DNA of 63,966 nt, the filler included, from Stramenopiles sp. TOSAG23-6 (lineage: Eukaryota): assembly GCA_900128565.1 (NCBI GenBank). It is 3 parts of 3 records of this genome, joined end to end, with 100 filler letters (N's around TTAATTAATTAA, not from the genome) between each part and the next. Parts side by side here need not be neighbours in the genome. Positions count along the whole stretch, not along the records: positions 21,828 to 43,541 come from LT636025.1; 2 more parts are not named here. One strand, given 5' to 3'. A program made the translations under genes and the position numbers. This document shows positions 1 through 63,966 of the stretch, piece by piece. Under the pieces are notes generated by a model. It made no database searches. It was not told where the DNA came from and worked only from the letters and a program-made list of their open reading frames with translations. The stretch's first letter is position 1. Every line of letters begins with the position of its first letter.

Positions 1-90
1 ATGTATTTTGGAAAAATATTTCAAAAAAAAAATCGTTAGGTACAAAATTTCGTACAAAAAAAATTAAATTTGAAAAAAAATAAAACATAC
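1..90 (-). mobile_element. Introner-like intron copy, GTATG...AAAATACAT (90 nt; 3' flank lies outside the window)
   Basis: The reverse complement matches the family consensus, including GTACGAAATTTTGTACCTAAC. It follows coding sequence cga gca tta t|. Confidence 0.85.
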
Positions 91-1030
91 ATAATGCTCG
101 GTTTTGTTTCTGTACAGAATCGAGAATATTTTTTGTGTCTTTCAAATCACTCTTTGTTGCATCTAACTCTACACTGTATGTATCAACTTTAAATGATAGA
201 TCTAATTTTTCTTTGCGCAAGATAACTAATTCTTGTAGAGCATTATTCAAATCTGACTGTAGTTTTTGTACAAATAGCAAATCAGCCTTTTTTTGTTGTT
301 CTGTTTTTTGTATCGTAGATATTATTTCATCTGTGATTGAATCATTTGGTGTATTTTGTATTTTTTCCAATTGTGTAGATAATGATTGATTTGTTTTTTT
401 AGCTTCTTCTAGTTGTTGTTGTATTTTAGTAAATGCTTCTGCTTGTTCTTTCATATCGTCACAAACTTGATCTTTTTGCTTCTTCTCTAACCCCAGTTTT
501 CGGTCTGACGTAACTAATCTTTGCTTCAATGTTTTTATTTCATCTTCCAGCATATGATGATGATGTTCTGCTGCATCGAGTTTATGCTGTAAATGAGCTG
601 CGCGACGAGATTCCTTTTTTGTATATGTGTTTGCTACACGTAAAGACTCTTCTAAGATTTCTATCTGATTAGAATCGTTTAAGTTAGATGGTGGTGTTGT
701 ACTATCTTTATCATTATTTGAATGACTAAAAATAGATGTATCACTTCCATTTTCTTCTGAGTATTCATTTTCTTCATCTGTCTCATTGTCCGGCTGCTGA
801 TCAAGAAATATTCCCATTACTTTTGAAAAATCGTCCGAAGATATTTTGTGAGAAGTAGATTGTGCTCCAAAAGCAGCTTGCACTTGTGCTTTTTCTGATG
901 AATCTAAAACACGACCGACAAAATGGGGCATTGCATGAAATAACTGTTCTATTGTTACCATTTTCTCATTGGGTTCACATCCACATATTTCTAGCACAAC
1001 TGCCCAAGGTGAACGAATATCATTTTCCAT
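91..1030 (-). CDS. Coiled-coil protein, first exon (3' partial)
   Basis: Open frame from ATG 1030 (MENDIRSPW...) to the intron donor at 90; E/Q/K-rich. It is absent from the ORF track because no stop occurs before the window edge. Confidence 0.7.
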
Positions 1031-1115
1031 GTTTACTAAATATGGAGAAGAAAGGTATCTAGTATTGTTGTTCGATGGAAGAAAATTTCAGATTTGATGC
1101 ATGCTCGCGAATGTC

Positions 1116-1130
1116 TTAGGGTTAGGGTTA
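1116..1130. promoter_or_regulatory. TTAGGG x2.5 telobox-like motif in divergent promoter
   Basis: TTAGGGTTAGGGTTA lies between the divergent ATGs at 1030 and 1281. Confidence 0.5.
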
Positions 1131-1280
1131 TGACAGTTTCACATGATCTAGACCGACACAGGTTGGTCAAGGTTGGTCAAGGATCCAACACAGTCTCCAG
1201 GGCTTACATAAGATTACTTTGCTGATTAAATTAAAAGCATATTCTAATGAGTTTAGTATAAAATACTTCCCTACTCATCA

Positions 1281-2702
1281 ATGGGCTCAGCTGCATCAAT
1301 AGAAGTGAAACTACAGTCAGAGTGTGACGGAAGATTACTTTTGAATGGAGAAGAAAGGAATAAAGCTAGAAGAAACCTACAAGAAATATACACTCGTGTG
1401 TTGAAAGCAAAAGGTGAAGAGGCTGCATTTTCAGCAGTCAGGAACGAATATTTGAAATTAAAGAAGAAAATTTCTGCACTATTATCAGATCCTTGGCGAA
1501 AATTCAAGTCCCCTTTTGGAGGTCAGATGTCTCCGAATGATGAATGGGTGAGAATTGAATCTGGAAAGTTGTGCCTTGAGGTCGTATTATCGTCTAGGTG
1601 TGTCGAAGAGTGTTGCAAGCATATTTCTATCAAGCAAAATAAAAAGAGCAAACGCAAAACAACATCCAAAACTACTCTGAATACTAAAAGAAAACAACGA
1701 AACCGACGTTTGAAAAGTACCAAAAAGAAATCAACTTCAGGTAAAAAGTGTATTATAATACCTGGTAAAACATTTTCTGTATTAGATTCAAATTTACTCG
1801 TCGTAGATAAAACAAGGACTGAGTTAGAGAACTCAAAAATGAATATTATAGATAATGTAGCAACATCAACTATATTTGCTGAACATTTAGTGTTATCACC
1901 AGTCACGCCGCCACTTAAAAATATCATTTGGAATGATATTTTATCAAATAAAATTGTTGCCTTGACATGTTCTGACTCAGACATATCTGAAGATGCTGTT
2001 GCTTCATGGGGTTCTGTTGCCTCGCCATGCTGGCTTCGTATTCTTCGATTAACCAATGGAACACTTAAACAAATTCCAGAACTAAGTGGATTTCCAAAGT
2101 TACTTGTCTTAGATATCAGTGGAAATTCTTTATCTAATTACATAGAGACTACACGAAATCATACAACATCTTTAGAAAATATACAAATACATAAAAAACA
2201 TCCATTAACATTCTTACAAAGTGCCCCACAACTTCGTGAATTTCGTGCAGAAAATTGTTCACTGTCAAACCTACCATTAAATTCACTTATTTGGCCAACA
2301 CAGCTATGCAAATTATGTTTAGCCAATAATTGTGTTGAAGATACAGAAAATATTTCCTTATTGGAATCATTAAAATGGTTAACAGAACTTGATCTTCGGG
2401 GTAATCCTTGCAATGAGAAAAACGAATATAAAGAAATAGTGCAAAAATTAAGAAAACAAATAAGCCATTTAAAATATATCGATGGTGTATCACGAAATCA
2501 GGTTATACGCAGTGTTACTATAGATACACACACACAATTAGATAATCATGACATTAGTAATATGTTAGATAATTCATCTTGTAGCTGTCTTGAAGGAAAT
2601 GCGTGCGTATCCTCCTATAATTGTAAAAATTGGGATAATAGATTTGAAATTGCTCGAGCAGCTAGAATTAAAAAACATGGTAAAGATCCTCTAGTGCATT
2701 AA
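1281..2702 (+). CDS. Leucine-rich repeat protein
   Basis: LxxLxLxxN repeats (LLVLDISGNSL, LCKLCLANNCV, LTELDLRGNP) plus an LRR cap (YKEIVQKL...LKYIDG). Confidence 0.85.
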   Translation: MGSAASIEVKLQSECDGRLLLNGEERNKARRNLQEIYTRVLKAKGEEAAFSAVRNEYLKLKKKISALLSDPWRKFKSPFGGQMSPNDEWVRIESGKLCLEVVLSSRCVEECCKHISIKQNKKSKRKTTSKTTLNTKRKQRNRRLKSTKKKSTSGKKCIIIPGKTFSVLDSNLLVVDKTRTELENSKMNIIDNVATSTIFAEHLVLSPVTPPLKNIIWNDILSNKIVALTCSDSDISEDAVASWGSVASPCWLRILRLTNGTLKQIPELSGFPKLLVLDISGNSLSNYIETTRNHTTSLENIQIHKKHPLTFLQSAPQLREFRAENCSLSNLPLNSLIWPTQLCKLCLANNCVEDTENISLLESLKWLTELDLRGNPCNEKNEYKEIVQKLRKQISHLKYIDGVSRNQVIRSVTIDTHTQLDNHDISNMLDNSSCSCLEGNACVSSYNCKNWDNRFEIARAARIKKHGKDPLVH

Positions 2703-2764
2703 ATAAATAAAGATCCTCTAGTGCATTAAATAAATAAAGATCCTCTAGTGTATTAAATAAATAA
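2681..2764 (+). repeat. 27-bp tandem repeat x3 spanning the stop codon and 3' UTR
   Basis: TAAAGATCCTCTAGTGCATTAAATAAA is repeated. Confidence 0.9.
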
Positions 2765-2784
2765 AAGTTAGTTTTTGTTTATAT

Positions 2785-3789
2785 TCAAACAGTAAAATGA
2801 ATACCAGCTTTGTTAAATGCCGCAAGCAATTCAAGGAAATTATCTATTGTTAACTGCGATGAGCGACGTGTCGAAGTTTTCGTTTCTGCCAATACTTTTT
2901 CTACAAGTTTCTTGAAATGTTCAGATGCATTTTTGAATGCTCTTTTCCTCTTTTTACCCTCACTCACTTGAACATCCATCATATCAGTTTCATTTACACT
3001 ATTTGTATTTCCATTATTATTATTACTAGATAGTGAACGAATAGTAGATGTATTCTTTTCCAACAGTGATAATAATTTTTTCTGTCGGAAAATAGAACCT
3101 AAAGTCTTGTTTTTACGATTAAAGCAAAGTTTGACCAATCCGTCCCACTCTAAAAAGTTCACCGGTGGTGCAGGTACACGCGGTTCAATACGAACAACAC
3201 GAGATTCAACCTTTGGTGGAGGCCTAAAATTATTCTTTGAAACTTTCATTAACTGTGATACCTTGGCGAGAAGCTGACAATTGACTGCAAGTCGGCAATA
3301 CATTGCTGAGCCTGGTTGAGCTGAAAGTCTCATTGCAAATTCTTCTTGAAACATAATAACAGCTGAACGAAAAAACGGACGGTGTGCAATAAGTTTAAAA
3401 GTAAGAGCTGAAGATATCTGATATGGAATATTAGCTACACAAACGTCAAAGTAAGGCAAATCAACTTTAAGAGCATCCCCTTTAATGACCTCAAGCTTGT
3501 GCTGTAGATCTGTTCCTTGTACTCTTTTTTTAACCTCCATGATCATACGCGGATCAATTTCTACAACAATGACCTTTTTACATATTTCTAACATCTGAAT
3601 TGTCATGATACCATTACCGCAACCAATTTCAAGGGCAATATCGGTGGACTTTAACTTGGCTTTGGCGACAATTCCTCTAACAACAGCTGGATTTTTTAAG
3701 AAATGCTGACCACGACCACCCTTTGCACCAGTTGGAAGAGGACCTGGAGCCTTTTTAGCATGTGTAGCTTTACGCGAAACTTTGGGCAT
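2785..3789 (-). CDS. DIM1: 18S rRNA adenine dimethyltransferase Dim1
   Basis: Motifs GQHFLKNP, LEIGCGNG, VANIPYQISS, FRPPPKVESRVVRIEPR. Confidence 0.97.
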   Translation of the reverse strand: MPKVSRKATHAKKAPGPLPTGAKGGRGQHFLKNPAVVRGIVAKAKLKSTDIALEIGCGNGIMTIQMLEICKKVIVVEIDPRMIMEVKKRVQGTDLQHKLEVIKGDALKVDLPYFDVCVANIPYQISSALTFKLIAHRPFFRSAVIMFQEEFAMRLSAQPGSAMYCRLAVNCQLLAKVSQLMKVSKNNFRPPPKVESRVVRIEPRVPAPPVNFLEWDGLVKLCFNRKNKTLGSIFRQKKLLSLLEKNTSTIRSLSSNNNNGNTNSVNETDMMDVQVSEGKKRKRAFKNASEHFKKLVEKVLAETKTSTRRSSQLTIDNFLELLAAFNKAGIHFTV

Positions 3790-3927
3790 TCTTTTTGAGT
3801 CGGTGATTAAATCAATGCGATGGCTACTGGTAGAATTTCTACTTGCAGCTTGGTACAGTAAGTTCTAGTACTACTTGAGTATTGTTTTTTTGCATTTCGT
3901 TGGAGAGTGCTGAATATATAAAATACG

Positions 3928-3951
3928 TAGGGTTAGGGCTAGTACCGGGTA
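3928..3951. promoter_or_regulatory. Telobox-like TAGGGTTAGGG plus TACCGGGTA motif in the DIM1/RNase HII divergent promoter
   Basis: Both motifs recur in other promoters in this window. Confidence 0.5.
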
Positions 3952-4061
3952 TCTTTTTTGACTGTAAGTTTTTGCGCAATTTTTTTGATGCTTCATATCA
4001 TTCCGACATTCATTATTCCTATTTAGGAAGAAGTTCTTACTAAAACTTGATCAACAATATT

Positions 4062-5372
4062 ATGGTTGTAACGCGTTCGCAGAAAAGGCGCGTGAGCTTT
4101 GACGATAGAGTAGTATCACCACCACCATCCAGAGAACGTTTGCATAAGAGGGCACGACGCGCCTCTGAAGCACTTTTGAGTTCTCAGTCACGGGAAAGTG
4201 AGAAAACTGAAAATGAAGAAAATGTCAGTGACTTGGAAAACGTGCCTGTCCAGAACGGACGAAATGTAAAAAGAAAAAAAAACACAAAAAAACTAACTAC
4301 TTCAAAACGAACGAGAAAGCCCCGTAAAGCTTCAGAGAAAAAAACAGCAACAGCAGCTAGTTCAAAACGAACGAGAAAGCCCCGTAAAGCTTCAGAGAAA
4401 AAAACAGTTACAAAGAAAGATTTAGTTGGGAGTAAAAAAGGAAAAAAACCTGTGATTGGTCTGACAAAATCCAGAGAAGATGAATTAACTGCCCAAGGAT
4501 ACAAATGTATTGCGGGGACCGATGAAGCGGGTAAGTTTTGCTTATTTGTTTATGTGTTTTAAAGTTTTTTTGTATCTTTTTGTTGTACTAATTTATATAG
4601 ATATTTGTTATTATACTATATATTAGGTAGAGGACCTCTCGCAGGCCCAGTTGTTGCTGCTGCTTGTGTAGTACCACCTGGTATTTTCTTCGAAGGTGTC
4701 ACTGACTCAAAAAAAATGAGCGAAGAAATGAGAATAAAATTATTTAACCAACTTACTACTGATCCACGTATTCGATATGGTGTATCGATTATACCTCATA
4801 ATCGCATAGATGAAATTAATATTTTACAGGCATCGATGGAAGCAATGAGACTTTCAGTTCAATCTATTAATGACAGTGACAATAATAATCCTGTAGATTA
4901 CGTTCTTGTAGATGGCCCTAGAGATCCTAGAGATATTCCTGAACCAACACATGAATATTACAGGAAAAAAAAATTAAAATTGAAAGCTACAAAGACTAAA
5001 AAAGTAAATAAAAAGAAAACGAAAGCAAAGGTTTCTTCCATTAAATTGAACAATACTGAAGAAGAACCAACTAAAGTGACTTATCGAGGTCAGTTTGTTG
5101 AACATTGTCAAGTAGAAAATGTTATAAAGGGGGATTCGAAAGTTTTCTCTATTGCTGCAGCATCAATTATAGCAAAAGTCACTCGTGATAAATTAATGAA
5201 AGAATATCACGTGAAATGGCCCCACTACGAATTTGAAAAAAACAAAGGATACCCAACTGCTTTTCACAAAGCCCAATGTTTCAAACATGGAGCTTGTCCT
5301 ATTCATAGACTTACATTTGCACCTCTCAAAAATATGTCTAAAAAGCAACTACAATATAAACCCAAACCCTAA
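4062..5372 (+). CDS. Ribonuclease HII (bacterial rnhB-like) with basic N-terminal extension; exons 4062-4530 and 4627-5372
   Basis: GTDEAG|RGPLAGPVVAAA is restored by a canonical intron. Also DSKK, KGDS..SIAAASIIAKVTRD, KGYPT and HRLTF. Confidence 0.93.
4300..4408 (+). repeat. 60-bp coding tandem duplication (SKRTRKPRKASEKKT)
   Basis: Direct repeat visible in both DNA and protein. Confidence 0.85.
4531..4626 (+). other. Canonical GT-AG intron
   Basis: GTAAGT...TACTAAT...TATTAG; its removal joins DEAG-RG. Confidence 0.95.
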
Positions 5373-5724
5373 TAGTAAGAGCGTGTCTATCTAAAAAATC
5401 TAAAAAACTTCTAGAAAGAAAACAAAAACAATAAAAAATCATTAAATCTTCCTCAGTTCATAATTTAATCATTAATAAATACATATAAAGTCACTAATTG
5501 AGACATAATATGCATTAGAGTAAATATGAAGGACGGTGTCACAAGGTACCTAGTTATAGACAACAGAAAAACGTAGAACAAAATCAAACATCGTATGTTG
5601 TGTTATATACTAGGGCTTGCAAACACCAAATTGTTCCTCAGTAAAATGAGTTTACGACACCAACGACAATAATAATTGTCCAAGATACGTATCTTTGCAG
5701 CGCAAATATTATTACAAAACATAC

Positions 5725-6117
5725 TTAGTAAAAGAAGCCAAGAAGCTTTCCACCAGTCTTCTTGCGCTTTGCTTCTTCGTGATCCATGATTCCGTAAGAA
5801 GTTGTGAGGACAATGTGTCCAAAAAGACGAGAAGGAAGGAGGTTAGCAATCCATTTTTCCATATCTTTACCTTTGACATCGAAGCGTGGGGATACAACAC
5901 CACATTTGTTGATGCGACCAGTGAGCTCAATGACGACCTTACCAGCACGGTGGTCATCGACGATCTCGAACTCACCAATGTAGTCAGCCTTCTGCATGCA
6001 CTGAAGGAATTTAATCAAAACCTTGGAGACTGGTCTGACGATAACTTGACGTTTACCACGCTTTTCAGCGTTAGAAATTGTACGGAGCGAATCCGCGAGA
6101 ACACCCATGCGCACCAT
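5725..6117 (-). CDS. RPS15A: 40S ribosomal protein S15A (uS8)
   Basis: [11 protein letters not shown]...[15 protein letters not shown]...GGKLLGFFY. Confidence 0.98.
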
Positions 6118-6459
6118 TTTACTTTAAATTTTGTGTTTATGACGAGGAATACAGACGACGAAACACCGAACAAAACAAACAACAAATGGGTTTATCGGGA
6201 GCTTCACGCTGACTTTTTCGTTACCGGGTAACACCATTTTAACGGCAGAAATCCACGTACACAGCAAATCATATGATAGTAATACTTCACCTACCTGTTC
6301 GTGGAAGTACAAAATAGTTTGTTCGTTGCTATATTATTATTATAATTCTTGCGTCTAACGAGTACCGCATAAATACCTGCTCGTAGCTGCTNAAATCATT
6401 GAAATTCTGAAAAGAGAGATTAAAATTTGGGGGAATTTGGTTTTCCAAGATTAATTAAA

Positions 6460-7305
6460 ATGCTTCAGTATGCTTTTTTAAATGGAATAGATGTAAATGA
6501 TTTGCTCATATTCTTCTGTGTTATATTTGTTTTGACAGGTATAGTTGACATATTTATTGTAAAGCAAATTTTTCGGAAAACAGGAGCTCAATACTTTGTG
6601 TTACACTCTTGTTTCAACGTATATATTATGATACTTTGTACGAATGAATGTTGGGAAACGATGCTTAATCCGCTTGATACATTCTCTCCTCTTTATTCAA
6701 TATCAAGTTTATCAACAACAGTAGCAATTGGGGCTTTCCATTGCTACCATACCTTATTAACTCTTCGTTTCCTCGGTGGAAAAGGTCTTAGCTTCGAAGA
6801 CCTTGTTCACCATTTTGTTAGCGGTATCATAGTACCCATATTTGGTGTTTCACTTCCTTTTGGCAAGGTTGTTAGTATTGTGAATTTCTTCATGTGTGGC
6901 TTACCTGGAGGTATTGACTATGTGCTACTTTCATGTGTGAAGTATGGATTGATAAAAAGGTTGACTGAAAAAAGAGTAAATCGAATGCTTAATTTGACAA
7001 TGCGTCTACCAGGAATGCAACTTTGTTGTTATATTATCTTTATCAATTTTAAGAGTGGTAATCTGAAAGCAACATTCATTGAATTATTCCTCATGTACGT
7101 TTTACATATTTATTCTTTTCTTCTAAACTATCAATTACTTTTTCAGTGTTACTTACATATATATTCTTTTCTTCTAATGTACGTACAATACAGGTCTTTT
7201 GCTGCATTTCTACATTGTTTTAATGCGGTATATTATGCGGACAAAGTGGTTCAAAATTACGGTGTATGCCTCTACAAGGAAAAAGTAGAAAAGAAAACAT
7301 CGTAA
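6460..7305 (+). CDS. TLC-domain-like multi-pass membrane protein; probable intron 7095-7193
   Basis: Hydrophobic helices, DLVHH, FFMCGLPGGIDY, N..YY. Confidence 0.75.
   Translation: MLQYAFLNGIDVNDLLIFFCVIFVLTGIVDIFIVKQIFRKTGAQYFVLHSCFNVYIMILCTNECWETMLNPLDTFSPLYSISSLSTTVAIGAFHCYHTLLTLRFLGGKGLSFEDLVHHFVSGIIVPIFGVSLPFGKVVSIVNFFMCGLPGGIDYVLLSCVKYGLIKRLTEKRVNRMLNLTMRLPGMQLCCYIIFINFKSGNLKATFIELFLMYVLHIYSFLLNYQLLFQCYLHIYSFLLMYVQYRSFAAFLHCFNAVYYADKVVQNYGVCLYKEKVEKKTS
7095..7193 (+). other. Canonical GT-AG intron, 99 nt, in frame with no stop (read through in the ORF track)
   Basis: at|GTACGT...CTAAT...CAATACAG|g; T-rich and internally duplicated. Confidence 0.7.
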
Positions 7306-7335
7306 AAATTACCAAACTTTTAAAAACATTTATTT

Positions 7336-9600
7336 TTACTTCGGAGAAACTTGCACAAGTTCCATTGTTTCTTTATCATACCGGAACCAAGGTCCTTCGG
7401 TGGACTTACAATATAACTTTNTTTTTTCATTAAATAAATACTTCGTTGATCGATTAAACCAAAGTTTAGATCGTCTATCCCAAACAAAGTTTCCTCTAGT
7501 TTTACTTTCATCTAAATATAATGCTGGTAAGGTTTCAGTAGTTATTGTACCTTCACCAACGGCGTTATCACCTGGTGACGAAGCCTTTGGATCATAAAAA
7601 TGTTTAGTCTGCTCTGTCGGTGTTTTTGGTGGTGTAATTACTGGCGGTGGTGATATTGTTTTAATCATTGGCGATGAGCTTGGTGATGTCGTCATATCAG
7701 CAAGTGAACCAAATCCCCCACCTATTGAAATACTACGCCGATGATCACCAGTGAGATTTCCTACAACTGGACTATTTAGTACGGCGCTACCACTAAATAG
7801 ACTAACAATATCATCATCCTTTAAATTATCATCATTGACATTGTTTTTTGTATCAAATAGCATCATGATATCTTCCTCTTCCCATGAATCATCAATCACT
7901 GGTGGTGGCAAAGAAACATCACCTGATACTAACTTTAACAGTAATGTACGATCAGCATTTGAAATTATTCCATCATTTAGTAACCAATCGGCAGCTGATA
8001 CTGAAGATGAAAACTCATTACTATTTAATCGTAAATCAGACAGTATCAATTTACTAATTTGGGTTTCCTTTTCCATTTGTTTTCGTTTCTCAATACTTTT
8101 TCTATCTAATATTTCTTCGTCTATATAATTATATTTCAAACCACGTGCACCACAAGAGTCCATATCTGCAGTTTTCATGCCTACAGTAGCTAAACGTGCT
8201 ATTGTATTTTTCGCTTCCATTTTTATAACACGCGAAAGCTCTGCACGACCACAAACAGAATTAATTGTTATTACCGCAACGTCTCTCATTGATGTTTCTT
8301 TTGCGCTCAGCATAAACTGTTCATCACCCATATTTAATACAAAATCATGCATATTATTTGCTAGAGGTAAAGCCCACACATTTGAACCAACTTCCATTTT
8401 AGCTACAGTCTTTTTACCTACTCTATATTTAATCTTTTCTTTTGCTACAACTATTGTTTCAACATCATTATCTACTTTAGTATTTCCACTCGCACCAGGT
8501 AATGAAATTGTAAATCTACGTTTTGACTTATCACTTATCCCACCAGACCCAGAACGAACTCGAGATTGTTCATACTCGCATTTATCAGAGTTTGATGTTT
8601 TATTGCCGTTTAATTCGACTTCAAATAAATGTTCCTTATGTCCTAATATTATACCAGTAATTATTTCACAAATACTGGGATCAACTTCAACCTGACCACA
8701 TGATAGTTCAACTGTATTCCTAGATCGTTTATTACAATCGATTTCGCACTCACAATAGAGAAAGGTACCGATGTCGAGTGTTGTTGGAATATATGTATCA
8801 CCAATACCAACCTGTATACGACCAGGGTCTCGATACCATATGTAAGAGTCGTCAATGTCATTTAGTGCACGACTTCGTCGCGTTTTACCCGATCCAGTCA
8901 CTACTGAACCTAAAACATGCGAAGCAACACCTACAAAAAGTTTATCACTAAGCTTCAGGCCCTCGACTGTAGCCAAACCCTTTTTACCACCTTTAGGTTG
9001 GCCAAGTTGACGGCGTAGTAATGCGATACGTTTTTCCTGTGTTTCCAACAGATCTATCATTTTTTTAACAGTAGCACGCTTTTCTCGTCGCTCTACTTTT
9101 CTAGTTTTTGGTTTATCCTGTTTTGGAGAATCTGATATATTTATATCAGCACGACCCTTTTTCGTTACTACTGCTCCTGCTTTTACAGATCTTTGACGTA
9201 TGCGCTTGGTCACAGGGGCGGCTGTACCAAGAACGGGTACTTCAAAAGTGTCTTGTTTTGATATTTTCGGAAACTGTTCAGCGTTATTTCCAGAGGCAAT
9301 CTCTCGTTCTTTTACCTTGACATGCATTAATTTGCGAAAATCAACATCTTTCACACTCGCCACGCGCTCTAAAATATCAACAACCATAAATGAAGCATCT
9401 TTTGTTCCTTTAAGCTTCAATGACATTGTGGGAGCACCACCGAATGCATCCTGACCTATTTTTGCAGGTGCATCGTCCCAAGTTATTCCTTCGATATCCA
9501 ATGATCTGACGTGCGCTTCTAAACCCTTGAAATCTTCAAAGTCAGCAACCAACTGGATATCAATCATAAATGTTCCTATTTTACTCCGACGCCTCGACAT
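7336..9600 (-). CDS. Multidomain protein: EF1B-like N-terminus, coiled coil, AIR9/SCAB-like Ig plus PH-like region, C-terminal OCRE-like motif
   Basis: LEAHVRSLDIEGITW; YIWYR..TYIPTTLDIGTFLYCEC; FVWDRRSKLWFNRSTKYLFN. Start taken at ATG 9600. Confidence 0.6.
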   Translation of the reverse strand: MSRRRSKIGTFMIDIQLVADFEDFKGLEAHVRSLDIEGITWDDAPAKIGQDAFGGAPTMSLKLKGTKDASFMVVDILERVASVKDVDFRKLMHVKVKEREIASGNNAEQFPKISKQDTFEVPVLGTAAPVTKRIRQRSVKAGAVVTKKGRADINISDSPKQDKPKTRKVERREKRATVKKMIDLLETQEKRIALLRRQLGQPKGGKKGLATVEGLKLSDKLFVGVASHVLGSVVTGSGKTRRSRALNDIDDSYIWYRDPGRIQVGIGDTYIPTTLDIGTFLYCECEIDCNKRSRNTVELSCGQVEVDPSICEIITGIILGHKEHLFEVELNGNKTSNSDKCEYEQSRVRSGSGGISDKSKRRFTISLPGASGNTKVDNDVETIVVAKEKIKYRVGKKTVAKMEVGSNVWALPLANNMHDFVLNMGDEQFMLSAKETSMRDVAVITINSVCGRAELSRVIKMEAKNTIARLATVGMKTADMDSCGARGLKYNYIDEEILDRKSIEKRKQMEKETQISKLILSDLRLNSNEFSSSVSAADWLLNDGIISNADRTLLLKLVSGDVSLPPPVIDDSWEEEDIMMLFDTKNNVNDDNLKDDDIVSLFSGSAVLNSPVVGNLTGDHRRSISIGGGFGSLADMTTSPSSSPMIKTISPPPVITPPKTPTEQTKHFYDPKASSPGDNAVGEGTITTETLPALYLDESKTRGNFVWDRRSKLWFNRSTKYLFNEKXKLYCKSTEGPWFRYDKETMELVQVSPK

Positions 9601-9963
9601 TGCTTTCTGGCAAAGGATGGTGTTAATCTGATTAAATTTTAGATTAGATTCGTACGTAGCCTGAGTAAGAAATTTACACAATAATTGTGTTTAAAAAGTG
9701 AAAACTTTGAAAGACGCGTCATCATGATTCATGAATCATGCGTCAATCAACAAACACACGAAATCGCGCGCAAAAAAAAAAGAAAAAAAAAAAAAGAGGC
9801 AGTCAAAAAAAATTAAAAATTTTTGAATTCTTTTCATCATTGATTGAATCATCAAAAAACACTCGAGGCTTCGTGTGATTCATCAAGTCACTTCGTCAAC
9901 GATAAACAACACACGTGGTCGGATCTCGAAGACAAGGAGAAGTAAACTTGAGGGAATTGAATT

Positions 9964-10428
9964 ATGGGACGTAAGGGCAAATCGCAAAAGCATACTGCAA
10001 AGGAAATAAATGCAAAACATCAAGCCGCTAAGAATGCAAGAGGAGCTGCTGGTGGTGGTGGTGCAGGTGCCGCTGCACGTAAAAATGCTGCTGCCAAGAT
10101 CCTAATGAGCTGCACTATTTGTAAAACTAACCAGCCTTCTGTAAAGTCAATGATGATTCACTATGACTCTAAGCATCCAAAAATATGTTTTGAAAGTGTA
10201 AGGGAGGGCTATGAAAAAATTAGTGGCTCAACCAGAGATGCAATTAATAGCAAGAAAAAAGCAAAAACTCACATGATTGGAGCTGTGAAAGCTCAAGCAA
10301 GTTCCAAGACTAAAAACAAAGAGTTGTCTGCCAGAGCCAAGAAAGCATTAGCGGAAAAACAAATGGCGTTTTTGGAGTCTACCCAAAAAAAGAAAGATAA
10401 ACGTGCAAGATCGAAAAAGAAGAAGTAA
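9964..10428 (+). CDS. Small basic C2H2 zinc-finger protein (ZNF706/At2g23090-like)
   Basis: CTIC...MMIHYDSKHPK; basic N-terminus with GGGGAG. Confidence 0.8.
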   Translation: MGRKGKSQKHTAKEINAKHQAAKNARGAAGGGGAGAAARKNAAAKILMSCTICKTNQPSVKSMMIHYDSKHPKICFESVREGYEKISGSTRDAINSKKKAKTHMIGAVKAQASSKTKNKELSARAKKALAEKQMAFLESTQKKKDKRARSKKKK

Positions 10429-10462
10429 TATTATAAAAGGATTTATAAAAAGATAAAACTCT

Positions 10463-11530
10463 TTAACCTTCAAAACTAGTGATTTCTGTTTCCTCAAAAA
10501 ATTGTTCATATGGTATCTTTAGTGTTTCATATGTCTTCATGTCTTCCATCAATAACATCTCTAATCCACAAGCCACTGGACCAGATAACCCATTTCCTAT
10601 TAAGGTACCATCTAACTCAGTAATTGGTCGAATCCAACCGCCACCAATATCCAGTAGTTCTCTACATTCTTTTATTTCTTCGATACTAAAGTCTCTTCTA
10701 ACAGTACTATTCAATGTAGAGTTACTAATTAAAGCAGGGGCTAAACTAAATGCACGAGCTGCTGTTGTACTCTCAAGTATATGACCGGGTCTTGGAACAC
10801 AGAGAACACCATCTTTATCTACCATTGCTATACAAGACACAGAAGACTCGTAAATTTGTTTTTTTGAATCTACTTGAATAGCAAGGTCAACATTTTTATC
10901 ATCTGCTTCCATTTGAATTAATGCATTAATCAGATAATTAGTCGTTTTGGTACTTGATAATAAAGGTGGTTTCAAGGGTAATGTTGTTGTACACGCTTTC
11001 AACCCAGTTGAACCAATCTCACACTGAGGTTTGTGACTATCATAGTCTTGATGAGCGACACAATAAAAATTTGCTTTTCCTCCCCGGCTCCGTAAACCTG
11101 ATGGAGAAATACTGAAATCACCACGCCCCACAGATAGCCAGTATCGGACATAGACTCCATTTTTGCGACCTGTGGCGGCAATTGTAGATAACACAATATT
11201 CTGCAAACGTTGTTTCGAAAATCTTAGTGGATGCTGATCGTCGCAGATTTTTGCAGCTTCCGCGCTTTTCAATAGTCTATCGAGGTGAAATTGAAGCCCA
11301 TAAGCATTTCCATCGACCACATTACAAGTATCAAAAACTGCATGACCCCGTGTAGTCATATGATCATCTATTGGGACAACGTATAGACTTGGATCAGTAG
11401 TTATTCCGTCGAGTTCACTAGAATACATTGCAAAACAGTCTTTTCTTACTGAAAGTGGAACACTTTTCTGAAGTGCTGACAAAGCTTCAGTTGGTTTTAA
11501 AAGACGGACAAATTTAGAAACAGTGGCCAT
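10463..11530 (-). CDS. Class IV PLP aminotransferase (plant-type D-amino acid transaminase / aminodeoxychorismate lyase-like)
   Basis: AMYSS..GITTDP..VPIDDH..RGHAVFDT, HLDRLL.SA, KTTNYL.NAL. Confidence 0.92.
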   Translation of the reverse strand: MATVSKFVRLLKPTEALSALQKSVPLSVRKDCFAMYSSELDGITTDPSLYVVPIDDHMTTRGHAVFDTCNVVDGNAYGLQFHLDRLLKSAEAAKICDDQHPLRFSKQRLQNIVLSTIAATGRKNGVYVRYWLSVGRGDFSISPSGLRSRGGKANFYCVAHQDYDSHKPQCEIGSTGLKACTTTLPLKPPLLSSTKTTNYLINALIQMEADDKNVDLAIQVDSKKQIYESSVSCIAMVDKDGVLCVPRPGHILESTTAARAFSLAPALISNSTLNSTVRRDFSIEEIKECRELLDIGGGWIRPITELDGTLIGNGLSGPVACGLEMLLMEDMKTYETLKIPYEQFFEETEITSFEG

Positions 11531-11919
11531 GGAATTATCCGTTTGAATCTAAAGAAATAGATAAGACTCAAGAGAGAAATTCTAAAATAATCAGAATTAT
11601 TGGAATTTTGAATATTTTTAATCAACAAAAAAAAACAATCAATGACCATTGGCCATGATGATGACTCAAGACATCTTTTACCAGGACCAGGTACCCCAGC
11701 AAGTACAGACTACACAGTCTACGCCGTATGATTATTTTATGTATAGAGTCTATAGACTATGTCGATCTCTGGAGTATAATACCCGGTAATTAGTAATTAA
11801 TATGTTTAATCACCCACGAAATTATTATGCAAACATGCAAAGTGTAATTTTAAACCTGAAGGTGACAAATTCAATTAAATGAAAACGATTTTATGAAACT
11901 ATTTTATTATTATCAGTCA

Positions 11920-14280
11920 TTATTTTTCAACTTTTTTTGTTTCATCGGATCCTATATTATTTTTTGACAAATTCAAAGATTTACGCATACTTTGCATTTT
12001 TGCAAGTCTAGCAGTGATAGAACCCATATCCATTGAACGATTCTTTTTCAATAATGAAGTTGCTAACCCTACAGATTTATTATTCCCTGATAAACTCTGA
12101 GTTAACGTTTTCTTCTTTCCTCTTGGTGTAGCTGCTCTTTTAGATTGGAGTGTTCCAGAAGAAGATAATCTCACTGATTTTAGACCACTTAATAAATGCA
12201 TATAACCCTGATTTTTCGTATTTTCAACATTCTTCATAGTATGAGCTCTAGAACCTACAGGCGTTTCCCCAACTTCATGTGCTGGACGTCCTTGCCATAC
12301 TACATTTAGTCGGATGCGTACATATCCTGTTGATTTAACTTGAAAGCCATAGTTGTTAAGAAATGTAGCTAGTCCAATAGGGGATGCAATAAATTGTAAA
12401 TCCCCAAGTTCGCGATTACCACCAAGAAAGAACTCTGCCATACGATCTCTCACTGATGCCTCAGGTTTCCACATTTGTACACGAAAATCAAAATATCCTG
12501 GAGTTCGTGGAATTTCATGTCCACCATAACCCTCTACACGATGCCTACCTAATTCATCGACAGAAAATACAAGAAATAATATTTGGGGTGTTCTCATTGA
12601 TTGAATAATATCATATTCAGATTCTTGTTTTGCTTCGTAGCTTTTCGATTCGCTATTTTTAGCATTCATGTCATTGTTATTATTTGAAGGTTTTGGTGGG
12701 GACATATCGAATTCATCATTTTCTTCACAAGCTTTTACTTCTTTTAATAGTTCGAATTCAATAGGATAAGCAAAATGAGCAACAGCCGTTGAAGCAGTTC
12801 GTTCTAAAATACTTGATAAATATCCAGGAGGTCGTTCAATCACACGAGCTGCTTGTGTGATACCCGCTGTTAATGATTTGATTCTTTCAGGTGTAGTGCC
12901 GTTTGGCCATTCCCATCCTTTTATTGGAAGGATAAGTTCGTGTTGAACATGAAGTAATGTACCACTAAAATCTATAGCAGAGACAATCTCCCCAAAAATA
13001 TGCATTCTATTATAACCTGGTGGGGGGGCACCATCAATTGATGTACCAACACGATTGCGTAAAGATTTATATAATCGTAATTCTTTTTGTCGTTCTTTTT
13101 GTACTATTAAATCCTCCATTTTCCTGTCTAATATGGCACCTTCATTTCGAATGCAAAATTCATAACGAATACCTGATTTACTGGTTATTCTGTACCATCT
13201 TGTGCCGTCAATTACGACAACTGGAGCATCAGAATTACGATGAGCTTTAGTAATATCATCAATAGGTTCAATTAAAGGATCTTTTGTACCTTTTGCCAAA
13301 CTCAAACGAGCTCTTCTAGGACTTGATTGACCCATTGCCTCAGCATCTACTTCTTCCTCCTCTTGTTCCAATAAAGTTGTAGAAAATGCAGGTGTCACAT
13401 CAAGACGACCCACTTTTCCATTAGATGAATATAGTTTTATACTACAAATTACTTGTGTTTCATAAGCAAGTGCCGACACGTCACTTTCACTACCGTTTAA
13501 AGCCGTTTTACAAGCTTCTTTATTCACGTCAAGTGCTGCGAGAATATACATAGACTTACACTGTATATCTCGTCGTAAATGATTAGTAGTATACATATCA
13601 TCGAAATTACTTTGTTTAAGTGCATCGTTTTTTATATCTTCTATTGATTCCAAAACAATGTTATTGGCGGAGTTGGAATTACGCATAGAAAGTCGTAATA
13701 TATTTTCAGATAACGGAGTTTCTAGTTCACCTCGGGAAGTTGTAAATGTTCGATTATATTNNNNNNNNNNNNNNNNNNNNNNNNNNNNNNNNNNNNNNNN
13801 NNNNNNNNNNNNNNNNNNNNNTATATTCTTCGGTTGGAACGTATCCATCTTTATCAACGTAATTAAAAATCATTGTATTTGAAACATTATCAATTGGAGT
13901 TCTACCACCATCTATTTTTTCTTTAAAAATGTTTGCATAATGCTTTGATAAAGAGCTATGTGAACTACTAGAAACCTCATTACCAACACCTTTTTCTTTC
14001 TGTAATTTTTCACCAGCCATTTTTGAATAAATAACAATTTCTTTTGGACTAAATACTTTCTCTTGCCAATGAAATGATTTTGAGACCGTCATGTTCTCAT
14101 TGTCTGTAGTTTTAATGATATTACCTACGTTATCATACAAAGTGTCTCTGTGAACATCTTTCGTGTCATAAATATTTGTTGAATGGATTTTCTGTCGCCG
14201 CAACTCCACTTTCAACTTCAGGNNNNNNNNNNNNNNNNNNNNNNNNNNNNNNNNNNNNNNNNNNNTGCACGCGTCGACAT
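11920..14280 (-). CDS. MKS1: Meckel syndrome 1 ciliary transition-zone B9/C2 protein (interrupted by two N gaps; start uncertain)
   Basis: FHWQEKVFS, IFGEIVSA.DF, AHFAYPIEFEL, VEGYG...PG....VQMWKP, FFLGG..EL.D, GFQ..STG.VRIRLNV. Confidence 0.88.
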
Positions 14281-14436
14281 TGTGGCGTAATTGCTGCAAA
14301 AGATGCTCTTTTGATAATATGCTTTGGAAAGTACTACGTGAAAAACGGACGTTATTTCGAGTAACGGCTATTTTTAGTACCGGGTAACATATTTTCAAAT
14401 GCTTCAAAAAAAAACGCAAACAAATTTTAATTATAG

Positions 14437-17238
14437 ATGATAGCTAGACAAATGGACAATGAAAATATCAGTGGTGAGCATGATGAACTGCAGGACCTTC
14501 TTGTACAGTTTTATTCCCAAATTGCCCCAGAAAAACTTCGTGATGTCCCACGTATCGCTTTAGCCTTCAAAGATGTAGGTGTCGTTGGTTTAGCGGAACA
14601 GTTATCCGAAAAATACTCGGATTCGAATGGCAAAGAGTTTTCACAAGTTACGCCCATTACTCCATTTACGGAATTTACATTTTCTGATGACTCCAAAGAC
14701 GATTCGTCTTCTACAAGTGTCACTCCTAATGAAAATGACTACTCCTCCGTATATCATACACCACAAACTATATATACTGCAAATAAAAATCATACGTTGA
14801 TTAACGAATCTAATTTGAGGCAAAGGTCTCCTCTACTTTTAATTCAGCCCAATTCGAGTAATATTAAAAACAGTTCAAGCACTGAGTTTCCTGTCCACTC
14901 CAAAAATATAGACGCTGAAAAAGGAAATAATGTAGATATTTTACAAACTGTCGACAAATCAACGTTGAAAATGCGTTCTGAATATAATGCACCAGAATAT
15001 TCACAAGATCAATGTAGAATTCTTAAAAATGAACGCAAAGAAATGATGAAAGAAATAGTGCATTTAAAAAATCAACTTTTATGTTCAAAAAAAACTGCAA
15101 TTGATGCTATCAATCGTCAGCACGTATGGGCTAATTTATCCTCAGAATTTAAAGATTTATTAGAGTCCACAAAAGTATCGGAAGTTGCGATCCAAGCGAA
15201 AGCAAATGAATATCTTCAACTAGAAATGAATGCGAATACTTTACTAACAAAACAAAGGATTTCTCAGAGGAGTTTTGAGGAAGATGTAATACATAAGAGT
15301 AAGGAATTTCATTCTCAGGAATCAGAAATATATAAAGTGGCCGTAGCGACGCAAATAAATATTGTAGAACAAAAACATCAATTAGCCATGAGTAAAGCAT
15401 CATTAGATCATAATAATGCACTAGAAAATCTACGTCAAATGGAAGTGAGATTATTAGCAATAGCCGATAAAAAATTGAAATCTGAATATTTGATACGGGT
15501 TAAAGAACGTCGGATATCAGCAGAGAAAACAATTCAAACGACAAAGAATATTGAGTTATTAGAATCAGCATTGAATAAGAGTGAAGCTGAATGTAAACGA
15601 CGACGAGAACGTGGAAAGGACCGATACTGTACGTACAGAAATGAAATGAGTAGGCTTCACGAGGATATAGAACTATTGAAGATGAAAAATGGTTCATGTC
15701 AGTTAGAAGAAAAGTCGTTACAATTATCTCTAGTTCAAGGGAAGAAGAACATTTCAGCAATAACTATAGAGAATGGAATATTAAAGGAATCAATTGAAAA
15801 TATGCGTAAATATATTAAAGAAAAAGAAGCTGAAGTCAAGGATGCGTCCATTCAGGCACACGAAGCGAATGATCAAGCATTGGATTTCATTTCACAAGCA
15901 AATTCCGCAGCTGAAGTACTCCAACAAAAAACAGCTGATGCAGAAAGACGATTAGAATTACTTGAGATTGAGTTTAACAAAGAAAAAGAAAGGATTTATG
16001 AAAGTGCTGAACATGTTGAAACACAGTTAAAAATACAATATAAAGAAGCAATGAGAGAATCTTCAGAATTACAAACGAGTTTACAATCTGCACTACAACA
16101 ACGAGATTCTGCTTTAGCTTCTAAACTAGATGTTGAAAATAATCTTATCAATAATTCTTTACTTCATAAACAATGCATTCTGGAATTAACCGAAAATTAT
16201 CATAAAAGTGAAACTAATGCATTGAAACGACTGACTGAAGAATTCCATGCAGCTAATCTAAAATGTAATGCAAAACATAAAGAAACACTGATGAATGAAG
16301 TACAAAGGGAAAAAGAACGAATGTATCATACTTTAGTGAATGAAGAAAACACTCATAAAATTAAATATTTGGAGCTAGTTGCATCAAATAAAAAAGAAAC
16401 CAACGAAAAAAGAAAGATTGTTCAATGTGAGCTTGAAGATGAAAATGAACTTTGCAAGAGAGAAGTTACTAGTGTTATGTCTCGTATGAATGAATACAGG
16501 GAAGAAATACAAAAAATAGAACATAAACATCATTCAGTGATAGAACAGAATAATATCGAACATTCTAAACATTTGGAGCAAATAGAAGCAATCCAAAATG
16601 AAAATAATAATAAATTGAAAAAACAAATTGATCAGTTGATGATAAATCACAACAAAGAAGTTGAAGAATTGATGGAAGCACATACAATTGAAAGTAATAG
16701 TGGCGAAGAAATGTTAAAACAGAAATATACAGAGAGGGTACTTAGGTCAGCTTCAATGGCACAGCAAGCGTTACATGTGAGTAATATAGCAGCAGCTGAA
16801 GCGAATATGTTAAATACAGAATTGTTTAAGGCAAGCTCTACAATTGCTAAACTACAAGAAGACAAACGGCGAATGTCCGATTCCGAATTTCGTGTCCAAA
16901 AACTATTACAAGAAAAAAACCAATACTATTATGAAAATGAGCATTGCTTAGAACAGATGTACAATAAATCACTTGAAATAACTGAGCAGCAACAAAGATA
17001 TAGTAAAGAAGAAACGGAAAGTTTAAAACAACAACAATTTGTTTCAAGTAAAGAAATCCGACAGCTAAAGTTAGAAGTAGACTTATTTGCTTTTTATGCA
17101 CGCAATAATGTCAGTGCAGATAAATTCGAAAATATTTCAACTTTAGCTAGAAAGTATCATTCACCTATGGAGAAACAGTTTGTGTTGTGGAATGCTCTTA
17201 AGGAAAAATATCCAGGTGATAAAAGATGGAATAAATAA
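14437..17238 (+). CDS. Long coiled-coil protein with short FYxxxxPxK helical motifs at both ends
   Basis: 933-aa ORF with E/K/Q heptads; LVQFYSQIAPEKL near the N-terminus and FAFYARNN..DKF..KY near the C-terminus. Confidence 0.8.
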   Translation: MIARQMDNENISGEHDELQDLLVQFYSQIAPEKLRDVPRIALAFKDVGVVGLAEQLSEKYSDSNGKEFSQVTPITPFTEFTFSDDSKDDSSSTSVTPNENDYSSVYHTPQTIYTANKNHTLINESNLRQRSPLLLIQPNSSNIKNSSSTEFPVHSKNIDAEKGNNVDILQTVDKSTLKMRSEYNAPEYSQDQCRILKNERKEMMKEIVHLKNQLLCSKKTAIDAINRQHVWANLSSEFKDLLESTKVSEVAIQAKANEYLQLEMNANTLLTKQRISQRSFEEDVIHKSKEFHSQESEIYKVAVATQINIVEQKHQLAMSKASLDHNNALENLRQMEVRLLAIADKKLKSEYLIRVKERRISAEKTIQTTKNIELLESALNKSEAECKRRRERGKDRYCTYRNEMSRLHEDIELLKMKNGSCQLEEKSLQLSLVQGKKNISAITIENGILKESIENMRKYIKEKEAEVKDASIQAHEANDQALDFISQANSAAEVLQQKTADAERRLELLEIEFNKEKERIYESAEHVETQLKIQYKEAMRESSELQTSLQSALQQRDSALASKLDVENNLINNSLLHKQCILELTENYHKSETNALKRLTEEFHAANLKCNAKHKETLMNEVQREKERMYHTLVNEENTHKIKYLELVASNKKETNEKRKIVQCELEDENELCKREVTSVMSRMNEYREEIQKIEHKHHSVIEQNNIEHSKHLEQIEAIQNENNNKLKKQIDQLMINHNKEVEELMEAHTIESNSGEEMLKQKYTERVLRSASMAQQALHVSNIAAAEANMLNTELFKASSTIAKLQEDKRRMSDSEFRVQKLLQEKNQYYYENEHCLEQMYNKSLEITEQQQRYSKEETESLKQQQFVSSKEIRQLKLEVDLFAFYARNNVSADKFENISTLARKYHSPMEKQFVLWNALKEKYPGDKRWNK

Positions 17239-17295
17239 AAAGTAATTAATAATTTTAATTATCAGTTATTATAAGAAATAAAATCATTTTTGCAT

Positions 17296-18582
17296 TCATT
17301 TATTTTTTAACATCCTACTGTCACTGTGTTCATCAAGAGTACCTCTACTTTGTGGTATATCTTCACTCTTTTTATCGTTTTCATTAGATAAAGTAGAGAA
17401 ATTTATCGGTGGTATTGTAGATTGTTGTATTACAATGACTCTATCACCCACAGAAATTGACTGTTCTTCTTTTACATAATCATTAAAAAAACCAAGATAT
17501 TTCAATAGTTGCTTCAAAAAGCCATTACTGGTTGTATTTTTCATATCATTTTTCTGTTTATGTTGTTTATATGTATACTTGTATTGATGAATCAAATTCA
17601 TTCCAAAAAAAACTTCAGTTTCTTTTCCTGGGATTTGTATTGACCGGTGTTTTCGCAATGTCAGTAATGGTTCTGAAAGAGTTCCACCTTGTTTTCCTGA
17701 GCTTTGATCTGTTGTAGTAATTTTACATCGGCAACATTTTTTTACACCAAAGAAATCAATGGATTTTCCATCTGAACTACTCTCAGAGCTAAGAATACGT
17801 ATATGTTTCATGTTATCTTCGCTAAAAGGTACTAACGTTGGACTATCAATGACAATATTAGGCCGAAAACGATTCATTGGAAGCTGAGAATGACCTTCAA
17901 TAATTAACCATGAGTTGAGTTTTCTCAACGAAGATTCCGAGGTTAATAAAAAGGGAAAGCCATCCGCGAAACCTCTCAGATCTAGTGCTTTATCTTTATT
18001 TTTATTCACCGCGTAATTTTCTGGGACATAGTTTTTCACATTGTCGTCACAGTAAATTAAACGAAGACTTTGATTTGAAACTCCCAAAAATTTACAAAAC
18101 CAGCTGGCTGGAGCAGCACCTTGGTCACGGGCACCAATAACACTAGTATCCCATAGTTTAACACGACCGTCAACTATTGGTGCATCTTTTACAATTGGAG
18201 CAACTAAGCGTGGCATTCCAGGCGCTGTTGCAAGCACAGCTATTGTTCGGTTATTTTCTCGAACAGGAGTGGCTGTGACTAGAGCAAGACGAGGGTATTG
18301 ACGTTGCGTTTGAAATCGACCTTCTTCGTTTATTAGCATCCACCTTCGATCGTCTCTCAAACCAGTTCTTGTAAGCTCAACAGACGAAACAGAATACCCT
18401 CCACAACTCTTTATTGGGTATACAATTAAATTAGTTACTTTTGTATTGGGTAACTTCTTTTTTCGTTTGAAACTGGATTTTCTTTCAGAAGGTATCATCG
18501 AAGCTGAGGAATGCTGTCGCTTTCCAAGTGTTTGAAAAGACTTTGCAGTCGTCCCAGTCTTATTTGATCTTTGCTGTGGCAT
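17296..18582 (-). CDS. MOSC-domain protein (mARC-like)
   Basis: YPIKSC, DRRWML, FADGFPFLL.SESSL, RFRPNIVI, C.RC.ITT.DQ. Confidence 0.93.
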   Translation of the reverse strand: MPQQRSNKTGTTAKSFQTLGKRQHSSASMIPSERKSSFKRKKKLPNTKVTNLIVYPIKSCGGYSVSSVELTRTGLRDDRRWMLINEEGRFQTQRQYPRLALVTATPVRENNRTIAVLATAPGMPRLVAPIVKDAPIVDGRVKLWDTSVIGARDQGAAPASWFCKFLGVSNQSLRLIYCDDNVKNYVPENYAVNKNKDKALDLRGFADGFPFLLTSESSLRKLNSWLIIEGHSQLPMNRFRPNIVIDSPTLVPFSEDNMKHIRILSSESSSDGKSIDFFGVKKCCRCKITTTDQSSGKQGGTLSEPLLTLRKHRSIQIPGKETEVFFGMNLIHQYKYTYKQHKQKNDMKNTTSNGFLKQLLKYLGFFNDYVKEEQSISVGDRVIVIQQSTIPPINFSTLSNENDKKSEDIPQSRGTLDEHSDSRMLKNK

Positions 18583-18765
18583 TTTCTTAAAACAGCGAGA
18601 ATGACAGCAGGCTCCTTTTAAAATGATTTTAGAATTAGATTGATTATTGGATTGAGATTTTCCTAAAAAGTTTTTTATAACTTCATAGCTATATATGATT
18701 CGCGCTGACCAGTCATGTGAACACCAGTCACACCTTGACTTTTGAAAATTATGACATTTTTTTTC

Positions 18766-18826
18766 AAACCCTAACCCTAGTAAAAAATTTACAGATTAAA
18801 TTTTGCGATTTTTTTCCAACCCGGTA
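18766..18826. promoter_or_regulatory. AAACCCTAACCCTAG and ACCCGGTA motifs in the MOSC/MOB4 divergent promoter
   Basis: Both are recurrent promoter motifs in this window. Confidence 0.5.
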
Positions 18827-18921
18827 TTCCCGTTGCAGTGCTAGCATATGTATTCTATATTTTGTCTCTAATATAAACTGTTGGCGTTGCTGCACATTCC
18901 TTCGCCAGAGACGTCGGAATT

Positions 18922-20232
18922 ATGGCGGGTGGCTCCACACATACAGATATTTGCCAATTAGTTAGAGAGTACTCAAAATTTTCTGAAGATAGCGAGGCTG
19001 CAATAAATATAGCACGAAAAGTGTATGAGCAAACGGGATATCCACTTTTCGGTATTGAAGCCATGGAGGAGGAAGAAGAAGAATATGATGATACAGGATT
19101 AAAACTTTATAGTAAATACACATCTTTAGATTTAGGTAAGACTGTCCGATCAAGTGAAAAGCGAGATATTCCACTTGACAATTTTTTTTCTGGCTCTTTA
19201 TCAGCTGCCCCGCCTCTTATGTTTAATAATATGGCAAGAAATAATAAAGGCTGGAGCTTGAATTTAAGGTCGGCACTTGGAAATGAAAGTTATGCGACGG
19301 ATAAAGATATAGACAACCCTCCGTTACAAATTGATGTTCCAAATAATGAGTCTCATAGATCACTTGAATTTTTCCGGAGTAAAAGCGGGAGAAGTGATGA
19401 GAGTACAGATTCATCTAGTGGCTACAGCGACAGTGAAGCTAACGCTTTATCCAGTCCTTCCCCTTCTAAGCGGCCATCAGTAGCAACTATAATGAAATCT
19501 AGCACCGAAGAAAAACGTAGAATAGATGATGAGGAGTTTACCTCTAATGATTTAGCTGAAGATTATATGGGTCCAGTTTCTGTGTCCGACCAAAAGTTCA
19601 GGAGAATACGACCTGGAACAAAACTAGAAGACCATTACATTTGGGAACGCGGGAGTGACAAAATTTCAAAAGAAGTGCCACCTCCCACAAAAAATCAATA
19701 TGCACCATTACAGGAACATTTAGAGATGCTTATTAGAAGAGATCCTAGTAATGTTTATAACATATGTGAAAAACCAGATAAAGTCGACCTTTTGCTATGG
19801 CAGTTCGAACATATCAAAAGATTTGTTCTTGAACTAAATTTTCTAGTTGTTTCTTTGAGATCAGTTTGCACTGCGGAGTCGTGTCCACTTATGAATGCAA
19901 CTGAAAAATATACTTTTCGATGCGCTGGACCACACGGTGCATTTGACTGCTGTGCTATTGACTATATGATTCATACTTTAGACAATGCTACATTAAAACT
20001 GTGTTCTTTAAATCTATTTCCGGAACGAAATATTATAAGAACGCAATCTTTAAAAGAGTGTGAAGCTCTTGCTAGACGATTATATAGAATCTTTCCACAT
20101 TGTTATTATCATCATCATGAGATATTCCAAATGTTTGAAAATGAACATCACCTTTTTGAACGTTTTATGTGTTTTGTCAAACTTTATAATTTTGTACCAC
20201 TGCAACTTCTTGTGCCACCAATATCACTTTAA
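18922..20232 (+). CDS. MOB4: MOB4/phocein-like protein with N-terminal extension
   Basis: RRIRPGTK, WQFEH..RFVLELN, C...SCP.MNAT, CCAIDY..HTLD, RRLYRIF.H.YYHH. Confidence 0.88.
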   Translation: MAGGSTHTDICQLVREYSKFSEDSEAAINIARKVYEQTGYPLFGIEAMEEEEEEYDDTGLKLYSKYTSLDLGKTVRSSEKRDIPLDNFFSGSLSAAPPLMFNNMARNNKGWSLNLRSALGNESYATDKDIDNPPLQIDVPNNESHRSLEFFRSKSGRSDESTDSSSGYSDSEANALSSPSPSKRPSVATIMKSSTEEKRRIDDEEFTSNDLAEDYMGPVSVSDQKFRRIRPGTKLEDHYIWERGSDKISKEVPPPTKNQYAPLQEHLEMLIRRDPSNVYNICEKPDKVDLLLWQFEHIKRFVLELNFLVVSLRSVCTAESCPLMNATEKYTFRCAGPHGAFDCCAIDYMIHTLDNATLKLCSLNLFPERNIIRTQSLKECEALARRLYRIFPHCYYHHHEIFQMFENEHHLFERFMCFVKLYNFVPLQLLVPPISL

Positions 20233-20377
20233 TATGATAATGTTATGACAAATCAAGCACAATTTTGTATGAACCTTGTATGGGGTTTGAAAGAATAATA
20301 AATATAATACAAAAATATTTACAACTGGTGTGTTTGCACAAAAAAACTATTTTTACTTTAAAAATCTATCATACATT

Positions 20378-21727
20378 TTATCCATTACCAAGTCTCTGAG
20401 CCAATGCATAGTCACTTCTAATCATTACATGAAGCGCAGGTATATATTCTGGAGTTCGAGATGAATTACTCGAGGATCTCCTATGATCATTTGAAATAAG
20501 AGCATTTCGAAGTCCAAGGTAAGCATGGTGAAACGCTTGCTGAACACGAGCATTCATCCAGCTATTTTTACCAACATCCATTTCAGGTTCATCTGGATTT
20601 TCTATAGCCAATAATCCTGGACGATTTGGATTGTACCAACCTCTTTCCTTTTTAGAAAACAAACTTCCACCATTACGTAGTGAAAGACCAACACTTGCGT
20701 AATTGAAATCACGCCCCCAAAATTGAAGAAAGCCTAATAAAAGATTTCCCAAATTAATCCTAGTAGAATGTTTCTTACCTAATCGAACAAGTCTAGCATG
20801 CTGTTGTAGATAACCAAACACCATAAGTGCAGTACAGAATGAACCAATACCACCTGTGTACGTTTCATGTAGCTTTCTTTGAGATAAAAAGCATTTTAAT
20901 ACCATAATCATTGGTTTGGCAGCAGGCATTTCTTCCAATAACTTCTTTGTAAGTCGAGCTGTTCGTATTCCACTTTCAATATCAAAGGATATATCTACAG
21001 GAATATTTGATTCTAAATCTGTGAATTTTACTAATGGAACTCGGGCTTTACCAATCACTTCTAATGAAGAAACACGGCGAAGTAAACGCAAACGTTCTGC
21101 AAGTATATTTAACTTATCAGGTTCATCACAGCCAAATACAGTAGCATCAATGTCACTAGTGGGTAAGGCGAGCCCAGTTACAGAAGAACCAAATGCAACT
21201 AAACCAGCATGAGGCCATAAATCAGTTATTACTTGTTCTAATTCTTTAATCAAAGTTCGTCGAGCGATTGCTTCCGCAGGACTTGGAGCAGCCCATGTTG
21301 CAAAATCAATTAATTCTCGATGTAGAGAAAGACAAGGATTTCGAAAATAATGTTTATAACCTTTTGGTGCCCATGGTGTTGCAACAAGCGCTTTTGTTCG
21401 TTTGCTTTCTTCTACTTTATCGTTAACACCTAGCTTTAGATAATCGCTCATACTATGCTCATCNNNNNNNNNNNNNAGAAGATAAAACATCTATAACTTC
21501 AGGGTATGCTGCAGAATGTTTACTATGACTACGTATTTTTATCTCACCTTCTTCTGCACTACTCTCAATTAAATCAAAACTATTTTTTCTCTTATCCGGA
21601 AAAGTCGTAAAACTAGTAGCTGGACCAATCTCACCTTCTTCATCACTATTAGAAGGAATATAACTTAAATTAAAACTATTTTTTCTCTTATCCGGAAAAG
21701 ACGTACAACTAGTAGCTGGAACACCTG
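20378..21727 (-). CDS. PAPD5: Non-canonical poly(A) polymerase PAPD5/Trf4 (5' partial; small N gap; repeated N-terminal EEGEI units)
   Basis: FGSSVTGLALPTSDID, KARVPLVKF, VDISF, YTGGIGSF, LAIENP. The frame stays open from 21477 to the contig end. Confidence 0.9.
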
Positions 21728-21771
21728 NNNNNNNNNNNNNNNNNNNNNNNNNNNNNNNNNNNNNNNNNNNN

Positions 21772-21783
21772 TTAATTAATTAA
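21772..21783. other. Artificial contig linker TTAATTAATTAA between N runs
   Basis: Six-frame stop linker, repeated identically at 43586. Confidence 0.95.
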
Positions 21784-21827
21784 NNNNNNNNNNNNNNNNN
21801 NNNNNNNNNNNNNNNNNNNNNNNNNNN

Positions 21828-21880
21828 TTGTACCTAACAAATTTTAGTTTTTTTTTTTGAAATATTTTTCCAAAATACAT
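21828..21880 (+). mobile_element. Introner 3' half at contig start (...AAAATACAT; AG also available at 21884)
   Basis: TTGTACCTAAC...TTGAAATATTTTTCCAAAATACAT. Confidence 0.85.
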
Positions 21881-24800
21881 ATAGATTAAGAGCGAAAACA
21901 AATGAAGACCAATGGAAAAAAGATGCAGCCAATGCACAAAAAGCAAGATTAGAGTTAAAACGAATGCGAGAAGAATCTAAAGCCAAATTACATCAGAAGC
22001 GTAAGAAGATTGCTGAAAAAGAAGAAAATCTTGCACGTATCAAAAATAAATTAGAAAGTTTTGAATCGAATCAAAAGGAAAAAGAAAAGTTAAAAGAAGA
22101 AGAAAAAAAAAGAAAGCAAGAACAGGAAAATAAAGACAGTGAACGTTTGCATGCTATGGCTATAAGAATTCAGTCTCCTATGCGAGGGAAAATAGCTCGA
22201 CGTAAGTCTGCAGAGGCTAGTGCCAAAAAGAATTTATTAGAGAAACATGATGCAGGATTATTGCGTATCGCATCTTTGCAGAATAAGCGAAATGAAGAAG
22301 AAAACAAAGCTCTTGAAGAAACACGCGGGAAAAAAAACTGGCAGAAATGTATACAAAAACACAAAAAAGTAAAGGAAGAAAATAAAAGAAAATATAAACT
22401 AATAGTAATGGTCCAGTCACACGTTCGCCAAATATTCGCCAAAAATATTGTTAAAGCTATGAGAAAAAAACGAAATGAAGAACAATTAATAAGCCAACAA
22501 ATGTTTGAAGAAGTGGCAGAAAGAAAACAAAAAGAATCGTATGAAAATAATATAGAGGAGGAAAGAAAGAAAAATAAATTATCATTTAAAATCGAACTTG
22601 CAAAAACAAAAATAAAGTTAAGGAAAATGGAAGATGATGTACAATTTCAAAATGAAAAGTTATCTACAGATGCAAGGTGGAAATGTAGTAAAGAGTCAAA
22701 TAGAAAACAAAAAAAACAAAACAATGAAGAAAGTGATCAACAATGTGAAATAATTAGACTTGAAAAAGAATTAGAAGATGTAATTAAATATTCCAAACAC
22801 AGAAAACAACGCTGGCAAAATGATGAAAAATTAAAAATTCACCTTGTCATTCAAATGCAGTCTCGTGTAAGAAGTTGTATTGCAAAAAGAAAAGTACGTA
22901 AAATGTTGCAAAATAAGTTACACAAAATAGAATTTAATGTATCAAAATATTGGGAAGAAGGTATTTGTCCAATTACAGGTAGGAAATATTGGTATAATTC
23001 AAAGACTGATGAAAGTACATATGAAAAACCTTCTTTTATTAATACTACAAAAAAAACAACTACAAGTGATCAAAACAAATTAGAAACAAAATATATTGAT
23101 ACACAATCTGTCGTTCAAAGTGACAGCCAGAAAGACTTGAAAACAAAATATTTTCATTCAAAATCTGAGAAATCTAAAAAGTCCATACGTAAAAACAATT
23201 ATACATCATACATGCCTCGGCAGTCACCTGAAATGAGTGGAAATGAAGAAGATGAGAGAAATATTGAGTACGAAAATGATTTCGAATCGGAAAATCATCG
23301 TGGTAAATTGAAAGCGGCGGCTGCGTTGATTGGCTCACATTCACGAATAGCTGCGTCTGCCATTCAAAGTGACAGCCAAAAAGACTTGAGTGGAAATGAA
23401 GAAGATGAGAGAAATATTGAGTACGAAAATGATTTCGAATCGGAAAATCATCGTGGTAAATTGAAAGCGGCGGCTGCGTTGATTGGCTCACATTCACGAA
23501 TAGCTGCGTCTGCCATTCAAAGTGACAGCCAAAAAGACTTGAGTGGAAATGAAGAAGATGAGAGAAATATTGAGTACGAAAATGATTTCGAATCGGAAAA
23601 TCATCGTGGTAAATTGAAAGCGGCGGCTGCGTTGATTGGCTCACATTCACGAATAGCTGCGTCTGCCATTCAAAGTGACAGCCAAAAAGACTTGAGTGGA
23701 AATGAAGAAGATGAGAGAAATATTGAGTACGAAAATGATTTCGAATCGGAAAATCATCGTGGTAAATTGAAAGCGGCGGCTGCGTTGATTGGCTCACATT
23801 CACGTTCACGGCAGTACAGTGATGAAAATTCACAAATAAAAATGCAACTAAAAGAATTTGAACAAAATCAAAATGAAGAAACTTTAAATGGTAGGATTAT
23901 AAAAGTATCAACTGTAGCTAGTTGTATACAAGAAGAAAAAGACAACTTCAATGTACAAGAAGAAAAAGAAGTTGAACATGTGCAAGAAGAAAAAGAAGCT
24001 GAAAATGTTCAACAAGAAAAAAGAGGTGCTGAAAATACAGAAGAGGCTTTATATAATCATATTGAGGTGGAAGGATCAGATGTATACAAAGATAAAGACC
24101 AGCTGAATGCCTTGCCAAAAAAAGCGAAAGTTGTGAAGGAGCGCAAATTTCATCGAAGTATATCAAGTTCATTGACACTCCCTATGATGAAACAAGAATT
24201 CGAAATAGATATAAATGAAGACGTTTGCGAAAATGAAAAAGTGAACACATCTTTGACCAATTCAATGAAACCAAAAGTTAAATCTACAGAGCCTTTACGA
24301 AAACCAAAAGTTAAATCTACAGAGCCTTTACGAAAACCAAAAGCTAAACCTACAGAGCCTTTACGAAAACCAAAAGCTAAACCTACAGAGCCTTTACGAA
24401 AGTCGAAAGCTAAACCTACAGAGCCTTTCCGAAAACCAAAAGTTACCAAAACGTCTTCAATGGAATCAGCAAGAGAAAGAATGAGAAGATATGCGCAATC
24501 AAAAGGAAAGGTCACAACAAAAGTGAAAAATGGACGTAAAAAACAGCAAAAGACGAAAGAACAAAGATCAACAAGGAATATGAAAATTGCATCCCGGGCG
24601 AAAGGTATTAAGAAAAGGTTGAAAAACGTTCATTCTGTTGTTGATTCTCATCAATCAGTGCATAGGGTTGATGCTACTAATCGTCAAAATCTGAATTATT
24701 TACAAAATGCAATCCCTTCGCGACACACAGAAGTTGTTTATACATTGAAGCATGCTCCAAAATCAAGATCACGACGGAGACGATCTTCACTTTCTCCGAA

Positions 24801-27800
24801 ATTAATAAAAAGAAAGCATTTTATTTTGGAATCACCTCATAGAAAAAGCAAAAAGAAGGTGACGTCATATTCTCCTACATCAAGAAGAGTAAAGAAACCT
24901 TTATTATCAGCAACAGAAGTAACAGAAACAAAAACAAGAAATGAAGAAACAACATCAACCGATTATACAACTACTATGGAATCTAGTGTTAGTACTGATG
25001 ATGTTGATTCAATGACAATACGTCTTACACAAAATCAACAAAAAAGCGAAATACTTAGTGGTGTAGTACACAGAGAATATATTGATAATGACGTAACAAA
25101 AATTGATCGATTTTTGAGATTTGCTGGAGAAAAACGAAAGAATAAATCTAAAATTGCTCCAGCAGAATCACCACAACAACGAAAAAGTGATTATCGATCC
25201 CGTGTAAGTGTTCAAGATAAACATGATCATTTCATTGATAGGTCAATCCAGAATGCTCGTAACAGAGTTCGCAGCAGAAGAAATATCATGAAAATTAAAA
25301 ATAAAAAGACAAAAGAAATATCAGAATCGGAAAATATAAATTATGCTGCAATACGTCGAGCTCAAAAAAGAGTTAATCGACATATTGCATTACAATCAAC
25401 TAGACAGATTGGTGCAGCTATTACAATTCAATCATTTGGGCGAATGATTATTGCTCAAAACATTAGTGAAGAATTAAGTACACATTTAAGTTCACCTGTA
25501 CATAAAAGTCTTGAATTTGTTTTAGTTGACTCCTTGGAAGGATATTCCAAAGATAACCATGATGATAGTATCGCCGAAACTGTTCTTACAAATGCAGTTG
25601 GAACAATTTTGAATGATGTATCACAGACTAGTAATGATGATAATTTATTATCGAGTAGTACCTCCGATACTGAAAGTACTTCTAATTCTGATGAAATCCA
25701 TCGCAAGTATGAGATTCTTGCAGTATCTACAGATGATTTTGATGAAGAAAATTTTCGATATGAAAATGCACTGAAAAAACGATTATTATACCGATGGAAA
25801 TATAAATGTGACATACGATGGCACAAAAGGAACAATGAGAAAATAGCTTTTGATCACTGGACATCTCACACAAAAATGAAAATTATTAAAGTATGGAAAG
25901 TCTATTCTGATTATTCTTTACAATTAAAATCTACAGCAGTCAAAATAGTGGGAAATAGAGGTATAAGAAAATGCCGTACTTTATTATCTCTTTGGAGGAA
26001 ACGTGCACGTATAAAATATGCCTTACATCGTTTATATTTAATACAAAACATTCGACACAGACAAAAAGTATTACTTCCAATCTTTACATTTTGGTCTCTA
26101 AAAGGCAAACGTTTAACTAGACTACGTCGAGCATGGAATACTCTAAGTGCGAGCATTGCGGGAAAATCGTGTACGTTTTATTTTTTTTCAAATTCGAATT
26201 TTTTTTCGTACACAATTTTGTACCTAACATTTTTTTTTTTTTTGAAATATTTTTCCAAAATACATACTGTCGTCGTCTTCGAGAAAAATGGGACTACAAA
26301 GCTATGAGAAAACGACGGAATTGTTCTTGGAATGAATTACAAATTGTAAATGATAATTTAAAGCGTTCAATGTTCCATGCATGGTTACAAGAGACATTGA
26401 ATTCATCGCGACGTAAGTGTAAGAAATATAAAGCTCAGGCATATTTACGAGATCAATTATTAGCTCGACACATACAAGAGTGGAAGCACATAACTAACTT
26501 ACATGTATGTTTTATTTTTCCTCAATTTTGAATTTATTTTTCGTAAGAAATTTTGTACCTAACAAATTTTAAGTTTTTTTTTTTGAAATATTTTCCAAAA
26601 TACATTCTATTGGTAGACTAGTTCGATTTAGATCTGTCCAGCGTTCTCGTTCTCAGCTTTTTCGTAAGTGGGAGTCAGCAGCTGAAATTCGCAAGGAACT
26701 TTTATATGATTTTCATAAGTACTGGCACNGGAAGCGACCGCTTCAAAGAGCTCTCATTGCTATGAAGACTGTTACAAAAGCAGAATTAAGATACCGTCAA
26801 AATTTTATGAGACAACATCTCTTAGCATGGAAACAAGTGACGAGATTAATTCTTGTCCATCGACTTCTCATGTACGTTTTCATTATGAATTTTATATTCA
26901 TTTAGTTTTTCATAGAAAATTTTGTACCTAAGGATTTTTTTTTAAACCAAAAGAATTAACCAAAAGAATTATATATATATATATATTCACAATATAGGCG
27001 GCCTATGACATGTTGGAGACGATGGGCTTGGCGACATCGACGGGTTTGGCATATAAAACGCCTCGAACACGCTGAAGCAGAAAGATCGCGTATATCATCA
27101 CCAAAACATATAAAAAAACCAATCAGAAGTAAAATTTTGAGTGTATCGGATCCTTGTCAACGTATATGGAAATCATACATGATGGATAACCTTATGCCTA
27201 AACAAAATAGTAACCTCGAAAATGATTCTAATCATGATGCGATACTAGAAAATGATTCTTATCATGATGCGATACTAGATTCTGAAAGTCAAGATTCTGA
27301 ATCAGTGTATAGAACAAGTGTTGTTGCGTCTGTAATTAAAGATGATGTAGAATCTAATAATTATGATGAATCTTCTCAACAAAAGAATGAAAATATTTCT
27401 AATCCTGAACAAAAGAATGAAAATATTTCTAATCCTGAAAATTATCCACATGTAGAGTATGTATGTTTTATTTTTTTTTTTACAAAAAAATCGAATTTAT
27501 TTTTTTTCATAGGAAATTTTGTACCTAACATTTTTTTTAGATTTTTTTGAAATATTTTTCCACAATACATGTTACTTTAAAACGATTGAGATTAGCAAAG
27601 TTAATTAGCAATCCTACACGAAATCGAACAGATCTTGCAGAAAGAACTGCAAAACAACGAAGAAATATTATACAAAATAATGAATTAAACCAAACTGAAA
27701 ATGTGAAAGAAAATGAAAAAGGTACAAAAATTACATACAAAAGATTGCTACAATGTAGACTTGTATCATCTTCCTCCTCGTCGGATGATGTACATGTGAA

Positions 27801-28111
27801 GAATAAAGCAGTTGTAAATATTCATAAAAATGAAGAAAGACGAAAGCGAAGAATTGTAGAGTGGTGTTTCCTTACTTGGGCTTTGAACTGTCATAGTATT
27901 ATCAGACCAGCAAGTCAATCAAATATGAGTACGTTTTCAGAATGAATTTTTTTTTTTTTTTTTTTCAAACATTCAGTATTCTCAAAAAAAAAAAATCTAC
28001 AATATTTTCCACAATGCATTGAAGCTTCGTTTGACAAAAGTTCCATCAGCAATGGTACGTTGGAGTCTGGGTATAGAACATTTGGATAATTTGAACATAT
28101 TGAATGAGTAA
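21881..28111 (+). CDS. Large IQ-motif/WW/Sfi1-like-repeat protein (5' partial); exons 21881-26170, 26266-26504, 26606-26871, 26998-27460, 27571-27928, ~28020-28111
   Basis: IQ-like motifs (IQSPMRG, VQSHVR, MQSRVR, IQSFGR), a WW domain (WEEG..GRKYWYNSKTDESTYEKP) and Trp-periodic basic repeats. The frames join through introners; the last exon is uncertain. Confidence 0.75.
23234..23804 (+). repeat. 153-bp coding tandem repeat x3.7 (51 aa)
   Basis: Identical units SGNEEDERNIEYENDF...AAAALIGSHSR. Confidence 0.95.
24268..24444 (+). repeat. 33-bp coding tandem repeat x5 (KPKxKxTEPLR)
   Basis: Seen directly in DNA and protein. Confidence 0.93.
26171..26265 (+). mobile_element. Introner, GT...AT, 95 nt
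   Basis: tcg t|ac tgt cgt is in frame; the first downstream AG creates TAA. Confidence 0.88.
26505..26605 (+). mobile_element. Introner, GT...AT, 101 nt
   Basis: cat|tct att ggt opens an 88-codon exon; the nearest AGs are out of frame. Confidence 0.88.
26872..26997 (+). other. Degenerate introner-derived intron with canonical GT-AG ends, 126 nt
   Basis: at|GTACGT...AAATTTTGTACCTAAG...CAATATAG|g cgg. Confidence 0.85.
27461..27570 (+). mobile_element. Introner, GT...AT, 110 nt (an internal in-frame AG at 27540 is an alternative acceptor)
   Basis: tat|gtt act tta is in frame; matches the family consensus. Confidence 0.8.
27929..28019 (+). other. Degenerate introner-like intron (ends ...ACAATGCAT, or at the AG 5 nt further)
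   Basis: GTACGTTTT start and AATATTTTCCACAATGCAT end; both acceptors give short open terminal exons. Confidence 0.55.
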
Positions 28112-28318
28112 ATTGGAATTGGAATTTGTGTCATAAATTAAATAAAATAGAAAAGTTGAATTTTTTTCTTGTTGATTTCGTGTTTGCACAAAACTGCTTT
28201 CGTTTGGTAGTCAAAAAAAAAAAATATCTTTTTATGATAGATTTGATAACGGTAAAAAAGATTTTAGATACCCTTACCAAAAATATCTTTTATCCGTTCT
28301 TCCGAAAAACAATTTAAA

Positions 28319-29101
28319 ATGGGCGCTGCAGCATCATTTGATCAACTCGAAAAGTCTGAAATGAGTGGTTCATGTAAAGAGTTCATGCAAGCTTTGTATG
28401 AGCTGTCAACGCATGACGAAAATGGAAATGTCACCAGAAAGAAAGAATGGCCCAACTTGGATCCAAACGGAAACGGTCAAGTATCTTTGGCTGAAACAGA
28501 CGCTTGGGTACTCAAGAAAATGACGGAAAGATTGGGAGCCGAGGAAGGTGAACGGGTTTACAATTGTTTCAAGCCATCATATATCCGTGCTTTCAGTGAT
28601 GCAAAAGACTTGGTTAAGGGAGAGAAAAGAAAACTCGGTCCAACAGCCGATGCTGAAGACTACATTCAACCAGTGGAATTTCGTGGGTTGGCAGCTTACT
28701 TATGTCTTTATGCAGCAATGTATGATTGTTTTGCATTACTCGATGGTGGCGATGGGGTCGATGTGAAGGGACATGAAGATCGGAAGATGACTCTTGAAGA
28801 GTGGCAAAATGGATATAAGAAAGTTGTCACTCATGGCTTTGTCGGGTTAAAAGACCTTGGAGAAGCAGACGCAGCAACTGTAGAAAGTGCATTTAATGAG
28901 ATGAACAGTGGGCGCACAGGGACAAAAGAAACTGCTACAGATAATGTTGTCATGCTCGTTGAATTTTGTGCATGGATCGAAAAAAAAGAAGCTGACGCTG
29001 GTACAACATGGGGTAAACTCTTGACGGCAGGGGAACAAGTCAAAGAACCTGCACCAGCTGTAGCCGCAGCTCCAGCTGAAGCAACAGCAGAAGCCGACTA
29101 A
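28319..29101 (+). CDS. Flagellar calcium-binding protein (calflagin-like EF-hand)
   Basis: MG myristoylation start, LDPNGNGQVSLAE, YIRAFSDAK, EFR...YL, VEFCAW. Confidence 0.82.
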   Translation: MGAAASFDQLEKSEMSGSCKEFMQALYELSTHDENGNVTRKKEWPNLDPNGNGQVSLAETDAWVLKKMTERLGAEEGERVYNCFKPSYIRAFSDAKDLVKGEKRKLGPTADAEDYIQPVEFRGLAAYLCLYAAMYDCFALLDGGDGVDVKGHEDRKMTLEEWQNGYKKVVTHGFVGLKDLGEADAATVESAFNEMNSGRTGTKETATDNVVMLVEFCAWIEKKEADAGTTWGKLLTAGEQVKEPAPAVAAAPAEATAEAD

Positions 29102-29329
29102 AACATGTTTCCGATGAAAATGTTCATTTTTACTCTAGGAAGCATTGATAGGTTTTTGTTTGGTGAAAAACAAATTTTTATTTTTTGCTTTATAATAGAG
29201 TAAGATAATTTGTAAAATCTTCTTTTTTATTTATTCGTTACTTTGCGCAAAATATGTTGGAAAGGTCAATATCAAAACCACCCTTAGGGGAAACATGTGT
29301 GGTGTCTATTGTCGCACAAAAATCCTTTA

Positions 29330-29902
29330 CTATTTCGTGTAGATCTTTTCTATTTTGCTATCAGTGTCTACAAAATGTTTACTTTCAGAATTTTGGCTAT
29401 TTTTGCTTTCTAATTTCTTGCTTTTCTTTCTACTATCCAAATGATCAGCTGAATCTTTATTTGCTATGTTATGATCATCACACCACTCCTGACAACGGTC
29501 GATAAATTTATCAAAGTCCCAAGCTGCTATCATATATTTCAGCATTATCGCAGTTCCAAAGTGTGTTGGGCCTTCGCCTTGCACATTAACATCTATTAAT
29601 CTTTTTAATCGTTCCTGTAATTCAATTTGAGTGATACCTTCTTCTTTACAAAATCCTTCCCAATGTTTTTCCATTAATTCTAAATAAAGTTTGAATATGC
29701 TGTGTGACTGGAGAGAAAATTCTCCCTCCATTGGCTGAGAGCGCTTAGCGTCAACAACTTGAGACCCTGCTGAGACACGGCGTGCATTTTGTTCCATGAA
29801 TGCTTCAACCTGCTCGTCAAACTCCTCATCAGCCAAGTGCTCCCGGACGCGCTCGTGGAAGGCACTTACATTATCCTGATGTTGACGCAATTGGCGCAAC
29901 AT
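29330..29902 (-). CDS. ARL2-binding (BART) domain protein
   Basis: VEAFMEQN, EFSLQSHSIFKLYLELME...F, AAWDFDKF. Confidence 0.75.
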   Translation of the reverse strand: MLRQLRQHQDNVSAFHERVREHLADEEFDEQVEAFMEQNARRVSAGSQVVDAKRSQPMEGEFSLQSHSIFKLYLELMEKHWEGFCKEEGITQIELQERLKRLIDVNVQGEGPTHFGTAIMLKYMIAAWDFDKFIDRCQEWCDDHNIANKDSADHLDSRKKSKKLESKNSQNSESKHFVDTDSKIEKIYTK

Positions 29903-30124
29903 GAACAAAAATGTTGTTAATCTTATACGTACTCTTTATATTTTTTGTAATAATCTTCGGAATGTGTTGATTCATTCGGAGAAAATCGCGCGCGAGTCAA
30001 ACTTTGATGGCTTGATTGTTCGTTCCTCTGTAAAGTCTTATTATAATTAAACTAAAAGCGAAACTACCTACTAGTACAAAGTTTAGTTTCTCTCAAAAGA
30101 ATTACAGCAACTCTTCAACCAAGC

Positions 30125-31609
30125 ATGTCAGCATCTAATAACAGAACCCTAGATGCGACCGATTTGGAACAGCTTATGGATATATCTTCCTCGCGTAATT
30201 CTGTGATGCCACGCTGGCAGCGAAAAGCACTCCAGAAGTCGTCAAACGCAACTAGTCCGTCGAAGTCTTCAAAGACTCCAGCACAAAAGTCTTCAAAGAG
30301 TCCAGGTAATTGCCGGTTCATTCCGAACCGCAGTGCAATGAATATGGACGTTTCATCTTTCTTACTTAAGAAAAATGCGCAATCTACATCTGCAAGCCCA
30401 GGTACCCAAACATTCAAAAGAGATCTTGCATCTCAACTTTTTGGTACGAACGAGCCTGAGAGCAAAGTTCTCGCTTTTAAACGCAAGGCTCCATGTGAAA
30501 CAGATGGTTATCGCGAATCCATAAAAGTTTTATACTCACAAGGCACCGATANGAAAAAACGAGTGAAAGTATCTAGAAATATTCCTAGTGCACCAGAAAG
30601 GGTTTTAGATGCACCTGATTTAATGGATGATTATTATCTCAACCTTCTTGACTGGAGTAACTCAAATATTCTAGCTGTCTCACTAAATAATGCAGTATTT
30701 TTGTGGAATGCTGCAACCGGTGGGATTGAAGAACTTATGTGCCTCGAAGGAGATGAAGCTTACGTTTCATCAGTCAAATGGGTGAAGGAAGGATCTTGTG
30801 TTCATTTAGCAGTTGCAAATTCAAATGCAGAAGTTCAGCTCTGGGACACAAAAAAATTACAACCTGTACGTGTGATGAGAGGCCACAGCGCACGCATCGG
30901 CTCTCTAAGCTGGAACAGGCACATCTTGTCTTCTGGATCTCGTGATACAAGCATACATAACCACGACGTTCGACAACGAAATCATCATATTGGGTCATTA
31001 ATTGGTCATACTCAGGAAGTTTGTGGTCTTGAATGGTCTCCAGATGGAACTACACTAGCATCTGGCGGGAATGATAATCTTCTCTGTATTTGGGATGCTC
31101 GAAGCACAATTAGCAATGAATCTGGAGTTTCAAATCATCAACAAGTTGCTCGTCTTACTTTAGGGGCACACCAAGCTGCAGTCAAAGCCATCTCTTGGTG
31201 TCCTTTTCGACGCGGCGTCCTCGCCTCTGGTGGGGGAACTGCTGATAAATGTATTAAATTCTGGAATACGACAAATGGAGCATGTCTCAATTCAATCGAT
31301 ACTGGCTCCCAAGTATGCTCTCTTTTGTGGAATACAAATGGAGAAAAAGAAATACTTTCGTCTCATGGTTTTAGTGAAAATCAGTTATCTCTATGGAGCT
31401 ACCCGAAGATGCAGAAGATTACGGAACTTAAAGGGCATGGTAAACGTGTGCTTCAAATGTGTCCTTCTCCTGATGGTACCACTGTGTGTTCTGCAGGTGC
31501 TGACGAGACCCTGAGATTTTGGAATGTATTTGGGGGACGTCAGCGCCATCTTGGGAAGAAATTAGGAGGAAGTTCTCAATCTATGTTTGGTAATATGTCT
31601 CTTCGATAA
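30125..31609 (+). CDS. CDC20: APC/C activator Cdc20
   Basis: C-box-like RFIPNR, ERVLDAP.L.DDYYLNLLDW, WD40 repeats, DETLRFWNVF, LR tail. Confidence 0.96.
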   Translation: MSASNNRTLDATDLEQLMDISSSRNSVMPRWQRKALQKSSNATSPSKSSKTPAQKSSKSPGNCRFIPNRSAMNMDVSSFLLKKNAQSTSASPGTQTFKRDLASQLFGTNEPESKVLAFKRKAPCETDGYRESIKVLYSQGTDXKKRVKVSRNIPSAPERVLDAPDLMDDYYLNLLDWSNSNILAVSLNNAVFLWNAATGGIEELMCLEGDEAYVSSVKWVKEGSCVHLAVANSNAEVQLWDTKKLQPVRVMRGHSARIGSLSWNRHILSSGSRDTSIHNHDVRQRNHHIGSLIGHTQEVCGLEWSPDGTTLASGGNDNLLCIWDARSTISNESGVSNHQQVARLTLGAHQAAVKAISWCPFRRGVLASGGGTADKCIKFWNTTNGACLNSIDTGSQVCSLLWNTNGEKEILSSHGFSENQLSLWSYPKMQKITELKGHGKRVLQMCPSPDGTTVCSAGADETLRFWNVFGGRQRHLGKKLGGSSQSMFGNMSLR

Positions 31610-31833
31610 ATTTGTCTTGTTTGTGTAGTAAAAAAAGTGTAGTATTCTCTTTGAGCCACGTAAAATATTAATTAGTACAAGCTAAAATACAAAAATGAGA
31701 GTATATTTTTATTTTAAAATGTATTAATATGAAACTTTAAATTGTCTCAGCCTCCATTTCAAAATTTAAATTGCATCGTCTCAGCCTCCATTTCAAAAAA
31801 GTCTACACAATGTCATGTACGTGCAGCATCTCT

Positions 31834-34248
31834 CTACACCCATACTCCACGCATCTGCCAAGAAGCCATTTCTCCATGATGACAATACGTGTTGTTGTTT
31901 CTTTTAATACTTGTAAAGTTTGCATTAAGAGGGAAAGTCACAGGTTCCAAAACTCCTTTCTGGTGATGTGAACTGAAAAGACATGGTGGTATGGCTATGT
32001 ATCCTGTTTCGTCAAAGATTGTTGATTTTTTTTTTCCATAAATTGGCATCTGTCTACAAAGTAGTTCTCCAGTGTCTTCATTGAATAGGTCGAGGGAAAT
32101 ACAAGAAGGTGCATGACAGTGTCCTCCGAGATATATTAGCTGAAATCCTGTCGCAGATTTTGGTCTTGGATCATTACTCATATCAGCCACAGTAAATCTT
32201 GCACTTATTTGATGCATGCAGTCACTTGAAGGTGTTCCAGGTGGACATTTTGGAACCTCATACTCACCTGCAAAAGCTTCAGTTTGATAGTAATATCGCC
32301 ATAAGTTTTCATGAGAAGCCGCTACAGTATTTACACCTCGAAAACTTTTCTGAAAGAAGTTAGCGCCACCAATAATACTACTCACAGTTGCAATCATACT
32401 TGGGCTCACAATCGTTGTCGCGGGCTTATATTCTTGAAACCAAAACCTGAATTTCATTCGGTACTCCAACTTTTGATTCATCCAAGGATTTTGATCTTTA
32501 TCCAACAAAATATTTCCATGATGGCAACACGCAAGCCCTCCAACATACTGTTCCAGCGTGCAAATAGCATTATGTTGTTGAAGCAAATCTCCATAAGGTT
32601 CGGGTCTACAGATTCTCGAAAAACTTTCGATATTTGGTGGTTGTCCAATAGTCTGTTTTACCCCATTATCACATATGCAAGTAGATAATGTACCTACACT
32701 AATGAGTGTAACCTGTGATGCAGCGCTTGATTTATGAAATGCAAAGGTTGAACCATTACCGACTGCACTGATAAAGGGGATGACAAGTCCATTCGCTGTG
32801 TTTGGCTTAAAAGTGTAATGTTCTGTAGTCGCACCAACAATAGCACGCGTCATAGTCACTGTCCGAATGTTATTATGTACTGTATTACTGATTACTTTAA
32901 CCTGTGTTGAAATCAATGAACCACCATCATGGTTACCTAATTTTCTCTCTGTTACTATGCCTGATCCATCAACAATAATTGCATTGGGTAAAGATGACAT
33001 TTCTGATGCACCTAAGCCAACTCCAAACCAAACACCCACTGGACCAGAAATTGTGATTTCAACAGCTTGATCAACAGGTTTTTTCTTTACGTCTGTTTCA
33101 ATATCAATTGAAAGTCTCACACCCGTAGTCTTAGTGTATGAAGATCCTGTATGTTCAGAACTTCCTCCACAACTTGTACCGGATTGTCCATTTGGAAGAG
33201 TATTAAAAGAAGCAGTATAAGTAGTTACAAAGTTTTCCGATTTCTCAGCATGTAAAGAACAACCTAGAGGCATAGTCGTTTTTGAGATGGTACTGTTTGT
33301 CACTGTTTTACTAGCACCCAATATTTCTCTGGCTGCTGCGAAGCAAAGATCAGCTGTCTTTATAGCTTTTTTACAAGAACCATGAGCTAAACTTTGATAT
33401 TGTGGAATACTCTCTTTGATAATTCTATCAGTACAGGGACATTCAAGTAAACCTGAGTATACAGAGTGTTCAGGTGCACATGATGCCTTTGGAACTGGGC
33501 CAGATATAAATCCGTCTGCTAAAGTAGTATTTCTATTCCAAGTATCAATTTGCATAGGTTGTATTTTGAAAGTCGTTGGAGATTGAATTAGCTGGGCATA
33601 ACCATCTGGATATCCATGAAACGACTTACGTGATTCACCACCATTTCCTTCACTGAAAAATTGACCAGTTGGTATATTTGGTATTTTCGGAGGTGGGGGA
33701 GGAGTACCTTGATATTCACGATAAACTTCTTCTTCACTTTTATCACGAAGTGCCCAAATTACCTCTTTGTTATGCATTGCACGAGACTCCTTTGGGGTTG
33801 CCGCTCTTAATTCGACTGTAGAGTGGACTCCTTCAAGGTATGCTTCATAGTGGTGATTATATGCGAAGAAAATCGGGACAGAAGTGTCTTCTTTACCTGG
33901 GGTATGATACACTTGGTCTTGTTCATAACCCACTATAGCCATTGTTTTACCTTTGAAGCGTTCGACTAATGCTTTATCCAAAGGTACAGGATCCATCATA
34001 GTCCAGTATACTTCACCATATCGAGTTGAAATTAGCGGAGAATAAGCATCAAAATACTCTGCAGTACCCCCATAATTATCAGAATAATTGGAAGAAAAGT
34101 TACCACCTGAAGCTTCATTCGAAATTACATAATTGCCGTTCATATTTTTTCTGCCAGTCTTTGCAGGAGATCCTGGAATAACAGTCTTTTCCTGTGCAGC
34201 ATGGACAGATACGCTTGCTATAGCAAAGAATCCAAAAAGTCGCATCAT
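31834..34248 (-). CDS. Secreted protein with DOMON-like domain and Nod19/monooxygenase-like His motifs
   Basis: Signal peptide, YNHHY, WFGVGLGA..M (DOMON-like), GHCHAP, HHGEMASWQ. Confidence 0.7.
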   Translation of the reverse strand: MMRLFGFFAIASVSVHAAQEKTVIPGSPAKTGRKNMNGNYVISNEASGGNFSSNYSDNYGGTAEYFDAYSPLISTRYGEVYWTMMDPVPLDKALVERFKGKTMAIVGYEQDQVYHTPGKEDTSVPIFFAYNHHYEAYLEGVHSTVELRAATPKESRAMHNKEVIWALRDKSEEEVYREYQGTPPPPPKIPNIPTGQFFSEGNGGESRKSFHGYPDGYAQLIQSPTTFKIQPMQIDTWNRNTTLADGFISGPVPKASCAPEHSVYSGLLECPCTDRIIKESIPQYQSLAHGSCKKAIKTADLCFAAAREILGASKTVTNSTISKTTMPLGCSLHAEKSENFVTTYTASFNTLPNGQSGTSCGGSSEHTGSSYTKTTGVRLSIDIETDVKKKPVDQAVEITISGPVGVWFGVGLGASEMSSLPNAIIVDGSGIVTERKLGNHDGGSLISTQVKVISNTVHNNIRTVTMTRAIVGATTEHYTFKPNTANGLVIPFISAVGNGSTFAFHKSSAASQVTLISVGTLSTCICDNGVKQTIGQPPNIESFSRICRPEPYGDLLQQHNAICTLEQYVGGLACCHHGNILLDKDQNPWMNQKLEYRMKFRFWFQEYKPATTIVSPSMIATVSSIIGGANFFQKSFRGVNTVAASHENLWRYYYQTEAFAGEYEVPKCPPGTPSSDCMHQISARFTVADMSNDPRPKSATGFQLIYLGGHCHAPSCISLDLFNEDTGELLCRQMPIYGKKKSTIFDETGYIAIPPCLFSSHHQKGVLEPVTFPLNANFTSIKRNNNTYCHHGEMASWQMRGVWV

Positions 34249-34432
34249 GTTTTTAATGTGTTCAACTTGTCTCAAGTATTCTGGTGTAGAAAAAGAAACA
34301 GTTGAGAGAACTTAAGAGATTTCTTCAACGAAAACGCGAGCGTCGATTCCTGAGACAAAAAGAATTTCAAAAAACTGAGCGTTTTTTTGCGTTTTTTTTT
34401 CTGAATTTGAGCGGACATTACTAGGATTAGGC

Positions 34433-34443
34433 TAGGGTTAGGG
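34433..34443. promoter_or_regulatory. TAGGGTTAGGG in divergent promoter upstream of frataxin
   Basis: Recurrent promoter motif. Confidence 0.45.
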
Positions 34444-34528
34444 GAGTCGAGGAGGTCAGGTCGAATCTGATGTTCGTTCTATAGTCTACTACTCTACTCT
34501 ACGACAACATTATAATAAATTATTAGCA

Positions 34529-35089
34529 ATGCTATCCCGATCAATACCCATACCACGTGGATTATGCTCGTATTTTGCAAATAGCTTCCAGTTAATTTCG
34601 CAGCATACCACGCGTTTTGCTGGCACAATGACAAAGTCTTTTCTTCCCCGCTCAACAATAGTTTTGACTCACAAGGGTGTGCTAGCACAATCTCGTGCAT
34701 TTGGTTGTTTTGCCTCTGAGGGGCACTTTAAAGAAGTTGCGGGAAATTTTTTGGAAGATTTATCAGACGCTTTGTCAGATTTGGAGGAAAAGCTAGATGC
34801 TTCCGAAATGATAGAAGTCGAATGCATGGATGGTGTTTTAACCTTAAGCCTTGGTGACCATGGAACCTGGGTATTAAACAGACAAGGTCCTAATCAACAA
34901 ATATGGTGGTCTTCTCCTCTGAGTGGACCTCGACGGTATAATTATATCGCTGGTGCCGATGAAGAATGGGTAGGTGTTCGTGATGGAAAGGGTTTGCTAG
35001 AATTACTGCGAGCTGAACTTATATCTATATATGGAGAAAAAGTTATTACAGAGTTGCAGCTGGACGCTTCAAAATTTTCCACTAGATAA
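34529..35089 (+). CDS. FXN: Frataxin, mitochondrial
   Basis: DGVLTL.LG.HGTWVLNRQGPNQQIWWSSPLSGPRRY; presequence-like N-terminus. Confidence 0.95.
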   Translation: MLSRSIPIPRGLCSYFANSFQLISQHTTRFAGTMTKSFLPRSTIVLTHKGVLAQSRAFGCFASEGHFKEVAGNFLEDLSDALSDLEEKLDASEMIEVECMDGVLTLSLGDHGTWVLNRQGPNQQIWWSSPLSGPRRYNYIAGADEEWVGVRDGKGLLELLRAELISIYGEKVITELQLDASKFSTR

Positions 35090-35146
35090 AATGCAAACAT
35101 GTTTCCTTCATTTATTTATGTACTAATATTATAAACTTATATTTTG

Positions 35147-37340
35147 TTAAACCTTTTGTTTGCAAATTGTTGCTAATGTACATACTTTACCTGCTTCAAA
35201 ATTTGATTTTGAAAATAAAACTTTTTCTGGAGCTTCAACATCCATCTTTTCTGTATTTCCATCCCAACGCTTCATTAACCAATGGAATATTGGACCATCA
35301 AATATCTCCCAAATGTATGGGGTATCGATATAACCTAAACTAAGTAGTTCTGATACTTGTAGAAATAAATTTCGAGCAATTAAATCTTGTGCCTTTATCA
35401 AAATATTTTGACGAAAGAAACCTTCAGAATATTTTTTTTTTGTACTACATTTTGTACCTAATGATTTTTTTTTTAGCTCTTCAACTTCTCGTTTCCAAAT
35501 ATCTTTAAATGTCTCTCGCATCAAACCTTGGGCTAATAATGCTCGTATTTGAGTAGATGATGGCTGATGACAACTGGGTAGTGACCATATTATTGAAACG
35601 ACTTGGCATATAAAGTTTCGATGATTTTTAAAAGGTATCTCCGATATATCTACATTTTCCATAATTTTGGTACAATTGTTTTTAGGTATAGGTATTAATT
35701 GTAACCAATTTTTCTTTGAAGTAAACGGACAACAAAAAATTTCTGATATGTAACTACTGGATAAGTTTAATCGAGAATAGCAACGGTTTCGAAAATTCGA
35801 TAATATACAATGGTAAGGTTGGGATTGCGGAGTATTTAGTGTACATTTTTTGTAAAAAAATATTCAGAAATTTGAAATTCGTCAGGTATAATAATAATCT
35901 AAATCTTGAGTAAAAAAAAAAATTAAATTTGAATTTTCATGATTAGGGTTAGGGTNATTAGGGTTAGGGTGAAACAAACATTCGATAGCAACACCTCTCC
36001 GGAATACAGGAGTTTCATTAAATGGGTATATCAAATCTACTAAAACAGGTTGAGGAAGTATTGTAGAGGAGATACCTTGATAATCTTCAAAATCTTTTAA
36101 TAGACTATAAAATTGAACTACATTTTCATATTTTCTACGAATATATTTCAAAAAAAAAAAAAAAAATTGTTAGGTACAAAATTCCGTACGAAGAAAAAAA
36201 TGAAATTTGAAAAAAAATAAATACGTATTTTCTACGAATATATTGTAGAGTCATCATCATATTACGATGACTTCTACGTGATTTTCGATTGTGTTTCTTA
36301 TTTTTAGTACACATTTTGGTACTTATCGACTTCCTTGGGTGACATTCTGCTTTGCTTTTTTTTGTACAATTATTTTCATGCCTCTCTATACTATTACTTT
36401 CATCACTTTGAGTAGTAGAAGTTGTAGTAGGGTTAGGGTTTTGAGTATCAGTTCTAAATACCTCAGATAAAAAAGTAGCTACAGCTGGTACGTGACATTT
36501 CATACCTACAAATCTAGAAATAGAATTAAGCACAGAAATATCTCGAGGGAGAACATCACAGCCTAATATACCGGCAAGATAAGGAAGTTGTTCAAGGGTA
36601 AGATTAAGAGCAGATAAAACTTTACATTGATTATATGTTTTGCACTCAATGGAAAAAAAATTCAGGTTTGTGCTATTTTTTGTATTTTTTGTATTTTTTG
36701 TATTTTTTGTATTTTTTGTATTTTTCTTTATGATAGTCTCATCATTTTGATTTATCTTTACAGTGCTAAAATCAATCATAAGTGCATCACCTGTATCAAA
36801 TATTAGAAAGTCACTGTCTGTAGCTAAAACACCGAAAGCTTGACTTTGTTTTGCAAATGTAGCTACGTACACATCTGCTTCACCTCGAGTGTACTGAACA
36901 CTAGCACCAGCAGCTTCCCAAGCTGACGCTAACCACAAACGATATGACGTACCTGGAATATATAAATGCTTTGGGATACTGTGTTCGTACCCCTGGTTCT
37001 TCTCATGATAAATAAGCCATTTGTTTAAGGCTTTTAATCGAATAACTTCTTTGTTTCTTCGCTTCAACCATTCTCTATTCTTGGACGAGCAAGTGCTTCC
37101 ATCAATGAATACAACTAGGTCGAACCCACAAAGTCTAAATGCTTCTACAAAATTAAAAACTTCTTCCCGCAGTCGAGTGAAGTCAAGAACGATGCCACAC
37201 ATATCCCGTAGGAAATATGAAACACCAGCTAGACCATCAACAATAATTTTCTTGGTTTCTTTTTTCTCGCTTTGAGGAGTGAACCTTACACTTGAATGAC
37301 AATGCTTTTTAGACCAGGCAGATAACCCTTGCACACCCAT
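35147..37340 (-). CDS. Asteroid/XPG-like PIN-domain protein; exons 37340-36225, 36127-35980, 35844-35147
   Basis: MGVQGL, IIVDG, VVFIDG, GEAD, VLATDSDFLIF, AGILGCD. Three ORF pieces are joined in frame by two GT...AT introns. Confidence 0.82.
35845..35979 (-). other. Degenerate GT...AT intron, 135 nt, containing telomeric repeats
   Basis: gaa t|GTTTG...TACCTGAC...AAAAAAT|gt aca. The first AG is 88 nt downstream and out of frame. Confidence 0.75.
36128..36224 (-). mobile_element. Introner, GT...AT, 97 nt, with a 19-bp exon duplication at its 3' end
   Basis: tac|GTATTT...GTACCTAAC...AAAATAT|gaa. The internal AG leads to a stop. Confidence 0.8.
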
Positions 37341-37669
37341 TGAAATGTAAAATTATCTAGCTCATGAATTACTTATTCTGAAAATATTAGTTGTACCAGT
37401 AGTAATGAAGTACCCATGTTTTGTTGTAATATTATAGTGTAGTTTTAGTGTAATTACTAATTAGTATTAGTAGCTTGAGCTGAATATTTTTATGATGTCA
37501 TGTCATGGATTTTCAAAAAACACGAAAAGCGGAATCGATTTTCAGATTGCGATTTGCTCGCCGAATTTTGACAGGTAGTATTTATTTTGATTCTCTTGCC
37601 TAACCAAAAACCTCCGTGAAATTTCTTTTTCCAAGTCTTTGTAAACACAATCTAAATCTTTGAAGAAAG

Positions 37670-37909
37670 ATGAAGATGTTTGCGCTTGGGACATTTTTAA
37701 TAATTGTGCTCCATTCTTGTTTTGGTCTACGCCTCGATATAGTTTTAGACTTAGACGAAAGTCTTTTGAAAACAAAATATTATTCTAAACCAATTGAAGC
37801 AGCTGCTAATCTTTCCTTGATGGTTGAACAGGGCTACAATTGTTTTGGTCCTCATCGGATTGAGTATGCTGCAGTGCAACCTGATGGAAAGACAATAATA
37901 CAAATATGG
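37670..37909 (+). CDS. HAD/NIF-type phosphatase-like protein with signal peptide, truncated by the inverted duplication
   Basis: Hydrophobic leader followed by IVLDLDESLL; the sequence switches to the duplicated arm at 37910. Confidence 0.6.
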
Positions 37910-40900
37910 TACTCTACATGTGGATAATTTTCAGGATTAGAAATATTTTCATTCTTTTGTTCAGGATTAGAAATATTTTCATTCTTTTGTTGAGAAGATT
38001 CATCATAATTATTAGATTCTACATCATCTTTAATTACAGACGCAACAACACTTGTTCTATACACTGATTCAGAATCTTGACTTTCAGAATCTAGTATCGC
38101 ATCATGATAAGAATCATTTTCTAGTATCGCATCATGATTAGAATCATTTTCGAGGTTACTATTTTGTTTAGGCATAAGGTTATCCATCATGTATGATTTC
38201 CATATACGTTGACAAGGATCCGATACACTCAAAATTTTACTTCTGATTGGTTTTTTTATATGTTTTGGTGATGATATACGCGATCTTTCTGCTTCAGCGT
38301 GTTCGAGGCGTTTTATATGCCAAACCCGTCGATGTCGCCAAGCCCATCGTCTCCAACATGTCATAGGCCGCCTATATTGTGAATATATATATATATATAA
38401 TTCTTTTGGTTAATTCTTTTGGTTTAAAAAAAAATCCTTAGGTACAAAATTTTCTATGAAAAACTAAATGAATATAAAATTCATAATGAAAACGTACATG
38501 AGAAGTCGATGGACAAGAATTAATCTCGTCACTTGTTTCCATGCTAAGAGATGTTGTCTCATAAAATTTTGACGGTATCTTAATTCTGCTTTTGTAACAG
38601 TCTTCATAGCAATGAGAGCTCTTTGAAGCGGTCGCTTCCNGTGCCAGTACTTATGAAAATCATATAAAAGTTCCTTGCGAATTTCAGCTGCTGACTCCCA
38701 CTTACGAAAAAGCTGAGAACGAGAACGCTGGACAGATCTAAATCGAACTAGTCTACCAATAGAATGTATTTTGGAAAATATTTCAAAAAAAAAAACTTAA
38801 AATTTGTTAGGTACAAAATTTCTTACGAAAAATAAATTCAAAATTGAGGAAAAATAAAACATACATGTAAGTTAGTTATGTGCTTCCACTCTTGTATGTG
38901 TCGAGCTAATAATTGATCTCGTAAATATGCCTGAGCTTTATATTTCTTACACTTACGTCGCGATGAATTCAATGTCTCTTGTAACCATGCATGGAACATT
39001 GAACGCTTTAAATTATCATTTACAATTTGTAATTCATTCCAAGAACAATTCCGTCGTTTTCTCATAGCTTTGTAGTCCCATTTTTCTCGAAGACGACGAC
39101 AGTATGTATTTTGGAAAAATATTTCAAAAAAAAAAAAAATGTTAGGTACAAAATTGTGTACGAAAAAAAATTCGAATTTGAAAAAAAATAAAACGTACAC
39201 GATTTTCCCGCAATGCTCGCACTTAGAGTATTCCATGCTCGACGTAGTCTAGTTAAACGTTTGCCTTTTAGAGACCAAAATGTAAAGATTGGAAGTAATA
39301 CTTTTTGTCTGTGTCGAATGTTTTGTATTAAATATAAACGATGTAAGGCATATTTTATACGTGCACGTTTCCTCCAAAGAGATAATAAAGTACGGCATTT
39401 TCTTATACCTCTATTTCCCACTATTTTGACTGCTGTAGATTTTAATTGTAAAGAATAATCAGAATAGACTTTCCATACTTTAATAATTTTCATTTTTGTG
39501 TGAGATGTCCAGTGATCAAAAGCTATTTTCTCATTGTTCCTTTTGTGCCATCGTATGTCACATTTATATTTCCATCGGTATAATAATCGTTTTTTCAGTG
39601 CATTTTCATATCGAAAATTTTCTTCATCAAAATCATCTGTAGATACTGCAAGAATCTCATACTTGCGATGGATTTCATCAGAATTAGAAGTACTTTCAGT
39701 ATCGGAGGTACTACTCGATAATAAATTATCATCATTACTAGTCTGTGATACATCATTCAAAATTGTTCCAACTGCATTTGTAAGAACAGTTTCGGCGATA
39801 CTATCATCATGGTTATCTTTGGAATATCCTTCCAAGGAGTCAACTAAAACAAATTCAAGACTTTTATGTACAGGTGAACTTAAATGTGTACTTAATTCTT
39901 CACTAATGTTTTGAGCAATAATCATTCGCCCAAATGATTGAATTGTAATAGCTGCACCAATCTGTCTAGTTGATTGTAATGCAATATGTCGATTAACTCT
40001 TTTTTGAGCTCGACGTATTGCAGCATAATTTATATTTTCCGATTCTGATATTTCTTTTGTCTTTTTATTTTTAATTTTCATGATATTTCTTCTGCTGCGA
40101 ACTCTGTTACGAGCATTCTGGATTGACCTATCAATGAAATGATCATGTTTATCTTGAACACTTACACGGGATCGATAATCACTTTTTCGTTGTTGTGGTG
40201 ATTCTGCTGGAGCAATTTTAGATTTATTCTTTCGTTTTTCTCCAGCAAATCTCAAAAATCGATCAATTTTTGTTACGTCATTATCAATATATTCTCTGTG
40301 TACTACACCACTAAGTATTTCGCTTTTTTGTTGATTTTGTGTAAGACGTATTGTCATTGAATCAACATCATCAGTACTAACACTAGATTCCATAGTAGTT
40401 GTATAATCGGTTGATGTTGTTTCTTCATTTCTTGTTTTTGTTTCTGTTACTTCTGTTGCTGATAATAAAGGTTTCTTTACTCTTCTTGATGTAGGAGAAT
40501 ATGACGTCACCTTCTTTTTGCTTTTTCTATGAGGTGATTCCAAAATAAAATGCTTTCTTTTTATTAATTTCGGAGAAAGTGAAGATCGTCTCCGTCGTGA
40601 TCTTGATTTTGGAGCATGCTTCAATGTATAAACAACTTCTGTGTGTCGCGAAGGGATTGCATTTTGTAAATAATTCAGATTTTGACGATTAGTAGCATCA
40701 ACCCTATGCACTGATTGATGAGAATCAACAACAGAATGAACGTTTTTCAACCTTTTCTTAATACCTTTCGCCCGGGATGCAATTTTCATATTCCTTGTTG
40801 ATCTTTGTTCTTTCGTCTTTTGCTGTTTTTTACGTCCATTTTTCACTTTTGTTGTGACCTTTCCTTTTGATTGCGCATATCTTCTCATTCTTTCTCTTGC

Positions 40901-43541
40901 TGATTCCATTGAAGACGTTTTGGTAACTTTTGGTTTTCGGAAAGGCTCTGTAGGTTTAGCTTTCGACTTTCGTAAAGGCTCTGTAGGTTTAGCTTTTGGT
41001 TTTCGTAAAGGCTCTGTAGGTTTAGCTTTTGGTTTTCGTAAAGGCTCTGTAGATTTAACTTTTGGTTTTCGTAAAGGCTCTGTAGATTTAACTTTTGGTT
41101 TCATTGAATTGGTCAAAGATGTGTTCACTTTTTCATTTTCGCAAACGTCTTCATTTATATCTATTTCGAATTCTTGTTTCATCATAGGGAGTGTCAATGA
41201 ACTTGATATACTTCGATGAAATTTGCGCTCCTTCACAACTTTCGCTTTTTTTGGCAAGGCATTCAGCTGGTCTTTATCTTTGTATACATCTGATCCTTCC
41301 ACCTCAATATGATTATATAAAGCCTCTTCTGTATTTTCAGCACCTCTTTTTTCTTGTTGAACATTTTCAGCTTCTTTTTCTTCTTGCACATGTTCAACTT
41401 CTTTTTCTTCTTGTACATTGAAGTTGTCTTTTTCTTCTTGTATACAACTAGCTACAGTTGATACTTTTATAATCCTACCATTTAAAGTTTCTTCATTTTG
41501 ATTTTGTTCAAATTCTTTTAGTTGCATTTTTATTTGTGAATTTTCATCACTGTACTGCCGTGAACGTGAATGTGAGCCAATCAACGCAGCCGCCGCTTTC
41601 AATTTACCACGATGATTTTCCGATTCGAAATCATTTTCGTACTCAATATTTCTCTCATCTTCTTCATTTCCACTCAAGTCTTTTTGGCTGTCACTTTGAA
41701 TGGCAGACGCAGCTATTCGTGAATGTGAGCCAATCAACGCAGCCGCCGCTTTCAATTTACCACGATGATTTTCCGATTCGAAATCATTTTCGTACTCAAT
41801 ATTTCTCTCATCTTCTTCATTTCCACTCAAGTCTTTTTGGCTGTCACTTTGAATGGCAGACGCAGCTATTCGTGAATGTGAGCCAATCAACGCAGCCGCC
41901 GCTTTCAATTTACCACGATGATTTTCCGATTCGAAATCATTTTCGTACTCAATATTTCTCTCATCTTCTTCATTTCCACTCAAGTCTTTTTGGCTGTCAC
42001 TTTGAATGGCAGACGCAGCTATTCGTGAATGTGAGCCAATCAACGCAGCCGCCGCTTTCAATTTACCACGATGATTTTCCGATTCGAAATCATTTTCGTA
42101 CTCAATATTTCTCTCATCTTCTTCATTTCCACTCATTTCAGGTGACTGCCGAGGCATGTATGATGTATAATTGTTTTTACGTATGGACTTTTTAGATTTC
42201 TCAGATTTTGAATGAAAATATTTTGTTTTCAAGTCTTTCTGGCTGTCACTTTGAACGACAGATTGTGTATCAATATATTTTGTTTCTAATTTGTTTTGAT
42301 CACTTGTAGTTGTTTTTTTTGTAGTATTAATAAAAGAAGGTTTTTCATATGTACTTTCATCAGTCTTTGAATTATACCAATATTTCCTACCTGTAATTGG
42401 ACAAATACCTTCTTCCCAATATTTTGATACATTAAATTCTATTTTGTGTAACTTATTTTGCAACATTTTACGTACTTTTCTTTTTGCAATACAACTTCTT
42501 ACACGAGACTGCATTTGAATGACAAGGTGAATTTTTAATTTTTCATCATTTTGCCAGCGTTGTTTTCTGTGTTTGGAATATTTAATTACATCTTCTAATT
42601 CTTTTTCAAGTCTAATTATTTCACATTGTTGATCACTTTCTTCATTGTTTTGTTTTTTTTGTTTTCTATTTGACTCTTTACTACATTTCCACCTTGCATC
42701 TGTAGATAACTTTTCATTTTGAAATTGTACATCATCTTCCATTTTCCTTAACTTTATTTTTGTTTTTGCAAGTTCGATTTTAAATGATAATTTATTTTTC
42801 TTTCTTTCCTCCTCTATATTATTTTCATACGATTCTTTTTGTTTTCTTTCTGCCACTTCTTCAAACATTTGTTGGCTTATTAATTGTTCTTCATTTCGTT
42901 TTTTTCTCATAGCTTTAACAATATTTTTGGCGAATATTTGGCGAACGTGTGACTGGACCATTACTATTAGTTTATATTTTCTTTTATTTTCTTCCTTTAC
43001 TTTTTTGTGTTTTTGTATACATTTCTGCCAGTTTTTTTTCCCGCGTGTTTCTTCAAGAGCTTTGTTTTCTTCTTCATTTCGCTTATTCTGCAAAGATGCG
43101 ATACGCAATAATCCTGCATCATGTTTCTCTAATAAATTCTTTTTGGCACTAGCCTCTGCAGACTTACGTCGAGCTATTTTCCCTCGCATAGGAGACTGAA
43201 TTCTTATAGCCATAGCATGCAAACGTTCACTGTCTTTATTTTCCTGTTCTTGCTTTCTTTTTTTTTCTTCTTCTTTTAACTTTTCTTTTTCCTTTTGATT
43301 CGATTCAAAACTTTCTAATTTATTTTTGATACGTGCAAGATTTTCTTCTTTTTCAGCAATCTTCTTACGCTTCTGATGTAATTTGGCTTTAGATTCTTCT
43401 CGCATTCGTTTTAACTCTAATCTTGCTTTTTGTGCATTGGCTGCATCTTTTTTCCATTGGTCTTCATTTGTTTTCGCTCTTAATCTATATGTATTTTGGA
43501 AAAATATTTCAAAAAAAAAAACTAAAATTTGTTAGGTACAA
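37910..43541 (-). repeat. Right arm of the inverted duplication (partial copy of the IQ/WW gene; mirror introns 38372-38497, 38764-38864, 39104-39198, 43489-43541)
   Basis: Exact reverse complement of 21828-27459. Confidence 0.97.
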
Positions 43542-43585
43542 NNNNNNNNNNNNNNNNNNNNNNNNNNNNNNNNNNNNNNNNNNNN

Positions 43586-43597
43586 TTAATTAATTAA
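43586..43597. other. Artificial contig linker
   Basis: TTAATTAATTAA within N runs. Confidence 0.95.
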
Positions 43598-43641
43598 NNN
43601 NNNNNNNNNNNNNNNNNNNNNNNNNNNNNNNNNNNNNNNNN

Positions 43642-43704
43642 TTTTTTTTCGTACGAAATTTTGTACCTAACGATTTTTTTTTGAAATATTTTTTCATCAT
43701 ACAT
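43642..43704 (+). mobile_element. Introner 3' part at contig start (...CATACAT)
   Basis: CGTACGAAATTTTGTACCTAACG...; followed directly by codons for VLGVTTVAGN. Confidence 0.85.
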
Positions 43705-44673
43705 GTATTAGGTGTCACAACAGTTGCAGGAAATATGGGAATTGAAGCTGTTACGGCTGCTACACTGAAAGTATTAGATGCGGCAGATGCTCCTATTTAT
43801 TTACCTGTTGCAAAAGGATGTGAAGAACCATTAGTTGAACCTTGTCATTTTTGTCCTCAGATACATGGTACAGATTCATTGGGCGATTTGAAACCACCAT
43901 TACCATCGTCAAATCGAACTCTCGATGAAAGACATGCTGTTACTCTAATACTAGATAATCTTTTAGAAATTGATAAATCCAATGGAAAATTACCAAAAAT
44001 GACTATAATAGCTCTTGCTCCATTAACGAATATTGCAATGGCTATTCGTTTGAAGCCTAGATTGTGTAGACGTTCTATTCATCGAATTGTATGGATGGGT
44101 GGTTCGGCATTTGCTGGTGGTAATGCGAGTGCCTGGGCTGAAGCAAATGCAGCCTATGACCCAGAAGCAGCTCATATTGTTTTTACCTCAGGTATCGAAA
44201 TCATGTTATATACATGGGACGTATATCTAAAGGTGGAATATTCTTGGAAGGAACTTTTAGAATTAGGTGTAGTAGTATCAGAAAGTCCTATAGGTATAGG
44301 AAGTATAGGAAATGATAATGAAAAAGATGTTCCACCTACAAGTGTAATGATATCGGATAAACTTAAGCCTTGGTCGTCTTTAGGATCTCGATTGCTTCTT
44401 AGAGATATGCGTTATTGGAAAAATAAAACTGCTCAAATTGGAGATGCTGGTGCTGTTGCGGCTGTTATTGCACCTAATGCTGTGACTACAAAACATATGC
44501 ACGTTTGTATCGAACTCCAAGGCAAGAATACGCGTGGAATGACTGTATGTGATCATAGACTATTTTCCACACCCCCAGATTTACCTATTTTGAAACCTAA
44601 TGTACATGTATGTATTGATGTTGATGCAAATGCTATAAAAGATGTATTCACATCAACACTGTTTAAAAAATGA
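43705..44673 (+). CDS. Inosine/uridine-preferring nucleoside hydrolase (5' partial)
   Basis: VLGVTTVAGN, IHG.DSLG, LAPLTNIA, WMGG, AEAN...DPEAA, TRGMTV.D. Confidence 0.93.
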   Translation, partial: VLGVTTVAGNMGIEAVTAATLKVLDAADAPIYLPVAKGCEEPLVEPCHFCPQIHGTDSLGDLKPPLPSSNRTLDERHAVTLILDNLLEIDKSNGKLPKMTIIALAPLTNIAMAIRLKPRLCRRSIHRIVWMGGSAFAGGNASAWAEANAAYDPEAAHIVFTSGIEIMLYTWDVYLKVEYSWKELLELGVVVSESPIGIGSIGNDNEKDVPPTSVMISDKLKPWSSLGSRLLLRDMRYWKNKTAQIGDAGAVAAVIAPNAVTTKHMHVCIELQGKNTRGMTVCDHRLFSTPPDLPILKPNVHVCIDVDANAIKDVFTSTLFKK

Positions 44674-44734
44674 AAGAATCTATAGATAACAAAATATGTT
44701 CAAGTGAGTATATTTATAATTTAATAAACTTCGT

Positions 44735-47298
44735 TTACCATCCAAGAGCACTACTAGTTTCTTTGCCTCGTGGTGCGTGAGGATCATTGTGATCAGAACT
44801 TCCACAAGATTTGATCGCGTGAACAAGGGTGTCCTCCACAAGATTAACATCAAATGATTCTGAACGCCTTATACGCTCGGAAGAGATACCAGGTGTGGTA
44901 CTACTCACTAAGTGTTCATGAGGATGAACCAGTTGCTCAAATGCATCAACTTGGATTATGTCCTCTCTTAACTTTTCGGCCACGTCGAGTTTTGCCTGTT
45001 CTTCAATAGTGGCGTCACGCTTTTCTTTACGCAATTTCGATAAAATTTTATCTCCTTCAATACATTTTGAAAATGCTTCATTGATTTGACTTACTCTATC
45101 TAAGGGATTCTCTGAAATAAACACACTTTCAGACAATAATTTTCGAATTTCAGATTCAGTAGTAATTAATTGAGAAGTAGCACGAACTAATCCATCACTT
45201 GGTACAGAATATGCACGACCTAATGGAAATGAAATACCTCGCATCAAGAACCCTATGGGACGTACGGGGAAATTATCAAAAATGCCGTAAAATGCATCTT
45301 CTATATCATGTGTTATTTGGGTCAAAGCATGATCAATAATAGTATTCGTTTGTTGTACATTATTTTTCTTAGCAAACCATAAGACAGAATATCCTAAATA
45401 TAGATTAGATAATATATCAGCATATCGACCGGACAGTTGTTCTGCGGTTTTTAATCGACCACCTAATATAAGTCCTAAATCCGTTGTTACTGCAAACGCA
45501 GCAGATAGGCGATTTAGTTGAGATTCGTGAAATCTTGAAATGTCTGATTTAGATCTTGTACGAGTTATAGCTTGGCTAAACGCTCTGAAAGCATTAGTAG
45601 TGCCATGTCCTAATAAACTTCTTACATGTTTTGAAAATCCTTTTTTATCATCTCCCTTTGAGATTGAAGCAATTAGATCTTGCATATGAGGATGCGCACG
45701 GTTTAGCCCTTGACCAAACACAATTAATGATCGGGTAAGAATATGTAATCGAAGAGAAATATTTCATTTGTTTTTTTGTTAGGTACAACATTTACTACGA
45801 AAATAAAATTGAGATTTTTTTTTGGAAACGGACATTTGCGCCTTCGACAGTAATTGCGACTGGCATTGATTGATATTTTGAAGCCATATAATTCATAGGT
45901 CCTTTACAAATTCCTGCACCGCCTATGACGTCCATAGCATCATTCCCTACAGTTCTACCCATCTCCGTACATTTTAACTTCATTATCGCGGATAAAACTG
46001 GAGGTCTTTCATGTTGACCCACAGCAGCATTAAATAGATGTTGCGATGCAGTGCATGTGTATGCTAGAGATGCGATTCTTGCTAACCTTTCTTGGATGCC
46101 TTCCATCTCCGCAATGGGAACCTTGAACTGCTTTCTGATTCTAGCATATCCTCCAACAGCATTGACGCATGTATTTTGAAAAAATATTTCAAAAAAAACG
46201 TTAGGTACAAACTTTCGTACGAAAAACAATCGAAATTGAAAAAAAATAAAACATACACAATTGAGCTATACCACCTGCTGATGCAGGTAAAGATATTCCC
46301 CTACCTTCCCCTAGGCATTCCATAAGCATATTCCAACCAAACCCAGTGCGTTCTTGACCACCAACAACGTTTGTTAATGGTATAAACACATCACGTCCAC
46401 GGACAGGTCCGTTCATGAAACCGGCATCGATGGGGTTATGCCGCGCTCCAGTTAAAAGTCCCTTGTGTCCTTTATCTAACAAGCAAACGGTAATGCCTTC
46501 ACTTCCAACGCCCTTTAAGAGTCCATTTGGGTCCTTGACATCAATTGCAAGACCTATTAGAGTAGCTACAGGGGCGAGTGTTATATAACGTTTATTAAAA
46601 GTAGCTTTTACACCTAAAACGCCATTCTGCTCACAAACAATACCAACATCGCGCATAGAAGCAGCGTCAGAACCTGAAGATGGCCCGGTGAGTGCAAAAC
46701 ATGGAATGTCAACTCCAGTAGCTAACCGAGGTAAATAATGTTTCTTTTGTGAATCAGTGCCGTATTCTCGTAATAGCTCAGCTGGGCCCAAAGAATTAGG
46801 AACCATGACAGTAACAGCGGCGCATATTGAACGCGTAGCAACTCGCTGTAACATAACTGAATGAGCATGCGCAGAGAATCCTTTACCACCGTAATCTTTG
46901 GAGATACACAAGCCAAGGAAGCCTTTCTCCCTAATATAACTCCAAACCTCTGGTTTCAAATTTTGGTCCAAACTTACTTGATAATCATCAATCATTTCGC
47001 ACAGAGTATTAACTTCGACGTCAAAGAAAGATTGTTCTTCGGTAGTAAATCCAACATCATATTTGTCCACAAGTTTTTGTAACGATGGTGATCCGGAAAA
47101 TATATCCCGATCAAACCCTACAGTCCCAGAATCCAGAGCTGCTTGTTCCGTTGCAGATATCTTTGGCATAATTCGTTTGGCAAAATTATACAACGGTCCC
47201 ACCACAAAAGTTCGGCGGGTGTTAAATATGGGACTAATTGAAGAATGAAACTGGAGTATCCTCCGAGATTTGCCTATACGTATGCTTCGGCCCAACAT
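44735..47298 (-). CDS. FadE-type acyl-CoA dehydrogenase; exons 47298-46257, 46168-45834, 45742-44735
   Basis: MPKISATEQAAL, MVPNSLGPAELL, KRYITLAP, GRGISLP, YARIRKQF, ITVEGAN|ILTRSLIVFGQG, LGGRLK..EQLSGR.AD. Confidence 0.95.
45743..45833 (-). mobile_element. Introner-derived intron, GT...AT, 91 nt
   Basis: Removal restores ITVEGAN|ILTRSL exactly; there is no AG after the branch point. Confidence 0.93.
46169..46256 (-). mobile_element. Introner, GT...AT, 88 nt
   Basis: ttg t|gc gtc is in frame; the first downstream AG creates TGA. Confidence 0.93.
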
Positions 47299-47540
47299 TT
47301 TTGGACTAATCAAGAAGAAAATAGAAAATCAATTTAATGAAACAGTAGGTAAAATATTTTGTCAGTTCCAGTGCTTGGCCAATAATGGCCAAGGTTGCGC
47401 AATACAACTGAAAATGACAGCTGTCGTCGCGCATTATTATCGATCGATACCCGGAACCCGGCTCGATATATATTATTATCTCATAAATTAAAAAAAAATG
47501 TTATTATTTGTTTATTTATTCACTGGTATAGTCGTTATAT

Positions 47541-48494
47541 TTAGTTCAAAAGATTTAATCTAGCTGCACCAAGTGCAAGAGGGAGTGATACAAAAAACAA
47601 AGTTCTATTTCTGCGAATGTTCAATATTCCAGCAAAAAATATGGCAAGGGAAACATTTGACCACTTCATCTCATGTCTAAGGATATTCCACGACTGTTTA
47701 CCTGAAAATAAAGCAAGAAATGGAATATTAGACGTCACTGCATCTACTTCTGGAGTCAATATACCACCTGATCTATTCCGATATCTATGATCTTGATGCT
47801 CTCCACCAATAAAAGCAAATACTGTAGGAAAGGAGAATAATACTATAGTGGGTACAAAAGGAGATGCTATTGCTGTACCTAAACCTAATGAAGCAAACGA
47901 CCATAGGGCAGGATGCCTTGTGACGCGCTCTAAACCATATATGTCATTATTGTTCGGTTTTTTGGAAGAAAAGTCAAATGGACATCGAGCCACCCAGACC
48001 TCTTTTGCTTTAGTTGATGAACCAGTTGCTACAGCGCTAGTGTCCCTTGATAAGAGAACACCAGAGCTAATATCAGACACACTTAGCATGCCATTTGATG
48101 GTAAAGTATTTTGGGGTATACTGTCGCCTAGTGCGGATTTGTTATTTGCAATATATGATTGTAAACCAAAAGGAAACTGAACTTTTGGCAACAATTGTGA
48201 AAAACCGATGAGTCCAAGTCCTTGGAACGCAAAAGAAGACAAAGTTATAGCTACTCCTGCGCGGCCATGCCATAATCGTGGACCGACCCCGTAACCATAT
48301 TTACAGTAGCCCCACAGAATTGATCCACATGCTGCGGTTGATAGGACATTGTACACACCATGATACGTCTGCTTACCAAAGTTACTTATCAGATAGTCGC
48401 GATTATGGGACACAACAACATTCTCTAGAATGAAAGCACTCCAGCCCAATCCTATCCAACGAACACCCCGATGTGATAATATTGCTTGCAACAT
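47541..48494 (-). CDS. NnrU-domain membrane protein
   Basis: R..LI...G...Y..VY..LS, G..RVTRHP.LW, HQD.R, TSNIPFLA. Confidence 0.85.
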   Translation of the reverse strand: MLQAILSHRGVRWIGLGWSAFILENVVVSHNRDYLISNFGKQTYHGVYNVLSTAACGSILWGYCKYGYGVGPRLWHGRAGVAITLSSFAFQGLGLIGFSQLLPKVQFPFGLQSYIANNKSALGDSIPQNTLPSNGMLSVSDISSGVLLSRDTSAVATGSSTKAKEVWVARCPFDFSSKKPNNNDIYGLERVTRHPALWSFASLGLGTAIASPFVPTIVLFSFPTVFAFIGGEHQDHRYRNRSGGILTPEVDAVTSNIPFLALFSGKQSWNILRHEMKWSNVSLAIFFAGILNIRRNRTLFFVSLPLALGAARLNLLN

Positions 48495-48950
48495 CTATGA
48501 TGTGATGTGGCAAATCAGAGATTGTGAGAATGGTTTGAATATAAATGATCCCTGGAATATATAATTAATATATAATTATAATGGAACACAAGACTGGTGC
48601 ATAACGGAGTACCTACGGGTATTAGTGAACTGGATGAATCCGATTGATTTGAGATTCGCGGTCACCGTATTTTTGCTATCTGAAATTCTGAATTTCTGAA
48701 AATCTTGATTCGTGTGGATGGAGCCTTAGTTATTACTATAAATTTTATGGTTTTGTGTGTCATTTTAGTATTTTACTTGATAATTTTATATTAGTTATTG
48801 AAATGTTCCTGTTCCGAGGAGATATTTTGCACATATTAAAAATATATTGAAAATAATTTAGTTTAAAATGAAAAAAAATAGCAATGCCCAATATTATATT
48901 ACGTAATAAATATCTCATGGTTGATTTTATATCAATAAAAAAAACTAAAA

Positions 48951-51900
48951 TTACATCCATCCTGCATCTTGCTCATTATCGTTATAAAATCCATTATTTG
49001 TTTCATCTTGATCCACATCATTTGCTTTACCACCAGTTGGATCTTGCCATACGACATCACCAAAGACGCTATGCACCCAACATGATTTCCCGTGAGGTTT
49101 TGAGAATGTCTTCTTCCAGCCTGTAGTTGGCATAGCATTTGCAGTATCCGCGTGAGTATGTCGGGCAAAGACAATGACACGATCTCTCTGTCCAGCTTGT
49201 CGCAACAAATCTATTGCAGCACTAAATTTTGTCTCGCGAAGATCTTTTCCGTCTATACTTATAACATGCATTCCAATACTTACTCCTGCATCCTCCACAG
49301 GGCTACCACCGGCACTTTCAGGACGGAAGCTTTTTACTTTTAAGCCTTTCTTTCTTCCTGGAATCTTCATAAAATCGGTGAAAGAAGATCCCGTTTTTAA
49401 TTCTACATCAATTATATTATCACCACTTGATTTCAAGATTTCGCGACATGAATCTGTTATTACTGATGCAGCTCGTTCAGGGGTAGCAAATACTAAATAT
49501 CTCGTTTGTTGTGAGCAATCTTGCAAAGCAACAGTGACATCAAGCTGGGGCATATTTCTTACATCTTTGCCATTGATACTAACTAAAAACATTCCTACTT
49601 TAGCACCTGCTCGTTCTACTGGGCTACCTCCCTTATCAGCCGGTCTAAAGCCTGTGACGCGTACACCAGTAGGATGGTGTTTTATTTTTCCAACCATCAT
49701 ACAAGCTGGGCCAGGAGAAAGTAGCACATGAACCACGCCAGGGGCTCCTTTTCCAAACGATAATTTCATCCCCTTTTCGTTTTGCCCTTTTTGTTGCAAT
49801 AGAATTGTAATTGTTTCAAATGATGTCGTAGTTACATCATTATCATCAACACGAAGCAATCGCTGTCCAGGTATAACACCCTTATTTCTCAAAATTGAAT
49901 GTTCTGTTATACTATTTACTGTAGCTCCTATGCCGTCGTTAGTTGTTGCTACCACGCCTATTCCTAATTTTACACCTTGTGGAATATGGATGGAATCAAT
50001 CATCGCTGCTTCACCATCACGATTGATGTGCATAACTCCGCCACTTGAAACATTCATTGTGATACTCTTTGATTTCTTAATATTAAAACCAGAACTAGGA
50101 AATACTTTACTGCTATTTTTGGCTGATGCTTTTCGTCTGAGTAATATAAGACGTTGAACTCCTTTGACAAGGCGAGTTTGTTTGACAGATGGGTCGCGCC
50201 ATACAACACTACCTGTAACGTCATTAACCCAATAAAACTTTTGTTTACCTTCGGCCCAGTATTTACTCCAATTTTGCTCTTCTTCTTCTTCCTCTTCTTC
50301 TTTCTTCTCAAATGATGTAAGTGCTATCAATTTCTCACATATCGGATCCGCAATTTTCCTACGACATGGAGGGATCATAAAAATAACAATTACAAAACCT
50401 AATAGGACTACAGCAATATTCACTGTTACAAGCATACTACCAAGCATACCATTCTCACCATCTACAGAATCACTCGCAATCAGTAAACCTGAGAAGAAAA
50501 TGAAAAATAGTACAATCAATAGACACTGTTGTAAAATGTCATCAATATCTGAATGATATGGGTGTGTATTCATAGCCAACATCATAAACACTACGGTTAC
50601 AACAAGACCACATGCGCTTCGTTCAATCTCATCCCCAGCCATACTGATTCCACCAGTCATTAAAGCTTTACGTAAAAGCTCGGAGCATTCAAACCACCAA
50701 TACTGGCGTTCATACTGCATGAAAAGAGACCCAAAAACGCGTATAGATCGATGATAATGTTTGTTACTATCATGAACCCTACGTTCTTTCTCGTCCATTC
50801 GGTCTGGGTGTATAAGAAGGTCACGACGATTGTACATCAAAATGAGATACAATAAAGGAACTCCAACAACAAATAAACCAATTCCAGCCGTTGCCATTAA
50901 ATGCATTTGTGCATATACAGGGTTATCGTCACTACATTCAATACTAGCATCAGCTCGTAGATACCTTTTATCATTAATAGAGAAACAATTGAAAACACGG
51001 AAACAACGAGTAGTAAGGCCGGGGTACATTAAAAACACCACCACATTGAAAAATATAAGTGCTTCATCCCTTGCACTTAAAATTGTATACCGTAGTCTTG
51101 GAACAATTTTTTTGCCAATATAGCAAATACAATAAACTAAAAATAACACCAATGAGAAAAATGGTAATACGCTCACATGGGCCACGAAGCCGCCAGCAAA
51201 GTCTGTTGAAAAATCACAGGCCGAAAAATCCGTGAGCACCGCCATGAAGTCCATATTAACCATTTTGAATTGATCAAACAATGCAACAAATTCCGGAGGA
51301 AAATTGACTCCCAATGTAAATTGGAGTTGTGAAACGACTTGCATGTGCGATACAACTTGGCGCATTGTTGCCATTAATTGGTAATATTCCCCCATTCCGC
51401 CGCGTCCACCTGCTGATGCCATCTTGCCACCAGAATCTTCCGCGGCACCTAGTAACATATCAGCACGACGCTCATTGTCTTCTTCATCTCCTATATCCTC
51501 TACGATTTTCGTTTCTTTGGGAGTTGGCATTTTCTTTGTACCTTCTTTCATTAAAGTTTGAACATCAGTTGCTTTTAAAGCTTTTGCTCTAGCGGCTACG
51601 TCTCTTCTATGACGTTTTAAATTTTTTTTTTGCTCACTTTTCCCAGTAGTCGTCTCCTTTCTGATTGCGTGTACCCATTCGGAATAAGTCACTACGCCAT
51701 CCCCATCTACATCAATAGTCTCAACCATTAAATCAACGAGACGAGCATCCATACCACGCTTTAATAAGCCAGACTTAAGCTCGATTTTGCTGACAGTACC
51801 AGAGTTATCTTTATCAAGATAATTGAATGTCTCTCTTGGATTTATATCTTTAGTGTCAACTTCTTCAAAAGGTGGCCTTTTACAAAGAAGAAGAAAAGCT

Positions 51901-54900
51901 ATTATGACTGTGCAAATAGTTGCTACAATTGCTGCATAAAAAAGACCTCCGGAGGATTGCCCGCCTGGGCAAAATGTGCACCGCATACCATCGCTGGTGC
52001 GAACATAGTTCTTATCACATAATCCACATATAGGACCCTTGTAACCTTTTGTACAATTAGACCAATTCGTGTGTTCTTCGGTAATAACCCCATTACCGTC
52101 ATCATGTAGCTCACTTGGACACATTCCAATATATGCCCAATAGTTTCCAGCATTTTCACAGCTTTCCTTGTCGGTGACATCAGCAATGACTTCTTCACAA
52201 GTAGTTATTGCATCTAGAGATGCTCCTATCTCAGGTCTACAAGTTTGACACTCAAACTCATCCAATAAACAAGGCAAAGGATCTAAATCTTGAGGATTAT
52301 CAATAAAAAAATCGCGATCTTGCCAGAAGCCAGCTTTTATACTTAATTTTGCAGAGTCCAGGTTTGTATTGTAAGCCAGGCCGTCTGTCATACATACCAT
52401 CTGTAATTATAAAATATCAAAGTAAAAACTATGTTAGATAACTAAATGGGGTAATTTTAAAATATAATAGTGAAAGTAATGAAAAGCTATCAAATCAATA
52501 TAATATCTACTACGTACACTATCAGCACATCTTGTACAAGAAATTGCATCAGAGTCATGATTAGATAATGTATCAAGCTTAATACGTGTCGGGATACTGA
52601 TGTTGTAGTGTGTGGCAAAATAAGCAGCATTTTTTTTGAATTGATTTTTCTCTATTAATTTTTTGGAATCCTCTATCATTTGTTCCAAATCTGCAAGATG
52701 GCCAAAATAACCTCGTGGACACTGACAACGCTTTCTGTCTAAATCACCCTCTGCTTCTATTCCGGGACAATCGCCCTCATATTTTGTTCCTTCTGGGCAA
52801 AATTTTTTCTCAGCACATTCCATCTTCACTGAAGAAGTTTGGCAAAAATAGCCCTCGGGGCACAGCCCAGTTTCAGTCGATCCAGCTTCACAGTACCCTC
52901 CTTTAACCGAATCACCACACATTTTTATTGTAGATGATTGAGTGCAGAAACTTCCTGCAGGACACAAAGTTGGAATTATCGTTCCCAGAGGACAATAAAA
53001 CTGTCTGCCATTATGAATGCCACCCTTAGCAGGACCAGCTCGTACGGCATCTGAAAGATCATACTCATAATCAGACCAAACACCTTTCATACCATTTTGG
53101 TTATTCTCGCATAACGCTTTTGTGTCCCGCTTTTCATACCAAATGCCATCAGGCTCACAATTAGCTGCAGTTTTCTCTGTGAGTACTCTATCCTCCAACA
53201 TAAGATTTTTACTTATACATGTATCTGTGCTCACATTGATATTTCCAATCATACAACCCGCATAGGGGTAATCACAAGAAAATTTAAACTTGCCCTCTTC
53301 ACAGTAAAACCCGACTGGACATTCTATAGGAAGCATCGTTTTCTCTGGACAAAACCAACCCGTATCAGCATCGCGAAGGAAAACATCAATAGCAAGGGGG
53401 TTGTATACACAAGATTTTTTTACAGAGGAAGTTGTGCAATAAAACCCAAGAGGGCATGGACTTCTTGCAAAACTACCTCTGGCACAAAATTCAGCATTTC
53501 CTTCATCTGATGTACATAAAGTCTGAACTTTTGAATCGGGGCAAAATGATCCTAACGCACACTGGTTTCCTCTATCAGAGCCTTCTGGGCAGTAATAAGC
53601 TGTGGTACCATCGGTATTAAGTGGACTAGTTGGATCGGCAGGATTATCAAGAGTACTATCATCACAAGAGTATTTGTATCTACCTTCCTCGCAATAATAC
53701 CCTTCGGGACATAGTACTGGACCCTTACTGTTTCCAGGACAATACCAAGCTTTTGTATCTTCTGCATTATTTTGCAATACATTGTCAGGATGCTCAGGAT
53801 CATACACACAACTCTTCTTGATATTAGAAGTCGGACAGTAATAACCTGGTGGGCACTGCGTAGGTGCAGATGAACCTTCTTCGCAGTATGTGCCATCATC
53901 AGGACATTTCACTTCTGTTTTCGATGTCTCGCATTTATACCCAGCTCTACATTTTGAGGGTGCCATCGATCCAGCAGCACAATAAAACGCAATATTTTGG
54001 ACAATGATTGAGTTAGGATCTTTAACTGGGTCATTTGCAGAGTTATCACATGAATACTTGAATTTTCCTGAACTACAATAAAATCCTACTTCACATTGTA
54101 TCGGAGTGGTATTTCTACCTGGACAATACCAAGCTATAGTGTCATTTTGAAGTAATATATCCGGCTCATTCTCATTCCACTCACAACTCATTTTTGAAGC
54201 TGGAGAAGGACAGTAATATCCTTGGGGGCAATCTTGTGCAGATGATGAGCCAAGAGGGCAGTGGTCTCCATTGCTACAAGCGATTTCTTCTCGCGAATTT
54301 GGGCATCTATACCCAGGTTTGCATCTCTCTGATCCATGACTACCTGTAGGACAATAAAACGAGTCATACACCTGCCAAGAACCTGAGAATAACTTTATAT
54401 TGGGTGGCGTACTGCATAAGCCCGCATCTATTAGATCAACAGAATCAATTGCTCCCTTGTTATCGACTGTATAATCTGCGAGAGGAAGTTTAGAACATTC
54501 TCCGCCTGAAAATTCTATCTGCCCAGGTATATATCCTGTGCCTTTTGAAGGAAGAGTGACTTCAACCCCTATTGGATTCAGCTTAAATACAAGCTTCGCA
54601 TTATTTCCACTGTTATCATCAGCTATACTTGCCGATGGGGGTACGGTACACTTCACTGTTCCTGGATTGTCTAAGACAATGGGTGAAATGATTGCGCCTT
54701 CAGCTGTAACTGTCAATGATGCGACTGGATATACTGTGCATGTCCCCCCAGTAAACACAACCGGTGCAACAGTATAACCAGTACCACATGTTTTTTGGAA
54801 AAATATTTAAAAAAATAATCGTTAGGTACAAAATTTCGTACGAAAAAAAAATCGAATTTGAAAAAGAATAAAACATACAATCTGTACACGAAAGTTCACC

Positions 54901-57900
54901 TGATGTTGGTTTTAGCGAAATTTGAAGCACTGCGGTTGACCCTGTAGTGCCTTCACATAATTTCTGTGTATTCCGAGCAGGAAACCACGTTCCACTATCA
55001 CCATTTATTTCGGTAGCACAATCCTGGCTTGTACGACCAAGAATTCCTGTTGTTGACCAATCGCCACCAATAGCCGTACATTTAGACTTTGTGTTTGCCT
55101 CGTTGCTTACTGAACCTTGAGCAGTTGTACATGTACCTTTGACACAAATAGGATGCTTAATATTAGCGCCACCTGAAATGGCGCAACGTCCAAGTGGCTC
55201 CGATGAGACACCAAACTCGGTCCATACACCAGCTTCTGCTACACCACCTGGATTTTCACAATTTTCTTTCGTTGTACGAGCCTCATACCAAACACCAGCT
55301 GGATTTCCAGATTTACATGAATTTTCATCCGCTCGATTAGTCAAAACACCAAAAGGAGACTGTTGTTGGATACATGTATTCTTTATAATGTTTACTTTAC
55401 TTGCAATGCTCGAAGAATTAGGATCTGTTTGTAATATACAAGCCGATGAAAAGGGATAATCACATGGAAATTGTTGATATCCCCCTTCACAGTAAAAGCC
55501 AGCAGGGCATCGAGTTGGAGTTTTTAATCCTGGTGGGCAAAGCCAACTGGTCTCATTATTTATCAACCGATCATCAGGATTGACTGCACTAAATACACAG
55601 GATGATTTGCTTGATGCATCAAAGCAGTAATATGCCTCGGGGCATAGTGACGCAGAGAAGGTTCCTGGTGGACAATACTGTGCGGCACCTTCTACGCTTG
55701 TACACATAATAGATTCCCGAGAATTAGGACAAAAATTTCCAGCACTGCAAACGGTATATGTTTTACTACTTCCTGGGCAATAATATGACGTTGGGTTTTC
55801 CCATGTCCCTGCTTGTTGTATTGTCACCGATAGAACTGCAGTTGTACCAGTTGTAGTTGCTTTTGGGTTGGCTGTAGGTGGCGATGAACAGTTTTGCTCC
55901 GCCGTATCTATGGTAACATTAATGATGGACCCATCTGCGCGAACTGTGTAATTCGCAGTGGGAAATTCTGCACAACTGCCCTGAAATTCAATCAATCCAT
56001 CAGTGTACCCCGAACCGCTATTCACTACCCCGACTGATATGGTCGTGATACATTCATCCCTAGTCGTCCGTGGTTTGTACCAAGTAGTCGTCGCATCTGA
56101 TACACAATTTGTTGCAGTAACTGGAACCGCAGAACCGGTGTCAGTTTTCACACACACACCATTGGTGACATTTATTCCATTTACAACACATGTACCAAGT
56201 GGTTCAGTCATGTCTTTAGTTCTTTTCCATGTATTAGCACAAGTTGCCTTTTCTTCGGTTCCTGCATACCACTTTCCAATCTCGCCGTTTTTATTTGTTT
56301 CACAGTCTGTCTTATTGAAGCGGCCTAACAGAACATCGTCCGTAGACGCCCATGTACAGCTGTTGCTTGTACAACCAGATTCGGTGTTTTGTAAACTACA
56401 CCCAGATGCTCCAACACATGAATGTTTGACACATGTATCTTTCACAACATTGATGGTCCCCAGCAAACACGAGCTTGAAAATGGGTAATCGCATGGGAAA
56501 CTATGAACGCCCTCTTCACAATAAAAACCAGATTTACACCGAGTTGGAGTACTAGTGCCCTCAGGACATAACCAACTTATATCTCCATTGATAAGTGCAG
56601 CCACTGGATTTTGCTCATCATAGACACAAGATACTGGTAACTCTCCATTGACACAAAAATGTTTTTCTGGGCAAGTTGTTACAATATACCCTTCACTGCA
56701 ATATGACCCATCAGGACATATAGTTGGTGATTTACTTTTAGGAGGGCATTTCCATGTTTTTTCGGCGCTTTCTAATTGTGCATCTGGAGCAGCATCGTTC
56801 CATATACAAGATCGTTGTACAGATGAATCTGGACAGTAGTTTCCCTGCTCGCAGTCTTTCACGTCAAAAGAACCAACTGGACAAAAGGACCCATCATTTT
56901 GGCATTGAACCTGTTGGCGACTATTTGGACAACTATTTGTAGAAGCACATGTTATTGGAGACCCACTTCCTTTAGGACAATACCAAGCAGTGTATTCCCA
57001 TATACCACCGCTTGTATCACAGTCAGATTTTGTTTTCGGTTCAGTCACAACACCAGACTTGTAGCACTTTCCTTTAGGATATTCCGAATCCGGTGTCTCT
57101 AATTCGGTCCATTGACCGGCAGCCTTCAACCCGGGCGCACAACAAATTGCACCATCAGCGAAATCTTCTGCTACACATGAGTCTTTCCCACATGTTGTAC
57201 CCTTTGGGGATTTTCTAAGTGCATCTGAACATGTCCATGTCTCAATTGACTCACAAAGTTGACCATTCTTTTGACAACAATTTCCAGCTATAGTGAAATC
57301 AGCGGCAACACAAGGATTTCCAGCACAAATTGGAAACCCTGTCGAAACTATCTCAAGATCAGCAGCATCACAAGATCCAATACCCAAAGAAATTCCAGCC
57401 GCACAAGTTTGCGGGGGTGGATTTCTACAACATTTTTTACTTGCATCACCAAAGTCGATATTTGCTGAGCATTCCGAACCTGAGCATCGGGTACCAACAA
57501 GTGCACTGACCGCAGGGCTTAAACATGAGACAGTAACGCTGTTTTGCAACTGCTCCAATACAAAACTTTCACAAGTTTGATGAGTGCTCGGAGCCTCACA
57601 ACAAGTTGTATTAGCATCACCAAAATCGGTTGTCTTGCAATAACCATTACAGTATGTACCTGCAGGAGCAATTGAAGCACCACTTGAGCATGATATAGTT
57701 ATTGAAGGGGTAAGAGATGCTTGAGCAGTAACATAGTCACTACAAAGTTGACCCCTGGCTTCGCAAGCTGCTTGAGTTGATCGCCCTTTAATCCACACAC
57801 CCTTTGGTGTAGCACTCTCGCACGCAGATTGTGTGGTATGGGCTAATATAGTTCCTATATCATTCCACGTGCACCCGTCTGCAGCTTTACATGAGTTGGA

Positions 57901-60900
57901 GTTACCTGAAAGCATAGCACACTCATCAGAGCCACTACACCCAATATCTGCAATACAACTACCTTTTACAACATTGACTCCGTCAATATCACAAGCATTT
58001 GCATAAGGAAAGTCGCATCCATATTTGAGTCTCCCAGATTTGCAATAAAATCCAGCAGGACACTGAGTTGGTAACGAACTTTCCACGGGGCATAACCATG
58101 CTGTGTTTTCGTCGATGAGACGATTATCTGGATTATTATTATTATACACACATGAAGAAAATTGGGTTGCTTTTGCAGGACAGTAGTTTCCTGCAGGACA
58201 TGAAGTACATGAAAAACGTGCTTTTTGTGAGTTATACCTACCAGCTGGACAGTCAACACACTCATCTGTTCCTCTACACATATCCATCCATGTACATGAA
58301 TATGCCGAAGTTCTACACTCAGTTGGGGATGTAATGTTGGCACATATTGATCCACCAATACATTTGGCAGAACTTGAAGTGAGCCACGAACACTCAGAAT
58401 TGTTCGCTGCACACTCAGTTTTATCAAAACCAGCACAATCTGTGGTTGGATTAATCGCTTCCCAGGTACCAGTACACATAGCTTCCGTAACACTTGTAGC
58501 AGAATTGCTACAATCCCCTAAAGGTTCGCAACCATGCCATGTGCATCCTGCTTGGGCATCACAAGCTGTCTCTGCAAGTTTATAACATGAATTATTTTGA
58601 TACGTCCCAGGAGGACAAATGGTGACAGAATCAGAATCGCTATCCCCACTACCGCCTCTACTATTAGTTGCAGAAACTTTAACTTCATAATTTGTTGGGT
58701 TTGTTATTGCGGCATTAGGATATGAATAAGTATAACTATGTATTTCATTAAGTCCTGCCTTCCATTCACACCGTCGGACACCTGTATATGTACATCGATA
58801 ATTTCCACCGCCACATGTTTCAGACGTCTGCGTTTCACAATTTGCAAGATCTGTTGCAAGACACTCGTTATCAGTATCATTCCAAGTACATACAATGCTA
58901 TCACTAGCTGAATGGCAATATTGTTTTGTGAGTAGTTTCTTACATTCATTTGCATCTGTCGCGTGACATGCAGAGGTTCCACAAGAGTCCTCTCCATGTA
59001 CTGCACACGATTGTGTTTTGACCTCATTACATCGGGTGGTTTCCTCGCCGGTTGATGGTGTCCATGTACATGTCCCACTTGTTTGTTCCTTCGCGGTACA
59101 GGTGCCATCATCATTCCATTTACACTGCGCACCATTATTAGTAAAAGCTAAGCACTCGGATGAACTTTGTAGAAGGCTACAATTTTCTTTGTCTATTGGC
59201 GAACACGTATCTTCACATACTCTAAAAGCATCGGAGGTTTTAGTGGTTTGTACAACAGCTCCATTTACACTGATTTTTACTTCAGAAATAGAGGATCCAT
59301 TTGTACTAGAACAACGCCATGATATTCTTAAACTAGAACTTTGCGAATTTATAAATACGCGTACTTCTCGAGGAATTTCAGGTGGACCAGCAGAGACGTT
59401 AATTTCTCTTATCTTAGAAAATGTAGACCAACCAACATAATTTAGAAGACGCATTCGAGCGTGAAGTTGCACATTCTTTGGAATATCTTGAATAATTGCC
59501 AAGTCTGAAATCCCAGTTATCCATGATGCTCCTGTAGTTGGGTGAGCTGACATAAATTTTGTTGTTGGGACAGCCTCACCCCCCCATAGAATTTGAAATT
59601 CATGATTTATAGGATCGCGCGATACATCATGTGCCTTTCCAATCTTTGTATACAATTCAGTGGAAGCAGGTACAGCAATACTCGGAGTAAAAGTACTAAA
59701 AAAAGTATTACTATCCACTTCAGTGATAGTACCGTCAGAAGGAACTGAACCAATTAAAGTATACGTGTTACCTTGTTTTTTGTAAATTTTTGTATTACGA
59801 CCTAAAATTGGGATTAGTGAGAAAGTAGATGTTATCTGGATCTGATTAGTAGAAACAACAACGGCACTGGCTGTAGAACCAATCTTAAAGTAAACATTGC
59901 TTACCGAAAAATCGCTTCCGTAACTTGGTGGAGATTTTAATACAGCCAGATTTTCGGCTTGAGCCAAAACGTTAATATCCTGAGATCCCGACGCAGCAGG
60001 GTTATTACTCCAATACGGTGGTGATCGACTTGACGTATTTTGAGAATAGAAAGATCGTGTGGAGCATAAGCCCGTCGCATCTGAATATGAGCAAGAATCT
60101 CCAAGTGTTTCACAAGCAGCTTTTATTTCATTGCTACTTAAGAAATTGGAATTTTCACAAGTACTCATACATGTACCATCAGTAACTATAGATGGTTTCG
60201 TCAAATTAGGCATCCATCGACTTGCATCAGCATTCATTATTGTTCCCCCCACAGATTGACAAATTGAATCGGGTATGTTTACATATCTGTACTTCAGATT
60301 ACAGTGTTTTGATTTGCATTCCTCTTCAGTTGTCGAGTAATCGTGTTGTAAGCAATGATTCTCTTTTTTAACGTCATCACTCACCCCAAATGAAGATCCG
60401 GCACCCAACTGTATCTGAATTGCATTATATATTGACGTGGAATAAATAGTAGATTTTTTGCTATTTTGTACTAAGACATCCCCAACAGAAAATAATTCTT
60501 TATCCATGCCATACACTACCTTCAAATCGCTTCTCCAGGTACAATTATTATTGCCATTATTGCAAGATGTCTCAGATGTTTCTTTTGAGCAAGGATCATG
60601 AAGTTTTTCCCACATTTTAGATATTGTATAATTGGATCCAGTAGGGACTGTATTTAGTTCTGTCGCTAATGTCGCTTGGAGAGTAACATCTCCTGTTGCG
60701 GATACATTTTTTTTGAATTGGCTTATAATCGAAGTGTCTGTCGTTCCTGTAATACTAATTTTATCCCCAATATAAAATCCATCAACCTGCATCGTTTCCG
60801 TCCAAATATGTGTTCCACCGCATTGTGCCTTTTCATCCACCGCAACATGATTTCCGGAAGAATCTTTGCATTCACCAAATGCTAGATTTAATATTGTCTT

Positions 60901-63900
60901 AGAACTACCTGGCTGTATTTTCCCTCCAGGATATGCCCCCTTTACATTATTTATTTCCTTGGACATGTTCAATCGAATGTGATACTTTCTTCCTGGAAGG
61001 ATATTGTAATCCTTTTTTTGACTTTTCACCAACTCATTTTTTTGCTGCGTTAAAAGTAGTATCCTTTGCAACATTGATTGCTTCATACACAAATTCTTGA
61101 TTAGCTGCATCAGTCGGTAGTGCAACAAGAGAGTAGGTAACTACTGCATAATCATCTGAGTGAGGAAAATCATTTATGTGATTAACTGTCGAAGGTTTTT
61201 GTTGGTTTGCGCCATTGCTTACCATGTTCGAAGTGTCAAATTTTTCCTTCGAAGTGGGATTTACGTATACTGTGTTGCCGGATTTGTAAAACACAACACC
61301 AGTTGCACCACTTCCAGTCTGAGATAAAATATCATGATTTTTAAATTGAATGGATGTGAATTCCAATACTACAATTCCCCAAGCATCAATTGTGACATCG
61401 GAATGGAATGGTATTTTGCCCATCCCATGTGATACTATCGTCCAAGTACCTCGTCCGTTGGCAACTTCACATGACTCTACGTCTGGCCTAGCATAACTCC
61501 ATGTTCCTTTGAGAACGTAATCTTGATTCTCACATTCATCCTTTGAATATCTGTCTGAGATTGTGTCGTGTCGATTATACCATGTTCCATCTTCTGCGTC
61601 ACATGCTGTTTTATTTCCCACTGTCACAACCGATGTTCCACCTGAAGACACACATGTATCAGCTGAAACAATGCAAATATCTCTAATTGCATTATATGGT
61701 GAGCCACCATCTGCTGCAGTGACAGTGCACTCATAATGAGCCCCACATCGGGTATCTTGAATGGGCGAGGATGTCTGGCAGTTATTTCCACTAAATCCCA
61801 ATGCACATGAACACTTTGAACAAACATTATTATTAATATTTCCTGTACAAAGACCATTTCCACAGCAAAGTCTATTTGCCGGACATATTTGAGTTTCACA
61901 ATTATTATCTTTAGAATAATCTTCCACGCCATCTCCATCAATGTCCAAACAATCACAACCTTTAGGCTCTCCAAGTGTAATAGAAGAACCAATGTTCATG
62001 ACCGGAATGCATATTTTAGGACTCGTGTGGCATTTCAATCCAACAGCACAATCTGTATGACCATTTGGGCATGCACTACCTAGAGTTTTTTTGCATGTTT
62101 TAGACTCGTCGCATTCTAACCCGTTTGCACATGTATATCCATCTAATGAGCAATCAAACCCAAGCTGGCCAACACATGAATGATAATCATTAGAAAGTGT
62201 GTAACCATTTATACAAGTGCAAGTATATCCCTTCTGGGATTCTTCTGTGCATGAACCAGCACAATTTAAATGACGGTATCGTCTATCAGTATTGTATGAA
62301 CATATACCTTGTCCAGCAATTTCTAATTGTTCTAATGTAATACCTGGGGGGCAAGACAAGCATTTAGATGACGAGCCGTCATTATCAGTACATGTCAAAC
62401 AGCTTGCATGGCATTGTTTTGGTGCAGCATGTTCTGTACACTCATTCACAGCTGTAGTAGCCGGATATGTCCTTGACGTTTTTTGGAAGGTTATTGTCCC
62501 GCTACTTTGATAGTATCCTGTATAAGCTTCACACCATGGCTTTTGATACACCGTACTATCAGCACGGTCTTTCATATTTGCTCCTAATTTTCGATATCTG
62601 CACTTTCCACCTCTCACGTCAAAGGCAACACACTGGTTCACTGAGTTACAATGATCGATACATGAAGTTACGTCTGATGAATTTATGGTGTGTGTGGTCA
62701 AAAGCAGACTAGTGTAACTTTTATTATCTAATTTCGTATAATTTGTTTCTCCAAATGAGCCAGTATGTACAATCCCATTATTACACTCGAGAGGGACACA
62801 CTTATATCCATGTGGACTAGATGCAGTAGGAGTAAAATCGTTTGGCATATGTGTCCCGGATGGGCAATTCGTGCACGCCTGAGACCCAGGAGCCGACCAT
62901 GAGTGATCTGGACAATTATGACACGTCCTATCATCTGAAGACCATTTAGTCTTTGTGGGACACAAAGGACATGCCGCAGAATGTCCAACTAGGGAATATT
63001 TTCCTTCTCCACATTGAGTGCATGCTGTTGTAGGGTCGTGGTCTGAGTCAGTGTAACCAGCTGAGCATTGTGTACATTGTGTAGCACCTAATGGTAAATC
63101 TACATAACTCCCTTTGGGGCAGTCTTGGCAGCTAGTAGCTAATGTCACTGGGTTATATTTTCCTTTTGCACACTCAGAACAAGCATTGGATCCTGATTGA
63201 CCTGGTTTAGATGCAATCTTCCCTGCTGTACAAAGGGTACATGGCGTCCTTGATGAATTTTCCATGTTAGTAGAGTCATCGTCTGCGTATCCTATTGGAC
63301 ATGGATTGCATGATAATGCAGAGCTTTCTGTTTCGGGCATTGGGAGTGTAAAAAAAAGATGACTGGTGTTGTCATCCTCCATTGTTGAAAACTTTTCTTC
63401 AAGAGTTACCTCGCGGATTTCTTCGTTGTATGCAGTGATTTTCCGAGTTTCGCCCGAAGAAGTTTGTCTCAATAATGTGTTTACAAGCGAACCACCTACA
63501 GTTGGAGAACTTGGAAGTATAAAACGGCGTTTGGTTACTTTGGTTAACTTTTGAGTTGTACCAGTAGGAAGACGGCCAGTCTCATGACCATGAGGACATG
63601 TTATACACTCTGTCTGTGGGTTGCTATCATGATCGTATGTACCAAGTTCACATGGAGTACACATCGTTTTGCTTGCATTTAGGTAACTACCAGCGGGACA
63701 AACTTTGCAACCAATCGTATCAACCCAATTTTTATTATTACCACAAGTTAGACGAGCTGCATTTCGTTTTAGGGATATATTAGTTAAAGAAACTTTCCCA
63801 ACATCAACAATATGATATGGCGTTGTTTCTTTAGTGTGAAATTTATTACTATTCCACTCAGCAGAATTTTGTTTCGTCACGGTTGGGCTTTTACCTAGAT

Positions 63901-63966
63901 ATATAAGTTTCATTTGCGAGAAATGTGCTCCATGGTGAAACATTGCGGCTGGCATTACATCCGTAA
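48951..63966 (-). CDS. Giant (~5000 aa) Cys-rich multi-pass receptor-like protein with GCC2/3-like, EGF, PAN-like and FN3-like ectodomain, EF-hands, TM bundle, WW and PDZ domains; 5' end uncertain; introns 54788-54878 and 52401-52517; frameshift near 61040
   Basis: Four consecutive minus-strand ORFs. CPxGxYC repeats; DKDNSGTVSKIE and DVDGDGVVTYSEW; YE..YWWFE..ELLRK; two WW motifs; PDZ-like G....INGKDV. Confidence 0.85.
52401..52517 (-). other. Canonical GT-AG intron, 117 nt
   Basis: agt|GTACGT...TCTAAC...TTACAG|atg. Confidence 0.9.
54788..54878 (-). mobile_element. Introner, GT...AT, 91 nt
   Basis: gat t|gt ggt act ggt tat restores a GTGYT motif that recurs elsewhere in the protein. Confidence 0.9.

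Follow-up and report, generated by a model that had tools for sequence, protein, structure and literature searches.

The window analyzed here is a stretch of 63,966 nucleotides from Stramenopiles sp. TOSAG23-6, an uncultured marine eukaryote with a compact, AT-rich genome; among near-identical proteins only one is named, under a EukProt label that looks like that of a MAST-3 stramenopile assembly. It contains genes for an acyl-CoA dehydrogenase, a nucleoside hydrolase, an XPG-like nuclease, a large WW-domain protein and a giant Cys-rich protein, and these genes, which are indeed unrelated as the first-pass annotation had said, share copies of one element (Table 1). This element of about 95 bases has been copied into many unrelated genes and is excised from mRNA as an intron whose 3' end is AT, where nearly all introns have AG.

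Table 1. Copies of the intron family and the inverted duplicate, in positions along the whole window (a slash marks an exon/intron boundary)
Position	Strand	Feature	Support and remarks
1..90	-	full core copy	nhmmer E 4.8e-17; upstream exon ends AT
21828..21880	+	partial copy, 3' 53 nt	nhmmer E 6.7e-07
26171..26265	+	full core copy, GTACGT...ACAT, phase 1	nhmmer E 2.7e-20; upstream dinucleotide GT
26505..26605	+	full core copy, GTATGT...ACAT, phase 0	nhmmer E 4.4e-17; frames; upstream exon ends ACAT
26872..26997	+	diverged copy, phase 2	nhmmer E 8.8e-05; 62-72% identity to core copies
27461..27570	+	full core copy, phase 0	nhmmer E 1.2e-14; frames; upstream AT
27929..28019	+	marginal member, phase 1	family-like ends only: GTACGTTTT... 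and ...TTTTCCACAATGCAT
35423..35499	+	truncated copy, consensus positions 16-87	nhmmer E 7.7e-4; absent from the first-pass annotation
35845..35979	-	copy, GAAT/GTTTGT...AAAAAAT/GT, phase 1 both sides	score 62 vs shuffles 30.7+-5.4, 0/300
36128..36223	-	core copy, XPG-like gene, GTATTT...ATAT, phase 0	nhmmer E 4.6e-15
37910..43541	-	inverted duplicate of 21828-27459, 100% identical	self-BLAST, 5632 nt
43642..43704	+	partial copy, 3' 63 nt, ends ACAT	nhmmer E 3.9e-11; at scaffold start
45743..45833	-	diverged copy, acyl-CoA dehydrogenase, GTCCGT...ACAT, phase 0	upstream AT; RNA contig
46169..46256	-	core copy, acyl-CoA dehydrogenase, GTATGT...ACAT, phase 1	nhmmer E 2.6e-18; RNA contig; upstream GT
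54788..54878	-	core copy, phase 1, upstream TT	nhmmer E 2e-19; frames

The repeat family is real. At all 13 starts that had been listed, inspection of the sequence recovered the features described for them, and the estimate of about 13 non-redundant related copies stands for the 12 that have statistical support, distributed over about 58 kb and at least six genes, while the copy at 27929 is only marginal. The seven core copies share 72-93% pairwise identity over about 90 nt, this identity spanning the whole length including two internal 12-nt palindromes, and their nhmmer E values range from 1e-14 to 1e-20. An nhmmer profile built from seven seed copies and run against the window gave 16 matches at E<=1e-3, among 26 at E<=10, corresponding to the seven seeds, four assembly duplicates and five non-seed copies (at 21827, 26903, 35431, 43642 and 45777). 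The 13-mer TTTTGTACCTAAC, allowing at most one mismatch, occurs 14 times (11 of them non-redundant) when 0.06 occurrences are expected, and none of 100 shuffles reached 14.

We also compared the local alignment of each copy to the family consensus with those of 300 shuffles per copy. No shuffle equaled the diverged copy at 45743 (score 53 vs shuffles 23.4+-4.4, 0/300) or the truncated copy at 35423 (76 vs 35.1+-5.3, 0/300); the marginal copy at 27929 was equaled by 11/300 shuffles and has no nhmmer match at E<=10. Two predicted GT-AG introns of the window (4531-4626 and 52401-52517) are unlike the family, with no match to its profile at E<=10 and with 25/300 and 41/300 shuffles, respectively, aligning equally well to it; this and the full-length identity of the core copies indicate that the similarity goes beyond general intron composition, as had been claimed. 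The candidate intron 7095-7193 was tried as a further member and rejected: only about 10 nt are common to the family at each end, 159/300 shuffles score equally, and its downstream frame is not open.

Family members measure about 88-135 nt. All 11 full copies start with GT, which is part of GTAYGT in 8 of them, and each copy carries a branch-site-like box (TTTTGTACCTAAC), then a T-run and a conserved 3' end ...AAAATACAT, with about 31-45 nt from the box to the 3' end; the marginal copy at 27929 is without the box. A CTAAC-type box and a T-run are common to the family and to the ordinary GT-AG introns of the window. The proposed use of AT as acceptor fits 12 of the 13 copies in which a 3' end is present, while the diverged copy at 26872, which contains an internal insertion and an (AT)n run, ends with AG at the position homologous to the AT of the family, this AG (26997) being the only end that is both in frame and at the homologous position.

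Removal from the mRNA between GT and the last AT is exact and scarless and restores a conserved protein frame, in agreement with what had been proposed. In polyA metatranscriptome contigs, both copies of the acyl-CoA dehydrogenase gene (46168-46255 and 45743-45833) are exactly skipped: record 11 of X6 spans 46061-46167 and 46256-46557 with 0 mismatches, skipping 88 nt, and record 17 of X7 joins 45834 to 45742. When joined in the GT...AT register, the exons give 804 codons with no stop, and this spliced frame aligns without gaps at both junctions to 7/7 homologues (chosen from 37), the junction of copy 45743 reading ...EGAN/ILTR... in an alignment that is gapless in all seven. The RNA is compatible with only the TG..CA, GT..AT and TA..TG registers at copy 46169 and with only the AT..AC, TG..CA and GT..AT registers at copy 45743, so that GT..AT and TG..CA are common to both. 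This RNA support concerns 2/11 full copies, the others being assigned by reading frame, and it comes from assembled contigs, which hide minor isoforms; beyond the dehydrogenase gene, RNA cover in the 20-kb stretch is absent or made of element-only contigs. In-frame GT...AT joins are predicted for the copies at 26171, 26505, 27461, 35845, 36128 and 54788. An Rfam scan of the window gave 0 matches, and thus no snRNA gene among them.

Removing the copy at 26171 is predicted to join 1444 upstream codons in frame with 87 downstream ones. The partial copy at 21828, cut directly upstream by the scaffold spacer (an N-run and TTAATTAATTAA), has its ACAT end immediately before the same exon of 1444 codons. 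In the copy at 26505, an AG is found 8 nt past the branch-like box, whose use would lead to a stop after 15 codons. Five copies (26171-28019) belong to one 6.3-kb gene and are clustered within its last 1.9 kb; their starts are 334, 367, 589 and 468 nt apart, and a nucleosome-like spacing was looked for in this cluster with no clear period. The copy at 35845 has a weak nhmmer match (E 1.3); its 5' part includes an N and an insert of telomere-like (CCCTAA)n sequence, and removal of the copy would connect ORF 35882-36169 in frame with ORF 35147-35863. [quoted passage not shown] The copy at 54788 joins an ORF of 2087 codons to one of 790 codons, together encoding the Cys-rich giant protein, and is entered from both sides by DNA contigs of the seawater run X3. 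The copy at 1..90, with its ACAT 3' end at the first base of the window, interrupts ORF 2-1087 (-), and the one at 43642 falls within the nucleoside hydrolase gene, in its 5' region, with Pfam IU_nuc_hydro from profile position 24 just downstream.

The copies had been described as always in sense orientation. This holds for all 13 that were listed (from their frames, and from RNA for two of them), but the additional truncated copy at 35423-35499, of which both termini are missing, is antisense within ORF 35147-35863 of the minus strand, whose frame stays open across it. Overall, 13 copies are sense and 1 is antisense (p = 9e-4 against 0.5), and 0 are intergenic in the window; since the window is gene-dense, selection could hide antisense or intergenic copies. 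The assembly itself breaks at the family: the scaffold starts or ends at 21828, 43541 and 43642 and the break of the inverted duplication (boundary 27459, one base upstream of the copy at 27461) are all at copies. The duplicate is an assembly or amplification artefact, and the four copies that it repeats (38372-38497, 38764-38864, 39104-39198 and 43489-43541) are not independent.

In the seawater DNA run X3, 5,481 contigs match the 20-kb stretch at >=90% likeness. Mean bin depth is 5,624-10,627 at the elements and about 10 in the flanks (~500-1000x), a summed depth to which other organisms contribute and which does not measure copy number. Contigs of this run end inside 4/4 elements of the stretch, and in this single run all 4/4 sites are occupied, with no empty site among them. 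Long-range joints in these contigs were considered as deletions, a reading that we rejected since they link different copies of the element and are read as cross-matches of other loci.

The first-pass annotation had interpreted the family as MITE-like, with terminal inverted repeats and a duplicated AT. An AT in the exon just before GT, said to be the usual case, is enriched, being found in 6/11 full copies compared with 10.5% before GT elsewhere in the window (p = 3.8e-4), and 9/11 have T at -1 (p = 3.7e-3); still, the AT is missing in 5/11, including 3 of the 6 best-conserved copies. Four of these five exceptions fall at third codon positions as stated, while the fifth (27929, ...G A/) is not explained in this way. 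Inverted ends do exist, since GTAT/ATAC is present and TTTCAAA/TTTGAAA is found in some copies, but they are short: the ends correspond to GTAT/ATAC, or to 8/9 bases with one bulge, plus a 7-nt inner pair, so 4-9 nt within A/T-rich sequence, with arms of 7-11 nt that differ among copies. Terminal inverted repeats of MITEs usually reach 10 bp or more, and no long terminal inverted repeat was found in the family copies.

The proposed AT duplication cannot be separated from two other readings because the 3' AT is constant across the family. The same sequence may come from a GTAT...ATAC element flanked by a duplicated AT, from a TG...CA element that entered a single A^T without duplicating it, or simply from sites preceded by (A)T being preferred. 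Gozashti et al. (bioRxiv 10.1101/2022.06.06.494994) state an equal ambiguity for AG in introners. A fixed 2-bp duplication does not account for the 19-nt direct repeat at copy 36128.

An autonomous partner was not found in the window, where 0/30 scanned ORFs (of 94 ORFs >=90 aa) belong to a transposase or integrase family. Outside the window, a metagenome scan with a gapped element pattern gave 0 matches, and one with a 17-mer gave at least 118 loci, with 0 real copies among the matches listed, which are chance matches to the 17-mer alone; these metagenome loci score at most 17.6 bits against the family profile, compared with 50-68 bits for full copies of the window. Viral contigs gave 19 loci with the 17-mer, with 0 real copies, and 0 matches with a 22-mer of the 3' end. 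For the acyl-CoA dehydrogenase, the protein atlas gives only the bacterial-type ACDH_C family, which is of no taxonomic help, and the collection of 5.8 billion proteins has no near-identical protein of >=588 residues (best 54% identity) and a single near-identical one in the 184-587-residue range, which is a 328-residue single-exon ORF on a 1,619-nt contig; neither length range searched includes a public gene model of this gene from the same assembly. Our literature search, which covered texts outside supplementary survey tables, gave no report of GT-AT introners, of introners or splice-site oddities in MAST-3, or of non-canonical introns in MAST-4. Introner surveys did include marine metagenome-derived genomes (bioRxiv 10.1101/2022.06.06.494994), so that the family may be listed there unnamed, and the accessible portions of two genome papers on uncultured stramenopiles mention no unusual introns (PMC5778133, with introns in its methods only, and PMC12614181, with none).

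Altogether, we consider it probable that these elements are short, high-copy mobile introns, or introners, that spread at the DNA level and are removed by the major spliceosome from GT to AT. The family looks mobile, as had been suggested, and parallels introners that recruit a splice site from their insertion site (bioRxiv 10.1101/2022.06.06.494994, PMC11282704). Judging from the motifs, the major spliceosome would do the cutting, with a normal first step, and the second step would accept ...CAT/ instead of ...YAG/, about 31-45 nt past the branch box. The element, ending with GTAT...ATAC or equally with TGTAT...ATACA, would insert its DNA at points preceded by (A)T, and with such ends and such a site the only scar-free 3' splice site would therefore fall after AT. 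Antisense and intergenic copies may be rare either because unspliced insertions are lost from a gene-dense genome or because insertion itself is biased.

The strongest competitor concerns the route of spread, which could have been mediated by RNA through reverse splicing into transcripts, reverse transcription and recombination, with neither transposase nor target duplication. The sense orientation of 13/14 copies, all of them genic, their weakly inverted ends, the transposase not found among the scanned ORFs of the window and the 3' bias of the five copies in the last 1.9 kb of a 6.3-kb gene all agree with it, and fungal introners lacking TIRs and TSDs have been so interpreted (bioRxiv 10.1101/2022.06.06.494994). 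However, selection would likewise be expected to leave mostly sense copies where genes are dense, the antisense copy at 35423-35499 could not result from an intron reverse-splicing into the same transcript, and this route gives no role to the AT enrichment or to the palindromic GTAT/ATAC ends; moreover, the copy at 36128, with its 19-nt direct repeat, suggests that repair or insertion took place at the DNA level. We thus regard RNA-mediated spread as unlikely. That nothing mobile exists at all, the likeness reflecting splicing signals and the A/T-rich composition of introns in this host, is hardly credible: the 5' GTAYGT, the CTAAC box and the T-runs are indeed generic intron signals, but the 72-93% identity extends over the whole of about 90 nt, two internal palindromes included, two ordinary introns of the window are unlike the family, assembly breaks fall inside copies, and the 5,481 contigs of X3 pile up at the elements with a depth peak of several hundredfold.

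Other alternatives concern excision. Cut sites might be set by pairing of the intron ends and excision be non-spliceosomal, as proposed for nonconventional introns of euglenids; AG is missing from the 3' end, the four bases at the start are complementary to the last-but-two four, the MFE fold pairs the ends in 3/7 copies, and comparable claims exist for Amoebophrya (PMC7789003) and euglenids (PMC11282704). Yet GT is kept in all copies and GTAYGT in 8/11, the CTAAC-type box and T-run are those of ordinary introns in the window, and the RNA folds of the copies are no more stable than those of shuffles (z -1.2 to +0.7). Sequence variation breaks the end pairs, with substitutions at copies 26171, 54788, 45743 and 36128 and no compensatory changes seen, and the AG of copy 26872 at the homologous position is what would be expected if a spliceosome reads this site, making pairing-driven excision very improbable. 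Finally, the copies could be AT-AC introns of the minor-spliceosome type, really starting at the AT before GT and ending with ...ATAC. AT and AC are known to be compatible as intron ends (PMC11282704), and this register would give the same mRNA for the 6 AT-preceded copies. We give this reading next to no probability: the RNA contig at copy 46169 keeps the G at 46258, where an AT-AC-type register needs an A, and the conserved 5' and branch boxes of minor introns are absent by eye. The distance from branch site to 3' end is also usually shorter in minor introns than the 31-45 nt of the family.

Going further than the GT-to-AT introner reading, one may imagine that an (A)T-targeted DNA transposon seeded thousands of genes in a marine stramenopile lineage with introns that have ...CAT/ as their sole scar-free 3' splice site, and that the major spliceosome of the lineage now takes AT for a regular 3' end, the GT 5' end and the branch site remaining of textbook type; this is tentative and, in our opinion, rather less than likely. 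If true, non-AG splicing would have arisen independently of tunicates, syndinians and euglenozoans, and a relaxation of second-step site choice would be separated from that of the first step. The family bears both on intron origin and on splicing flexibility, and it adds a case in which intron gain from a repeated element goes together with non-canonical splicing. Since only the 3' dinucleotide departs (GT-AT), it offers a clean natural test of site choice in the second catalytic step. The host belongs to a group of abundant, uncultured marine grazers, and as spliced products are already present in public metatranscriptomes, genome-wide tests are possible without culture. In practice, gene finders restricted to GT-AG would break such genes, and assemblies break or fold back at copies of the family.

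The family is best read as introners whose 3' splice site departs from the canonical AG. Among non-canonical introns, those of U12 type with AT-AC ends are likewise spliced despite not being GT-AG (PMC11282704), and AT-preceded copies can be written as AT...AC, but the RNA at copy 46169 contradicts this register. Nonconventional introns of euglenids and diplonemids also have non-AG ends, complementary intron ends and TSD-like junction repeats, a MITE origin has been proposed for them, and their 'intermediate' introns keep a conventional 5' end as our family does (PMC12621601, PMC11282704). They differ in having no polypyrimidine tract, variable borders and stable end-pairing, and in being excised as circles after conventional splicing (PMC12621601, PMC11282704), whereas the TOSAG23-6 family has a T-run, a branch box and weak pairing, in a host that is not euglenozoan by its nearest proteins, among which is one from a relative at ~90% identity. 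The introner elements of Amoebophrya (Syndiniales) are similarly repeated non-canonical introns of a marine protist, with inverted end repeats, short direct repeats across exon/intron boundaries and no transposase found for most elements (PMC7789003). These have, however, no dominant terminal dinucleotides, inverted repeats of 8-20 nt, direct repeats of 3-5 nt and apparently no U1 (PMC7789003), in contrast to TOSAG23-6, where a single family has constant GT...AT termini and its 5' and branch signals look normal.

The introners of Micromonas pusilla and Aureococcus anophagefferens are non-autonomous DNA transposons turned into introns (PMC11282704, PMC7789003). They too are short, high-copy, near-identical introns in unrelated genes, for which the element supplies part of the splicing signals and the splice site falls at the boundary between element and target, giving scar-free removal; their hosts are marine protists, and Aureococcus is likewise a stramenopile. 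Nevertheless, these introners are canonical GT-AG, while our family uses AT as its 3' splice site, and in Aureococcus the elements bear direct repeats together with TIRs of constant length, unlike the 4-9-nt ends and non-demonstrable duplication found here. In the tunicate Fritillaria borealis (PMC11282704, bioRxiv 10.1101/2025.08.15.670264), the termini of non-autonomous transposons serve as non-canonical splice sites, as they probably do in TOSAG23-6, many introns finish in AC or AT in a way linked to the target sequence, and the host spliceosome removes the introns efficiently; removal by the spliceosome is what the motifs suggest for our family too. That host is an animal while TOSAG23-6 is a protist, and the family described here keeps a textbook GT(A/Y)GT at its 5' end, so that only the 3' end departs.

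Positions 43642-63641 were matched with contigs from three runs of polyA metatranscriptome and one of seawater DNA. Within these positions, two copies of the repeated intron, 45743 and 46169 (copies are named by their start positions), interrupt a gene for a FadE-type acyl-CoA dehydrogenase. A 409-nt RNA contig with 0 mismatches (X6 record 11) and a 371-nt RNA contig (X7 record 17) each join two blocks of this gene, showing that both elements are skipped exactly. When the three exons were joined in the GT...AT register, they gave 804 codons with no stop, and this frame was gapless at both junctions against 7/7 full-length homologues chosen from 37 matches. The RNA junction at 46169 fits only TG..CA, GT..AT and TA..TG, excluding an AT-AC register for this copy, and that at 45743 fits only AT..AC, TG..CA and GT..AT, so that GT..AT and TG..CA are common to both. 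Since all 11 full copies start with GT, and 8/11 with GTAYGT, we infer that GT..AT is the register used rather than TG..CA. Altogether, a high-copy intron family is observed from which two copies are precisely removed as GT...AT introns and a conserved protein is restored, bearing out the introner with scar-free GT...AT splicing that the first-pass annotation had proposed.

Reading frames also gave in-frame GT...AT joins for 26171, 26505, 27461, 35845, 36128 and 54788. For 26171 and 27461 the site is a predicted one, other in-frame ends being possible (ATAT 15 nt upstream and AG 30 nt upstream, respectively). AT is the final dinucleotide in 12 of the 13 copies whose 3' end is present. Copy 26872 carries AG, with G as its last base, at the position homologous to the family AT, suggesting drift between AT and AG ends, in either direction; it ends in ...CACAATATAG, its relatives in ...CACAATACAT.

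By sequence inspection, a related element was found at every one of the 13 positions proposed earlier. The first-pass observation holds in its essentials, with an antisense copy and the weakness of the inverted ends as the two points to correct. A family profile was built from seven core copies, which share 72-93% identity from end to end; it listed 26 places at E<=10, and 16 places in the window at E<=1e-3, four of them belonging to an inverted duplicate. Copy 35845, weak by nhmmer, and copy 45743, only 55-58% identical to the core copies, both outscored 300/300 shuffles when aligned to the consensus; copy 26872 is 62-72% identical to the core copies, and copy 27929 is marginal, 11/300 shuffles reaching its score. 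The box TTTTGTACCTAAC occurs 14 times with at most one mismatch, against 0.06 expected by chance. Two predicted control introns, both GT...AG with a CTAAY box, had no family-profile match even at E<=10, and their consensus alignments did not stand out from shuffles (25/300 and 41/300 scoring as well). Because these introns do not match, the likeness is not general intron composition, contrary to the case that the first-pass annotation had named as refuting.

Two 12-nt consensus palindromes, around TTCGAA and CGTACG, lie in the interior of the core copies; they are imperfect in several copies and could be protein-binding sites or small hairpins. The 5' part of copy 35845 holds two telomere-like (CCCTAA)2-like blocks with an N between them, replacing the usual T-rich stretch; these may reflect an interstitial insertion of telomeric repeats or the joining of two contig ends.

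Coordinates of the features (window positions; strand where reported)
Feature	Positions	Strand
RNA contig X6 record 11	46061-46167 then 46256-46557	
RNA contig X7 record 17	45542-45742 then 45834-46003	
Acyl-CoA dehydrogenase gene	44735-47328	
Copy 26872	26872-26997	
End of copy 26872	26986-26997	
Non-seed profile matches	21827-21880, 26903-26943, 35431-35473, 43642-43703, 45777-45816	
Control intron (RNase H2 gene)	4531-4626	
Control intron	52401-52517	
Interior palindromes (example)	26189-26200, 26209-26216	
Copy 35845	35845-35979	
Telomere-like blocks in copy 35845	35940-35972	-
Full copies with upstream AT (starts)	1, 26505, 26872, 27461, 35845, 45743	
Intron of copy 36128	36128-36223	-
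19-nt direct repeat at copy 36128	36128-36146, 36225-36243	-
Antisense copy	35423-35499	+
ORF holding the antisense copy	35147-35863	-
Inverted duplicate	21828-27459, 37910-43541	
Spacers	21728-21827, 43542-43641	
GT...AG stretch of the Dim1 ORF	2950-2973	-
Coding tandem repeats of the large host gene	23234-23804, 24268-24442, 27218-27279, 27378-27439	

The seawater DNA run (X3) yielded 5,481 contigs matching 43642-63641 at >=90% likeness, with a mean depth of 5,624-10,627 in the three element-holding bins versus about 10 elsewhere; this summed depth includes other organisms and is taken not as a copy number but only as a sign of very many similar copies. In the population sampled, exons diverge by about 1% from the window, and the long single-copy contigs all end inside the four elements, indicating that all four sites are occupied there; no intron-less DNA joint was present among the joints listed. 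In the window itself, assembly breaks fall at copies, as expected of a high-copy repeat: this is so for the scaffold ends 21828, 43541 and 43642 and for the 27459 break of the inverted duplication.

Splicing of these elements would be carried out by the major spliceosome, recognising the 5' site, CTAAC-type box and T-run that the element itself carries and then accepting ...CAT| about 31-45 nt downstream of the box. AGs 8-10 nt after the box would be passed over in 26505 and perhaps 27461, and the next exonic AG, which is not used in the two RNA-supported copies, would likewise be ignored in the others. A minor-spliceosome reading is unlikely, the family lacking the defining features of U12-type introns. 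Excision without the spliceosome is also unlikely: the outer four bases are complementary (GTAT/ATAC, 8/9 pairing with one bulge) and some copies carry TTTCAAA/TTTGAAA further inside, but the arms differ from copy to copy, and no compensating changes accompany the pair-breaking substitutions in 26171, 54788, 45743 and 36128. When seven copies were folded as RNA, z-scores versus shuffles ran from -1.17 to +0.71, and neither folds nor substitutions gave a sign of stable hairpin maintenance in the copies examined. The terminal inverted repeats described earlier are thus real but short and weak.

AT precedes GT in 6/11 full copies versus 10.5% of GTs elsewhere in the window (p = 3.8e-4), and T stands at -1 in 9/11 (p = 3.7e-3). 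Four of the five exceptions lie at third codon positions, three of them synonymous with AT, largely as first described; 27929 is otherwise. The 3' AT does not vary within the family, so three insertion models account for the data equally well: duplication of an AT around a GTAT...ATAC element, entry of a TGTAT...ATACA element at a single A^T with nothing duplicated, or just a preferred target sequence. In the part of their study available, Gozashti et al. describe the same ambiguity for AG (bioRxiv 10.1101/2022.06.06.494994). Transposition by way of a duplicated AT is a plausible model, though unproven. Copy 36128 carries an exact 19-nt direct repeat: a 19-nt segment of the upstream exon, stopping one base short of the exon end, occurs again as the 3' end of the intron, in place of the usual family 3' end, which it resembles; this goes beyond a fixed 2-bp duplication and hints at homology-assisted insertion or later local conversion.

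The claim that copies are always in sense holds for all 13 listed copies and fails for one further copy, which covers consensus positions 16-87, has lost both termini and is read through in frame, antisense, in a 238-codon ORF. This copy may be an exonised insertion; it contributes about 26 Lys-rich codons to that ORF and lies 330-410 nt downstream of a plus-strand frataxin ORF, to which it is sense. The sense bias (13/14) departs from evenness (p = 9e-4), and the same bias would be expected if unspliced insertions were selected against in a genome dense with genes. The family probably spread as DNA. Four features favour this, none of them decisively: one copy is antisense, the ends are palindromic, AT is enriched before the GT, and copy 36128 has its 19-nt repeat. 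Spread through RNA, though improbable, still competes with this reading. The suggested search for an autonomous transposase found no transposase families in the 30 ORFs scanned, of 94 in the window, and metagenome and viral collections gave no element copy among the matches listed.

The window is gene-dense, with 30-44% G+C, the standard code and long ORFs on both strands. The proteins encoded are of ordinary eukaryotic kinds: Dim1 rRNA dimethylase, RNase H2, CDC20, Mob1, frataxin, a B9 ciliary protein, an XPG-like nuclease, a nucleoside hydrolase and the acyl-CoA dehydrogenase. The Dim1 ORF is 98% identical to its nearest named protein, whose EukProt label resembles that of a MAST-3 marine stramenopile assembly, and going by this label the host would belong to that lineage. 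The matching public CDS lacks 8 residues, corresponding to a 24-nt GT...AG stretch that is open and in frame in the window; this is a very short intron in the annotation or else an artefact of it. The acyl-CoA dehydrogenase has a "bacterial type" C-terminal domain; its best full-length relatives, 41-54% identical over the C-terminal third taken as query, include proteins assigned to eukaryotic algae and protists (Diacronema, Hanusia, MMETSP transcripts). By these matches it is a eukaryotic lineage of its family, not contamination. Perfect tandem repeats occur in the coding sequence of the large gene that hosts five element copies: 3.7 units of 153 nt (100% identity), 5.3 units of 33 nt and two pairs of 30 nt. 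The spacers are N-runs around the 12-mer TTAATTAATTAA, a six-frame stop spacer, so the window consists of three separately assembled scaffolds concatenated, and genes across spacers are not necessarily genome neighbours. The inverted duplicate (5,632 nt, 100% identity, within one scaffold) ends inside an element copy on one side (21828/43541) and one base before a copy on the other (27459/37910), and looks like an amplification chimera or assembly fold-back at the repeat rather than biology. Discounting it leaves about 58 kb of unique sequence, the figure first given.

The literature search turned up neither GT-AT introners nor any introner in MAST-3, the species listings of introner surveys lying outside this scope; such surveys, in the portion available, include marine metagenome-derived genomes (bioRxiv 10.1101/2022.06.06.494994). 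For the window family, the data support its reading as an introner that is spliced GT...AT and leaves no scar. As far as the accessible parts of the sources describe them, euglenid nonconventional introns have defining features that this family lacks, and Amoebophrya introner elements share its inverted and direct repeats, whereas here there is one family with fixed ends (PMC7789003). In Micromonas and Aureococcus, the excerpts available report that the inserted element gives some splicing signals and the insertion site the rest (PMC7789003, PMC11282704, bioRxiv 10.1101/2022.06.06.494994), a division seen here too, but with a non-AG 3' end. In Fritillaria borealis, according to the sections available, the ends of non-autonomous transposons form the non-canonical splice sites, with AG-AC and AG-AT predominating (bioRxiv 10.1101/2025.08.15.670264, PMC11282704), whereas the 5' end of the window family stays canonical.

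Follow-up and report, generated by a model that had tools for sequence, protein, structure and literature searches.

A repeat family giving rise to GT-AT introns, with RNA support, in Stramenopiles sp. TOSAG23-6

The window, i.e., the whole stretch of 63,966 nucleotides of Stramenopiles sp. TOSAG23-6 (assembly GCA_900128565.1) analyzed here, carries on its minus strand a gene of a FadE-type acyl-CoA dehydrogenase (44735-47298; Pfam PF02771, PF02770 and PF09317), which comprises three exons (47298-46257, 46168-45834 and 45742-44735) and encodes a protein of 794 aa. The exons are separated by two AT-rich, frame-shifting inserts, the excision of both of which gives a single 794-aa frame: insert 1 (46169-46256, minus strand, 88 nt) and insert 2 (45743-45833, minus strand, 91 nt). 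In the first-pass annotation both were described as introns with a GT donor, an AT end, a TACCTAAC branch motif and no AG between this motif and the next exon, and all these features, coordinates included, proved to be as described. The first downstream AG is indeed unsuitable at either insert, as was also claimed: the one 18 nt past insert 1 leads to TGA at once, and that past insert 2 (+34 nt) is followed by a stop one codon later. The best named matches of the FadE protein (61-67%) belong to oomycetes and other stramenopiles. In a CDC20 tree, constructed from 50 of 120 matches (the best 42 and 8 labelled ones) and the window sequence, the latter fell within a supported five-row clade (100/97) together with a model labelled GSMAST32, a label which we take to stand for a MAST-3 marine stramenopile; according to this one gene tree, the host groups with MAST-type stramenopiles.

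Ordinary GT-AG introns are present in the same DNA. One of them (4531-4626, plus strand) joins the frames of an RNase HII gene (Pfam PF01351) at the DEAG/RGP motif; another (52401-52517, minus strand) joins two long frames of a giant gene; a probable third (7095-7193, plus strand) is in frame and without a stop, being AT-rich, with a family-like donor and no match of the intron to the family profile. Removal of a GT-AG intron at 26872-26997 (plus strand), which is a diverged member of the repeat family considered below (family profile E 2e-6), likewise joins frames. The lengths of these AG-ended introns (96, 117, 99 and 126 nt, respectively) are all divisible by three vs. 2 of 10 AT-ended ones, although the numbers are small. 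The giant gene (48951-63964, minus strand) consists of four long frames with Cys-rich repeats followed by a TRP-like membrane part, EF-hands and PDZ, which probably form one protein of ~5,000 aa; two introns (54878 and 52517) connect its frames, together with an A-run at 61037 that differs by one base, a difference also seen in the DNA run X3 (see below). A WW-domain gene contains a 153-nt coding repeat that recurs 3.7 times without change (23234-23804). Linkers with stops in all six frames are situated between N runs at 21772-21783 and 43586-43597; the window is thus made of joined contigs, and the neighborhood across those gaps is not real. The segment 37910-43541 is an exact 5,632-nt inverted duplicate of 21828-27459, whose start coincides with the edge of a contig, within a family copy; it is likely an assembly artefact.

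To analyze the FadE junctions, the 120 best homologues were turned into a profile, against which all open-frame deletions around each insert were scored (3,465 for insert 1 and 3,145 for insert 2). Only deletions of exactly the insert length reached the top score, and the best GT-AG alternatives fell 19 bits (insert 1) and 47 bits (insert 2) below it. The spacers across the junctions, 16 residues at insert 1 and 8 residues at insert 2, each match 117 of the 120 homologues, the other three being without the motif. The protein profile leaves five tied registers at insert 1, GT-AC among them, and three at insert 2, AT-AC among them. At insert 2 the readings AT-AC, TG-CA and GT-AT are identical to the letter, an ambiguity that had escaped earlier notice; at insert 1 the letters of GT-AT are reproduced by TG-CA and TA-TG, but a donor of spliceosomal type is present in the GT-AT reading alone.

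Direct evidence on the junctions came from environmental runs. The run search listed 17 runs, mostly seawater or marine metagenome by label, 11 of them with a share below 0.2. Four (three with a share below 0.2) were compared with positions 43645-63600, the remaining low-share runs having no evidential weight: the polyA metatranscriptomes X6, X7 and X9, which are three samples of one study, and the DNA run X3 of a separate study, so that the RNA and DNA samples differ. The evidence consists of assembled contigs rather than reads, and contigs show presence only. In X6 (record 12) position 46167 is joined to 46256 with no mismatches, which corresponds to a skip of 88 nt with letters as expected for GT-AT; these letters rule out GT-AC (by the letter at 46258), AT-GC and all AG ends, and remove the AT-AC ambiguity for the whole family. 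A contig of X7 (record 17) lacks exactly 45743-45833. The flanks of the spliced contigs are 107/302 nt and 170/201 nt, and each junction is represented by one contig with a depth of about 7, both in one study. Retention of the inserts in cDNA or use of downstream AGs had been named as outcomes that would speak against GT-AT splicing; both contigs show exact skips and no AG end. In X9, no piece across the FadE junctions was found among the matches listed (32 of 7,675 pieces). RNA junctions of the family copies at 54788 and 43642 were not seen in the X6, X7 and X9 contigs, the missing RNA cover of 54788 being uninformative, so that 2 of the 4 copies in 43645-63600 are skipped in RNA.

The independent DNA of X3 shows the same intron ends. 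Its contigs enter both FadE inserts from either side and carry the CAT ends without any difference, and no listed piece spans the inserts with the insert missing; sequencing error at the CAT ends, the concern behind the earlier proviso of CAG in raw reads, was rejected on this ground. Both SNPs of the spliced X7 contig (45563 and 45653) recur in an X3 DNA contig running into the insert. Among the listed joints from 46257 (15 of 100 joints), 44 of 64 X3 contigs continue in another copy, entering it at its terminal T or beyond; no listed row stops where a CAG end would fall. RNA editing as a source of AG was also rejected, as A-to-I conversion makes AG from AA (stated in the available text of PMC4176328), never from AT. 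Within FadE, 8 of 12 X3 differences are silent (expected share 0.23, p 0.002), and this excess indicates that the insert-bearing gene is under selection. Element-bearing contigs are frequent in the RNA runs (810 in X7), which may reflect common intron retention or DNA carry-over. Separately, X7 contains joints from 54850-54852 to 46169-46172, which lead from close to the 3' end of one copy into a copy at roughly its position 28; this pattern is unlike that of a lariat or a full circle and is perhaps due to nested copies or assembly-graph loops.

Sequence similarity links the FadE inserts with one another and with further AT-rich inserts of the window, identity among young, unlinked copies being 88-91%; insert 1 is a young copy, and insert 2 is more diverged. 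The shared layout comprises a GTAYGT donor, a T-run, a short palindrome, TACCTAAC, another T-run and the terminal CAT. Hence, beyond what was noted before, the AT-ended introns all belong to one family of ~90-nt repeats inserted in the sense of the gene, i.e., to an introner; gene-sense orientation was observed in all frame-tested copies. A partial family-like core at 35431-35471 (plus strand, E 0.003) lies antisense within an open frame and is either a chance match or a decayed copy. On 43645-63600, 5,733 X3 contigs were placed, mostly on family copies, and the summed X3 depth of the element is about 22,600-23,800 vs. 10.4 for unique DNA; this ratio of about 2,000 is a rough hint rather than a copy number. 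The introner is probably present in the order of thousands of copies per genome. Three abundant contig breaks of the window (1, 21828 and 43642) fall inside family copies. An exact 24-mer scan for further copies gave no matches in the metagenome and none in viral contigs, a gapped-pattern scan gave 36 metagenome loci and one viral locus, of which 0 of 37 were true copies on inspection, and Rfam had no matches within the window. By exact look-up, 2 of 10 intronless window proteins were found, both as singletons.

All counts exclude the inverted duplicate 37910-43541 together with its copies at 38423-43541. In the remaining 58,035 unique bases, 12 AT-ended candidates were detected vs. 4 AG-ended introns by a scan that may miss some, and most other genes appear intronless. 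Two of the candidates have RNA support, two are supported by homology, four by frame only, and four are ambiguous or cut off; 10 of the 12 end in CAT. Apart from FadE, homology supports the 91-nt intron at 54788-54878 (minus strand) in the giant Cys-rich gene. Here the count of CxxC motifs left the matter undecided, and the internal protein repeat decided it: the junction peptide aligns without gaps to the next repeat over 67 aa (E 1e-10). In a nucleoside hydrolase gene, the 3' part of a copy ending in CAT was found at 43642-43704 (plus strand), its 5' part lying in the N gap; the residues just past AT align with the LLAITTV motif of solved hydrolases, the alignment being not decisive, as a TAG follows 7 nt on. 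Homologue searches for other junctions gave no matches for the XPG/asteroid-like gene and none for the WW-domain gene.

The first-pass annotation had the frame restored by GT-AT removal at five sites, and it is restored at all of them: at 54788, where alone the protein repeat agrees, at 26171-26265 (plus strand, 95 nt; the first AG leads to a stop, the second, at +36, is in frame), at 26505-26605 (plus strand, 101 nt; none of four tested AGs restores the frame), at 36128-36224 (minus strand, 97 nt, ending in TAT) and at 35845-35979 (minus strand), a diverged candidate with N inside and a weak family score (E 0.018). At 36128, the final 20 nt of the intron are identical, save for one position, to the 20 nt at the end of the upstream exon (36128-36244, minus strand), and an out-of-frame TAG 7 nt inside the intron would need to be skipped. 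The sites regarded as compatible with the rule fared unequally: 43642 gained from the hydrolase alignment; a 110-nt family intron at 27461-27570 (plus strand) restores the frame with AT and also with AGs at -30 and +30; a possible diverged intron of 91 nt without TACCTAAC (27929-28019, plus strand) keeps an open frame with an AT end or a nearby AG; and the copies at 1-90 (minus strand; full, ending in CAT, 91% identical to the 54788 copy, its downstream exon outside the window) and 21828-21880 (plus strand; 3' part ending in CAT at a contig edge) each lack one flank. The statement that the organism routinely splices GT-AT introns beside GT-AG ones is therefore backed by RNA at both FadE sites and by GT-AG introns at 4531, 52517, 26872 and probably 7095; the frequency implied by "routinely" is derived from frame, homology and the number of repeats rather than from many RNA junctions. 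In a farther-reaching reading, which we regard as rather more likely than not, GT-AT introns of this one introner would form the majority class of this MAST-type genome (thousands of copies) and be efficiently spliced by a major spliceosome with normal donor recognition and a changed check of the last base, old copies drifting to AG.

The donors carry G at +5 in 9 of 10 cases and T at +6 in all 10, and 8 of 9 AT-ended introns included in the folding analysis possess CTAAC at a distance of 32-43 nt from their end, the corresponding distances in two ordinary GT-AG introns of the window being 33 and 35 nt. The GTACGT donor also occurs in ordinary GT-AG introns of the window. Between the branch motif and the end, 5 of 8 copies have no AG and 3 of 8 have one; in insert 2, an A-rich tract takes the place of the pyrimidine tract after the branch motif. 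Considering donors, branch motif and spacing, the introns look like those of the major-spliceosome (U2) type, with a GT donor with +5 G and a CTRAY branch motif, but AT in the place of the 3' AG at both sites with RNA support; they are not canonical U2 members, though they appear to work like U2 introns. They also differ from hairpin-defined introns of the euglenid or Amoebophrya type, as their termini are fixed and stable end pairing is absent: on folding, end pairing was no better than in shuffled sequences (9 introns, z from -1.6 to +0.3).

Handling by the minor (U12) spliceosome has to be considered, since U12-type GT-AT introns are known to splice productively (PMC1557818), GT-AT accounts for 17% of 1,014 non-canonical U12 introns in Physarum (10.1101/2020.10.12.336362) and minor introns occur in some stramenopiles (10.1101/2022.09.24.509304), as follows from the available parts of these papers. 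Of the 9 positions of the U12 donor, 7 are shared by the commonest family donor, and the family branch motif differs from that of U12 introns in lacking one T. However, CC at +5/+6, as in RTATCCTT, was found in none of the 10 donors, which have +5 G instead in 9 cases, the branch motif is TACCTAAC rather than TTCCTTRAC, and the GTACGT donor and branch spacing are shared with ordinary GT-AG introns of the window; we find U12 handling improbable. Even less credit can be given to removal by a non-spliceosomal route, or to true ends AT-AC or TG-CA with the same mRNA. The letter-identical readings at both inserts speak for the latter, but insert 1, 26171 and 54878 do not permit an AT-AC reading, the RNA letter at 46258 rules out GT-AC, and the conserved donor and branch motifs and the lack of a stable end-pairing hairpin oppose non-spliceosomal removal. 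According to a further rival, the spliced-looking contigs stem from alleles free of the insertions or from jumps of the reverse transcriptase, and the inserts are unspliced damage. It draws on the different origin of the RNA and DNA samples and on there being one contig, indicating presence only, per junction. Nevertheless, spliced RNA and insert-bearing DNA share SNPs, X3 enters both inserts from both sides with no listed piece joining across, the joints carry direct repeats of 2 nt, and FadE evolves under constraint in spite of two frame-shifting inserts, all of which makes this explanation very unlikely.

Taken together, these data lead us to consider it likely that an AT-ended introner was spread by DNA transposition and is spliced by the U2 machinery through relaxed checking of the last base. 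A non-autonomous element of ~90 nt would be copied into many genes in sense orientation, supplying the GTAYGT donor, the CTAAC branch motif and a T-rich tract. Its end would be an AT repeating the AT usual before the donor, so that GT...AT excision would restore the original message exactly. The major spliceosome would presumably remove the element, step 1 requiring only the donor and the branch point, and in step 2 docking would occur on (Y)AU, with Y(-3) and A(-2) kept and the last base changed from G to U. In the second step, the last G of an intron presumably pairs with its first G; here, a terminal G-U pair would take the place of G-G in branch-point-anchored U2 splicing. The 3' splice-site recognition, proposed earlier to be relaxed or altered, may have been changed by a lineage-specific loosening of last-base checking through U2AF1, Prp8 or snRNA modification. 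Old copies would slowly convert AT to AG: the AG-ended member at 26872-26997 and loose ends in the RNA runs, of the same end type with AT, fit such a conversion, in a direction that we infer.

The origin of the acceptor deserves separate weighing. Exon bases before the donor include T at -1 in 8 of 10 cases (p 0.001) and AT in 5 of 10 (p 0.0008), AT before the donor is likewise the consensus in the flanks of other copies in X3 (51 and 30), and the ends are inverted (GTAT/ATAC, 4 nt, or 6 nt if the flanking AT is included), with an inverted box of 6 nt in sub-terminal position; their pairing, as stated above, does not exceed that of shuffled sequences. The AT before the donor and these inverted ends suggest a putative MITE whose AT target duplication may have supplied the acceptor. 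In the comparison with homologous proteins, no allele with an empty site was seen. Alternatively, the same introns, removed by the same spliceosome, might have spread via reverse splicing or as a TG...CA element inserting before T, and the AT would then be no target duplication. In favor of this, introns end in AT also where exon position -2 is G, G or T, i.e., the terminal A shows no locus-specific match in 3 of 3 informative copies (2 of them silent third positions); moreover, all frame-tested copies are gene-sense, and a constant dinucleotide is indistinguishable from a duplication (available text of PMC9860276). Against it stand the enrichment of AT before the donor, including the X3 flanks, and the inverted ends. 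We hold this alternative to be possible, though the less probable one; it alters the origin only and leaves GT-AT splicing as it is. With either origin, the GT-AT introns are real, RNA-supported and made by one repeat family.

These observations suggest that splicing in this uncultured marine protist departs from the GT-AG rule as a matter of routine. Known large-scale exceptions alter both ends or many features together, whereas here only the last base departs, and AG-ended introns of the same genome, one family member included, provide a natural test of AG conservation and its enforcing factor. An introner can thus generate non-canonical introns, and gene callers and introner surveys that admit AG/AC ends only would overlook or disrupt genes of this kind in marine protist genomes. 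Indeed, the surveys report rare 5' sites with AG/AC 3' sites (PMC9860276, PMC12130899), and PMC12130899, in its available text, gives only AG and AC as 3' sites, other unsupported families having been dropped. Non-canonical introner introns and rare GT-AT introns are known, and a GT-AT introner class was not found in print, which does not establish its absence: no genome with such a class turned up in the literature searched, in line with the first-pass annotation, to which no abundant GT-AT class was known, most subscription papers, slash spellings and supplementary (family) tables lying outside its scope. Non-canonical introns in MASTs were not found either, the available texts of MAST genome papers making no mention of splicing.

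As far as the accessible portions of the respective papers go, several known systems resemble the window in part. Introners of Micromonas, Aureococcus, Chrysochromulina and others (PMC9860276, PMC12130899, PMC11282704) are likewise short, high-copy, AT-rich repeats with their own 5' site, the 3' site apparently coming from the insertion site with no net mRNA change, but their 3' site is AG. Amoebophrya (PMC7789003), a marine protist, also has abundant non-canonical introns, in part introner-derived; there, no terminal pair dominates, inverted repeats of 8-20 nt form hairpins and U1 was not found, whereas the window has fixed GT-AT ends, a branch motif and no stable hairpin. Rare GT-AT introns (a U2-type one in DGCR2, U12-type ones of mammals and of Physarum, and an infrequently spliced one of Giardia; PMC1557818, PMC4176328, 10.1101/2020.10.12.336362, PMC10711314) share the terminal pair, so that spliceosomes can use GT-AT, yet these are single cases or a small U12 subset, with no repeat family, and not the commonest class. 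Fritillaria borealis and F. pellucida possess MITE-derived, U2-spliced non-canonical introns (PMC13326754, PMC11282704), for which G-G and A-C pairs are discussed as isosteric (PMC13326754, section 30). As in the window, the 3' AT is the commonest end there (34% and 44%), and the introns terminate in a YAY triplet, which is frequently present before the donor as well. In these chordates, however, non-canonical donors add to the picture (AG-AC 18%, AG-AT 16%), with many classes side by side, whereas the stramenopile introns keep a strong GT donor and depart in the last base only, and would thus represent a second, independent lineage with mass use of 3' AT, outside animals.
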